Notes: a model not told the origin generated them from the sequence alone. Shown: positions 1-63,447, counted from the first letter of the whole stretch. The stretch: DNA of 63,447 bases, filler included, from Hyphochytrium catenoides (GCA_900088475.1; 11 parts of 11 records of this genome joined end to end with filler, not necessarily neighbours in it), one strand, 5' to 3'. Numbers and translations are program-made.

Positions 1-33
1 CTCTCTCTCTCTCTCTGCCTCTCTCTGTCTCTC

Positions 34-75
<42 letters not shown>

Positions 76-850
76 CTTCTCTCTCTTTACTCCTAGCATC
101 TTTACAGGTACTCTTCTTCAGAATAGGTCCTTCGTCTGCCGTTGCGTGGACTCAGGCGGTCGTCGCTCTTCGCTCCTATTTTTCAGGGAGAGTCCTGGCG
201 AAGAGAAAGAGGAGGATGATGAGGGAGAGAGCCAAGAAACTCGATAACCGCTCTACGTACTAAGCACGTTGCCGTCCTCTGTCTCTCTCCGGCCTCAAGA
301 GCTCTCTTTTATCTTCCTTTTCCCTTTTTCCCTGCTGATTCTAGTATCGTTTGTCGCTCGATCATACCTTCCATCTCTCTCTTTGTCTCTCTCTCTCTCT
401 CTCTCTCTCCCCGTCTCTGTCTTTCCATCTTTCTTTGTGCTGTCATGAGCTCTCCTAGCCTCTTTAGTCTGTTTACCTAGAGATTTCTTCTTCGCGACGC
501 TGTCTTCTTTTCTCTTCACTCCTCTCCTGAGCAAGAAAGGTAGCATTGGCATTTCAAACTAAGGCGACAGGGACGGCAGAGACCGAGAAGCAGCACCGCT
601 GACCTATTCCCGTCTCTTCCCTCATAAAGAATGCTGGCCCTCCGCCGCCGCTAGGCCATTTTCTTCTTTCTCCTTTTGACCTTCTCTCCTGGTCCATCCG
701 TCTTCTCTCTTGCGATGGGGGATCCAGACTGATTGTCTCGTTTTAGTGGAAGGTTGCCGAGAAGCTTGACGTTTCTGAGTTAAGACGTCAATGCTGCTCC
801 TCCTTCTCTCTTTCCTACTTCCAGCTCCTCTCTTCTCTCTTGCAAGACTG

Positions 851-2577
851 ATGATGGCGCCAACAGTGAGGAGAAGAAAGTCTCTCTTCCCTCTCTTGGT
901 CTCTCTCTTTGTTGTCTTCTTGTCTCTCTGCGGGAAAGGCGTTGTTGCCCAAACAAACAAGTCTCTTGTAGTACCTTTCATTGGCTTGCTGTCAGACTGG
1001 AGGTAAGGGAAACAAAGGCTAGTCCCTAGGAGCGAGGAGGAGGGAAACGGAGACACATAGAGAAATGCACGGGAGGAAGAGAAAGAAAGAGAGCCAAAGC
1101 ACGGGAGGAAGAGAAAGAAAGAGAGCCAAAGAAAGAGAGACAGACAAGACAAAGACAAAGAGAGAAAAGAGACAGAAAGAGAGAGAAAGAGAGAGAGAGG
1201 TGAAGTTTGGTAACTAGGGGAGAGAAAGAGAGCGAGAAGGAGTAGAGACGTGAATTTGGCAACCAGGAGATAGGGGAGAGCGAGAGAGAGACAGAGAGAG
1301 ACAGAGACAGAGAGACAGAAAGAGACAGAGACAGAGAGAGAGAGAGAGAGACAGAGAGAGAGGGAAAAGAAAGAGAGAGGACGGAGAGAATTCGCAACGA
1401 CTACTGGAGATGGGGTCGCCGCCGAGAGAGATGGATTGAGATATTGAGGATGGGACAACAGCCCAGCTTATTTTGAGCTTGAGCCTAGACGATGGGAATG
1501 AATAATGGAAGGCCAAGATGAAAAAGAGAGAGATCCTGAGAAATACTCTTCTTCGTGGTTCACTCTCCTAACAATGTCCCTCTTGCGCTTCTTCTTCTCT
1601 CTTATCCTCTCTCTTCCTTCCGCAGCGAGAACATTCAGTGTTATGCAGGATATCAGCTGGGCATTCGCTTCATCAATGAAGCTTCTCCTCTCCCTCTCTC
1701 TTTCTCTCTTCTACCGTCCGCCTACAACTCGAAGAACAATGTCACCGAGGCGCAGCTGACGATTATCGCGGCTCTCTCGGACCCTCAGGTGGTGGCACTG
1801 ATCGGGCCGTACAGATCCAAAGAGATCCTCTATGGAGGTAATAGGGAGAAGAGAGAGACTTACTTCTCGTCTTTGACGTGTCTTCTTCCTTGCAAGAGAC
1901 TTAACTCTGCGTCTCTCTCTCTCTCTCTTTCTCTCTTGCGCTCTTTGTCTTCCCTTCTGTGTCCCTTCGTCTTTCTTCTGTGTTTTCTCCTCTGGCGGCG
2001 CTTCTCTCTCTTTCTCCGCATTGTATTTACTGCCTTCTAGGCGAGCTCATTTTCCTCATTCCTTACGGTCTACCCTTCCTCTAACCTCAGTCTTGGTGCT
2101 CAACTTCTCTTATGGACTCCTGATCTCTCTTCTTTCTCCTCTCTCTCTCTTTCTCCGCATTCATCATTCCACCACCTCCGTCTCTGACTCGTGCTTGAAG
2201 GCTTGTACGCTGTGGCGCGGCAGAAACCAATCTACTCTCCCACTACCAGCTCTCTCAATCTTGATGATAAGGTGAGAGAGAGACCGCGTGGCGAATCACA
2301 TTTAATCGGAAGAGCATGGACAGGGAAGCGAGTGGTTCTAAGAAAGTACATAGAGAGAGAGAGAAGGAGAGGAGAAAATGAAGCATTTCTTGGCTTATCC
2401 TTTCCTTAGTTCTCTTTCCTCCTCTGCTGGATTTGCTTGGGACCTAACTCCTTAATCTGCATGGTGCCTAACTATGCTTGGTCCATCTCTCCCTTTCTCA
2501 CCTCTCTTTCTCTCTCATAGTCTGTGCTGACAACGCTGATGAGGACTCGGCCGACGTCTGCTGCCAATCTTGCTGCT
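851..2577 (+). CDS. Secreted/membrane receptor N-terminus with Venus-flytrap (type 1 periplasmic-binding / ANF-receptor family) ligand-binding domain; 3'-truncated at segment end
   Basis: Phase-consistent GT-AG exons 851-1002, 1626-1837, 2201-2271, 2521-2577 give MMAPTVRRRKSLFPLLVSLFVVFLSLCGKGVVAQ (signal peptide)...GYQLGIRFINE...VVALIGPYRS...PIYSPTTSSLNLDDKSVLTTLMRTRPT. This matches the VxAxIGPxxS / ISxxxS-x-L-x-DK / RTxP pattern of class C GPCR, iGluR ATD and receptor guanylyl cyclase ectodomains. Confidence 0.8.
1067..1130. repeat. Perfect 32-bp tandem duplication in intron 1 of the VFT gene
   Basis: gcacgggaggaagagaaagaaagagagccaaa at 1067-1098 and 1099-1130. Confidence 0.9.
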
Positions 2578-2677
2578 NNNNNNNNNNNNNNNNNNNNNNN
2601 NNNNNNNNNNNNNNNNNNNNNTTAATTAATTAANNNNNNNNNNNNNNNNNNNNNNNNNNNNNNNNNNNNNNNNNNNN
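2578..2677. other. Artificial contig-joining spacer (44N + TTAATTAATTAA + 44N); identical spacers at 8109-8208, 16070-16169, 20916-21015, 22370-22469, 44801-44900, 56465-56564, 57657-57756, 58938-59037, 62222-62321
   Basis: Same 100-nt structure ten times; the 12-mer places stop codons in all six frames; genes are cut off at these points. Confidence 0.97.
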
Positions 2678-3414
2678 CCTGTCCAGCACCGAAAGAACCT
2701 GCTGGCTGTCTTTCTCCTTGTCCCTTCTCTAATGGCTTTCGCATTTTCCTCTCTCTCTCTCCAGCCACTCTCGCTGTCGGAGAGAAGTGACTCTCGAGTT
2801 TCCCTTTCTCCCTCTCCTCTATCTGTTCTGTCGCGGTGGCCGCATGGAAAGCTTGAGTCTGTTCTTAGAGAAAGCAGGCTCATGATGGTTTGTTCCTCCT
2901 TCTCTCTCAAGACAAGAGTGCGTCCGTTTCTCTTTTTTCGCTCGTCTAACGCTCTCTCTCTCTCCCTCTCTCTCTCCCTCTCTCTCCCCCAGTCTCTCTC
3001 TCTCTCTTCTGACACAAAAGCTCAGACTCCGGTTGCTATTGTCTGGCTGTCCCTGGCAGAAGAGCAAGCCTCGTACTCTTTCCACCTTATGTGTTTCTTT
3101 CTAGCCCCGCGCGATGCCTTTGGAAGAGCAAGAGAGAGACGATGAGGAAAATTGGTAGTGTCCTCAGGCCAACGCTCTCCCTGCTCTACTCTGTTTCCCT
3201 TCTTGCTTGGATGCTCTCTCTCTCTCTCTCTCTCTTCGTCAACACATTGTCCAGCTTGGCAGCTCTGCGGCCTGAGCCTCATGAGTCTGTGAGCAAGACT
3301 CAGACGTTTTTGCTGCTTTTCTTACTCTGTCCTATTCCACACTCTCTCTCTCTCTCTCCTCCCTCTCTCTCCCCCTCCCTCTCTCTCCTTTCTCTCTCTC
3401 TCTCTCTGTCTCTC

Positions 3415-3464
<50 letters not shown>

Positions 3465-3867
3465 GTGCATCTTACAGATCGGTTTGACCCTTGGTTCGAG
3501 TGGGAAGATTCCTCTTTCCTCTTTCCTCTCTCTCTCTGCAAAGAATCCATCTCGTCCCCACCTCTACCCTTCCAGAGCTCATCTAGTACGAGATCGCTTT
3601 TTCCGTTTAACCTGAAATATAATACATCTATTTTGTCTATGTTTTACTCTGTCTCATTACCTAACCTCTCTGTCTGGCGAGCGTTCTGGCCCAAACGGCA
3701 CCTGTCCAACAGTGAATCACCAAAAGCAATCCTCTTCATCAGCTAGATTCAGTATTTCAGCTAGTAATATTCGGTATAAGCCTAGTTCCGCACAAACGTA
3801 TTCTGGAGTTCGTGTGAAGCAGCTTGATGACAACACAGTGGTTTTACTGATTGCGATCCTGTGTGTG

Positions 3868-3899
<32 letters not shown>

Positions 3900-4557
3900 T
3901 GTCTCTCTCCCTCTTTCCTGTCCCACGCTCTCTCTCTCCACGCTCACTGTCTCTCTCTCTCTCTCTCTCTCCACACCTCCCCTGTCCTGTGCTCTCTCTC
4001 TCTTCTCTTCTCCTTGTTCTAGTTCTACAGTTTTACCTCTTTCTCCGTCTCTCTCTTCTCACCGTTTTCTCTGCCGTCCCCATCTCCTCATCCTCTCTGT
4101 TTCCTCCTGTGTGTCGCTGGCCACTCTGATTCTGTCTCTCTCTCCCTCTCTTTTCCTCTCAACTTCTTTGACTTCCGCTGACAACACGGCTCTGTTTCCC
4201 TCTCTTCCCTTCTCCGTGCTGTCATACGCCTTTCTCCTTTCTTCTTCTTTCCACTTCCGTCTCTCTCTCCTCTTGGGTGTGTGACTCTTACATTCTAATG
4301 ACCCTGTCTCTCTCTCTCTCTCTCGTTCTCTCTGTCTCTGTCTCTTCACTATTCAAAAGAATTTCCTCCTTTCTCTTTTGTAAAAGGGAGAGAGACGACA
4401 GTGAGAGAGAGGACGTTGACCAGTTTATTCTCTCTCTTTACCCTTTCCTGCCATTGCACAAACGGACATGTCACTTCAGCGAAAGAGCACCTAAAGGAGA
4501 GAGACTCGTTGATCGAAAAACAAGGAGGAGAGAGAGTCGTTGATCGAGGTTCATGGG

Positions 4558-4560
<3 letters not shown>

Positions 4561-4626
<66 letters not shown>
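4561..4626. repeat. (AG)n microsatellite, representative of the many CT/GA tracts in the window (e.g. also (CT)n 12345-12410)
   Basis: Uninterrupted dinucleotide run read directly from the sequence. Confidence 0.97.
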
Positions 4627-4629
<3 letters not shown>

Positions 4630-5049
4630 CTTCGCCTACAAGCCGTGTAACATTAAGGAGAGATCCCAGAACGTCTGGGCACCCAAAGCGTTAGTCTTTC
4701 TTATTAAAAAATTAAACTACTGATAATGTGCATCTCCTCCTTGCCTCTCTTTGCTCTTCTCTCCCTGACAAGTTTCTCTCTCTCTTTCTCTCTCTCTCCT
4801 CAGTCGTACCACTGACCCGCAGGAGTCTCACATATCGTTAGGAGAGAAAGGAACTTAGTCACAGGACAACCAGGTGAAGTTGGACCATCCTCTGCCTTGT
4901 CTCTCCAGTTTTCTACTCGCTCTATCAGTACCTTCTCTCTCTCTCTCTCTCTTTCTACAGTCCTCTTCCTTCCTTCCTCTCAGAGGCCGCGGGTGCCAGC
5001 AAAGAGTCCTGCGCTTTGGGACATCAAAATAACCAGCGAACACTGGCTG

Positions 5050-5092
<43 letters not shown>

Positions 5093-5320
5093 CCGATTCT
5101 GCTGGTAAAAGAGACCGCATAAGGCGCTGCTGGAACTTTCCACCTAGTTTTCTTGAGCTCTTGTCGCCTCTGTAAGGCAAAGTCTTGTTGGGCCTGCCAG
5201 TGCTCCAGAACCATCAGCAGGATTTCTGGGAAGAAGATTGAGAGGTGAAGAGAACAAAAGGAACGGAGTCCGTTTTAGGAGAGAGAGAGAGAGAGAGAAA
5301 GAGAGACGGAGAAAAAAGAT

Positions 5321-5530
5321 GAAGATAAGAGGTTGCTCATGTTTGACTAAAGTGCTCCTCTAGATTCGAGAGAGAGACAGAGACAGAGATGAAGAAAGAG
5401 GTTACTAATGCTTGACTAGAGGGCTCCTCTAGAGTAGAGAGAGAGAGAGAAAGAGACAGAGTTGAAGAAAGAGGTTGCTAATGCTTGACTAGAGGGCTCC
5501 TCTAGAGCAGAGAGAGAGAGAAAAAGAGAC
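5321..5530. repeat. Three-copy ~70-bp minisatellite with internal hairpin
   Basis: Units at about 5321-5390, 5391-5463 and 5464-5530 share gaagaaagaggttgctaatgcttgactagagggctcctctagag followed by a GA tract; copy 1 is more diverged. Confidence 0.85.
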
Positions 5531-5809
5531 CAGCCTAGATGTGACGACAGGGGTAAGTGAGGAGATAAAAAAGAGCTAGAAAGAGAAGAGAAAACTTTAA
5601 GCAGAAGCAAATTTTTCCTGGGTCTTGCAAAAGAGAGGGTCTCCGTCAATGCTGCAGCTCGCCGAGAAGAGAGAGAAAGAAAAAGAAGCTGTAGGAGAGA
5701 GAGGAGACTTGTCAGAAACAACTCATGGCAAAGCGCCGTTAGGAGCTGGCAGCCGGCTCCTCCTCTCAAGATTATTACTTCCTCTCTCTCTCTCTCTCTC
5801 TTTGTCTCT

Positions 5810-7012
5810 CTAGAGTCGGAGTCCTCTGTACGTGAGAGCCACGGAGTGCTTGCCTTCCTTGTACGCTGAGCCCACCGCCAGCTCGGGGAGAAGAGCGCGG
5901 GCCTGGCGGTTGATGAGAAGAGAGCTCAGCTGACGGAGAGAGACAACAGCGAGAAGAGCCGGGACCTGCATCTGGCGGAATGATCTACGAAACGCGGAGA
6001 GAAGAGGGGAGAGAGAGTGAGAGAGAGAAGAAACCAGTCCAGACAGAGAGATAGGAGAGGATGGGCAGGAGGGAGAGAGGCAGAGGCATCACAGAGAGAT
6101 AGAGATATAAGTAAAAAGGAGAACCGGTATACAGACCGACGAAGAGAGAGAAGGAGAACAAAGAAGAGAGAGAGAAAGAGAGCGTGTCACTGAGCAAACA
6201 AGAAAGTCCAACGAGCAGCAGAGAAAGAAGCGCTAACGCTCCCTGCTAATGAACAGAGACTTCTCAAGGTGAGAAAAGAAGTTTTGATAGAGAAAAGAGA
6301 AGAGATATATAAAGAGAGACCCTCTCTCTCTTCTGCTAACACGAGGGCAAGCCAAGAGTTACTCACTGCAGACCGCTCTCTGAAAATCCTGAGCCACTAA
6401 CAAGCAGCCCAATCGTGGGTCGAAGCGCAGTTTCTCTCTCTCTTTCTTCTTCTCTCTCTCTCTCTTCCGTCGTCTGCTGAAAGGCAGCTCTCTCCAGAGC
6501 AATTTGTTTAGAGAGAACGCCCTCCAGTTCCCTGAGATGTCTGCTGCCAAGAGGCCTCGCCTCGAACTTGCACTGGGCGAGGACCTGGAACTTGAGAGCT
6601 TTCTCCTCTTCTTCTCCTTCTGGCAGCTCCCACAGTCCCTGGAGAAGACGAGAAAAGAGAGAGAGAGTGAGAGAGAGAGAGAGAGAGAAAAGGATACATC
6701 AGAAAAGAGGAGGTCAGCTGGTAAGAAGGGGCAGCGATGAGAAGGAAAAGAACCGAGGCTGCAGAAAAATAGAGAGGAGGAAAGAAGGAGAGAGAGGAAA
6801 GTAAAGGGGAGAGAGAGAGGAGGACACAAAGAGAGAGAGGAAGAATAGCCTCAAGAGTGAAGAAGGCCCTCACCCACCCTCAGATCTATCCCTTTGTCCC
6901 CTGGTCCACCGACGCGCTTCAGTTGGAAGCGCAAGGGGAGAAGCGCCTCCACCACGTCCTGCTCAAAGGAGAGGCCACGGGCATAGTTGGAGCGGGCCGC
7001 ACGGACCAGCAT
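5810..7012 (-). CDS. RRG7/DUF2034-like protein, Mrr-type PD-(D/E)XK restriction-endonuclease fold (~193 aa)
   Basis: Exons 7012-6878, 6638-6367, 5984-5810 (582 nt, frame-consistent GT-AG): MLVRAARSNYARGLSFEQDVVEALLPLRFQLKRVGGPGDKGIDLRGLWELP...VLAQCKFEARPLGSRHLRELEGVLS...TIGLLVSGSGFS...LLINRQARALLPELAVGS...RL*. The G-x-x-FE, GGxGDxGID, QCK and RELEG motifs are characteristic. Missed by the ORF track. Confidence 0.8.
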
Positions 7013-9087
7013 CACCCCGGCCACCTTAGTTTCTCTCCCCTCTCTTTTCTCTCTCTCTCTCTCTCTTCTCTGTCTAAGGATCCTGTGTCTCCGTTACCCT
7101 CTCTGCGCCGTCGTCATTCCTTTCTCTTCTCGTTTTCATCCTCGTGACGCGTCATTCAGCGAGGGCCAGAGCTGAGAAGGATTGTAGAGAGAGCTGCTCC
7201 TCTTCGCTTGAATCTGATTGAGATATGACGGGGAGGACCTGAGAGTTCTCCTAGGTTAGAGAGAGCGAGAGAGAGAGAGAGAGANNNNNNNNNNNNNNNN
7301 NNNNNNNNNNNNNNNNNNNNNNNNNNNNNNNNNNNNNNNNGAGAGAGAGAGAGAGAGAGCGGGGAGATGGAGACCAAGAATGGGAGGGAAGAGAAGGAAG
7401 CAAGAGCTGGATGCTGGATGCGAACACATATTTCTGGCCCTGGTTCAGCACTTCACGCCCACCCACCTCATGCCAACCAAGCCTTATATAAGGGTGAATC
7501 AACCCGGCAATCCCCACCCACTTTGAATCGTCGTTAGCCGCTACTATTTTGGACTTGTAAGGAGAGCTGGAGGCTGGTTACGTCCTTCTCCCTCTCGCTC
7601 TGTCTGTCTCTCTTTTTCTCTCTCTCTCTCTCTTTCGCTCTCTCTTCGCTCTCTCTCTCTCCAATTTCCCCTTTCCTCTCTCTCTCTGTCCCTTCCCTCT
7701 CTCTCTCTCTTGCCTGCTGGCTGCTGGCTCCCTGCTTCTCTTCTGATCGATCATTAATTTGTCCCGTCCTTTCCTGGATCTGTCAACCTTTCACTTAGTA
7801 GTCTCGAGACCTGCTAAAGGACCCTTGCTCCACAAGCTGTGGACTCTTTCTTCAGGGATCCTCAGTAGAAACATCTCTCTCTCCCAGTCTCTCTCTCTTT
7901 CTTTTCTCCTCATCTTGCTCTCCTCCCAGCGCGCTTCTCCCTCTTCCGTTTCCTCTTTTTTTAAGGCTTCTCAGACACGTTCTTCTCTCTCTCGTTCACT
8001 CTCTCTCTCTCTTTTCCCTAGGTGGAGCTTGGTTCAGCATAGACGGACCAGAAGACAGAGTTCAAGAAGAGAGAGTTGACATAGAGAGAGAGAGACAACC
8101 AAGAGTAANNNNNNNNNNNNNNNNNNNNNNNNNNNNNNNNNNNNNNNNNNNNTTAATTAATTAANNNNNNNNNNNNNNNNNNNNNNNNNNNNNNNNNNNN
8201 NNNNNNNNCGCGTCCTATAGCTCTGACTTCTCTCTCTGTCCTCTCACCATGTCGCCCGTTTCTTTGGTGGATGTTCTTCCCTCTTTCTTCCTAGCCTTAA
8301 TGTCCCTGGCCTCCCGACGTTAGCCTGTCTCTTGCACTCTCTCTCTCTCTCTCCCTTCTCTCTGTCTCCGGCTTTACGCTCCATGACTCTCAATTTCTGG
8401 AACCGCCCGGACCTGATCTCTCCTATGGCAGAAAATGCCTCTTGAGCACCTAGCCTCTGAGGAGGAGATCTATCGGGGAGACAAAAATGTCATTATCTCT
8501 CTTTTGGAACAGATTCGGAAGGTAAGAGCGACTATAGATCTCGAGTTTCTGCAGTAGAAAACGCAAGCTCATCCTTCTTCCTTTTGCCAACGATTGATAG
8601 GCATACGCCATGTAAAAGCAACCATCCTTGAGAACTAGCGGAACGAATTTTGGCCGCAGAGCAGCGTCTCTCTCTCTCCCCTTCATACCTCCCTTCTCCT
8701 CTTATCCAATCGTTTTCTTCAGTAACTCTGTGCAGGCGGAATGTTAGCTCGTCATTTCTCTTTTTCTCTCTCTGAAATTCTTTGTCAACCAAACACCATC
8801 TCCCCTCTAGTTTACCTATGGGTCTCTCTCTTTTTCTCGACAATCCCGTCTAGGTCTTTCTCTCCTCGTCTTCCTTCAGTCTCAAGCGCTCTTCCTTGTG
8901 CAGAACACGACCTCTTTGTTATTATTTATTTATCTTCTTCCTAAGCTGTCTACCTAGACACGCGCACAATGAATGCATCTCCTGTCTTATCCTATTTCTT
9001 TCCTGCTACCTTTTGAGTTCGTGTGTGAAATTTGTTCGTCTCTCTCTCTCTCTCTCTTATATCCATTCTCGCTCTGTATCCTACTGC

Positions 9088-11025
9088 TTAAGCACCGGTG
9101 GCCGTGCTAGGCTGCTGCCACTGATACTTCATCATCAGCATCTGGAGCTGGGTCGGCATAATCCCAGACAAGTAATGGAGAACTTTATACATGCGGCCCT
9201 GAGAAGCAATCGAGAAAGAAAGAGGGAAAATGAAAGAGAGGCAAGAGCGAGAGAGAGTGAGATAGTGAGAGATTTAACAGTTAGAACGATGTCCTCCAAT
9301 CATGTCGCTTCACATGGCGAGGGCAAACCCGTTCAAACAGCGATCACACCTTTATCAGGTTGGGCAGAGAGAATCCTACAATGGTATTCTCTCTCTCTCT
9401 CTCTCTCTCATCATGCTTCTCTTTCCTTTCCTTCTTACCGTAACAATTCTCCTCTTGCCCTCAAGCATCCCCTCAATGCCCGCCCGTGCGACACTCTGAC
9501 TTGGCATCTGGAGTTGGGCCACGTCACTGTGATATTGGATACCTCGGGACTTGGTGGACTGAGCGTTCTCGAAGAAGTGGGTCCTAGATGTCGCGGAGAG
9601 AGAGAAAGAGGGAGGGAGAGAGAGGGAGAGAGAGAGAGAGAAATGTGATAACTCTGTCAGAGAAGCGTACTCATTCTCTAACTAGCACCAAGAACCTTAC
9701 ATTGTCGCGCCAGGCTCTAATGTGGTGACGTTAACCTTTGTTAAAGAAACGGAACGAGAGAGAGAGAGAGAGAGAGAGAGCAATGTAAGTTTGGCTTCTT
9801 TGTTCTGTCTATATATAGGAGAGACAGGTACTTACTCCAGTGCCTTGCAGCTCAAATCGTAGTCCGAGAGAGAAGGAAGAGACATAAGCCTTGGTCGCAT
9901 GGTAGACGATCTCCAGGGGACCTACGGGTCCCACAAATAAGACCGCGATGAGGAGAGAGAGAGAGAGAGAAAGGAGAGTAAGAGGATTTAGCAAAGGCTT
10001 CTGAATGGCACCAAGAGACATATCCACTCAGGTTCTACCTGGGCTGTGAGATGCCACAGAGGAGACATTGAGAATCCTGCCGTAGCCTTGACGGACCATT
10101 GCAGGGATGAGAGCACGGGACAGCTGTGAAAGGGAAGAGACATAGAAAGAGAGAGAGAGAGAGACAGAGGCAGATAAACCGTCGGGTCAGAGGTCGGTTC
10201 TTGCGTTTAGAGAGACAGTGCCAAAGCGAGGAAACAGAGAGAGGAGAGAGGACTTATCATGGTAAGGGACATGATGTTGAGGTTGACCATGTCTCTGATT
10301 TTGCTTGGCTCTGTGTGTTGGAAGAGCTTGGTGTGGCCCTGACCGGCATCGTTCACTAGAATGCTAACATTTATCCCTTCCGCGTCCAGGAACTGAGCAA
10401 TCTTGTGCACAGAGGTATCTGAACAAAAAGGGAAACAGGGGGAGAGAGAGAGAGGGAGAGAGAGAGAGAGAAAGACCAAGTAGGACGCAACCGTAGGCAA
10501 TAGCAGAGTTAGACAGTATGGCATACAGATTGGAGCGGAGCAAGAAAGAGCTAACCGGGCGAGAGAGAGAACGAGAGGAAAGGGCGAGAGAAAACTTTGA
10601 ATGGGCAAGCGGGAGAAAGGAGGATCGGAAGAGAGAGAAAGGGAATGGGGAGGAAGTTACGGGAAGACTGCGTGATAGACTGTAGAGAGAGAGAGATCGC
10701 GTTCTTCAGTACCTGGGTCAGTCAGATCAGCTGTCACCACCTGAGAAGTGAAGAGAGAGATTAGATAAGAGGACTATTTTCCTTCCGACGAGGCGTCTAA
10801 CCCATCTCTCTCTTTCTCTCTCTCTCTCTCTTCTCTCTCTCTTCCGCTGCCCACTTTACCTACCTTGACGTCTACATTGTAAGTGGCCTTCAACTCCTTG
10901 GCATTTTCCTCTAGCTTGTCCTCAGATCTGGCCACAAGGACAAGAGGATAGCCACGGCGAGCCAGCTCCTTCGCCATATCCAGACCGAGGCCATAGGAAG
11001 CGCCTGCCAGGCACCAAAGACAATG

Positions 11026-11080
<55 letters not shown>

Positions 11081-11399
11081 AGGAAAAGAGAGAGAGAGAG
11101 AGAGAGAGGGGAGGAGATTAAGCTGATGCTTGGTACGAGCAATAATGGTAAGGGACCATGAGGAAGTTGCGCGAGGCTAGTGGGTCTAGAGGGGAGAAAG
11201 GGAAGAGGGGGAGAGAGAGAGAGAGAGAGAGAAAGAGAGGTAGGTGTCTGACCTGTGACCAGTGCATAGTTATTCGAATTTGCTGGCACTCTCCTGACCC
11301 TGGAGTACGTCTTATCGTGATATTGGCTCACCAGGTACATGGCTGACGCGCGCGAGAGAGAGAGAGAGAGAAAGAGAGAGAAGAGAGAGGGAGAAGAGT

Positions 11400-11439
<40 letters not shown>

Positions 11440-11572
11440 CAGCAACCGTGTAAGTACAATATAGAAAGAAGGATCGTCTGACGGTGATAAGAAGGCAAGG
11501 AGACTGGAGAGATCGTAGAAGGAGGCATAGAGAGCAAGCAGAGAGAGCAACAAGGAGAGAAAACACACTATA

Positions 11573-11620
<48 letters not shown>

Positions 11621-11731
11621 GTATCCCCAAATGGCGAGGCTTAGGAAGGTGTAGGTGATCCCAGGAAGGAGGAGCGTGGCTAGACAGCCGCCCAAAGCCA
11701 CAGGGCCAAGATCGCTGGTAATGATATCCAT
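9088..11731 (-). CDS. Classical short-chain dehydrogenase/reductase with N-terminal membrane anchor (17beta-HSD12/KCR-like or DltE-like)
   Basis: Multi-exon GT-AG gene: hydrophobic N-terminus, ALVTGASYGLG Rossmann motif, LARRGYPLVLVARSEDKL, ADL, ILVNDAG, GRILNVSSVA, catalytic YHATK, VNVTTLEPGATMTHFF, final exon GRMYKVLHYLSG...TGA* (stop 9088). Confidence 0.9.
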
Positions 11732-11925
11732 ACTTATATTGTTAACACGGATACTCTCTCTCTCTCTCTTCTATCCTTCTCTCTTTCTCTCTCTCTCTGG
11801 CGCGGATCTTCAGATCTTTTGGAATGGACAATGTGCAGAGGGCACGGAAAATCTGGATCTAAATGCGGTGTTAGGATGCGCCGCTGAGCGAACGGCNNNN
11901 NNNNNNNNNNNNNNNNNNNNNNNNN

Positions 11926-11959
<34 letters not shown>

Positions 11960-12337
11960 GAGGGATAGGAAGAGAGTGAGGACGGCTGCCGCTGTCTGGT
12001 GGTGAGCAAGAGGGAGAGAGGAAGAGCAGCAGGAAGGAGCTGATGAAGAAGAGTTCTTGTTCTTCATTTATTTTGGGTCCGTGCAAAGTGCGGATTCTCC
12101 TCTGTCAACTAACTGAACATAGAACCTTTCCTTCTCTCTCTCTCTCTCTCTCTCTCTCCTTTCTCTCCGTTATCATGGTCTCTCTGTCTCTAGCGCCAAT
12201 GCTCAGTCTTGACTGAGGCACGGGGAAGGCGGGCTGTGCCAAGAAGGTGAAGAACAGAGAAGTGCAGGAGGAAGGTTAGCTGCTGTTCTGATGTTGACCA
12301 TTGCTTTAGAGAACTCAGCTGCGGGTACGAGGCACCA

Positions 12338-12415
<78 letters not shown>

Positions 12416-12692
12416 TCTCTTCCAACCTCTTCAGGTAGGCAACACGACCTTCCTCAATCGCTCTTCAACTATGACGGAGAGGGGTGAGAGCGAGCGAGAG
12501 AGAGAGAGAGAGAGAGAGCACCAGGAAGAGAGAGCGAACAGAAGGGCAAGAGAGTGTGGGCAGCCATTACAAAAGAGGAGCGATAAGAAGAGGATGAGAA
12601 GAAAGCAGGAAGAAGAAGAAAGATCCATCAACTCCGAAGAAGAAAAGAGATAAGGAATCCAATTCTTTCCTGTCTTGCCAGCTTATAGGAGG

Positions 12693-12730
<38 letters not shown>

Positions 12731-12996
12731 CTGTGAGATAGAGAAACTATTAGTTCACTGTCAGGAACAAGAGGAAAATGGCGTGATGTCATCAGAAGTC
12801 GAGAGGAAGAAGAGTGAGAATTATGGCAGAGAAATGAGAGCAAGAACGGCAGAAAAAGCCAGAGTCTGCCATCAAGGAGTTGAGAGGGAGAGCGAAGAGA
12901 GCACCGCACAGAGAAAGAGAGACAGAGAAAGAGTGAGAGAAGAACGAGAGAAAGAAGGGGTGGAGAGAGAGAGAAAGGGAGGAGAGAGGAAGAGAA

Positions 12997-13027
<31 letters not shown>

Positions 13028-13221
13028 AAGAAAGGAGAATGGCTTTTGCAACGACAGGACCCGCCTTCAGAACATCTGCTTCACCTGCTATCTCGGACCG
13101 GTATTTGGGCGATCTAACGATACCCTAGCTTACAATTTTTGGTTCTGATTGGCCCTCTTAGACAGACTTTGGTCCTTTCACTCCAATGCTGTCTTTCTGT
13201 TCCTCCTTTTCTCTCTCTCTT

Positions 13222-13295
<74 letters not shown>

Positions 13296-13787
13296 CATCG
13301 CTTTCCCTATCTTGTTCTCTCTGGCCACTTCAGCTCTCGCTAACTCTCTGTTCTCTGTTATTTTCCTTACCCTTAGCTCTCTCACTTTTTGGCCTTCGCC
13401 GCTTCCTCAGCTGACGCCGCTGAAGGGGCTCAATCTAGCGGCGCGGAATCTGTGAAGAGCAGGAGATCAGGTGGTGCACCGTAAGCGAAGAGAAAGAAAG
13501 CAATGACTAGTAGTTGGTGAATAGTAAGAAGAGTTTATCCGTAGATGCCGAGGTATTGGCAGTGGAGAGGTGTCTGAGGCAAGAGAGAGAGGGAGAAAAG
13601 AGAGAGAGAGAGAGAACAGCCAGCTCACAAAACGATAGTGAGAGAAGCAAAAGACAAGCAAAGAAAATGGACATGACGAGCCAACGGTTCAAGGTTATAC
13701 TGAGGAAGAGAGAGAAGTTAACGAAATCCTTGTCGCAAGCGGTTCTCAAGCGAGAGAGATGGACCAGAGGACGAGAGACTGGGGCAA

Positions 13788-13835
<48 letters not shown>

Positions 13836-14103
13836 ATGGCGGCACAAGCTCTTCACAGTGTTACAATCTTTAGTGACCGAAAGGCCATCGTGTTTGCAAT
13901 ATTATAATTTGTTCAGTTTGAAAAATAAGCTTCCGAGAGGTAAAAAGATAACCCAGCACGGGCTCCTAGCTCGCTGTTTGAGTGACCATGGCAGCGCATA
14001 AAGACAGCCATGTGAAGGAGAGAGAGGGGAACCACGGAAGTAGAGAGAGAGAGAGAGAGAAGAGACAGAGAGGAAGCACTCGTCAAGGTTCTGGAGGAAT
14101 CAT

Positions 14104-15057
14104 CTAGCGGCCGAAGAGGGAAGATCCCACCGCAAGCGCCAAGGCAAAGACACTGCTGAGCCACAGCGCAGGAGAATGAGAGGAAGCTGCGGACTGCTGC
14201 GTGAGAGAAGGGGTGGTACCAGGTCCAGAAGGCGCCTCCGTGGCTTTGGACGTTGGATCAGACGCTCCAGACCCAGGTGCCTTTGTGGTAGGGCCGGTCT
14301 TAGGGGGCGGCGCCGTCAGTCCCTTGGGAAGCTCTGCTGGGCAGCCGCTGCTAGGGTCATCGCAGGCATAATCATCACCGAAGCCAAAGCGCCATGTGCC
14401 GCTCTTTGGCGCCTTGTAGCCGAAGAAACTCTCAGCAGGGTCCACGGTAAACGTCGCTTCCTCCTTGCAGAGCTTGTCTAGCGCCAAGCTGCCAAGACCA
14501 ATGAACTGGTAGAAAGCCTTAGGCACGCTAATCGGAGATGTGCTTCCTGAGAAGGTCAATGTACCCTCTCCAGCCGTGGCCGTCAGACTGAGAGCGGGGA
14601 ACTGCTGGTCTGCGTCCCACTGAGCTCTGGGGGCAGTGAGAGGGATAGGCCCAGGCTCCAGCTTGCAGTCTGTGTTCAGCTTGACGTTGAACACGATGCT
14701 TCCCGAAGTGCCTGAGTCTTGCTGGATGAACAGCGCCGCGCCTTTGCCGCTTTTCGGGACGGGCCAGAAATGTGGGCCAATACTCCCATAGTCCTGCGGG
14801 TTGATCTTGGAGCTTACGTTCATCTGCAGCTCTGAGATGCTGAAGGTCGCAATGTAGTTCTCTCCCTCGGTCAGGTAACAAGTGCCTCTCTCTGGCTGGG
14901 CATCGTAGGAGCCTCCTTTCTCTGCACATTTGGCTTCATCATAGTCCGTGAAGAGGACATGGAACTCATAGAAATCATCAGGTCCTGCCTCTGTTGCGCG
15001 CAGACCGGCGGCCAACAGAGCGGCGCTAGCCAAGACAATGCGAGAGATAGCGACCAT
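14104..15057 (-). CDS. Secreted, probably GPI-anchored Cys-containing surface protein of unknown family (317 aa, intronless)
   Basis: Long non-repetitive ORF with signal peptide MVAISRIVLASAALLAAGLRATEA, a globular region with 6 Cys, a P/T/S/G-rich stalk, then small residues (SAASS) and hydrophobic C-terminus LWLSSVFALALAVGSSLFGR. Confidence 0.8.
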   Translation of the reverse strand: MVAISRIVLASAALLAAGLRATEAGPDDFYEFHVLFTDYDEAKCAEKGGSYDAQPERGTCYLTEGENYIATFSISELQMNVSSKINPQDYGSIGPHFWPVPKSGKGAALFIQQDSGTSGSIVFNVKLNTDCKLEPGPIPLTAPRAQWDADQQFPALSLTATAGEGTLTFSGSTSPISVPKAFYQFIGLGSLALDKLCKEEATFTVDPAESFFGYKAPKSGTWRFGFGDDYACDDPSSGCPAELPKGLTAPPPKTGPTTKAPGSGASDPTSKATEAPSGPGTTPSLTQQSAASSHSPALWLSSVFALALAVGSSLFGR

Positions 15058-15563
15058 GGTGTGTGTGGCTCTGATCTGTGCCAGCAGTTGTAGCTCTCTG
15101 TTGACGATTGAGGATCAGGCAAGAACTTCGCTAATGCAGGCAGCAAGAGAGAACCTGTCAATTGCTATCCTGTTGCTGTCTGATGCTCGATGCCCTTTCT
15201 CAATGGTCAATCACTGGGTACGAAGAGGAAGAGACTTCAAAGGAGAGGAGAGAGAGAGAAAGAGAAGAGAGAAAGAAAGGGCATTCGGGAAGGTTTTCTA
15301 GGGAGCTGTCCTAAGTTGATGTTGTCTGCGTAGGATGCGAGCGATTGCGAGGAGATCTGTCTTGCCTTCAGTAGCTTTGCGCCACCCAGAGAGCCAGCAC
15401 AGGCATCTTAGGAAGGGACAGATAGCCCATTCCCCTTTGTCCCACGACGGCAGCCTTGGCCCTTTGTGATGATTGATGTTAGGGAAAAGTGGGGCTCAGG
15501 TTACACAGAGAGAGAGGGAGAGAGAGGGGGAAAGAGAGGGAGAGAGAGAGGGGGAGAGAGAGA

Positions 15564-15599
<36 letters not shown>

Positions 15600-15969
15600 C
15601 AGATAGGGTAAGACATCACAGTTGGCTTGACGAGCCAGCATCATCTCCCCACCTTCAGAAGCCTGGTCATCCAGATATAGTCGTATCGGTGCAAGTAGAG
15701 TACAGCTACTACGATATAGACAACCCTATCTGTGCTTGAGAGTTAAAGCCTAGGTATAGCCAGAGATGAACTCTCTATCTCTCCTGATATTGTCGTCTTA
15801 TTGTCACTGTGTTGCAATTCAGTGAGAGCGACCTTAGACTTCTCACACTTTTCACTTTTCTCAGGACTGGAAACTCATTAATTGATCTAACAATAGTTAT
15901 CAGAACCTCCATCAATCCTTTCCCTTTCTTTGGTTGCTTGTCTGCTCTGCTGCGCCTCTGAGTTGACGA

Positions 15970-15973
<4 letters not shown>

Positions 15974-16021
<48 letters not shown>

Positions 16022-16069
16022 TGCTGCTCCTACTGCTGCTGCTGCTGCTGCTCCTGCTGCTCCTACTGC
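15974..16069. repeat. Imperfect (GCT)n/(CAG)n trinucleotide repeat at segment end
   Basis: Direct reading; runs into the spacer. Confidence 0.9.
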
Positions 16070-17134
16070 NNNNNNNNNNNNNNNNNNNNNNNNNNNNNNN
16101 NNNNNNNNNNNNNTTAATTAATTAANNNNNNNNNNNNNNNNNNNNNNNNNNNNNNNNNNNNNNNNNNNNCAACCGCCTAGGGAACGGCTAGAGGATGGTG
16201 CGTAGTACTGTCTACAAGCGTTGTCTTGCATCAGACTTGCCACTCTGTCTGTTGTGTCGACACTTCTCTCTCTCTCTCTCTTTCATTTTCCTCTCTCTCT
16301 GTTCTTTTCTCTCTCTGTCTCTCTCTTTCACTCTCTTTCTCTGGACAAGAGATGTCTCTCTAGACCTTCTCGCTGGCGTTATTTCCTCCAATAGTGAGAC
16401 TCACAATCAAAAGCAGGCTCTCTTACGAGTATATTGAAGAACATAAGAGGGGCAGGATTGACGCGCTTTCTGTTTCAAGCAGCAGAGGAGCTCTCTCTCC
16501 CTTTTGGTAGCTTGTTTATGTACTGCCGAGAGGGAAATAACACGACAGATGGCTTAGGCTTAGCTAGCCACCTCTTCTACTGCTTAAGGATAGCCGAGAG
16601 CCTTGAAGAAGGATTGACGAATGTGTCTCTAGAAGAGAAAGAGTCAGGGGAAAGAGTCAGTGTGAAGCTCAGCGTGCCTCCTTCCTGGGCAAAGGTCTTC
16701 GGAAAGACTCATGACATCTCTCTCTTTGAATAAAGCGGAAAGCCCGGTAAAGGGTTCTCTTCCTCATGAGGACTTGCAGATCGCCTTGTCTGTTTCGCTC
16801 TCTAATGATCTTCAAGCTACTGTGGACTGTGACGTGAGCTCGACGCTGACTCTCGCTGTTCACCTTCTCCATCAAGCTAGAGATCACGATTGCCTGGCTG
16901 TTGTTGATTATCACTTCCTCTGTACACAGGCGTTAGAGTCGTTCTCTTACTTCTCTCTCTCTCCTCTTTCCCTCGTTTTCAAGAAGACAAAAAGCGTTGA
17001 GTGAAAGGGCAGGGTGGCTCTATTATGATCTGCTTTATGCTACTAGGTATAGGACGGACTGATAAATAGCTGGGAGTAGGAAGGAGCCTATGGATACAGA
17101 GGATAAATAGAGGATAGCGAATGGTACACGCCAC

Positions 17135-18487
17135 TTAGGGTTCACCTCCTTCGTGATGGCCACTGTCAGGAGGAGGATGGTTGGGGCCTGGGAAGCCTCT
17201 TCTGCCAGGAGAGAGGAAGAGAGACATACTTCCTCCCATAGCTTGACACACGACGGGTGGAGGAGGTGCAAACCTTTGAGGCTGTGCGTAGAAAATCTTA
17301 GATCTGATCTCCTCTGCCGAAGAAGACCGAGAGAGAAGGGGCAGTGGTTCTGGGAAGTAGAGAGAGCTGTCATAGTAGGCCGATCCAGCAGGAGAAGGAG
17401 TGAGGGAAGGAAGAAAGGGGCTGACCACGTCTAGTCCCAGCTCAAACTGCAGCGGATCTACAGATTGAGCTCGGTACATTCCTGCCATTTCTTCTTCTAG
17501 AGAAAATCCTGCGCTTCCTTCTCTTCCTCCTGATGATGCTCCTACCCTTGCTCCTCCTGTTCCTCCTATCGCTGAAGAGACGTTGCTGACGGAAGAGGTA
17601 AAGAGAGCTGCGTTGTTTGAATGTCCTCTCGCTGCAGGATGAGGAGGTGGAGCCTGTTGAGAACTAAAGGGGAAGTCCATAAAGGGCTGGCCTGGTGTCA
17701 AGTACATAGGAGGAGAGATAGCAGAAGGCAGCGAGTGTCCTCTTGTCCATCTTCCCGGAGCAGTCGCTGCCAAACCCGAGGACGAAACATCTAATGGTCG
17801 TTTTCTGCCAAGTCCTCCTTCTCCTCCAGGAGGCAAAATTGGGCCACCATAGGCACCTCCTGCATAGGAGAGAGGTAAAGGAGAAGATGACGATTGCGCT
17901 TGGGCTCCGCTCTGCATCCTCTGCTGTTGCTGAAAAGCAGCAACGCTCTTCGCCTTCTTTTGGGAGGAACTTTTCTTATTTCTGCGGATAAGCTTGAGTT
18001 CCTGAGGCTTGTCTCTGGTAAAATGTGGACGCGAATATGTGCAGATGTCGCTCATGAACTTGCTCAGCTTCCTAAAGCCAAAGTAGTTCAGCTGGCGTTG
18101 AAAGCTGGCATAGCGATTGTGCCGAAAGTACTTTGGCAATATCTCCTCAATGAATCGTTGCTGGTCATGAATTTCGAAGGAGAGACCATCCTCCGACCAA
18201 CAGACGATCGAGCGGTCTTCAACGCTAAGGATGGCAGAGAGCTTGGCAAGGAAAGGGGCGATAGCAGTATCTCCTCCTTGTTGTTCTAGCGAAGAGGAAG
18301 ATAGAGGCGATGACGATGGGGATGGCCTGGAAGCCCCTCTCTCTTCTATCCACTTCTCTTCTTCCTCCTCATCGGAAAGATGGCCAGCCGTATGCTTCAT
18401 TGGAGCTAAGCTATTCTTCTCCCCAACCTGCTGCTCTGCCAATCTTATCACTGATACTAAAGGCGGCTCATCTCTGGTTGTGCACAT
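17135..18487 (-). CDS. Heat-shock-factor (HSF) DNA-binding-domain transcription factor, intronless
   Basis: PFLAKLSAIL...IVCWSEDGLSFEIHDQQRFIEEILPKYFRHNRYASFQRQLNYFGFRKL...HFTRDKPQELKLIRR is a canonical HSF DBD. A basic NLS-like segment and a low-complexity P/S/G tail follow. First ATG at 18487; true start uncertain. Confidence 0.93.
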   Translation of the reverse strand: MCTTRDEPPLVSVIRLAEQQVGEKNSLAPMKHTAGHLSDEEEEEKWIEERGASRPSPSSSPLSSSSLEQQGGDTAIAPFLAKLSAILSVEDRSIVCWSEDGLSFEIHDQQRFIEEILPKYFRHNRYASFQRQLNYFGFRKLSKFMSDICTYSRPHFTRDKPQELKLIRRNKKSSSQKKAKSVAAFQQQQRMQSGAQAQSSSSPLPLSYAGGAYGGPILPPGGEGGLGRKRPLDVSSSGLAATAPGRWTRGHSLPSAISPPMYLTPGQPFMDFPFSSQQAPPPHPAARGHSNNAALFTSSVSNVSSAIGGTGGARVGASSGGREGSAGFSLEEEMAGMYRAQSVDPLQFELGLDVVSPFLPSLTPSPAGSAYYDSSLYFPEPLPLLSRSSSAEEIRSKIFYAQPQRFAPPPPVVCQAMGGSMSLFLSPGRRGFPGPNHPPPDSGHHEGGEP

Positions 18488-19332
18488 GTCCAAGAAGAGA
18501 AAGAGAAAATTGGCTCTTCGGAGGGGCGCCGCGAGCTATTTCCCGCTTGTCGTCAGGCATTGATTAATGGCCAGGGACAACTGTGTCTTTTTCTCGCGGC
18601 CTTTTGATCGGTGGTGGACTTTTTATCGAATGATTGCTGCCGCGGTAAAGGCGGCAAATAATCTCTCTCTTTCTCTCTCTCGCTATCCTGTCAACAGACC
18701 CTTCTCTCCTGTTCGATCTCTCAAGAAGAGATAAAAAACTCCGTGTCGCTTCAGGCTGTTACTCTTCACTTGTGAGGGAAAGAAGGGTAAGAAGGCCGAG
18801 GGCGGAATATGAAGCCAGTGGCGATGACAGCGAGAAGAGGTCAGGAGAGTGCACAGAAAGGTAGGAAGTGCGCCGGTGGATGCTGAAGGGATGTCAAAGA
18901 GGTAGGTAATGAAGATCAAAGGAGAGGCTGAAGCGCTCTGATGAGACGGAAGACGGGCGGGCAAATGGACAAATCGAGACCCGTCCCTTTACTTGCACCT
19001 GCAACCTACCTCGATCGTGTGGCAGCAAGGCCGGAGAGGAAGAGAAAGGAAGGAAAATGCAAGGCCGACAAAAACAAAGGTTGAGACGAGGTCCTTTCCT
19101 GTGGCTCTCTCCAATGAAGGGAAGGAGAGGAAAGACGGGAAGAGAAGGTAACTCTGTCCCAATCTTCTCTCTCCTCCTCACAAGATGCGCATCAAAGGGA
19201 TGGGAGGATGGACAAGCACCGACCAAAGTAAGAGAGAAGAAGGGGAGCAGGAGCCCTTCATAATGTCCAAAGCCTCAGATGACTGAAAGAACCAACAAGG
19301 CTCGCCCATGTTGTCCTCTTTCCTTCTCTCCA

Positions 19333-19365
<33 letters not shown>

Positions 19366-19570
19366 CATAGGTATGACAAGGTCATTTGTGAATCCATCAG
19401 CACCAACAAACCACCAGCGCTGCCTCGTCGGCAGCGGGTCGAAGGCAAGTTGCCTCTATTTCACAGGACAGGAACGGAGGAGAGATGAGAGGGAAGGACA
19501 TTCAGGTTTTTTAGTTTGTGTTCAAGAGCAGAGTGAACCTCCTTTTCCATCCTCCTCCCCTCCTCCTCTG

Positions 19571-19636
<66 letters not shown>

Positions 19637-20425
19637 CTTCCCCACTATTTTCCTCTGCTCTTGCTGTTTTCTTATTCTTCTTTTGAATCTGTCCCCTCTA
19701 TTCTATCCGTTTCAAAGCACTGTAACACATCAACAGACAAAAATTTCTCGTTCTATTCCTCTCCTAAAATACCTAACCTTTAATAGTTAACACTAGAGAC
19801 ATTTAGGCGTATCTTTCCTCTTCTGGCAACACGGCAGTTCTAAATATTTGGTCGGTCAGGGAGTCAGTCCACCCACAAGTGCTGTCAGGAACTGGAAATC
19901 CTAAATTGCCCCCTGTTTCTGTCTGCAAGTGCAAGGTGGGGATAAAAACAACACGACTAGATTTAGGAAACGACGCGAGTATTACTACAATGGAGTATTA
20001 CTTTTAGCGGGTCTTTTATAAAGGGATGGCAGCGGAGGAGAAAGATAGTAAGAGGACTGCGAGACTGAGTCGTCTCTTGTTCCATTTTTCCATCCCTCCA
20101 TGCATTGATCAGTTCTAAATGGACATACATTATCCTCTGTACATTTAGAACCACTTTGTCGGGACAGCAAGTCCATTTCTAGGTCGTTGAACATCGCGGC
20201 ACCTTTAGGAGACGCTGTCGGGGCCAGTTGATCTGGCTCGTCGGTGAAACCTTTATCCAGAGAATGCATACCTTTCGGAAGCTTTGGGAAACACTAACAA
20301 TAACCATACTCTATTCTCTGAAATATTCCGACATAGATATTGTGCAGATAGCTTTCAAAGAGGCAGAGGTTGGGGTGGACCAGTGATGCTGGTTGTACGT
20401 CAGGATGGCAGAAATGTGTCTTCTG

Positions 20426-20467
<42 letters not shown>

Positions 20468-20483
20468 CTTCCTCTCTCTCTCT

Positions 20484-20524
<41 letters not shown>

Positions 20525-22781
20525 CGCTCGATCGCTTTGTCTCTCTCTCTTTCCTGTCTGTGTCTCTCTGTTCTCTCTCCCTCTCCTCTCTCTCTCTGTC
20601 TCTCTTTCTGACTCCATCTCTCTCTCTCTCCCTCAGAAAGAAGTCTCTGGTCGTTCATTACTGCTCAGTACCACTGCCATTGCATCGAGAGAAGTGAAGA
20701 AAGATCAGTGGTCTACTCTCTCTCTCTTCCTCTCCTACCTTCATTCTGACATGGTATTTACCTCCTCTAATGAACTGCTTATCACCGACTCCAATCGCTC
20801 ACGCTAAACAAAAGAAGTACCACACCAGAGACTGATGTATCAAGAGAAAAATTAGAAAGACCAGAGAGTGAGACACAAGGAGAGAGAGACAGAGAGAGAG
20901 AGAAAAAGAGAGAGANNNNNNNNNNNNNNNNNNNNNNNNNNNNNNNNNNNNNNNNNNNNTTAATTAATTAANNNNNNNNNNNNNNNNNNNNNNNNNNNNN
21001 NNNNNNNNNNNNNNNGTCTACTAACATCAATAAAGGACATTCAAAAGCAATCTCGTTGATACGATGATGATGATGGTGGCGATATGTACGAGAGATGATG
21101 ATTAACTATAAGAGCAGCAGCGAGGAGCATGATGCACGTCTAATTGCCTTCCCGTTATTAGCAATTCCTCCTTGTTGCCCATTATTTTCGAGGAGAAATA
21201 ACACCACATTTTGAGGAAGCCTACTAGCATAGCCTCCTTATTACCTGTGGTGGAGTAACTTCTTCTTCAAACCCAAGTCTGGTATGCTTTGTTCTGACGG
21301 TGACGGCGATTATGCTGATGTAGAGAGGGAAACAACAAGGAAGGCAGCCGATGAAGTCTTCAAGAGTTGAGTTATTAGTAGCTTTTGCCTCTTCTATTAT
21401 TAGTAGGGTAAATGGGGCGAGGTAAGCTAATAACGAGGGCTGGTTGTTGGTGTTGTGAGATCCGTCCTTTATTTGTTAGCAGATGGTTCTGGATCTATTA
21501 TGGCGGCTGTGTTGGGCGGCGTACATTCAAGGAGGAGAGACAAACGAGAGCAAATCGGCATTTGTTCATACCTTCTTTCCGCGTCTTCCGTTTGATTATT
21601 ACTATCCTTTCTCTCTTCTCTCTTCTTCATGCATTCATTCTTCTTCCTTGTTGTTCGTTCTTCCTAATGACCAAAGGGGCTTCATGTCTGTTGTTGGGCC
21701 CACCCCCCACCTTCCACCCCTCTCCTGTTCTCCCACTTGTTCAACATTTCAGTTGCTAATCATTCTCACTGTAATACGCTATGGAAGGCTTCGACTTGTT
21801 GCACTTGTACCTGAATATAGTAGGCAATAACACCTGTAACGAAGGTGCGTTCTCAAAGAAAAGATGAGATTAGAACCACGAAGATTTATTGGCCACACAA
21901 CCCACACCCCGCCCGCCGCCGATGGTGATCATCATCACCAGGCGCTCCTCCTGCTTCTTCCCACCCAATTTTTGCCCGCCAGCGGCCGTGGGAGTGACAA
22001 CACCGAAAGAAGCCACAAGCCCGTCGTTGTGGCACAAATAATAAGGAAGAGGGAGGAGGAGGGGGCTTACAGCGGCTTTGGCAGATGGTGGATGGTCGGT
22101 GGCAGGGGCATTCATGGCGCGACGACCACTCCCTCACCATCATGTTGAAAGCAAAAACATTTGTTCACCCCTGGTTCTTCTTCTTCCCTACCTCCCTGAC
22201 ACGACGGGAGCATCCCGTCTGCCAGCATCATCATCATCACCTACTACCACTACCTGCTCCACCACCCGCCAGCCGCCAGCAGTCAGACTGTCAGGAGCAC
22301 GACACGGCCGCACTTCTTGGGCCTTGCTGGTGCTGGTTGTTGGCGATCCAAGGATGTTAACCCAGCTCTNNNNNNNNNNNNNNNNNNNNNNNNNNNNNNN
22401 NNNNNNNNNNNNNTTAATTAATTAANNNNNNNNNNNNNNNNNNNNNNNNNNNNNNNNNNNNNNNNNNNNAGAGAGAGAGAGAGAGAGAAGCTGAGATCTA
22501 ACTTCACCAGACGCGGCAGAGGAGACTCTCTCTATTTAGATCTGCACAGGTAAAAGAAACCGGGGACACCCTTACCATTCTTTCATGCCGATCTGCTCTT
22601 CACAAGGAGACGTACAGCTTGCTTTCTCTTTCTCTTTCTCTTTCTCTCTTTTTCTCTCTCTCTCTCTCTGTGTTTCTCTCTTACGCTCTTTAACGCTCTC
22701 TCTCTCTGTCTCTCTGCTGCTCTATAATACAGAAGAGAAAGGGAGCGATACGGTGAGACAGAGCAACTGGGAGCGAACCCA

Positions 22782-24570
22782 ATGGCTGGAGATAATCTAA
22801 TGCTCGCCACTGAGAGAGAAGAAGGAGAGATTGAGGAGAGAAGAGAAGCACCGCCAGAGAGAGAGAATGGCGTCTCTTCCTCTCTCTCTCCCTCTCATCC
22901 TGGGCCCTCTCCTTCCGCCGCCGAGGGCCGTCTTGCCAGTTATAAGCAGGCGCAATCTTACTATGGCCTTGCGGCCTTGCAGCTCAGCTTTCTCGCGGCG
23001 TCGGGCGTGATCTTGAGGACAGAAGACGGACGGAGATATTCTCTCAATCCAGAGACAAGAGAGACGGTAGCGGCGTGGAAGAAAGGAGACGAAGCCCTTG
23101 CCGTGTTTAAGAACGGCGCCATACGCAGAGGAGATGGAGAGACAAAGCGAAGGGAGAGACGGAAGAGAGAGAGAAAGAAGCGGCAGGAACAGAGAGAAAG
23201 AGCTGAAGCAGCGGAGAGAGACGAGACAGTGGGACAGCCGATAGCACTGGGACAAGGGGATGAAAGAGAAAGAGAGGATGGTCTCTCTCCTCCAAGAGAA
23301 GAGACACAGGCAGCGCGAGTCTCTCCTAGAAGAACGCGACAGAGATTGTCTTTCGTCGCCTCGGACATTCTTCCTCCCTCGTCTCCCTCTCAAGCAGAAG
23401 AACAGGAGGAAGTGACTCCTTTCTCGTCTTCTTCTCCTCTTCCGCCTCCCTCTCCTCCGACGGCTGTGGCTCCGTCTGCGAGGTCCAAGCGTAAGAAGAG
23501 CGTCCCCGAAGAGACTGACGTGGGAGAGGTAAGACTATGATAAGAGAGAGAGAAGAGAAAGAGAGCGAGGACAAAGATGTGTATCTCTGTGTGTGTGAGA
23601 GAGAGAGGGCGGAGAGAAGAGAGAGAAAGAGATAGGGAGCTCAGCTTTATCTCTTTGACTCCTGTCGAGGACAACGGGTATGGCAAGTTAACCTACTCTC
23701 TCTTGCGCGCGTGCACTTTTCCCCTGCGACCTCTCTCTCTCTCTCTCTTTCCTGTGCTCCTTGCTCTGCGGCCTTCTCTCTCTCTCTTTCTCCTTTCTCT
23801 CTCTCTCTCTCTCTCTGCAACTTCTCTCCCTCTTCCCCACTCTTCTCAAGGTTCCTGAAGATCTCCCGGCAGCCACGAAGAAGAGACGTTCCCGTACCCG
23901 CAACGCTAGCTGGACGACGAGGAAGAGACAGCGGAGGTCTGCCAAAGCACAGAGAGGAAGGAGAGGGGAGACCGACAAACCTGAGGAGAGAGAGCTTGAG
24001 ATGGCAGCGGCAGAGATGATGATGAGAGAGAGAAACGCCCGATCAGGAGAGAAAACTTTGGTGCAGGCGACAGAAGTGACCTCTCTCATGAGACAGGCAG
24101 AGAAGATCTCTACCTTCCTCCAGGCCGCAGAAAGACAGCCTGCCATCCTGGAGCTGCTTCCTCTTCTCTCTTCCACCGGCAGTCTCCGACTTCTCTCTTC
24201 TCTTGCAAGGGAAGAGAGTCCGCTGGCTGTTCTGAGAGAGAGAGAGGCAGGGCCTGAACTTCTTTCTGCCCTGCAACTGATCCTAAGGAGTGAGCTTGCG
24301 GCCTCTGCAGAGAGGAGACGTGGAGAGAAAGGAAGTCTCCTCAAGTTTTTCTCCTACCTGTTGGGAGGCGGGGGAAAAGAGAAAGAGAGGGGTGGAAGGG
24401 ACAAAGAAGAAAGAGAGACACTGCTCTCTGCCTTCTGTTCCTTAGAACCTGAGCAGCTCTCTGACTTTCTAAAGGTCGACCGCGAGCTCCTGAGAGTTGC
24501 TTTGGAGTCTCTGGACGATCCTTGCACTGCCCGCTGCATCCAGACCATGATAGAGAGCACCAGCGCATAA
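22782..24570 (+). CDS. Hypothetical two-exon protein, basic/low-complexity middle, helical Leu-rich C-terminal region
   Basis: Exon 22782-23528 (GAG|GTAAG donor) joins in phase 0 to 23851-24570 (CAAG|GTT acceptor) across a CT-rich intron; both exons are long open frames. No recognised domain. Confidence 0.65.
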
Positions 24571-24821
24571 ATGCATCTCTCTATCTTTGTGGTCTCTCTC
24601 CCTTTGCCTTCTCTCTCTTTCTCTTCTTCTCTTTTCATTCTGCTCTCACTTCTTGATCTTAGAGTCTCATGCTCCGGATGCAGCATTCTTTTCACCTCTT
24701 TGCTCTCCATCTACTGTCCCTTTCGCAGTTTGTGTGCCAGCTCTGGTACATTCTTTAAACGCCTTCCTATTTCTTGACAGTCACCTGTGTTATGGCTCGC
24801 TCGAGTCGGGATAAGGGTCTC

Positions 24822-24887
<66 letters not shown>

Positions 24888-25705
24888 TTTCTCTCTCTCT
24901 CTCTGTCGTTTCTCTCTCTCGTGTCTTTCTGTTCCCCTTCTTCTTTCCATCTTTTTGCACTTGAGATGATTGCTTTTTCTTCTAGATTTTCATTCTCCTG
25001 TCTTCAGTGTGGTCGGCTCGGCATTGATTCTCTAATAATAATCTCATCTTCTTGGCCATCTCTTTGTCGTCTTCTCCCCTCTTTTTGCTCTTCTTTTCTT
25101 GTCACTGTCTCTCTCTTCCTCTGTCTCTCATCGCACCAGAGAAGGGCTGCTAGTTCTGTCATCTTCTTCTTAACTCTATCTTCCGCTCGTTATCAAGGCT
25201 ACAGAGCTTACTACCGCTCAGAAGAAGAGGACAACTGAGAAAAGGAGGGGGAGGCAAGAACAAAAGATGGTAACAGATGTGCCCTTGTCGCATTAAGAAG
25301 AGAGAGAGAAGGATAGACAAGGGTTGTCTCCTTCATATAATAAGAGAGAGAGAGAGTGATCTCAGAACAGTGCTGAGATCAGCGGCGCTGATTCTCAAGC
25401 TGCTTTCATCTCAAGAGGGAGAGGACAACAGAAAGCACCAAGGCTAGAAAGGCATGACAGCAATCCTTAGAGCGAAGTAAGAAGCTGCATGGCCGTGACA
25501 AGATTGTCTCTCTCTCCCTCTCCTGGCGCACTCTCTCTTTTTCTCCTGGTACTGCGAGTCATCATCAGTGTGGGACGTAGAAATGGTTGATCTATAGGTT
25601 ATATAGCGCAGAGCAGATCCAAAGGTGTCAGAAAGAACGACCGCCACAAAGAGAGAGAAGAGCTGGAGAAAAAGCGTCGATTCTAGCGAGCTTATATCAT
25701 GAGCT

Positions 25706-26483
25706 CTAACCGGTGGTCAAACCTCCGACGGGAGGAGAGACTCTTGACGTCTTGCCCAGGAGAAGAGAAGGACGAACTTTAGCAGTGCCTGGGGCTCCAG
25801 CGCTGTGCTCTGGCCCGCCTCCTCCTCTTGCTCCCTTTTTAACCTTTGACTTGTGCTGGAAACGGCCAAAGGGATCCACTAACATCCTGAAGACTTCTTG
25901 CTCCATCTAACAAGGGACACGTGACACAGAAGGTAAGTGAGAGAGGTGAAGAGAGTGATTGAAAGAGAGGAGAGAGAGAGAGAGAGAAAGAGAGAGAAAG
26001 AAAGAATGATGGAGAGAGGTAGAGAGGGAGAGAAGCAGGTAAAAAGGGGAGATCGTATAGAAAGTGATGGGCAGAGAAGAAGAGAAAGAGCCTCTTTTAC
26101 CTTGTCAAAGATGCTCATCGGAAGGCTGCCGTCCTTTGTCTCTGCGATGGCTGACTGAGCATTCCTGAGCGCCTCCTGCCGAGCGCCCGCGCTCACATTG
26201 ATCTGGAGGTTGGCGCCTTCTTTAACATAGGTGTCGCATGTTTTCTGCACAAACTCTACGGCTTGGTTGGGGTTGTTGGCGATCTCATTTCTATAAAGCT
26301 CCAGCTGCATGATGAACAGCATGTTCTCCACTGCAAACTCCCGGACTGAGAGAATTGATAGCGATACGGAAAGGAGGAGGCAAAGGGAGATGAGAATAGT
26401 CTTTAGAGACGAGAGGAGAAGGAGGGCGTGATAATCGAGGAGAGGTAACAGAGGGGAGAAGGCCGACATGAGAAAGACAAAAT

Positions 26484-26573
<90 letters not shown>

Positions 26574-27182
26574 AGAGAGTCAGTAAGAGAGAGAGATAGG
26601 GAGCGTGAGAGAAATGGAGACAAGAGAGAGAGAAGCAGACAGACGTTGCTCACCAAGGTACTTCTTGAACTTCAGCTGCAGCGTCGTGTTGCCCTGCAGC
26701 GTCTCCTTCAGCTCTGTGGCGTTGATAACCTTTGTCTGGGGAACATTCTCATCCTCATCGCCGTCTTCTGCCACAAAACTGCTTAGGCGTTGCGACGACG
26801 CGGAGCCGCCGCTTCCCATCGAGAGATGAGTGACAGAGAGCCGCTTGGTGGCGACATGGTGTGCTGCCTTTGTGACGGTGTACGTCACGTTGTAGAGATA
26901 GTTCGCGCAAAAGACACAGGCGAAGATGAGCTGAGAGAGAGCAGCCAGGTCGTAGAAGAGCTGGGCGTGGTTGATGAGGTTCGGGGTGAACTGCAGGAGA
27001 AGAGTCGAGATAGGAAGGTCAGGGCGAGCTAGGTGTAGATAGGGACACAGGCGAGTAGACCAATAACTTGATATTAGTCCGAGAAGTAAGAAGAAAGATA
27101 GGGAGAGGAGATGGGAAAGAAAGGAAAGCGAGAGAAAAAAACAGAGAGAAGCACGGAAAGGATTGCAAAAAGGAAGAGAGGG

Positions 27183-27220
<38 letters not shown>

Positions 27221-29120
27221 GAAGAAGAAGATGAAGAGTAGTGCGTATGATGATATGGGGGAGCAGGGAGAAGGAGGTTAATGCTAGCACTGGCAAAGAG
27301 GGAGGATAAGAGCAGCTTGAGAGCATGATGGTTATGACCACGTCCTCGACATAGAAGGACTGCCCGGCAAGAAGAGAAGACGTACATCGACTGAGAAAGA
27401 GACTCCGAGAGAGAGGATTTGAGAAGAAGAGAGGAGGAGGTGTAGGTCAGGATCTTCACCTGCTTGAGCCAGAGAGGCAGCTCCAAGAAGAGATAACAGC
27501 GCTTATTGATGGCCGTGGTCCGCGTCATCAGGCGCCTCAGGGGATAAGACTCCTTCACGTCCTTCACAAGATCTGAGACCTTCTTCATCAGTCCCAGGAC
27601 CACATAGCCGTTCAGTATACGGGTCACGAACTAGAATGAGCAAAGAGAGAGTATCGGCAGCTCTTGTCAGGACGAAAGCCTAGCAGATGGATTATTGTTG
27701 CCAAGAAGGAGAACGTCGAGACAGAGGAGTAGACTTGATAACGTAACAGATAGGACGATGAGAGACAAAAGAACAGGAGAGATATAGCTGAGAACATCGA
27801 GAGGGAAGAGAGGGAGACCTGCGCGGTTGTGAAGGAAGAGCATCGTGGGTCTGAGACTGGGAGGGTGAGCTTGTCTGTGTCTTGAAGAAAGCGGGTGAGC
27901 ATGCCAAAGCTGGTGACCACAGCCGTCACGGCAATCACGAAGAGGTCAAACTTCATGGTTCTGACGGCGACCGTAGAGAGGAAGAGAGAGTGAGCGGGGC
28001 AGAGTCTTCAAACATCAGAAGCAGCTTACTCCTTTTTTTTGCACGTCAGTCCAATAAAGAAGGGAGACCGAGCAGCGAGAGAGAAAGGAAAGGGAGAGCC
28101 AGGATACCAAGAGGAAGTAGGTAGCCTTTAGCTAAGTTCCTCCGGTCCAGCTCTCCAGGAGTGTCAAAAAGATCCAGACAAAACAGAAGAGAGTCCAGAG
28201 GACCAAGAGACAGCGAGTGGGGGAGTGGAGACAATCAGAAGACAGAAGCAAAAGGTCCTGGATAAATGTCATTAACAATGATGCAGCTGATGAGGGAGCC
28301 GTCTCAGAGCCACAGCAAAAGGGAGAGAGAGAGACAGATGCAAAGGATCATAGAAGATGCACCCACTTGAGGATCTCCCGGTTCCTGAGGAACCAACTGT
28401 GGTGCTCTCCTTTCTCCAGAGCGTACTGTGCATTGTAGGAGATGAAGGTCCGGAAGGTGATGGAGAATGCAAGCCCTAGAGATGCCAAAGAAAGTGCCGT
28501 CTGTTAACCCGTTTGCCTCTCAGCCTTCGTCTTCTCATACTATAAGGGAAAGCAATGAACAAGGAGAGTGCCCACTGGCTGGGAAGGAGAAGAAGAAGAA
28601 GAGGAAGCTAGACTATTTCTATGAATGCCCTCCCGCACTTACCCGAAGCGACGAGATAGGTCCAGTTATTCACCAGGAGATGCAGCCAACAGGGCATGGA
28701 CGGAACCATCAGGAAGTGAGTGTACGCAAAGAAGCTCATCGGTGTCGCGATCACTAGCGCTGCGTACACAGGGACGTACAGCAAGGACACAGGGAATATC
28801 TTCCGATAGCGCAGGAGGCGGTAGAGTACAAGGCTGACGAGGGCACTGAGGCCGACTAGATAGAAGATAGAGAAGTAGAGGGCCCAGTCCCCTGTTGTCT
28901 TGATTGGATAGTTGGTCACGCAAGGGTTGGGCAGGTAGGAGGTAGAGTTGCAGTTTGCAATCCCTGGCGGCGAACCAAAGTCATGAGTGTAGGAGAGAGG
29001 AGGTGGGGTTGGGTCCGCGCTGGGCTCAGGGCTGTCTGCAACACCGCCTGTCGCGTCCTCCTCATGATGGTTGTTGGTCGAGCCAGCAGCGATGGTCCTG
29101 GAGGCGGTAAGAAAGTTCAT
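25706..29120 (-). CDS. 7TM-like membrane protein fused to C-terminal RGS domain, copy 1 (560 aa)
   Basis: Exons 29120-28643, 28475-28367, 27960-27819, 27630-27460, 26990-26654, 26345-26101, 25906-25706 total 1683 nt in frame. About 7 hydrophobic segments, then the RGS box FKKYLVREFAVENMLF...YVKEGANLQINVS...IFDKMEQEVFRMLVDPFGRF. Confidence 0.9.
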
Positions 29121-29541
29121 TTGCTCGGGACTTGGGGCTTTGACGACACGTTCTTAAGAAATGGAGCTGAGGCAGTGATTTTTTTTCCTTTCCCTGAAGT
29201 GAATCTCCTTCAAATAAGTAAGGCGCTCTAACCTGTCTCCTGTGTGTATAGCACTAGATTGGAGCGACCCTGTGCCGCCAGACGAGATAATAGAGATGCT
29301 ACGAGGATCACCCTTGCCTACTTTGTCTCCGGTACTATCCTTCATTTCTCTATCCATTCTTCCGCCAACCTGCATGACCCATGGACTCCAGCAAGTGCGC
29401 TGCTTCTGGACCGGCTGCGCCGACCAGCAGTGCCTGATGGGTCTTGAGATGGGTGCGCGCCTGACGTTTAGGATGATGGGCTTGTGGGCTGGCAAGACTT
29501 CCCGTCGCCGTCTGACTCTTCCCCATCCCCACTATCCCCTA

Positions 29542-29609
<68 letters not shown>

Positions 29610-31156
29610 CACTCTCTTCTCTTTGGCTGCATGTCTCTGTCTCTATTCGTCTTTCCTCTCTCTCTCTCTCTCTCTCTCTCTGTCTATCACTTTATTGGTC
29701 TCTCCCGTCCTTCTCTTCTCCATAGCTTTTGGGCCCTCCATCGCCCCCCATCACCAACCTGCTTGTAACGGACGGGTGTGGGTGGGACCGAAGTCAGGAG
29801 CCGTGGAGCACACATATATTATGGGAGCATGGCCTTCCACCCACCCATCACTCTCAAGGCTGGTAGCCTGAACGTCTGTTTTGGTATTCTTGGGCGTCGA
29901 ATAAGACAGAGTGCCTCCGATCTTAGACTTTCCAGGAGTATAAGAGCGGCGGGACATACAAGTAGAAGCGGTTTGGCGCGCTGGTCAGTGGTGCACTCAC
30001 GGCTCCAGGCAGCCCAGAGGCCAAGCCACTGGCCGAGCAGGGCAGTTAGGGTGCCGGGACAGGCAGACAGACACGCAGAAGGACAAGTCGGGAGCAAAGC
30101 AAGCCAACTAAGCCGCAGAGGGAGAGAAGAGACGGTAGGACGGACACCGGTAGGGTCCGAGGATGGAGTTAAAAAAGGGGAGAGACAGCACTTCCTGCTC
30201 AAGCTCCTCCTTCTTCTCTCACTGGGTGAAGGATGACATGACAAGATGTGCTGCAAACCATGTACCTTCTTGCTCGTTTGTCTTGCTGCCTAGGTTTTTA
30301 AAAGAAAGAATCCTGCTTGATATACCAGAGCCACCAGGCTATGGAGTTGTTTTGGCCTCCTCATGCACAGTCGCTGATGGATGGCAACCCTCACCGCCCG
30401 CCGTTTAGGTTTATGGTAGCCGGAGTCTCATCCTTCCTTTAGTTCAGTCGGATGTGAGCATCCTGCTTGTTTTCTCCTGAGGGCTTGTGATCTTGAGAAA
30501 TTAAGCACTCTGCTTCGTCCAAAGGGAAGGAGAGTGTGAGAGGGCCACAATAAGCCGCAGGAAAGTGGCGGGATTAATAGGCGCAATCAGCGAGAAAGGG
30601 AGGACCCTTCGCGAATGCAAAGAGTTCTGCCTTCTCTTTGTCTAGCTTCCTGAAGATTGCTACTTAAGATCAAAGGGCTCCATGCAGTTATCTCACATTC
30701 CTTCCTTCAGTATGTCTCCATCTGCGCCCATCCATGTTCTCGCTAGTCCTAATACGCATGTCTCCCAATAGAGTAAATAGAGGCAGAAGTGGAAGGACTA
30801 CTGCTGAGTTTGATTGGCGGAGATGCAGCGCCGGTAGCAGGGCTGCTAGTAGACAGTGCTACAAGTGAACTGTGCCTTCTTGGATATATATGTATAGTGC
30901 TTCAGTCCCCGCTTCCAACGTGCTGTCACACTCACCCTACCGCGAGTAAAAAATGAATATAGTGCGGTCTATATGTAATAGCTATACTACTGGTACATGG
31001 CACTCTGTGGTGAGTTCCTCTGCTCGCAAGTATCTCGTCGGTAGCAAAACAGGAGCTTCACCCCCAAAATTGAGGCAATCCATCAGCCCAGCGGCAGGTT
31101 GAAAGACTTATCCAAAGAATGTAAAAGTGGTTCCTAGCTAGGGTTGATGACAGCGG

Positions 31157-31375
31157 CTAAGACCCACTGGTGTCCCCAATAATAGGCGGGGACACCTTGG
31201 ACATCTTGCCCCGCACCACGGATAACTTGGCCTTGACTTCCGCTGGGGATCCTCCTTCCTCCTCTGCAGATGGCCCCACTTTCTTGGCTGCTCCTCCTCC
31301 TCCCTGGTGCGCCTTTGACTTGTGCTGAAATCGTCCGAAAGGATCCACTAGCATCTTAAAGACTTCTTGCTCCAT

Positions 31376-31412
<37 letters not shown>

Positions 31413-33965
31413 CCAGAATGGAGCTATGTCAAGAGAGGAACAAAGTCGTGCAATCATTTCGCTAAGTGATGTTGTTGATGAGGCCAAACGGTAACCCTAA
31501 GGAACAAACAAGTGCGTTTACCTTGTCAAAAATAGTTAGGGGAAGTCTGCCGTCCTTTGTCTCTGCGATGGCTGACTGGGCATTCCTGAGCGTCTCCAGC
31601 CGAGCGCCCGCGCTCACATTGATCTGGAGGTTGGCGCCTTCTTTAACATAGGTATCGCATGTCTTCTGCACAAACTCTACGGCTTGGTTGGGGTTGTTGG
31701 CGATCTCATTTCTATAAAGCTCCAGCTGCATGATGAACAGCATGTTCTCCACTGCAAACTCCCGGACTGACAAAAGAAAAAGAAGAGACAACAGGGGAGG
31801 GAGGTCGGTCGAAATTAGTTCCTGGAACGAGACCTCCATATCAGTCAATGTAACTAGCCGAAGACGAAGGAGGTGCACTCGTTGCCAGTAGTACTGAGAG
31901 GCAGCGCCCTGGTAGTATGACTTCCTAGTCTATCACCGGCGCTAAGAAGAACATATGAGAGAAACAGAAGCCCCGACTGGTGGGACATCGGGTGACTGAT
32001 AGCTCACCCAGATACTTCTTGAACTTGTTCTGCAACGGAGTATTTCCCTGGAGCATCTCCTTGAGCTCGGACGCATTATTCACTTTTGCCTGAGGTATCT
32101 CAACGTCTTCGTCGCCGTCTTCCCCTGCCGCTCTGCCGCTGCTTTTGGATTGGAGGCTTCCACGGGACAGATGAGTCGCAGAAAGACGCTTGGTAGCAAT
32201 GTTGTGCGCCGACTGAGTGACAGTGTAGGGCAGATTGTACAAATAATTTGTACAGAAGACAATGGCGAAGATGAGCTGGGAAAAAGCCGCCAGATCGTAG
32301 AAGAGCTGAGCGTGGTTGACGAGGTTCGGTGTAAACTGGTCGTAGTGCAACGGTAAAAAAAAGCGTTAGCAACAGTGAGAAGTTGAACACGAGCACTGAA
32401 TCCCAACGACGGAGCTAGCCGGTAGCAGAAGGCGAAGGCAGAACAAGGAGAAAGAATCTTTTGTCTTAACAAGTGGAGAAAAGCGAGGAAGGTGGCCCAC
32501 AGAGAGAGAAGAATGCAATCAACAAGACGAGGAAGTCCATATTATCTTCCGACCTGCTTGATCCAGAGAGGCAACTCAATAAAGAGATAGACGCGCTTGT
32601 TGATGCCAGTGACCCGGGTGTATAAACGGCGCAAGGGATAGGACTCCTTCACATCCTTCACCAAGTCGGCTACCTTCTTCATCAAACCCAGAACCAGGTA
32701 GCCGTTCAGTATCCGCGCAACAAACTGCCGGATAACCGTGCAAAAAAGGTAAGGAATGGTTTTGTGAGGGAGGGTTAAGGGCGGAAATCAGCGGTCGGCC
32801 CTCAACCGAAGGAAGCTCTTGTTAGATGCGATGATAAAGGGAGGGAGAGCATTTTTAGAGCTCAAGAGAGTTATCAAGAGAGATAATAACAAACAAAGGA
32901 GCTACTCGAGCGACAAAGAAGACGACCTATAGTACCTGTCCAGTGGTCATCGAGGAACAGCGCACGTCTGAGACCGTCAACGTCAGCTTTTCCGGATCTT
33001 GCAGGAAGCGCGTGAGCATTCCAAAGCAGCTGATGATAGCTGTAACAGCGACTACGAAGAGATCAAACTTCATGCCCCTGCTCACAGAGGTATTGAAGAT
33101 TTGAAGAAGGACGCAACTTTTAGCGGTGGCTCTACTGGTTCTTCTCGATACAAAGCAGGATTTGCACATACTTCAGAATATCTTTGTTCCTGATGAACCA
33201 GCTATTGAAATCTCCTTTCTCGAGAGCGTACTGCCCGTTGTACTGAATGAACGCTCTGAATGTGATCGAGAATGCAAGACCTGGCACAAAGAGATGGTTG
33301 AGAGAGAGAGGTCATTGAGAGCTTGATAGGGAAGCTAGAAGGGGCGGATACTTCATAGAATGGCGCTAGGGGAAGATGTCACGTTTCCCCGCTCTCTTGA
33401 TAATGCGGGGCAATGTTAGGCCGCGACATGTCGATATCAAGTAGAGGTGGAAAGTTGAAGGCTGGCAAAGAAAGAAGAATGGCCTCACGCAACTGGAGAG
33501 AGAGGCTAGGACGTCTGTTAGTAGTTGGGAGGAGGAAGTTGTCTCACCTGCCGGGACGAGGTACTGCCAATTTCCAAGCAGCAGATGCAGCCAGCACGGC
33601 ATGGACGGTATCAGGAGGGAGTGAGTATAGGCGAGAAATGTGACTGGAGTAACACTCGCCATGGCTGCGTACACTGGGACATAGAGCAGGGAGACCGGAA
33701 AGGTAGTTCTATATCGTACCAGCCGGTAGACGAGGAAGATGACGAAGCTGGTGAGGAATATGAAATAGATGATAGCGAAGTAGAAGGCCCAATTCCCAGT
33801 TGTTACGGAGGGAAAATTGCTGACGCAAGGGTTCGGGAGGTAAGTGGTAGAGTTGCAGCTTGCCACCCCTGGCGGGAGCGTAAACGTTGGTGGATCAGCT
33901 GAGTCTGCCGCCGATTCAGGGTCATTAGTACGAGTGCTGGGCACTAAGATAGTCGTGACCGTCAT
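31157..33965 (-). CDS. 7TM-RGS fusion, copy 2
   Basis: Same seven exons and intron phases as copy 1. Start MTVTTILVP (33965), RGS exon 31766-31522, last exon MEQEVFKMLVDPFGRFQHK...MSKVSPPIIGDTSGS*. Confidence 0.9.
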
Positions 33966-36145
33966 CCTATATGTCCGATGATCGTGATTCCTAACCAAAC
34001 AAGCCCTCACGACCAGTGAAAGAGACAGAAGAGGTAGAGAGCAGCAGCAGTGTCGGGAGAAAGAAATGACCAGCAAGACGAATTGTAGCTCTCCCCTACT
34101 TCCTGGCAGCAGTCGCTGGACTACCCTTTGGGCCTCCTAGAGCTTCCTAGTGCAATTGGAGTCTATCTGTAGCGTCCAAGGTTAAGCATCAAGGTTAAGC
34201 ATCATCCCAAGCAACACGAGCTAACTAAAGGAAAGTGCCGACCAAGGCAGGAGCGAGACTTGAGATCCAAACTAGAGGAAAAGAGGAATGCTCTAGGGCA
34301 TTTTTTGTAAAATAAATAACTCTTCTGCCTGAGCCCTGCTATCAGATGTCGGCGTGCTGAGCTGAGAGATGTGATTGTTAATCTACACGAAGGGCTCGTC
34401 CTCCAACATACATCCCTCTTGCAAGGCACATTCGTCCTTGTTCCAAAACTAATACCCTCTTTTGATCTTAAGTTGGCATTATGCTCACACCTCCAGTCCT
34501 CTTCCTGCTCTCCCTTCTCTTCTACCGTACAGCCCACGCATCCCTCCTCCTCCCTCGCTAAGTCGAAGTATGCTTCCCTTCCGCTGGCATTGCTTTCTTC
34601 GATAGTAGATCTAACAGGAGAGGGAACCAAGGGAAGCAGAAGAGAGATGGAAAGAAGACCAAGAACCCTGGTGTTAGGTTCGATGAGAGCCTTCCTCCTC
34701 CATGCACTTCCTACTTTCTTCTCACCTGGGTAGGTCGCTCGCTCCCCTCTCTCTCCTCTCCTCCCCTCTCTCTCTTCTCCCCTCTCTCTTCTCTCCTCTC
34801 CTCCCCTCTCTCTCTTCTCCCCTCTCTCTCCTCTCCTCTCCTTCCCTAGCTCTCTGCTCCCATCTGCCCTGCTTCGTGCTTGAGGCCTTGAGGCCTGTCG
34901 CTTCCCTTCCCCTTCCCGCTGGCCCATCGCCGCCCCTCCCACCCGCCGCAGTGTAACGGCCACTGGGCGCGTGGCCTGGGGGATGTCTGCCGCTCCTAGT
35001 ATTACTACTGCACGCAGTTCCAGCTTCTCAAGTATTACTAAAATGACCATTACTATGACTTTGCCCTCTAGAAAGAGTGTCAGTGGGAGAAAGGAGTTTT
35101 TTCTACAAATAAAGACCTCATGAACTGCGAGGCGGAGGGCGGGTGGGTGTGGAGGAGGAACAAGGTAAGTGCACTATTTGCTGGTTGGTGGTGGTGGTCA
35201 GGGGGCGAGGAAGGGGAGAGGGAGGTCATAATAGCCAGCGAGAAGGGGAAAGGACGGCACCAATGATTGAAGGCTGACAGTCAGACCCACATCGCCAAGG
35301 AAGACCGAGGAAGAACGAGAGGCCGCAGGTAAAGGGTGGCTCGTAAGTGGAGGACAGCAGACAGGGACCCACGAGAGAGGAATAAGACAGAGAAGAGGGG
35401 GAGAGGTAATTATGTAGGGGTGCGTTGAGCGAGGAGAGAAGAGGGAGGGGACGGTCAATAACGTAGACCAGGAAAGCTGGAGAGTGTGCTGATGGACCGG
35501 CGTAGGGCAGCACCACCTGCTCCTGGTGCCTGTAGATCGTGTATTTTCCTCCTACTTTTCTATAGGATAGGGCAGGAGGAGAGTACATGTTGCAGCTGCA
35601 CAATGTATGGAGAGCTCTACCCGACTACTTATAGCTGTCTTCTTGCTCTCCTTTTCTCTGATGAACTCGCTTACTTCCCGAGAAAGCTAGCCATAAAGCC
35701 CGTTGAGCTCGATAGTAAGTGTCGGAGGAGCACTTGAAATCGTTTCTCTTGCTGTCTAATTATCAGAGAGCATCAGTCAAGGGGTATGGGGTGGAACCGC
35801 ACTACTCCATGAGAGAATAGCGACGCGAGGAGCGGGAGAACTGCATCTATCTCTAACAAAGAGAGAATGGGAAGAACATGGGCACTTGTTGATTGGTACC
35901 TCACCCTTCTGGACGATGGAAGAGAGAAGAATAACTTTCTATTACGTGTCACGTTCTCTTCAGCTAAGCATAGCCAGGGGAGACTGCTGGTGCCCGTGTA
36001 TCGCTTAAATGGTTTAAAGAGGAGAATAATGAACGCTTGCCTTAAGCGCAAGGAAGCAGAACAAGGGAGGGCGAGGGCGAAGAGAAAGAAGAATGAACAT
36101 CGTCGTATCTTACAGGAACATCATGGAGGCGCTAATGAGGAAGCA

Positions 36146-38830
36146 CTATTGCTGATTGGTGCTCCCCGTCAACAGCTCGCCCAAGGGAGGAGAAACTTGA
36201 CTGGGCTTCTTTTTCGAGAAAAGAGAGGGTCGCTCTATTTTAGACCTGTGGCTTGAACCCTCGGCGCTGTTTGCGTTGGTCTCTATCGGCCTCACTGTCA
36301 CTGTCTGCCCACTCCCCTTTGTAGCTCCTCGGGCCCCAAACTTGTGCTGAAAGCGACCGAACGGGTCAACCAACATCTTGAATACTTCTTGCTCCATCTA
36401 AGAAATGTAATCATGGGCAAAGACCCGAGCGCGTGTCATCAACAAGCTATCCAAGATAGTGTGGATGAATAATATAGGGCTAAAATACCTTGTCAAATAT
36501 ATTGAGAGGTAGCCTTCCATCCTTGGTCTCTGCAATGGCTGACTGGGCATTCCTTATGGTCTCTTGCCGCGCGCCTGCACTGACGTTGATTTGCAGATTG
36601 GCACCTTCCTTCACATAAGTGTCGCATGTCTTTTGAACGAACTCCACAGCTTGGCTGGGGTTGCTAGCTATCTCCTTTCTATAAAGCTCAAGCTGCATGA
36701 TGAACAGCATATTCTCCACCGCGAACTCTCGAACTAGAGGTTACCAATGATGTCAGCAAGGGGGCAACAAGGAAGAAGCAAGTAGGGAAGTGGAGGAAAG
36801 CAGAGTTGTCGTGAACGCTTGATCATGTAGGCTCTGGTGCCACAGAGCAGGTAGGGGAGATGACGCTAGACAGGAGGAGGTGGCTAGAAGGAAAGAGTGA
36901 GCAGGAATTTACCGAGGTATTTCTTGAACTTGTTCTGGAGCGTAGTGTTTCCTTGAAGAACGTCTTTCAGTTCGCTCGCGTTATTGATTTTAATCTGGGG
37001 AACGCCTTCACCATCATCCTCCCCTTCTTCGTTTGCAGCAAAGCTGGAGCTGCGCTTGGAGGCAGCCGAAGTGCCTGCGTTGATTAAACGAGAGGCCGAA
37101 TGGCGTTTGGTGGCGACGTTATGTGCTGCCCTGGTGATGTTGTAGGGCAGGTGGTACATATAGTTGATGCAGAAAATAACTGCAAATATGAGCTGGGATA
37201 GCGCCGCCAAGTCGTACCATAGCTGGGCGTGGTCTATGAGGTTGGGAACAAACTAGAGGCCACACAAGAGGATCACTTTTAGTTGTTCACGAATGATTAG
37301 CATGGCAAGGATGTAGCACGAGGATCTGCGGCCGTTACATACAGGCGCATACGATAAACGAGTGCCACGGACCTGCTTCAGCCAGAGTGGAAGCTCTATG
37401 AACAGGTAGGCGCGTTTGTTGATGACAGCGATGCGGTTATAGAGATGTCTCATTGGAAAGGACTCCTTCACTTCCTTGTAGAGGTCTGCCACCTTTTTCA
37501 TCAGCCCCAAGACTAGATAGCCATTCAGTATCCTGGCCACAAACTACAAAGCACACAACACAAGTATGAGAAGAAGGGCCAAGCAAAGGTGTCCTACAGC
37601 TTTAAGGACTATTATCGAAGCAAGTACCCTTTGGGGCAACGCGAAAATACTATGACATGGGCTTCCTCCGCTATCCATAGTTCAAAAATTATGCGGAAGG
37701 AAGAAAGTCCCACGGCTGCATGGTGATCATACCTGAGCCGTAGTGAAGGAGGAGCAGCGTGGATCAGAAACGGGGAGATTCAGCTTCTCAGTATCTTGCA
37801 GCAAACGGGTGAGCATGCCGAAGCTAGTCAGCACAGCAGTAACAGAGACCACCATGACGTCAAACTTGATGGTCCTGCTCTCAAAAGAAGTCCGTTGAGC
37901 GGCAGAGGAAGACGTTAGGAAATAGAAAAAAAGAAGAAGCCAAAACGGCAACCACGTATTCCAATGACCGTAGCCCTAGAAAGGGGAATGAGCAGGTAAA
38001 TGTGCGGGCAAGGAGAACGATGCTATACTGAAAGTCTTCAATCATTGGAGGAACTGAGGCCCGATCCGTTGACCACATACTTCAGTAGCTCTCTTTGCCT
38101 GACAAACCAGTTATTCTGCTCCCCTTTTTCTAGTGCATACTGAGAGTTGTACTGGATGAAGGCTCTGAAGGTGATCGAAAACGCAACTCCTACAGTTTGT
38201 CATTCAACGGGAGTCAGGTGGCGCAGCTGCTTATCAATGTCAATAGTAAATATTGGAGTGAAGAAGAAAAAGAGAAAGGACCAAAGTGCACCTTTGCAGG
38301 AGGAGTGAGCCAAGGAAAAGAGAGACAACCGACGCTCCCGGAGGAGACAATAAAGGGGGACAGCGCCGCGGTTGCTCTTCCCTCCGGCTATGCTTACCTG
38401 CGGCCACTAAGTATGTCCAGCTGCTAATAATGATATGCAGCCAGCAAGGCATGGAAGGAATGAGTAAGGGGTGAGAGTAAGCGAAGAAACTCACGGGGGT
38501 GACGCCGACCATGGCAGCATTCACCGGAACAAAAAGCAACGAGACAGGAAAGACCCGGCGATAGCGCACAAGGCGGAATATTACGAAGCTGGCGAAGGAG
38601 GTGAGTCCAATAAGGTAGAGAACAGAGAAATAGAATGCCCAGTCGCCTGTTGTCTTGCTAGGGTAATTCATCACACAGGGATTGGGCAGGTATGATGTAG
38701 ACTTGCAGCTGGATATCCCAGGGAAAGGACTGGCAGTCGAGGGCGAGAGTGAGCTACCCTCATCTGCAGCAGGTACAATGCCATCAGTCAGGCCACCAGG
38801 GTCAACCGAAGAGAAGAAGGCGGTGTCCAT
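36146..38830 (-). CDS. 7TM-RGS fusion, copy 3
   Basis: Same exon architecture: MDTAFFSS...YLPNPCV...PCWLH...VREFAVENMLF...QINVS...DPFGRFQHK...SQVSPPLGELLTGSTNQQ*. Confidence 0.9.
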
Positions 38831-40499
38831 GATGTTAATGTAAGGGGCTGTTCCTCTTCTGCTTCTGCTGAGGAGTCGATGCTGTCCAGGACCAATGAGT
38901 GGTGCTTCCGCCTGCGCGGCAAGAAGGAAGATGTCACGTTGTTGATTGAGTAGGGCCCCGTTGCAGACAGACTCCGAGAAACCTTTTATCTTGTGCTAGG
39001 TAGTACGTCGCCGTGCTGAGTGCCATCTCTTGGGTGGTGCTTACGTAGCTAATTGGGACAGTAAACCCGCCACAGGCCCCGTCATCACAGAAGCTCGTTA
39101 TTAAAGAACAACCTGCAGCAAAGTCTGCGATGAAAGGAAGAGACCAGGCAGCTATTATCCTACCAGTCTGCCCTCCCTCCATGGTCGGCCCCGAGCCAAC
39201 AGCTGAGACTCCTCTTCTTTCAACTTCTATAAGGAGGAGGAGAGAGGTAGGCAAGGCAAGATGACGGTGATCAATGGGCGGGGTGTGGTTCCTATCTGTG
39301 CACTGTGTATGTTCCCTCTGGCTGAGCAGTGCACTTGGCTGCCAGCGCAGATCACCGCCACTGCGTGAGGAAGATGGCCCGCGTAACGGACTGGGGTGGG
39401 TGGGTGTCATCAGTGCAAGCGCTATGACAGCCATATTACTCCTTCCCACTCACTCCTCTTCCTTCACGTTCTGGTGGGTATGATTGCTTTTAGGTCCCCA
39501 ATAACCCAAGATATTCTAAAATTATTATGGAAGCAACTGCAAACTTTGGACTCCCTGTCTCATTTTTCCTTTTCCGTGTACTGTATTTGTAAAACTACCG
39601 CACACCAGAACTCATAGAGAATAATCTCGAGTCAATTTAGCATTGGACGGGAGCTGCCAATGACTCAATATCGTCGCTTTATCGTCCTCTGTACAAAGAC
39701 AGAAACCTCACCTCCAGGGTAGTGCTGTCTTTTCTACTTCCTGACAGGCAGCTAGAGGTCAAGGCCTCCCATCATTCCTCCTCATGCTCAGGGAAGACAA
39801 GCTGGCGTCCTTCGGCTATCCAGCGCAATAGCAGTCTAGACGCACTTCTCAAGGACAGAAGTAGTGGCAGATATGTTGCCCGGGTGTGGATCACGGGTCG
39901 CCGCTGATGACGCCCTCTGAAGAAGAACTACTGCTGCTTCTCTAGTTGAATGAAGGGAACTCGATGACAGACATCACCTTCTCGATATGGACTGGACATA
40001 CAACAGTCTTTGCTTGATACATGTGCTAAGGACACTTGAGAGCTACCGCCTTATTTTTTATCTCGCTTCCTACTCTGTCATTATCATTAACTCTGTGGTT
40101 CTTGTCTAGCCGCGAAACTCCTCCCCCTCTATCCTCCTCAACCTGTCGCTGCTGTGGCTGCACTTCCTTTTTCGACTTCTCTGTGCCCTTCGCTGGTGGT
40201 CATCTGTCTTACTCGAAAGGATCATACTGGTAAACTGACTGAAGCGGGAGATGCATAGAAGAACCCGGCGTCATGTGTGAATAAGTAAGATAAGGATAAT
40301 GCTACTGGCTTACAGTTGTGACCATCTACTCAACCTCCTCCTCAGAAGAGTGTCTATTCTGCCCTTCAATCTGGAGAGATCAAGCTCAGTTCTCCTCCTA
40401 CAAATTTCAACTACGGGTGCGAGCCCCAACTGAACTATGAGGGAGCTGCACTTGGAAGAAGAACGTCTTCTTCTGATGTCTTAGGAGCTAGTGCTACTC

Positions 40500-42828
40500 C
40501 TAAAGAGGATTGCTTTTGCTCATCATCTCCCCTACTGGAGGCGATACCTTTGATGCCTTCCGCACTACCAATGCATGGTTTGTGGAGGCGATACCTTTGA
40601 TGCCTTCCGCACTACCAATGCATGGTTTTCTTTCACGCCCTGTGAAATTTTCTCAATCCCTTTTCTGTCCCGTGGTTGTACTCTGGTTGTGCTCTTCTTT
40701 CCTCCTCTACTTCGGGCTTTATGTTGGAAACGTCCAAAAGGATCCACTAGCATCTTATAGACTTCGTGCTCCATCTGTTCACGAAGCGGAAGGGGTGGAG
40801 ATTCTTTAGCGTTAGGAAAAGAGAGCTTCACAAGTATAAGACAGCTATAGTTCTTCCGCACCTTGTCAAAAATCGTGACTGGAAGAGTCCCATCCGTAGT
40901 CTTCGAGATAGCCGTCTGCATTTCCGTTGATGGATGTTACCAGCCGCGCACCGGCACTGACGTTGATTTGCAATTTGGCGCCTTCTTTGACGTAGCTCTC
41001 GAATAGACTCTGCACAAACTCCACTGCTTGATCTGACTTCCACGCTATTTCTCGCTTGTAAGTCTCTAGCTGCATAAGAAAGAGCATGTTCTCCACTGCG
41101 AACTCCTGCACTGCGCAAAGATGAATACATGGACATAAAGATCAATCGTGGCAGGAAGCAGGAGTGGTAAACGGTAGCTAGCACGGGAAGGACGAGATGA
41201 AAGGGGGAAGAGTGCACAGGTGCTCCCAAATTAAATTGCCACAAAGTAAAGGAAGCATCCATAGTGACTGCGTACCCAGATAACTTTTGAACTTGAGCTG
41301 CAGTTGAACATTGCCCTGAAGCAGCTCACGAAGTTCTGTTGCATTGTTTATCCTGGTTTGGGGAACATCTTCGTCCTCGTCATCGTCCGGAGCTGAAAAA
41401 CTAGCCTCACGCCCGGATGCATCACTGCTGCTGGCGATGGGCAAATAGGTAGCAGAGAGGCGCTCCGTAGCTACAAGGTGAGCTGCTTTGGTGATAGTGT
41501 ATGGGACATTGTAGAGGTAGTTGGTGCAAAAGACAATAGCAAAGATGATCTGGGAAAGCGCCGCCAGGTCGTAGAAAAGCTGCGCGTGGTCTATAAGGTT
41601 CGGTACAAACTGCCAGTAGTAGGTGGATAGAAGAGTGAATGGTGGTTAGGGGTCTTCCTTTTTTTTTGCTGGAGGAGAGGATGGCATAATACTCCGTCGT
41701 TGCACTCCTCGAAACCAATGGAGAGGAAGGCAACAAGGAAGAACAGCACGACCCTTATTACGCATGTTTCTTTACTAACCTGCTTAATCCACAGAGGAAG
41801 CTCTAAGAACAGGTAGAATCGTTTATTGATGGCGGTCGTCTTTGTGTACAGAGGACGCAGCGGGTAGGATTCCTTCACGCTCTTGGAGAGATCTGTGACT
41901 TTCTTCATCAGTCCTAAGACCAAGTAGCCATTCAGGATCCGAGCAACGAACTGCATAAGGACAGCTCAGCCAGCTACAGGGATTCAGTGGACCTGTGCAG
42001 TGGTGAATGAGGAACACCTTGGGTCTGACACCGGTAGAGTCAGCTTGTCAGAATCTTGGAGAAGTCGAGTGAGCATGCCGAAGCTAGTGATCACCGCGGT
42101 AAATGAGACAACCAACACATCAAACTTCACGCCCCTAGGAAGGATACGAAGTCAGCCAGGAATAGGGCGCAGTGATAGCATAAGAAACGAACTTACTTTA
42201 GAATGCCCCTGTTCCTAAGATACCAGTTGTTTATGTCGCCCTTCTCTAATGCATACTGCGCGTTGTATTGGATAAAACCTCTAAAAGTGATGGAGAACGC
42301 GATCCCTAGAGGAGCCCCATGTGAGAGGGAAATCAGCCTACGATGAGTCAGCTGCTGGGAGGTAGGCGGAACGCTATTCTATTACTCACCTCCTGCCACG
42401 AGGTATTGCCAGTTGCCAATCAGAATATGCAACCAGCATGGCATGGAAGGAATCAACAGAGCATGAGTATAAGCAAGAAAGGTAACCGGGGTGACACCAG
42501 CCAGGCCTGCGTACACCGGGACATAGAGCAGGGACACGGGGAAGACTCTGCGGTAACGCACAAGCCGGTAAAGTAGAAGACTGACAAAGGAGATGAGAAA
42601 AGTCAGGTATATGACAGAGAAGTAGAAAGCCCAATCTCCGGACGTTTTGATGGGGACATTCGTCACACAAGGATTAGGCAAGTAGATAGTGGATTCACAG
42701 CTTTCTATGTCACTCGGAGGGTTTGATATAGTTAGAGTCGGCGATGAGCTGCCATCGACTGCAGCGGCTCCATCGTCCTTGAGGGAGAATATTTCAGTTG
42801 AGTCACTGGGAAGGGGCATCAGATTCAT
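40500..42828 (-). pseudogene. 7TM-RGS fusion, copy 4; TM region intact, RGS domain frameshifted and tail duplicated (pseudogene, GAP-dead variant, or splice-rescued)
   Basis: Exons 1-5 open and homologous to copies 1-3. In exon 6 there are 4 extra nt after GARL (about 40916-40940), giving a stop at 40866 while the homologous QTAISKTTDGTLPVTIFDK continues in another frame. A 47-nt tandem duplication lies at 40536-40628; the ancestral stop is at 40500. Confidence 0.7.
40536..40628. repeat. 46-nt perfect direct repeat (period 47) in last exon of 7TM-RGS copy 4
   Basis: tggaggcgatacctttgatgccttccgcactaccaatgcatggttt at 40536-40581 and 40583-40628. Confidence 0.95.
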
Positions 42829-44900
42829 GCCGGCGTAATGAAACCGCGGCCGGGTCAACGACTCGCACTAAGCACTTGCGTGCCTGATCCAAAGAGCTGA
42901 ATGCTGACAATAGTATTGACTCACTGAACCGCCACCCATTGTTCCTGCTGTTTCCCAAGCGGAAATGCCAACTCTGAGGCCGGCAAACAGACCGGCAGGA
43001 GCCGAGGCCACTTTAAGTTCTTCGCTCTCTCCCTTTCCCGTCCTGCCCAAACACATTTCTTGCAGTCCACTGGAGCCAAGTGGAGGCATGAGCATACTGG
43101 CCTCTAAAAAGAGTACTACTCGTACCTGCAAAGCTGGTCGGCACCGACAAGAGCGGTAGAGCTGATGTTATTGTGGGAGCGTGAAAAGGGAGGGAGGAGT
43201 AAGAAGAAGATCCGTCCATCTCCCTTCGCTTCAAGGCACACTGGACCAAGGACGGAGCTCGACTGACGGAGTATGCTGACGGAGTGCACTCAGCAGCTAC
43301 TGCCCCAGCACACAGGCTCCGGTCCGGGACGACAGGCGTAACGGACGGGGTGGATGGGACAGGGCTTCTCCTGGGCTTAATGCATGACCCACCCGAGGTT
43401 ATGGGGGAAAGATGGGTGGAGAGGGAACAAGGTGTGCTACTCATTTACTTGTGTGCTTGGGAGGATGAGGAAAGGAGGTTGCCTGTCTGCCTGCTGCTGG
43501 TGATGGGAGACAGGAAGAGCAGGCAACAGGGTGCCGTCTTTCTTCCTAGCAACGCGATAGACAGCTGCAGTGGCCTCTGAACAGAAGCTGCCCATTTTGC
43601 TGCTAAAGGCCTTTCGTGAAAGCGACAACAGAATACCTTATGTTACCTTCTTGCACCAGATACTCTCCAGACATAGACATCCACGGCGATGAGCATGTGC
43701 GCTGCTGACTCACGCATTAGCGACCGGAAATAGCTTGCTCATTGGAGAAGTCAATGATATACTCGCACTCTGTTACAGTTTGTTCTAATGAACGCTTGCA
43801 GCGCTGTTTGTGGCCGGACCATCGGAGGTCCTTGTCCCATGATCCGGAAGGGAAGGGGTGGAAGAGGTGGATATCCTAGACAATGCACTGCTATTACGTT
43901 CTGCCTTGAGAGAGAAACTACTATGATCATCGTTTGTTTTCACCAGCCATCTGCCTCCGTTTTTTATGGTATTACAAGTCAAAGGAGCGCAGACGACCAA
44001 GGACAGCCTTAGGGTAGATGAATGTCGTGACTCAGTCCACCGTGAAAAGTAGAGCAGACGAGAACTCCGGCCGCTGCTATTCTGCCCGTTCTTCTTTGCT
44101 ATTGAACCAAGGCTGATTCATATGGGCGTGCGAAGACGCCTCAGCGGGCGATGCAAAAGCTCAGCTAAAATCACGGATTGATGGGACTACAAACGGGAAG
44201 GAAGACGATTAGCACAGGCCACCCTTGGCCATCAGCTGCTGCGCTTACGGATACGTCATTAGCGCAAGAAAAAACTTCTTACAATCATTAGGGAGTGAAG
44301 ACGAAGAGCTCTGGCGCTGACCGCTGACGATATTAGAACAGACGAAGCTAGGAAGAGGTCGATTGACAACGGAAATGCCTATCATAGCTTACTGGGGAAC
44401 ATTAGTAGTGTTTTGCATATCTACAGAGGTGGGATTTCCAACTGCACCATCTAACGTTCAATTGCTTAGTTCCTCTAGATCTTTGTCGGTAGCTATAGCA
44501 GCAGGCAACATGTCTAATAGACTTCCAGAAGCCCCGCGTACCTTCACCGTGCAAGGTGAGTTCATGTGCGATCTCTCTGATCTCAAGTGGCTATAAAGTC
44601 GTAAAATATCAAGGCTCGGAGGTAGCCGAACATCCCGTTGCCGTTAACTACCTTTCCTTCCCATCATGATATCGCCCACCGGTGGCGATACCTTAGAAGT
44701 TTTCCGCCCTATTAGTTGTTGACCAGTCTTGTCTCCGGATTGACTGCCTCCATTGTTGAGAGCAGTCCGGTCACGACGTACCAACCGGCGCGCTAACAGA
44801 NNNNNNNNNNNNNNNNNNNNNNNNNNNNNNNNNNNNNNNNNNNNTTAATTAATTAANNNNNNNNNNNNNNNNNNNNNNNNNNNNNNNNNNNNNNNNNNNN

Positions 44901-47555
44901 CGCATCCTCGTCGTTACACAGCAGAAACAGCACAAGAGCTTCGAACTTGGGGCTTTCTGCAAAGTTGTCCTTTGCCTGCGCCTGTTTCGAAGTTTCTGCT
45001 TGGCGAGACGAGAGGCTAAGGGCTGAAGATTGCAAGAGAGAGACTATCGCCTCTGCCGTCAGCACCAGCGCTGTGCTGCGAGTCCCACTTTTTGTCGAGC
45101 TTGCCTCCGAATTCTCTATGACTCTCCACCAGTTCAAAAGGCACTTGAATAGCTCTTTCTGAAGCTCCGCCACATCTTCTGATACTTCAAATCTCTCTGA
45201 AGAGGCAGTGCGAGCGTACTCTCTCAGGCAATATAGCAGAGGGAGCTTTGCCTCCAGCATAGCGTCTCTCATCTCTGTGTGTAAGTCCCGATAGAGTGAG
45301 ATCGCCCCCTCTCCTAGTCGCTTCAGGTTTCCAGCCATAGCCCGTAATAGCCTCTCTCCTTGCCGGGACAGAAGGGTCTCCTCCTCCACATCTTCCTGTT
45401 CCTTCTCTTTCAACGCCTCGCCTAACCCAGCAAGAAACGGATGAGGGAAACGCGTGGCTGCCTCCACAGCCAGCCTTCCCAGAATGGCCCGCCCTCTGCT
45501 CAATCCGCCCGTCGCCCTTTCGACCTTATTGACTTCTCTCGGAAGTGGAAGAGCCTCAAGGAGAAAAGCCAAAACAGATGTCTTGTATGGCTGTGGAGAG
45601 GAAGAAGAGAGCAGCTTGTCGAACAATAGAAAGAAGAGCCGCTCCACCACCACCTGCACGCTGTACGGGTCCATTCTCATATCTTCCTTGACTAGGACGG
45701 CGGACCACCGCCTGAGAGCACGAAGGAGGGCATGGAGAATCACCTCTGGGTCGTTGAGAAGGAGGAGCAAGAAAGAGAGCGAAGGAGAATCAATCAGCTG
45801 CTTGACCACAGAGATATCTTCTTCGACCTCGAGCCTGCGCAGAAGCACTTCTCCCTCCGTCCATCTTTTTTCTTCGTCTTTTACTCCTAGTGCTTCTATT
45901 TCTCTTAGCCCTGCCACTCGAACAGCAGGTGATGGGTGCTCCAAAGCAAGGAGAAGAGTCGTCGTTATCCACTGCGAACCCGTGCTGACAGAAAGAGGAA
46001 GATAACGAGCAAAGCTCCCTGCATCTCTATCTCCTCTTTGGCTCTCTCTTTTCAAGGAATTGGTTCCGTAGATAAACCGAAGAAAGTCACTAACTGTCCG
46101 CATTCCACTTCCTTTGTCCCCTCTTCCCTTCATGGCAGGGAAGACGCTGTCTAGGTCATTAAGGATAGAGAGAGCCTTGTCCACCGCCTCAGGATACCGA
46201 GAACTTACCATCTTTAGCGCCTCTCCTAGAGTCTGCAGTTTCCCTTCAACACTGTCCCCATTTTCTCTCGCCTTGTGGACTTCCTTCTCTCTCTGATTTC
46301 CGTTGTCCAGAGAGAGAAGAAGGTCCCTTGCTCTAAAAAGAAGCTTCTTTATAAAGCCGACAGCCTGCTCCTCCAAAGGGACATCCAGTAGAAACCGCCT
46401 GACAACTGAGCGAAAGGGAGGAGACGATGCCCCTTCATTCCCTTCTCCTCCTCTCTTTTCTCTCCCTTCCTCAGCCATACCACCCTCTGTCAACTCTTCT
46501 GCCAGCCTATCGAGAAAGAGCTCCAAGAATCTGGAAGTGTCGTACCCAAATGGCTCAGAAATGGCTTGGCAGACAAGCGCGGAGAGCCCTGGCGCTGGTA
46601 CTTTGCAGAGATATCTAAAGGCCTTAGGAGGAACGACGGAAAGCTCCTCTTGGGTCTGAAAAAGAGAAAGAAGGCAGCAGAAGGACTCGAAAGCATTAGA
46701 AGAGTGTGTTTGTCTCGCCACGGCATTGACTAGTGGCACTACAGCGTGCGCGGTGAGTGTCAGACGCTGAGAGAGGCGGACAATGACCATAAAGGCTGAG
46801 AGTTGTCGTTCTCTCGAAGTCTCAGCAGTGGCTTTTATCCCATCAAACGCTGCAGGAAGGAGAAGACGTAGAAGGTCGTCGCTGACTTGTGGAGCCCGAG
46901 CCAGCACCTCCATCGCAACCAAAGTATAAAGAGTAAGTGCCTTCTGGTTCTCCGGCTGTGTCTTGACAAGATCACAGATGAACTGCAGCACGGAGCTGTC
47001 ACGAATACACCGCTCCGACAGTGCATTTCGAGCTAATGGCGACCCGGACTCCTGCACAGCATGCAAGAAAGCCCACCTGGAGTTTTTGAGCTGTAAGAGC
47101 TTCACAATACGAGGGAAATATGGCGTCTCATGGTAAGGCAAGACGCAGGCCATAATCTCCTCAGTATTATACCGATGGATAGCATAGAGGCGGATGAGAA
47201 ATTCTAGCGCCTTATGTGCGGGCTTCAACAGAAAAAAAGGTGATAGTTGCCGAAGAAAGTCCGCGAGAGCCTCATTCAAAGCCTCATTTTCTGCCTTGGT
47301 AAGGAGGTCTCTGTCGTAAGAGCTCGAGACAGAGAACAGAGAGGCCTCAAAGATGGCAAAGCGTGGGTTGAGTTGTGTCAGCTCCATGAGCCCGTTGATG
47401 CCGAGCCCACAGATGGTCTCTGTGTCCACATCTTCAGCTTCTCGAGGATGGAAGAGAAAAGAAGCTTTTCCCTTCTGTTTCTTACTCTTGTTTCCAGCTG
47501 CCGCGACCGCATTGTCGCCCCGCAGCTGCGCGAGTTGATCTTTCAGTGATGTCAT
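44901..47555 (-). CDS. UTP10: U3 snoRNP/SSU processome HEAT-repeat protein UTP10 (HEATR1), N-terminal ~885 aa; truncated at segment end
   Basis: MTSLKDQLAQL...ASFLFHPREA...GLMELTQLNPRFAIFEASLFS...FLRQLSPFFLLKPAHKALEFLIRLYAIHRYNTEEIMACVLPYHET is the conserved UTP10 N-terminus; open and intronless until the spacer. Confidence 0.95.
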
Positions 47556-48753
47556 TGCATTCCCCTCGCTGAGCTATCAAACGCCTACACGTGTGTCAGC
47601 AACGCAACTCTTGCGCCCTCTTGAGGAGGAGACCTACCGAAATACCCTGATCCACCTAATCTACTTAGCACTATGTAGTGCAATATCTTGCGCCCCAGTT
47701 CCCGTGGACCCCTCTGCTGCTATAACGCCCCGGCTCTATTGCAATGGCCAGCCTCAGCATCTGCAGTCTGGCAAAGCTCATGCAGAGCTGTGGACTGAGT
47801 CAAATGAAGCTTCAGAAGCTCTGCGAACGGCGAACCGCAACTCCACCAGCAGTTTGGTTGGCCACGCCGGAGCAACACGACTCGGGTCAAGGAGCCTGGG
47901 TTAATACCCGGGTTAATCTTGTACAACTAACTTTTATACTGGCTCGTATCCTTCTTATTCGGCACCCAAGTTCTCTTATGTTTCTTACATTACCTTAGAG
48001 TTGAGAACCATTAACCCGAATACACTTGGTTTGACTCGGGCTGTTGTGAGACAAGCATTCTGATCAGAACGCAGGGACCTACACTCTACCCCAGTCATAT
48101 TCCTGATACAGTACAACAAACACCAGCACCAGCAACAGCGGCGAATCAGCAAAAAAATCTCTTCAGAAGAGTTTAAGATTGGCTTCTGCCGTCGAGTGCG
48201 ACAGAGATTTAGCATTGATCAGCCTGCATGTCTCGACCATCTGCCAAGATAGGTTGCTCAAGTGAGCTGTCTTCGTGAATTGTCAGCTGACTACCTCGAG
48301 GGCTGCACGGTCCCGGCAGCAACAGAGATAGATCAGCAAGGGGCTCGTCATAAGGGCAGTCGATATAGTGATCAGTTTAGGGATTGTACACGCTCATCAG
48401 CCATCAACTACTTCTTATTCCAAGTCCACTACTCCAGTCAAGGAAGAGAGGTATGGAAAGGAGGAAGTGGCTGAGTACACGGGGCGAACAGTACTGCAGT
48501 ATGTTTGGCAAGCAGGGAGTCCCTTCGGCCATCAGCTGGCTCCTCTTAGCTCATAACCAGAAGGCACGTAGGGGGGATTTAGCTATTAGACAAATAATGA
48601 GAAAGAGGAAGGTCATGACGCCTGCGTTTCTCCATCCTTCGTCGCTTTGGTACACTCACAAAATAGAGGAAGGACCCGGAGACGTTGCATTAACGTTTCT
48701 AAGGGACTATTTGAAGAGAGTGATTGCAGGAAGGACGAAGAGGGCGAGAATGG

Positions 48754-50307
48754 TCAAGCTCCCGACGCTGGGTGTAGAGCTCCATCTCCTGAGGGAAGAA
48801 AGCGACGGAACCAGGCCAACATCCCATCCCCTTTGCTTCCTCCTCTCCATTCTTCCTCTCCTCCCACTGGCTCTAACATTCTCGCAGGGATAGTTTTGAG
48901 TCCAGGTAGCTTCCTCGTACCTGAACTGATGGCGACAATAGACCTGCCTGAGCTAATGATTCTTGGCCGACCAATGAAGCGGACGGCTCCGCCTCCATTG
49001 GCCGAGCCAAGCAAGCTGTTGATGGCTTGAACCTCGACTCTTCCTTTCCCAGTCACCTTGACCTCTACCTCTTTCGCCACTACAGCGGCTGCGAAGATAC
49101 TCCCGCTTCCTCTGTGCTCTACTTCGTGTCTCTCACAACTGCCTTCTCCATAATAGCTCACATCTCCCTCGCCTCCTCCTTCTGTCCTCAGCAAGGCGCA
49201 GTCTGCTATAAAGGCTATGAAGACGCTGCCCGGACCTGCCGTAAGGACGCTAATATTAGGAGACGAGATGGCCGTCACCAACTTTACTCGGCCTCCTTGA
49301 AGACTCCGGATGACGGCCTCGGATCCGACTTGTAAGCCGCTAGGAGCCTCCAGTTGGATGTCCCCTGAGCCGGACGAAGTGATGTCGACCGAAAGAGCTG
49401 AGAGCTTTCGCTTTGTAGAGAGAAAGAGATCTCCAGAGCCAGAGTTTCTTATTATGAGAGAAGCGTCTGATCCAGTCCACAGAAGGCCGTTGTCAAGCAC
49501 AAGGTCCCCGCTATCTGCCGCCTCGACATAAGAGAGAGATGTTCGCTTAAGAAGCTCTACGTCCACCAACATGAAGTGGCTTCCTCGGCTTAAATGCTGA
49601 GTGCTCTGAACAGTGAGGACTAGAGAGTATGAAGACCACGATGACGGAGAGCCAGAGTCGCCAGATGAGGAGGAGTCAGAAGAAGATGAACGACCCACAC
49701 GACCCCGTGCTGTGGCCTCCTCTCCTTCGTCCGACCTGGCGCTCCTCTCCTCTATTATTCTTCCATTGCCACACTTATGTTCTCTGTCCACTGCTCTACT
49801 CGTCGTCACGTTGATAAGGTTCACTAGCACGCTACTTGTTCCCCATATTTTCACCACTGCCACCTCCTGACCTCTCTCCTTTCCTTCTGACTCATCTCTT
49901 GGCAAGAGCTGTGCGGTCTCTCTGTTGTTTTGATTTCCCACTTGCTGCCCTTTACTTTCTGCTGGTTGAACAGGAGAGTTAACTGTTCCTCGTTTCCCTA
50001 ACAGGTTTTCCTTCTCCTTAGCGGCAGGAGGAGGCCCTTCCTCTTTTCTGCTCTTTTTTCGCTGGCGTCTGACGAAAACTCGACCAGGAAGGGCGGAGAT
50101 TAGCCCATCTAGCTTGGCGTCTTCTCTCTCGGTCAGTCTAACTGTTACCGTTCTTCGGTAGAGCCATCGACCTCCTCTTTTCTCCCTATAGCGGTCAGTG
50201 AAGTCTAAGCTGTTACGCGTCTTCACTCTCTCAAGAGAATGGCCAAGGACATTATCATTGACAATGGCACCGGCCATCATTTTCTCCCACAGATTAAGGA
50301 GCAGCAC
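48754..50307 (-). CDS. GIN-domain (DUF2807, putative autotransporter-adhesin head) beta-solenoid protein
   Basis: 517-aa ORF with repeated xSGSGD(I/L/V)-type units (DSGDLVL, NSGSGDLFL, SSGSGDIQL, AGPGSVFI, GGEGDVSY, RGSGSIFA, TGKGRVEV, NGGGAVRFIGRP). Start uncertain (ATG at 50280 or an upstream exon). Confidence 0.78.
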   Translation of the reverse strand: MLLLNLWEKMMAGAIVNDNVLGHSLERVKTRNSLDFTDRYREKRGGRWLYRRTVTVRLTEREDAKLDGLISALPGRVFVRRQRKKSRKEEGPPPAAKEKENLLGKRGTVNSPVQPAESKGQQVGNQNNRETAQLLPRDESEGKERGQEVAVVKIWGTSSVLVNLINVTTSRAVDREHKCGNGRIIEERSARSDEGEEATARGRVGRSSSSDSSSSGDSGSPSSWSSYSLVLTVQSTQHLSRGSHFMLVDVELLKRTSLSYVEAADSGDLVLDNGLLWTGSDASLIIRNSGSGDLFLSTKRKLSALSVDITSSGSGDIQLEAPSGLQVGSEAVIRSLQGGRVKLVTAISSPNISVLTAGPGSVFIAFIADCALLRTEGGGEGDVSYYGEGSCERHEVEHRGSGSIFAAAVVAKEVEVKVTGKGRVEVQAINSLLGSANGGGAVRFIGRPRIISSGRSIVAISSGTRKLPGLKTIPARMLEPVGGEEEWRGGSKGDGMLAWFRRFLPSGDGALHPASGA

Positions 50308-51579
50308 TTGCTAGGAGAAAGAGTCCAGAGAAAACTGGTGAAGCACTGCTACGCGGGTGTAGCAAGAGGCAGCAAGAAACCGGAGAGCGGTAGCGCACCA
50401 CGCCTGACCCAGATATTTGCCCACGCGACGACTTCTCCGGCACCCAAACCAACGTTTCGGAGCGTCCCAATCAAGCAAGTAGGCCGGATAGCTTTAGGCT
50501 AGAAGGAACAGAGAAAGGAAGCGTCAGGAAATTATGGCCTTCAAACATGAGCAAAAGATAGAGTTCTGCAGCAGGAAGGAGAGAGACAGACAGCCACCGA
50601 GGGATAAAGAGAAAGAGACAGAGGATATGTAGAGCTAGAACCAGTTGTTTCTTAGAAAGTAAGAGTGATATAGCACCTTTGTCAAGGTTATGAAGGCTGG
50701 AGAAATTGCTAAGTTGAAAGGATGCTCCCCAGCAGCCACCTGCAGGAAGATGAAGGTAAATTGACTTCACTCGAGGATACCCTCGCGGCGGTCTCGACGA
50801 CGCAATCAGCTTGGACTCCTATATGATAACACTATGAAGGAGTCTTGAAGTTCCTCTTTTTCTTTTTTCAGCATGAACCAGAGAAAGTTCCCCATTGCCC
50901 CGTGGCAGTAAAGCCTTTATACCAAGGAGCTCTTGTTGTCCCGTTGAGTTGACTAGCAAAGACCAAAGCTTCCTTTGATCCTCCTTTGCTCTCGTCTCGC
51001 GTGAGCGGCAGCTGCTGGACTCGCATTGCAGCGTGTTTAAGAATGACTGGGAGGAAGGAGGGCGAGGCATAGGAGGAGGAGGAGGAAGGCTAGACGAGGG
51101 GCAAGAAAGAAACGAGGGGCATTAGGTATTGTGCATAGAGAGATAGGGAGAGAGAGGAGAGAGCACCTCGCTGTCACTTGACCAGATCTTTGAAGGTCTC
51201 CTGCTGCTGTTGGTGTATGTGTTGGCCTCCAAACCGCAAGGAGGTCTAAGGGCGGCTGAAGAGGTCCGAGGACGATCCCGTCTTGCTTGTTTGCATGCAT
51301 GTGGGAAGAGAGACGTAGGATAAGTCGTGGATAGTGGAGAGAACAAGAAGAGGCTTGTACCCATCTCGAGCAGACGGCTTGGCCGACAGGGATTGTGAAG
51401 AAGTAGCAGCAGCAGGAAGAAGAACCAATTCTTGGAATGTATGAGAGAGAAGGAGAGAGCGGAGAGAAGAGAGGGAGAAGAAAAGGAGAGAGAGAGAGAG
51501 AGGAGACAGAGAGAGAGAGAAAGAGAGACAGAGAGAGAGAGAGAGAGNNNNNNNNNNNNNNNNNNNNNNNNNNNNNNNN

Positions 51580-51610
<31 letters not shown>

Positions 51611-54600
51611 GCGAGAAGAGAGAGAATCGTCACACGGAGCGTGGTCATCACTTAGAACATCAGTATTATGTGTTCATGGCTGTTCCTCATGTTCGCATCA
51701 CCCATAGATATTCCGTATCATCTCCATTCGTTAGTTTTTGACACTCAGAATGGTCTAATCCTGTTCCGGACGGAGAGGAGCTGCTTGTACCGCTCCTGTG
51801 CCAAGAAGACGCGCACAGACATACGATACTACGACGACGCACTACGGGACTCTCAGATAGAAGAGGAGAGTGATAATGATTCATGATGATGACAAAGGCC
51901 TTTACTTTATTGTTAGAGGACTGTTTGGTCACGATAGTGGAAACGATATCACTTGCTTATTTTGCATGATGTAGGACGAGAGGACGAGGGATCGTCATCA
52001 CTTGCAGCTCATGATGCGATGCTGCTGCTGCTGAAGAAGGAGTGCTGCTGCTTCCCAAGGAGGCCAGATATTGATTCAGCTGCTGTCATCAGCCTAAAGT
52101 TCGTCGTGTGGTGGGAAGAATGCTTGCTGCTGCGTACTAGTTCGTAGCATATCCGATAGGCCGGCGGAGAAGAAGATGTCGTCGTAACAACAGCTAGGTA
52201 TTATTCAATCAAGGTCGCCGGGTTCAATCAACTAATCGCACCACCTTTTTCATTTTTCCTGATCATCATTAAGAGGGATAATAGCTACTACTACGACTAT
52301 TTTATTATAAAAAAGAAGAAGAAAAGAAGAAGACGGAGGAGAAGGAGATGAAAGGAAAAGGAAGAAGAAGGGACAAGAAGAAAAAGCTATTATAAAGCTG
52401 GCCTTGTCTCTTCCCTCATCTCGATCTTCTGCTCCACGCTATTAGAATCATAGTCGATCTCCTCAGTAATAATAAGAGGAGAAGGAGGGGGAGGTGGACC
52501 CCCTACCACAAATCATCACAATCAAGCTCGACGACCGCCGAGGCAAGCAAGATAAAGAAGAAGGAGGGTCCAGCTGCTCAACAAGAGCTACAATACTACG
52601 CTTCAGAATAAGCATCAAAAGCTCATTTTTTAAATGATGAGTCGCCATCATACAGATTATCCTGTGAAGGCGTACCAAAGCCATGGCCAAGCGAGACGAC
52701 GATTGACCAAGATACTGATGCCGAGAAACATCAAGAGCAGAGCGGTCACACTGAAGCTTCTTCACCAGATGTCCTACATTGCAAGCTCCCAAACGACTCA
52801 CCAAAAAAACTAGCGAGACAAACTGCAGCCTTCCGCCTTCCGCCGTTACGAGCAAGGAGGCACCAGAAAGTAGTATCATCGTCTGATAATCAATTTTGTA
52901 GTTATCTTGCTAGGCACTCCCCTCTTCACTCTGTCTCTTGGTATGTCTCTCTCTCTCTCTCATCTCTCCCCTCTCCATGAAAGTTCCTCCTTTCCCGACA
53001 GCGCTGTCCCTCTGTCTGTTTCTTTGGCCTTCTGGCTCTTTAGTCCACTGTGTGACCAATTTGTGCTGTTGCTTCAGAAAAGAGAGAGAGAGAGAGAGAG
53101 ANNNNNNNNNNNNNNNNNNNNNNNNNNNNNNNNNNNNNNNNNNNNGAGAGAAGGGAGGCACAGGAGAGAGTGATAGAAAAGAACTATGACAGAGAGGGAG
53201 GGAGACAAGACCAACAATCACATCATCCTGTCCTGTTTCTCTCTCACTCTCTCTCTCTCTCTCACTCTCTCTCTCTCTCTTCTGGGCTTCAATCTCTCTC
53301 TCTCCCTCTCTCTTGGGCTTCAATCTCTCTCTCTCGCTCTCTTTCTCGTCTCACATACACCTGTCATAGCGTGTCTCGTCATCTAACCTACTGCCAAAAC
53401 AGCCTTCGACGATCATTTTCCAGTCAAAGCTGTTCACGGTCAAGAAGCTCAGTTCTTATCGTCCATCCCCAGCATCCACAAATCCTGAGAGCACGAGTCT
53501 GACGAAGTCAGAAGTAACGGGAAGGAGGAGAACGGAAGGCTCCCGATTGAGGAAGATCATTGAGGAGGAAAGAGAGAGAAACGAGAAAGAAGCTTCGGCT
53601 CACAGAAAGAAAGCAACCCGATTTCAACGGGAAGGGCAGAGTAGGAGAAAAGCAGCACATGAGTTCTCCTCTCTCTCCCTCCAGTGCCTTCGAGGGAGGA
53701 GGGTAGAGGAGGGCGTCGGTGCCGCGTTGGAAGGAAGCAGAAGGAAGGCAGCCGGGCGTACATAGTGAGAGGTCGTTAAAGAGAGAGAAGAATCGAGAGT
53801 GTAAGAGAGAGAACCAGGCGCAGAGAGCGGCTGCAGGAGGGTGGACGAAAGAACTATCATGGACAAGATTCAGAATGTAGGGGGGAAGGCTCCTCTTCTC
53901 TCAGTCTGCCTCACGACTTTCAACTACTCCGTCAATATCCCTGGCAGATATTTCTGTCTCTTCTCGCCTTGGAGCTCTCTCTCTCTCTCTCTTCATCGCC
54001 CGATGATCCACGGCGCTCTCTTCACACTGGTTTCTAACCTGGTTTCTGCTTCTCTCTCTCCGGTTTTTTTCCGGGAGTTGGTGGTGCTATGATTTGTGGC
54101 TTGCGTTCCTACTCCTATCACTATCCCTTTAGTCCTTCTCTCTCTCTCTCATTTTTCTCTTGCATAGTTTCCTCCTTCCCTAATGCTTGCTCGCCAGAAA
54201 CTGCGCAGCTTCTCTGAAAGACTGTCCTTTGCCAGGGGACAGTCTAGGGAGAAGAAAGTGCTCAAGCATGGCAATCTTATGAAGATAAACTCTAGGTTAG
54301 GAGACGGGTCCAACGCGATGGCTAACTTCATCCTTCTTCTGGCTCTCCTTTCTCTCTCCTTCGTCTTGCTGTCTCTTTCCCTCTCTTCTTTATAGACTCT
54401 GTGTCTCTGTGGCATCCTCTAGCGCCTGCCTTACCGTGCAACTTTGTACGCCTGATCTAAGGCTTTTCAAATGCAGAATCCTCTCAGTCAAGCCAAAATG
54501 CTTGGATGTCCTCCTAGCAGCTCTCTCTTCATCTGCGACAGAGGAGGCCAAGAAGGCAGCAGAGAAGCTACTCAGCAGCACGAAGGCACAAACAGAACAG

Positions 54601-57600
54601 TGGTGAGAGAGAGGAGACAGACAGCATGTTATCATAAGGACAAGAGAGGAGAGAGGGAGAGAGAAGGGGGTAGAGAGAAAGGTAAATAAGGCATAAAATA
54701 GACCCTAACGATGCTGTTGGGTCTAAGGTATGGGAAGAATCTTCTCCTCGTGGACTGCGGCTTCAGCTCTACCGCACGGATGGACAAGTGGCCGGGCTTT
54801 GACCTCAAGACTTACTTTGGTGAGCTTCTCTTTCTTCCGTCTCGGTTCTATCCTGGTTGCCTATCCAGAGGCCGCCTGTGTAGTCTGTCATTCCTGATGG
54901 TGTCTCCTACGTCACCTGCGCCTTCTTCTGTTTGCCTCATGGACTTCTTCCGTCTTTTAATAGCCTCATCCTCTTCTCCTACTGACCTCTAAAACAAATC
55001 TTTCAGGCCGTCAAGTGCTAGAGTTCACCCATCAGTCGCAAGCACTTCCGTCTCTTTCCACTCTTTCTCGCGTTTGCGATGAAGTCTATAGGTAAGAAGA
55101 GGAAGAGAAAGACGATCTTTTAGCTTCATTATGAGGCTCTTCCTCACTATCCGTACTTCCACTTCACCTCGGTTAATTCTGGTTCCTCTTTAAGTTGATA
55201 AAGGAAGGCAGTATCTCACAACCGCTTGGTATGTTTGCAGCCGGCTGCAGAGAGATGACGATTCGGTAGCTCTCCTCATCGCTTCCAATCATGAGCATCT
55301 TGCACTCTTCGCTGCTTGCCTGTCTTTATATCCGATCCCCCCAAGACCTGGCAGTGGGGAAGGTGGAGGAGGACAGCGATCCTCTAGGCCGTTTGATTTT
55401 ATTGAAAGGTAGAGAACCATTGCAGTCTTTTGCTCTGTTCTTCTGACGGAGGCCGGCATTGGCCATCCGACCGGGACCGTAGGATATCTCTTTCCACTTG
55501 TTGAAGTCGTGGACGCTACCCTCCGATGTCCACCTCTTTTTAGCCGCGCTATCTGGTCTTTCTTTTTGTTGGTTCTCTTCAAGTTTAGCGTGTCATGGTG
55601 CTCTCACTTATAACTCCCACTTATAACTATTCTCTCTCTCTCGGCGCCACTCTTTCCGCCTCTCTTGCCATTCTGCACTGGTTTTTCCTATGGTTCCTCC
55701 GCTTCAGCTATCGCAAGGAGCTGTTTGAGAACAGACCAAAGGCGACTTTTCTCTTCATCCCATTACCTGCGGTTGAGGAATCCCGCAGCTTGCAAGCCAG
55801 TCGGCACCTACTCAAAATGTTTCAACAGCTTTTGGCGAAGAGACAAGAAGGACAAGGAAAAGATATCCTGGCCGGACAGGTGATCCGATTAGCTATCCCA
55901 CGCGCTCATTTATCACCCTATCTCCCTTGTGATGTCACTGGATGGTCTAATCATTTCCTATCTCTCCGTCGCGCAATCTTCTCAACACAGGAATTGCCTC
56001 CTCCGCCAGTCTACCCTGAGCTAGTCTTTGATTCTGTGAAGTTCCTGTCGGTTCCAATCTTCAATGTAAGGACTCCTTTCTCAGTGTGTTGGTCAGCCAA
56101 AGTTTTGGCTTTTTTCTTTCGACATGGCTGGTTCCTTGACATCTCCAGGTTTATAGAGCTTTCACTCGTCCAACCTGTTGCTACCCAGAAAATCATATGA
56201 GCTCTTATCTGAATTTGTTGTTGGTCACTGATATACCATTTATCTTTCCACCTTCAAAGTCTAACCTTCCACCCTGTCCTAATTTGATCTGTGCCTCTTC
56301 AATTCTATCCTTGTTCTGGCCCTGGTCTGCCACTCTCTTTTCTGTTCCATCCTCCTCCGAACTCCATGGCCTTCTAGGAGGGTCAAGCACCCAGCGCTAT
56401 CTCTCTTGCGTGCCGGCCATATCTGGCGGTAATGGACGGTGTGGGTCATGTCCAGTACTCCAGCNNNNNNNNNNNNNNNNNNNNNNNNNNNNNNNNNNNN
56501 NNNNNNNNTTAATTAATTAANNNNNNNNNNNNNNNNNNNNNNNNNNNNNNNNNNNNNNNNNNNNCCACCATTTTTGATAAAGCTCCTCCTTGTTGCGGTT
56601 AGTTCTGCTGGGAGCGGCACTCCTCTGAGATCTTGTTGCACCTTCATCATCATCTATCTACCTTAGAAGTACACTGATTATGTGATTGCAAGAAGTAGAG
56701 TGGAGGATGATTTCCAAATTTCTATTTCAGCAGCTGAGATATTTGTTGATGGTTGTTGGTGAACCCACGTGATGAAATCCTTCCCTTACTGGTATACTCA
56801 CTCCTTTCCTCCTCCTTCTTCTTATCGCTCATCATCTACATCATCAACAAGAAGAGTCGTACTCCGTCCTACTACTCGGTGTGGTCGCCGCCAAACGGTG
56901 AGAGCAGCGTTGTCAAGGTCAGGTGGTTCTATAATAGGTACAACCGTTATTCCGGACTAAGGTTGTCTGAAGTTCTTTTGATAGATCTTATTTATAAAAA
57001 TAAAGTAGGCCAGCCATAACAACCGGGACCACAACTCAGCAATATTCACTGATAATGTCTCCAAAAACAAATTTTATGATGAACCTTACCAATTCTATTT
57101 GAAACTGGCATCTTGACTTCACGTTTCAGAGTACTTCAGGCCCCTCGTATAGAACGTTCGCCAGGCTTTGGCGCGAAAATCGTCGTTTCGCGCCAAAATA
57201 TTGAGAATATTGCTTCTTTTATTCTGCTTTAATTGGTTACCTATTCCGTATATCGGCAAAATGCGTAAGAATCAAAAATTGTCTGAAGAAAAATATGGTT
57301 ACGATCAGAAATGTTGGCTCGCCAACATATTGTTCTAAAGTCTAATACATTTGGCTATATACCTGCTACGATTTANNNNNNNNNNNNNNNNNNNNNNNNN
57401 NNNNNNNNTCACGAATCCTCGAGCAAAGGGATGCGAGAAGTGCGTTAACACTACCATCTTCTCATCAGTTCCATCATCACTTACTGAAACGTTTCCTTAA
57501 TTAGCTTTCGCTTTTTTCACGCTATTTTCCAGAATATTTCATCAGTTTGATCTCGTCCATCCGGAGGAAAAATGACGGCTTGCAGAACACTTTTTGCGCT

Positions 57601-57756
57601 CAAATCAGACGAAGTGGTCGGTCTCAAATCGGACGAAGTATCCAGAGGTTTCGTCCNNNNNNNNNNNNNNNNNNNNNNNNNNNNNNNNNNNNNNNNNNNN
57701 TTAATTAATTAANNNNNNNNNNNNNNNNNNNNNNNNNNNNNNNNNNNNNNNNNNNN

Positions 57757-58937
57757 ACTGGCACTCTGACTGCTGATCAAGTGGAAGAGATTCTCATCAA
57801 TGAGACTAATCGCCGTAGAGCTGTAGCAGCGCAGCAGGAGGCCACTACTGGTGAAAGAGGAGCTTATCACACCGAACGCCCGGATCCTCAGAAAGGAGAT
57901 CCCGGAAAAGAAAGACGCAATCCTTGTCCTCATTGCAATGGACGGACCCATCGTGCAGAAATATATTGGGGATTGGAGGCCAATGCTCATCGTCGTCCGG
58001 CGGGGTGGAAATCGCGCATTAAAGGTAAAGATAGTAAGCCAGCTGCCAAGCCTGCAGCTGCATTTGCGGCCTTTATTAATGCCCTTGACGCGGATCAGCG
58101 CGAGGAGCTAATCAACTCTCTTGGAAACGCTTATACCAAGTCTCCTCCTTGTGCCGACGAAAACGAAAAAGAACCACCTCCAAAATCACAAGCAAAAGTG
58201 GCTATCACAGAGAGCAACACCGCAGCACGGTGGATCATTGATAGCGGTGCCACAGCTCATATCACCGGCAACCGGCAGCTTTTCCAGGACTACAAAGTCA
58301 TAGATCCAATACCTCTACTCACAGCCGAAAAACAGAAGCGTCAAGGCCATCGGTCAAGGATCAGTCAAGCTCTCTCTCACATCACCGACCAACCGGACAG
58401 GCATTGTAACCCTTCAAAACGTCCTACATGCTCCTGGTTTCACCAAAGATCTACTCTCGATCAGCAAGGAGCTTGATAAAGGTTACCACGTACTTTTTAC
58501 CCAAGATGGACAGGTCTATTATCTACCGCCTAAACCTCTATCTCAGCTACTTTCTGTCGCACCAACCAGTACCCTTGGCGAACGCATTGGGAATCTCTTT
58601 TACGTGACGGGCTCCACCTTAACGGACTGTACTCCAGCAAGCAGTTCTCCCAGTCCCTACACCACCTTATCCGATACTGAGACAATAGCTATCAGCCCCC
58701 AATCAGTCACCATCTGGCATCGCAGATTGGGACATCTCAACATTCCAGATGTACGAAAATTGGCAACGGTTTCTTCAGGCATGAAGATCACCAACGACAC
58801 AACGTCTCTCGGTTCGGGTTGTGTCTTGAGGAAATTGACCCGACGTAAGTTTCCTAAACAATCACACCGTAAAACACAACGCCCCCTTAAACTAGTCCAC
58901 TCCGATGTTGGCATTGTCAATACACTTAGCCTTGGCG
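57757..58937 (+). mobile_element. Degenerate Ty1/copia LTR-retrotransposon gag-pol fragment
   Basis: Decayed zinc knuckle CPHCNGRTHRAEIYW, protease WIIDSGATAHITGN, frameshift near the A-run at ~58330, VKAIGQGSVKL...NVLHAPG..LLSI, pre-integrase IWHRRLGHLN and integrase start PLKLVHSDVG, in copia domain order. Confidence 0.9.
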
Positions 58938-59037
58938 NNNNNNNNNNNNNNNNNNNNNNNNNNNNNNNNNNNNNNNNNNNNTTAATTAATTAANNNNNNN
59001 NNNNNNNNNNNNNNNNNNNNNNNNNNNNNNNNNNNNN

Positions 59038-59472
59038 TCTTTTTGAAGCGATCGGCATTTGCATCAATCCCTTGACAGTCATCGTCAAACCATTTGTTTC
59101 TGAAGGGCTCACTGAACTTCCAGGCTTGCAAGCCAGCGATGACGGCAAGAGCAACTTCTACCGCCATAAAGACCCATATAAGGCTGGAAGAGGACAAGGG
59201 AATAGCGAACTCTTTAACAATGTGAGCAACATGACGCGTTTGGCTGCTCTTACTTACATGTTCACTGCGGCTTTGGCAATGACGCACCATCCCGTCAAGC
59301 AGCGCACACAGCCCACTAAGACACCAAAGATGCCAGCTATGACGACGGCCCCAAGGAATAAGCCTGCCTTGGGCAGAAAAACAATCGCTGGAATGGCGAA
59401 AAGGATCTGGAGAATTACTGCAGAGATCAAAGCAAACTGCTTGCAAAGCCCCGATAGTCCACAAAAGGCCAT
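59038..59472 (-). CDS. Small four-TM membrane protein, paralog A (3'-truncated at segment end)
   Basis: Exon 59472-59258, intron 59257-59184 (GTAAG..CAG), exon 59183-59038; colinear with and clearly homologous to paralog B. Confidence 0.8.
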
Positions 59473-61374
59473 CCTGGGACCAAAGCAATGGCAAAATGTC
59501 AGCTACTATGGTCCAAGGTAAGAGCTCTTCACTGCTACTCAGCTACAATGCATAGTGCTCGTGAAGCGCGATGGTGCTCGCGATGGCTTTGTAAAAGCAG
59601 CCTCTTAATAGCTTTGTCGCCGTCGATGCAGCAGGAGGCGGAGGATCAGATGCCAAACAACGAGGTGCCTCTTTATCGCATCCTCACGGCGCTGCCTGCG
59701 TGTACAAAAGCTAACTCCAGAATCATGGACGATGGTGGCCTGCTTGGAGCGTATTGGAAGAGACGCCCTCTAGAAGATGGGAAAGAAAAGCTGAGTCGGA
59801 AGGAGTGCTGGTCCCGAGATCAACAGGTAAGAGTGTAAACGGCGAGGTAGCGTCGGTCGCAATGACTTTTCACATGCAGAGAAAGTGCCAATAGATGTGA
59901 GAGAGAAGTAACACAGAAGAATCTCGGAGATAAACAAGTGCTTGTGGGCGTTGTGTTCCTGTCTCAGGAGCAAGGCGTAGGGCGAGAGAAAGAGAGAGCT
60001 CAGGCCAGATGGCGACCCTAGGAAAGCGAGAGAGAGAGAGACGGAAAGCACAGAGAGGAGGAATGTAGGGTGGTATTGGGCCAGAGAGAGAGAGAGAGAG
60101 GAGAGAAGAAGGAGGCAATGAGAGGGAGGAGAAGAAAGAGAGTAAGAACGCGATAGATGAATGTGCATCTGCGCCTTGATGTAAGAACCTAGTAGACAGC
60201 CTTATCGTCTTTGAAGGACCTGATTGAAGAGAGAAAAGAGTGAGAAAGGACAGCAAAAGAGAGAGGGGGGAAGAGGACCAGATAAGAGAGAGCGAAGGCA
60301 CAGACACAACTGAGCGACACACACCTTCTCACCTCTTAGACCCAGTCCAACCACCGTTTTTCTGATAAGATCAGGAGACAAAAGAGATAGTTCTATAAAG
60401 GCCTTTATTATTATTAGAGGAGAGAAGGCCCACCTCGTCACAGACCCAAAACCCAAAAGAAAGCCAGATCGGTTCACATCTCAGACAAAAGTGCCAATTC
60501 CTGATCGTGAGTTTTACCTTCTGAATAAGTATTGGAAAAGCTGTCATATTCGTGATCCCATGTCACGTTTTGCTGTACGAGTACCCCACTGTGTACCATC
60601 ATAGGCATTACGCTGGAATTGTCTGTAGTTCTTCTGTATACCTGTAACCTACGTTCCTGGCCTGGAGCAAAACAGTACTTAGCCCGTCTGGTAAGTCTAC
60701 TTCAAATATCTGAGCTCCTGAAGGGCGATACCTCTCTGTATTCAGCCTTGCAGAACGCGTCGCCGTCCTTCCTTCTTCCTTCATATTCATGATAATAGTG
60801 TGAGCACACATCCTGCAAAGAAGAAGCGGCGCAGCATAATACTGCAGCTACCCAAAAAGGAGGCTACTTCCTCCTCCTCGTTCTCTGCGTTCTTGGTGAT
60901 GGAGTTCCTAGTATTGAAAGGAACAAGAAGACCACCCACCAAGGTTGATGATCTGGTGGACGATGATAACTATATCATAGCAGAAGAGAAGGACGGCAGA
61001 GTTTTTAAACCGTGACTCGTATCCCTGTCCCTATTGTTTCTTGCGATCATATCGGCGAGGACAGCAAGACATAGAAATCTACTTGCCCAAGCAGCAACGA
61101 GGAGGTCAAGACGGAAATGTGGTGGGTAGAAAAGAAAATGTCCATTAAGTAAGTCGGCTAGTTGAATAGAGGATGCTACCAGTATCTGACTGCGCGTCAT
61201 ACGGCTCCGTCTTGCACGACGATAGGTCATTACATTCGAAGTTAGCAGCCCACCATATACTCTTAATAACAGCTTAGTTAAAGCTAGGATGATGTGGTGC
61301 ATCCTCGTCATATCTTTTCAGCTATTCCTGTTATTATCGTCACTGTCCTCAAATGGCAGGGCTTGATCAGGTAA

Positions 61375-62003
61375 CTATACATCAGGACGGTTTTCAGCGT
61401 CATATTCGTCGTCCTGATCATTCTTGGAATAGCTTGTTCCCCCCATGGAACGTATGAGGTTAGCTAGAAGCGTCACCCAAAGCGATAAGACTGCCACGAT
61501 AATGGTGAGGACCAACCCTGCCGTGAACCAGCCCTTGGTAACGCCGCAGTCATCTGGCAGCCTTTTGAAGCTCTCATCACTGGTGTCAAAGCCCAGACAG
61601 TCGTCTTCAAACCAATCCTTTCTAAAGGGCTCACTGAAGTCCCAGGCCGTTATACTGGCAATAACAGCAAGCGCCAACTCCACAGCCATAAAGATCCAAA
61701 TGAAGCTGAAGCGAAAGAGAAGAAATTGTTAGATGTACCGAGGCCTACGTTGTCTTCTCATCCTCCTGGTATTAATCGGTGCACTTACATGTTAACTACA
61801 GCTTTGGCAAAGGTACACCATCCTGTTAAACAGCGTAGACACCCTACGACAATGCCGAAGACTCCAGCGAAGACGACTGCTCCGAGAAAGAGTCCTGCGC
61901 TTGGCAGGAAGACTATGGCCGGGATCGACGCGAGGACCTGGAGAACTATGGCGGATATCAGGCTAATTTGCCTGCACAAACCGGTCAGGCCGCAGCAAGC
62001 CAT
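61375..62003 (-). CDS. Small four-TM membrane protein (tetraspanin/MS4A-like topology), paralog B (~181 aa)
   Basis: Exons 62003-61789 and 61705-61375 with the same intron position as paralog A. TM1-TM2 hairpin, Cys-rich inner loop (GCLRCLTGWC), TM3, loop with two Cys (DDC...DDCG), TM4, acidic tail. Confidence 0.82.
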
Positions 62004-62583
62004 TACTCTCGTGTCAGTGATGCGGTTTGGAAGGTGTTGAGCAGGTGATGCAAGGATGCTCGCCTCTATGCTGAAACTCGGATAGTCTGGTTGTTATTTG
62101 GAGAGATTTTCCGGAGTGAACCATGGAAACAAAAGTAGTTGGTGGGCCGGAAGGAGGGAGGTTCCTATGCGTCTATGAAGACCTCTCTCTTGCAGTGCAT
62201 GCTACCTGGATTGCTCGTCTTNNNNNNNNNNNNNNNNNNNNNNNNNNNNNNNNNNNNNNNNNNNNTTAATTAATTAANNNNNNNNNNNNNNNNNNNNNNN
62301 NNNNNNNNNNNNNNNNNNNNNATTCTTTGGTCCAACCCAGGGATAGGGCTGGCATGGAGGAACGCACATTGTACAGTACCGCAGATAGATACCATCATGG
62401 TCAGCCGTCGGTTATGAGAGACGGTAGCCTTCCGCTTAGCTCATGACCTTCTCTCATCCAAAAAGCCCGCGCTGCTCCTAGTAGCTTACGTTATCATGGA
62501 CGAGAGACGGACTTCATTTCTTTTTATGGCCGTCTAGCAGAAAAAAGAAAGTTGCCCGTGGTGCGGGGGGGGGGAGAACATAC

Positions 62584-62762
62584 TTGCATGGTACTAATCC
62601 CACGCTGCTCCTTGCTCATTCTCAGAGCACCACCAACGTCGTTGTTGATCGGTGCTGCTATTGCCCGCACCCTGGTGTTGGTGATCCATTCATTGGCCTT
62701 GCCCTTCACTTTCGTCGGACTGCTGGCTTTATCATAGCCAGCACTTGTCTCGCTGCTGCCGC
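62584..62762 (-). CDS. Possible internal exon of an unidentified gene
   Basis: Open frame RGSSETSAGYDKASS...RGISTMQ flanked by a pyrimidine-rich CAG acceptor and a GTATG donor; no homology recognised. Confidence 0.25.
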
Positions 62763-63447
62763 GCTGCAGGTATGAACTTGTGAAAGAAAGAGAAAGCAGT
62801 GGCAAAAAGTTAACGATCCAGTACTTTTGCTTTTATTGCCCGCGATGTGCCCCTTCTCTTTCCATCTACCGCCTTTTCTGCAAAAAAGGAAGAGTAGCTG
62901 TTTGGCGCAGTGGGAGGAAGGTGAATCAATATTTTTATTATTATTATGGGTGCGGTTCTCATAGGTAGCGTAGGCTCTGTTCCTGTTAGATTGCAGGGTA
63001 GTTCTGCTCCCTGTCACTTGTATCACCTCTTCGTCTTCAAGCACCTCTTCTTCTTTCTGCTGATACAAGATAGTCACGTGGAAGAACAACTTGAAGGAGC
63101 AAGAGAAAATGAAAAAACGAACACGACTCTACGGCTGCGTGACTTACCCCTTAGTGGGGCCATCGTTGCTTGCCAGTCAGATCGATGAGATTGATCAATA
63201 ATCTACGTTAGACAGGAAGAAGAAGACCATCCTCACCAGTCTCATCTACGTCAAGGAACACCAGTGTGCGCTAGTCATCAGAGGAATAAGAAGAGCGTGA
63301 CGTTCATTCTCCGACGTAGGTAGTAGTGGCACCGCCTGTTTCTCTCCTCCTCCCACTATATATATGATATAGCTCCCAAACGGACGTCATCATCATCATT
63401 ATTATCTTCATGGATCTCTATCTTTAGCGCTCCTGGTCCGCCCTAGG

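What the first reader, a model, noticed from the sequence alone, without database searches (positions are those of the whole stretch)
25706..42828. Tandem array of four 7TM-RGS receptor-GAP fusion genes
Seen: four same-strand, head-to-tail genes on one segment with identical 7-exon structure. Each has a Cys-pair N-terminus (CxSTxYLPNPCV) and about 7 hydrophobic segments, with a Cys at the top of TM3 (PCW) and a Cys in the following outer loop (DPRC/DVRC). A Ser-rich/acidic linker leads to an RGS box that keeps the G-alpha-contact motifs (EFAVEN, QINVS Asn, DxFxRF). Established: 7TM-RGS fusions (Arabidopsis RGS1, fungal GprK-type, some protists) are GAPs rather than GEFs, and in plants they control a self-activating G-alpha. 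Inference: a locally expanded receptor-GAP family, with divergent N-termini and tails on a conserved RGS output, acting as a diversified ligand-sensing input to G-protein signalling in a probable stramenopile. Segment 6 is only weakly hydrophobic, so the 7TM count is tentative.
Basis: partly seen in the sequence, partly recalled or inferred. Interest (0 to 1): 0.85.

Follow-up and report, generated by a model that had tools for sequence, protein, structure and literature searches.

The report
Tandem 7TM-RGS receptor gene array
This is a real tandem cluster of old duplicate genes, each joining a GPCR-like seven-helix membrane domain to an RGS (G-protein off-switch) domain; the design is already known from plants, fungi and many protists, and one copy here is visibly damaged.

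Summary
Four minus-strand, head-to-tail genes (25706-29120, 31157-33965, 36146-38830, 40565-42828) share seven exons, intron positions and phases, and all introns are GT-AG.

Spliced products are 543-563 aa and 65-72% identical. Synonymous sites are saturated and dN/dS is about 0.1, so these are old, selected paralogs, not alleles or misassembly.

The RGS reading is supported:
- Pfam RGS matches exon 6 of all four copies, below cut-off because the domain is split over three exons.
- An exon-6 profile finds solved RGS domains.
- A collinear full-length relative with one uninterrupted ORF (P0005) passes Pfam RGS.

The 7TM reading is supported through that relative. Its model has seven helices, and only GPCRs match it (class C best, Z 15-16).

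- Copy 4 is damaged: +4 nt breaks the frame in the RGS exon, and a perfect 47-nt tandem duplication truncates the tail.
- A fifth copy's tail lies at 44647-44800, cut by the piece's edge.
- Divergence is concentrated in the N-terminus, linker and tail, not the outer loops, so "diversified ligand sensing" is weak.
- "Stramenopile" is untested.

7TM-RGS proteins are already known to be widespread. This is a sequence-divergent new member of a known kind, of moderate interest.

The parts
25706..29120 (-). Copy 1, intact 7TM-RGS gene, 560 aa, 7 exons
   Evidence: Exons 29120-28643, 28475-28367, 27960-27819, 27630-27460, 26990-26654, 26345-26101 and 25906-25706. All introns are GT-AG, 167-469 nt. 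blastp against the full-length relative P0005 gives E 1e-65 over residues 58-510.
31157..33965 (-). Copy 2, intact 7TM-RGS gene, 543 aa, 7 exons
   Evidence: Exons 33965-33548, 33280-33172, 33077-32936, 32724-32554, 32335-32008, 31766-31522 and 31375-31157. E 3e-69 against P0005.
36146..38830 (-). Copy 3, intact 7TM-RGS gene, 563 aa, 7 exons
   Evidence: Exons 38830-38398, 38189-38081, 37874-37733, 37543-37373, 37252-36913, 36733-36489 and 36397-36146. E 3e-66 against P0005.
40565..42828 (-). Copy 4, same layout but damaged; probable recent pseudogene or RGS-truncated copy
   Evidence: Exons 42828-42390, 42305-42197, 42134-41993, 41950-41780, 41609-41276, 41110-40862 (frame break inside) and 40774-40565. 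Introns are 84, 62, 42, 170, 165 and 87 nt. The 7TM part is as conserved as in the other copies (dN 0.15-0.16), but RGS dN is 0.18-0.19 against 0.04-0.06 among copies 1-3.
40916..40941 (-). Frame break in exon 6 (RGS box) of copy 4
   Evidence: The 3' part of exon 6 is 104 nt against 100 nt in copies 1-3. The straight reading ends in a stop two codons before the exon end. A 25-nt GT..AG segment (40916-40940) would keep the frame but remove 7 residues. A contig of run X1 (40599-42495) and one of X2 (40599-41840) cover this place with no difference.
40536..40628 (-). Perfect 47-nt tandem duplication in the last exon of copy 4
   Evidence: TRF reports period 47, 2.0 copies and 100% matches. The duplication shifts the frame after the VSPP motif and gives an early stop. 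A 61-nt contig at full depth crosses the junction of the two units in both runs.
44647..44800 (-). C-terminal tail of a fifth copy, cut by the edge of the piece
   Evidence: The minus-strand frame reads the family's tail motif S-K-V-S-P-P-V-G, then 10 residues and a stop at 44647-44649. tblastn of the copy 1 tail gives E 0.097. The position is 1.8 kb beyond the ATG of copy 4, which matches the 1.7-2.2 kb spacing of the other copies.
26101..26345 (-). Exon 6 of copy 1, the core of the RGS box; equivalents are 31522-31766, 36489-36733 and 40862-41110
   Evidence: Pfam PF00615 matches profile positions 21-82 of 117 at 15.8-20.3 bits in all four copies. A profile of these exons hits 26 solved RGS domains, with RGS16 at E 4.8e-5. 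Copies 1 and 2 are 95% identical in DNA here, with dS 0.36 against more than 1 elsewhere, which indicates gene conversion.
28917..28952 (-). N-terminal extracellular Cys-pair motif (C-x-S-T-x-Y-L-P-N-P-C-V) of copy 1; the same motif is in exon 1 of copies 2-4
   Evidence: The motif is invariant in the four copies. It is shared with the fragments P0001 and P0002 but not with P0003, P0004 or P0005.

Best explanation
The segment holds a tandem array of old paralogs: three intact, one damaged and a fifth cut by the edge. They belong to a sequence-divergent family of 7TM-RGS proteins.

Each intact product has these parts, in order:
- a short acidic N-terminus on the outside, with a conserved Cys pair;
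- a GPCR-type seven-helix bundle, with the usual Cys at the top of helix 3 and a Cys in the second outer loop;
- a cytosolic Ser-rich/acidic linker;
- an RGS box that keeps the residues that touch the switch regions of G-alpha;
- a basic tail with a conserved S-x-V-S-P-P motif.

The most likely mechanism is inferred by analogy, not shown. The protein is a membrane-anchored GTPase-activating protein that holds a G-alpha in the GDP state. A signal acting on the helix bundle, or phosphorylation of the linker or tail followed by removal from the membrane, relieves that brake, as in Arabidopsis RGS1.

The copies differ mainly in the N-terminus, linker and tail, so they probably differ in regulation more than in ligand. 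Copy 4 has recently lost an intact RGS reading frame.
For: Gene models have conserved intron positions and phases.

Selection: dS is saturated and dN is about 0.2. dN/dS is 0.04-0.12 in the 7TM part and 0.01-0.13 in the RGS box.

RGS:
- Pfam PF00615 matches exon 6 of all four copies.
- The exon-6 profile hits RGS16, RGS8, RGS5, RGS3, RGS6, RGS4 and others; 26 of 27 hits are RGS proteins.
- Relative P0005 scores 46.8 bits against a cut-off of 23.9.
- The equivalents of RGS4 Glu87, Asn88, Asn128, Asp163 and Arg167 are kept (alignments). Their role is established knowledge of the RGS4-Gi-alpha1 complex.

Fusion:
- Copies 1-4 align to P0005 over about 450-470 residues, E 1e-65 to 3e-69.
- P0005 is one uninterrupted 458-codon ORF.
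- A second relative, L002, has the TM and RGS parts in series and shares the intron after T-T-x-Q.

7TM:
- The loops follow the positive-inside rule, with the N-terminus out and the RGS box in.
- The AlphaFold model of P0005 residues 1-335, made with the window's exons in the alignment, has pLDDT 72, pTM 0.62 and seven long helices.
- All top matches are GPCRs. Foldseek gives its top 50. VIA gives Z 14-16 over 230-266 residues, with class C best. The unbiased wide search gives the same.
- The shape match in the ESM Atlas is TM 0.70 over 296 residues to a 483-member cluster in which 68% carry RGS. The nearest clusters by features also carry RGS.

Distinct loci: contigs of two DNA runs are identical to the window and have even depth.
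Against: No RNA data exist for this organism, so splicing and a single mRNA are inferred.

On the window's own sequence, Pfam RGS stays below the curated cut-off, because the domain is split over exons 5-7 and the spliced protein could not be handed to the tool.

The fold was modelled on a relative that is 31% identical, not on the window's protein. Z of 14-16 is only a little above what helical bundles can reach by chance, according to the tool's own note.

Helices 5 and 6 are weakly hydrophobic.

No G-alpha, ligand or GAP activity is known for this organism, and its lineage is unknown.
Confidence: 0.72

Rival explanations
1. The proteins are ordinary activating receptors (exchange factors for G-alpha) that carry their own RGS box in cis to shorten the signal. 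They would not be pure GAP receptors of the plant type.
For: The helix bundle matches G-protein-coupling receptors of classes C and A equally well. de Mendoza et al. 2014 (PMC3971589) note that 7TM-RGS proteins and canonical GPCRs coexist in several lineages, and that the GAP/GEF distinction is blurred.
Against: Wherever they have been tested, 7TM-RGS proteins act as GAPs on fast-exchanging G-alpha (Arabidopsis and Trichomonas; PMC3865004). Nothing in the sequence shows exchange activity.
Confidence: 0.15
2. The RGS box is a scaffold or binds something other than G-alpha, as in sorting nexins, axin or GRKs; the organism might even lack G-alpha.
For: Some RGS domains have lost GAP activity, and one eukaryote has RGS without G-alpha (PMC3971589). 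The genome outside this piece could not be searched.
Against: All five classical contact positions are kept. The box is the most constrained part of the protein in copies 1-3: dN is 0.04-0.06 while synonymous sites are saturated for the pairs with copy 3 (the 1-2 pair is homogenised by gene conversion, dS 0.36).
Confidence: 0.08
3. The TM exons and the RGS exons belong to separate neighbouring genes, or the four copies are alleles or an assembly artefact.
For: No RNA evidence is available. Both DNA runs come from one study and may be the source of the assembly.
Against: The same 7-exon chain with matching phases recurs four times, with no stop or start between the parts. Relative P0005 encodes both parts in one ORF. 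The copies are only 65-72% identical and synonymous sites are saturated. The intergenic DNA is unique. Contig depth is even across the genes and the flank.
Confidence: 0.03

Closest known systems
Arabidopsis RGS1 (plant 7TM-RGS receptor-GAP)
   Same: The order of parts is the same: N-terminus outside, seven helices, then a cytosolic C-terminal RGS box followed by a Ser-containing tail. The AlphaFold model of the AtRGS1 bundle is also reported to be closest to class C and class A GPCRs (PMC11580166). The model of this family's relative gives the same result.
   Different: Sequence relationship to AtRGS1 was not tested, because no AtRGS1 sequence was on hand. This family has a conserved N-terminal Cys-pair motif and its own tail motif (S-x-V-S-P-P). 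It is multi-copy in tandem, whereas plants have one copy or none (PMC3971589).
Protist and early-fungal 7TM-RGS proteins (Trichomonas TvRGS; chytrids, ichthyosporeans, 'many bikonts'; ESM Atlas clusters of about 470 aa from Endomyxa, Oomycota and Zoopagomycota)
   Same: The architecture and size are the same. The shape match is TM 0.70 over 296 residues to a 483-member cluster in which 68% carry RGS. The nearest clusters by language-model features all carry RGS. Lineage-specific expansions of RGS genes are known (PMC3971589).
   Different: HMMER cannot link them. A profile of exon 1 found only five proteins among 1.84 billion representatives, four of them fragments. The window's proteins are also about 90 aa longer, in the N-terminus, linker and tail.
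Class C GPCR seven-helix domains (GABA-B, CaSR, mGlu, TAS1R, GPR156, GPR158)
   Same: These are the best structural matches: Z 14-16, rmsd 3.5-4.3 A, 230-266 residues. The family also has a Cys at the top of helix 3 and a Cys in outer loop 2. GPR158 recruits an RGS protein (RGS7) in trans (title of PDB entry 7ewp).
   Different: There is no Pfam 7tm_3 match. There is no Venus-flytrap or Cys-rich ectodomain; the ectodomain is only 55-78 residues. RGS is fused in cis.
R4-type RGS domains (RGS16, RGS8, RGS4, RGS2)
   Same: These are the top hits of the exon-6 profile. The E-F-x-x-E-N and (I/V)-N motifs align, and D-x-x-x-R-F in the last exon matches the D163/R167 region of RGS4.
   Different: The sequences are very divergent; the solved RGS hits score only about 20-27 bits. 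The position of RGS4 Ser85 is Ala. The domain is split over three exons.

Membership tests
7TM-RGS receptor-GAP architecture | An RGS domain (Pfam PF00615) in the C-terminal part | tested here: met
   Exon 6 alone scores 15.8-20.3 bits on profile positions 21-82 of 117, below the 23.9 cut-off because it is a piece of the domain. The exon-6 profile hits 26 solved RGS domains, best E 4.8e-5. The collinear relative P0005 scores 46.8 bits, E 4.5e-12. The spliced window protein itself could not be scanned.
7TM-RGS receptor-GAP architecture | Seven membrane helices N-terminal to the RGS domain, with a GPCR-like fold | tested here: met
   Seven hydrophobic segments are arranged according to the positive-inside rule. 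The model of the relative's residues 1-335 has seven helices and pLDDT 72. Only GPCRs match it, at Z 12-16. Caveat: the fold was modelled on a relative that is 31% identical, with the window's exons in the alignment.
7TM-RGS receptor-GAP architecture | Both parts on one polypeptide (one mRNA) | tested here: inconclusive
   No RNA run exists for this organism. In support, the in-phase exon chain recurs four times, and P0005 is one uninterrupted ORF.
7TM-RGS receptor-GAP architecture | The G-alpha contact residues of the RGS box are kept | tested here: met
   The equivalents of RGS4 Glu87, Asn88, Asn128, Asp163 and Arg167 are present in all copies. In copy 4 the last two lie beyond the frame break.
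7TM-RGS receptor-GAP architecture | GAP activity on a cognate G-alpha encoded in the same genome | not testable with these tools
   Only this 22-kb piece is available, and there is no assay.
Class C GPCR (Pfam 7tm_3) | A sequence match to PF00003 | tested here: not met
   No Pfam hit other than RGS at E up to 1, either on P0005 or on the window's exons.
Class C GPCR (Pfam 7tm_3) | A large extracellular ligand-binding domain (Venus flytrap, with or without a Cys-rich domain) | tested here: not met
   Only 55-78 residues precede helix 1.
Class C GPCR (Pfam 7tm_3) | The class C type seven-helix bundle | tested here: inconclusive
   Class C chains rank first (Z 15-16), but class A chains follow within 1-2 Z units.
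Plant RGS1 orthologue group | Detectable sequence homology to AtRGS1 over the helix bundle | not tested

The most novel reading that the evidence does not exclude
The paralogs work as class-C-style dimers, and an RGS-dead copy such as copy 4 acts as a non-catalytic partner that tunes GAP-competent partners, as in GABA-B or taste receptors. In that case the array would encode a combinatorial receptor-GAP system rather than redundant copies. Three points are compatible with this: the best structural matches are obligate-dimer class C receptors; AtRGS1 is reported to form dimers (PMC11580166); and the helix bundle of copy 4 stayed as constrained as the others while its RGS box diverged three to four times faster and then broke.
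Probability: 0.08. Interest if true: 0.6.

Novelty: new member of a known kind. Interest (0 to 1): 0.33.

Why it matters
7TM-RGS proteins are the receptor class that brakes G-alpha rather than activating it. They are the main known membrane regulators of self-activating G-alpha in plants and some protists.

This array adds a sequence-isolated family with a clear GPCR-type bundle, a conserved outer Cys motif and a conserved tail motif. It also gives a natural series of paralogs: three intact, one freshly broken and one with a gene-converted RGS exon. That series could be used to map which parts carry regulation.

It does not change the picture of G-protein evolution. The architecture and its lineage-specific expansions are already described (PMC3971589).

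Tried and rejected
1. Folding the whole relative P0005 with a shallow alignment gave pLDDT 50 and was discarded.

2. Alignments that mixed all exon pieces with P0005 were misaligned by MAFFT (A2, A5, A7). Only A6 was usable.

3. Word-index protein searches with P0005, both whole and RGS part, found only P0005 itself.

4. A scan of JGI metagenome contigs with the exon-1 profile found no relative.

5. Attempts to name the organism from the flanks all failed. Pfam on ten flank and intergenic ORFs gave nothing above cut-off. Atlas features gave only scores below 0.8. The homologue search found nothing. There was no Rfam family and no tRNA.

6. Atlas features for exon 1 alone gave only generic N-terminal fragments of other 7TM families (GPR175, TOM1, GPR137). 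This is a lead, not a placement.

7. phmmer of exon 6 alone against the PDB gave only chance helical-repeat hits. The profile of the four copies plus two relatives was needed.

9. The spliced window proteins could not be handed to Pfam, the structure tools or the homology tools, because they have no reference. They were analysed only in scripts.

10. Rejected readings: alleles or misassembly, and separate TM and RGS genes (see the rival explanations).


Full report
**What is in the sequence.** The piece (22470-44800) has about 50% G+C and many (TC)n/(GA)n microsatellites. Comparing it with itself shows four sets of seven conserved blocks on the minus strand, with nothing shared between the sets except microsatellites.

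I built gene models by hand for copy 1 and by junction enumeration for copies 2-4. All introns are GT-AG. Intron positions and phases are identical in the four copies. Exons 2, 3, 4 and 6 have the same lengths (109, 142, 171, 245 nt) in copies 1-3.

The spliced products are 560, 543 and 563 aa for copies 1-3.

**Age and reality of the copies.** The proteins are 65-72% identical. Synonymous sites are saturated between all pairs (dS above 1 or not computable), while dN is about 0.2. dN/dS is 0.04-0.12 in the helix region and 0.01-0.13 in the RGS region.

These are therefore old duplicates kept by selection, not alleles and not an assembly artefact. Contigs from two DNA runs of one study match the window base for base over 37300-43200. 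Their depth is even across genes, spacers and flank. These runs may be the source of the assembly, so this is not fully independent support.

Exon 6 of copies 1 and 2 is 95% identical in DNA, with dS 0.36. This indicates gene conversion.

**RGS box.** The domain is split over the end of exon 5, exon 6 and the start of exon 7. Only pieces could be given to the tools by reference.

- Exon 6 alone matches Pfam RGS (PF00615) in all four copies. The match covers profile positions 21-82 of 117 at 15.8-20.3 bits, below the 23.9 cut-off.
- A profile of the four exon-6 translations plus two relatives hits 27 PDB sequences at E up to 0.1. Twenty-six of them are RGS domains: RGS16 at E 4.8e-5, then RGS8, 5, 3, 6, 4, 2, 10, GAIP, 1, 7 and 18.
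- The alignments place E-F-A-V-E-N on RGS4 83-88 and the Asn of Q-I-N-V-S on the RGS4 Asn128 position. D-P-F-G-R-F in exon 7 falls on the D163-R167 region.

That these residues contact the G-alpha switch regions is established knowledge of the RGS4-Gi-alpha1 structure. It was not tested here.

**Relatives and the fusion.** An exhaustive HMMER search with a profile of exon 1 (helices 1-3) found only five proteins among 1.84 billion representatives. Four are fragments.

The fifth, P0005, is 458 aa and is one uninterrupted ORF on a 2.6-kb contig of a public run. It passes Pfam RGS at 46.8 bits. It aligns with copies 1-4 from helix 1 to the end of the RGS box, at about 31% identity and E 1e-65 to 3e-69.

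A second gene from the same sample (L002) has the TM part and the RGS part in series. It shares the phase-0 intron after T-T-x-Q with the window's intron 3.

This is the best available evidence that the TM and RGS parts form one protein. No RNA run exists for the window's organism.

**Seven helices and fold.** Hydropathy gives four strong and three weaker segments. With the N-terminus outside, every inner loop is rich in Lys/Arg and the outer loops are not, and the RGS box ends up in the cytosol.

The Cys in P-C-W (top of helix 3) and the Cys in R-C-S-S (outer loop 2) are conserved in all relatives. The N-terminal Cys pair is found only in the window and in two fragments.

A model of whole P0005 with a thin alignment failed, at pLDDT 50. 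A model of residues 1-335, with the window's exons and L002 pieces in the alignment, reached pLDDT 72.2 and pTM 0.62 and showed seven long helices. The searches with that model gave:

- Foldseek: GPCRs only in its top 50. E-values are weak (0.03-0.17) and TM-scores are 0.32-0.49.
- VIA-align on Foldseek's top chains: Z 14-16 at rmsd 3.5-4.3 A over 230-266 residues. Class C receptors (CaSR, mGlu, GABA-B, TAS1R, GPR156, GPR158) come first, with class A close behind.
- The search over 48,161 chains that does not depend on Foldseek: the same result. All 50 best are GPCR bundles or a designed GPCR-like fold, at Z 12.4-15.2.

The tool warns that helical bundles can reach Z of about 14 by chance. The argument therefore rests on full coverage and on the uniform identity of the hits, more than on Z alone.

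In the ESM Atlas the model matches a 472-aa cluster at TM 0.70 over 296 residues. The cluster has 483 members, 68% carry RGS, and it is mostly Endomyxa. The nearest clusters by sequence features are RGS-bearing membrane proteins of Zoopagomycota, Oomycota and Endomyxa, even though only the TM part was submitted.

**Copy 4 and a fifth copy.** Copy 4 has three oddities.

- The 3' part of its exon 6 is 4 nt longer than in the others. Read straight through, the frame ends in a stop two codons before the exon end, so the last third of the RGS box would be lost. A 25-nt GT..AG segment (40916-40940) would restore the frame at the cost of 7 residues, but that is shorter than any other intron here.
- Its last exon has a perfect 47-nt tandem duplication (40536-40628). 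This shifts the frame right after V-S-P-P and ends the protein early.
- Its intron 3 is only 42 nt and contains in-frame stops.

The contigs of both runs carry the same bases, and a contig crosses the junction of the duplication.

The helix region of copy 4 is as conserved as in the others, but its RGS box has diverged three to four times more. The simplest reading is a recent loss of function of a copy whose RGS box was already under weaker constraint.

At 44647-44800 on the minus strand, a frame reads the family's tail motif (S-K-V-S-P-P-V-G) followed by a stop. It lies 1.8 kb beyond the ATG of copy 4, which is the usual spacing. The array therefore continues beyond the piece.

**Interpretation.** The architecture, the topology and the retained contact residues make a membrane-anchored GAP for G-alpha the most likely function. 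Regulation would come through the helix bundle and through the Ser-rich linker and tail, as shown for Arabidopsis RGS1 (PMC3865004; PMC11580166). This step is inference.

The outer loops and helices are nearly the same. The fast-evolving parts are a short, low-complexity N-terminal stretch (dN 0.67-0.93), the linker and the tail.

The lineage could not be determined, so "stramenopile" remains a guess.

**Novelty.** 7TM-RGS proteins are described in plants, Trichomonas, many other "bikonts", chytrids, filastereans and ichthyosporeans. Large lineage-specific RGS expansions are also described (PMC3971589).

This locus is a new, sequence-isolated member of that known kind, with a clear GPCR-type bundle. 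Interest is moderate to low.

Noticed in passing
window 44647-44800 (-): The tail and stop of a fifth family member lie at the very edge of the piece, so the array is longer than the four genes reported.
   Followed up: partly
window 26096-26352 and 31517-31770: Exon 6 of copies 1 and 2 is 95% identical in DNA, while their other exons are 70-77% identical. dS is 0.36 here against more than 1 elsewhere. This looks like a gene-conversion tract over the RGS core.
   Followed up: partly
window 22782-24570 (+): Two long plus-strand ORFs (252 and 269 aa), rich in Glu/Arg/Ser low-complexity sequence, converge on copy 1. They have no Pfam family, no homologue and no Atlas neighbour. It is unclear whether they are a real gene.
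   Followed up: partly
window 22618-22727, 24818-24920, 25939-26033, 26484-26633, 27175-27219, 29547-29685, 34747-34865: Long (TC)n/(GA)n microsatellites lie in introns and spacers. They produce the many spurious Ser-Leu and Glu-Arg ORFs on both strands.
   Followed up: no
window 40565-42828: The introns of copy 4 (84, 62, 42, 170, 165, 87 nt) are much shorter than those of copies 1-3 (91-469 nt).
   Followed up: no
L003 1-262: An 86-aa fragment with the family's N-terminal Cys motif (P0002) sits at the end of a contig of a MAG labelled Thermoanaerobaculia. The rest of the contig carries bacterial genes (VIT1, Na/H antiporter). This is probably a chimeric contig or eukaryotic contamination of the bin.
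   Followed up: no
L001 and L002 (one public run): The same sample holds one intronless family member (P0005) and one member with introns (L002). L002 shares the window's intron 3 position but has its other introns elsewhere.
   Followed up: partly
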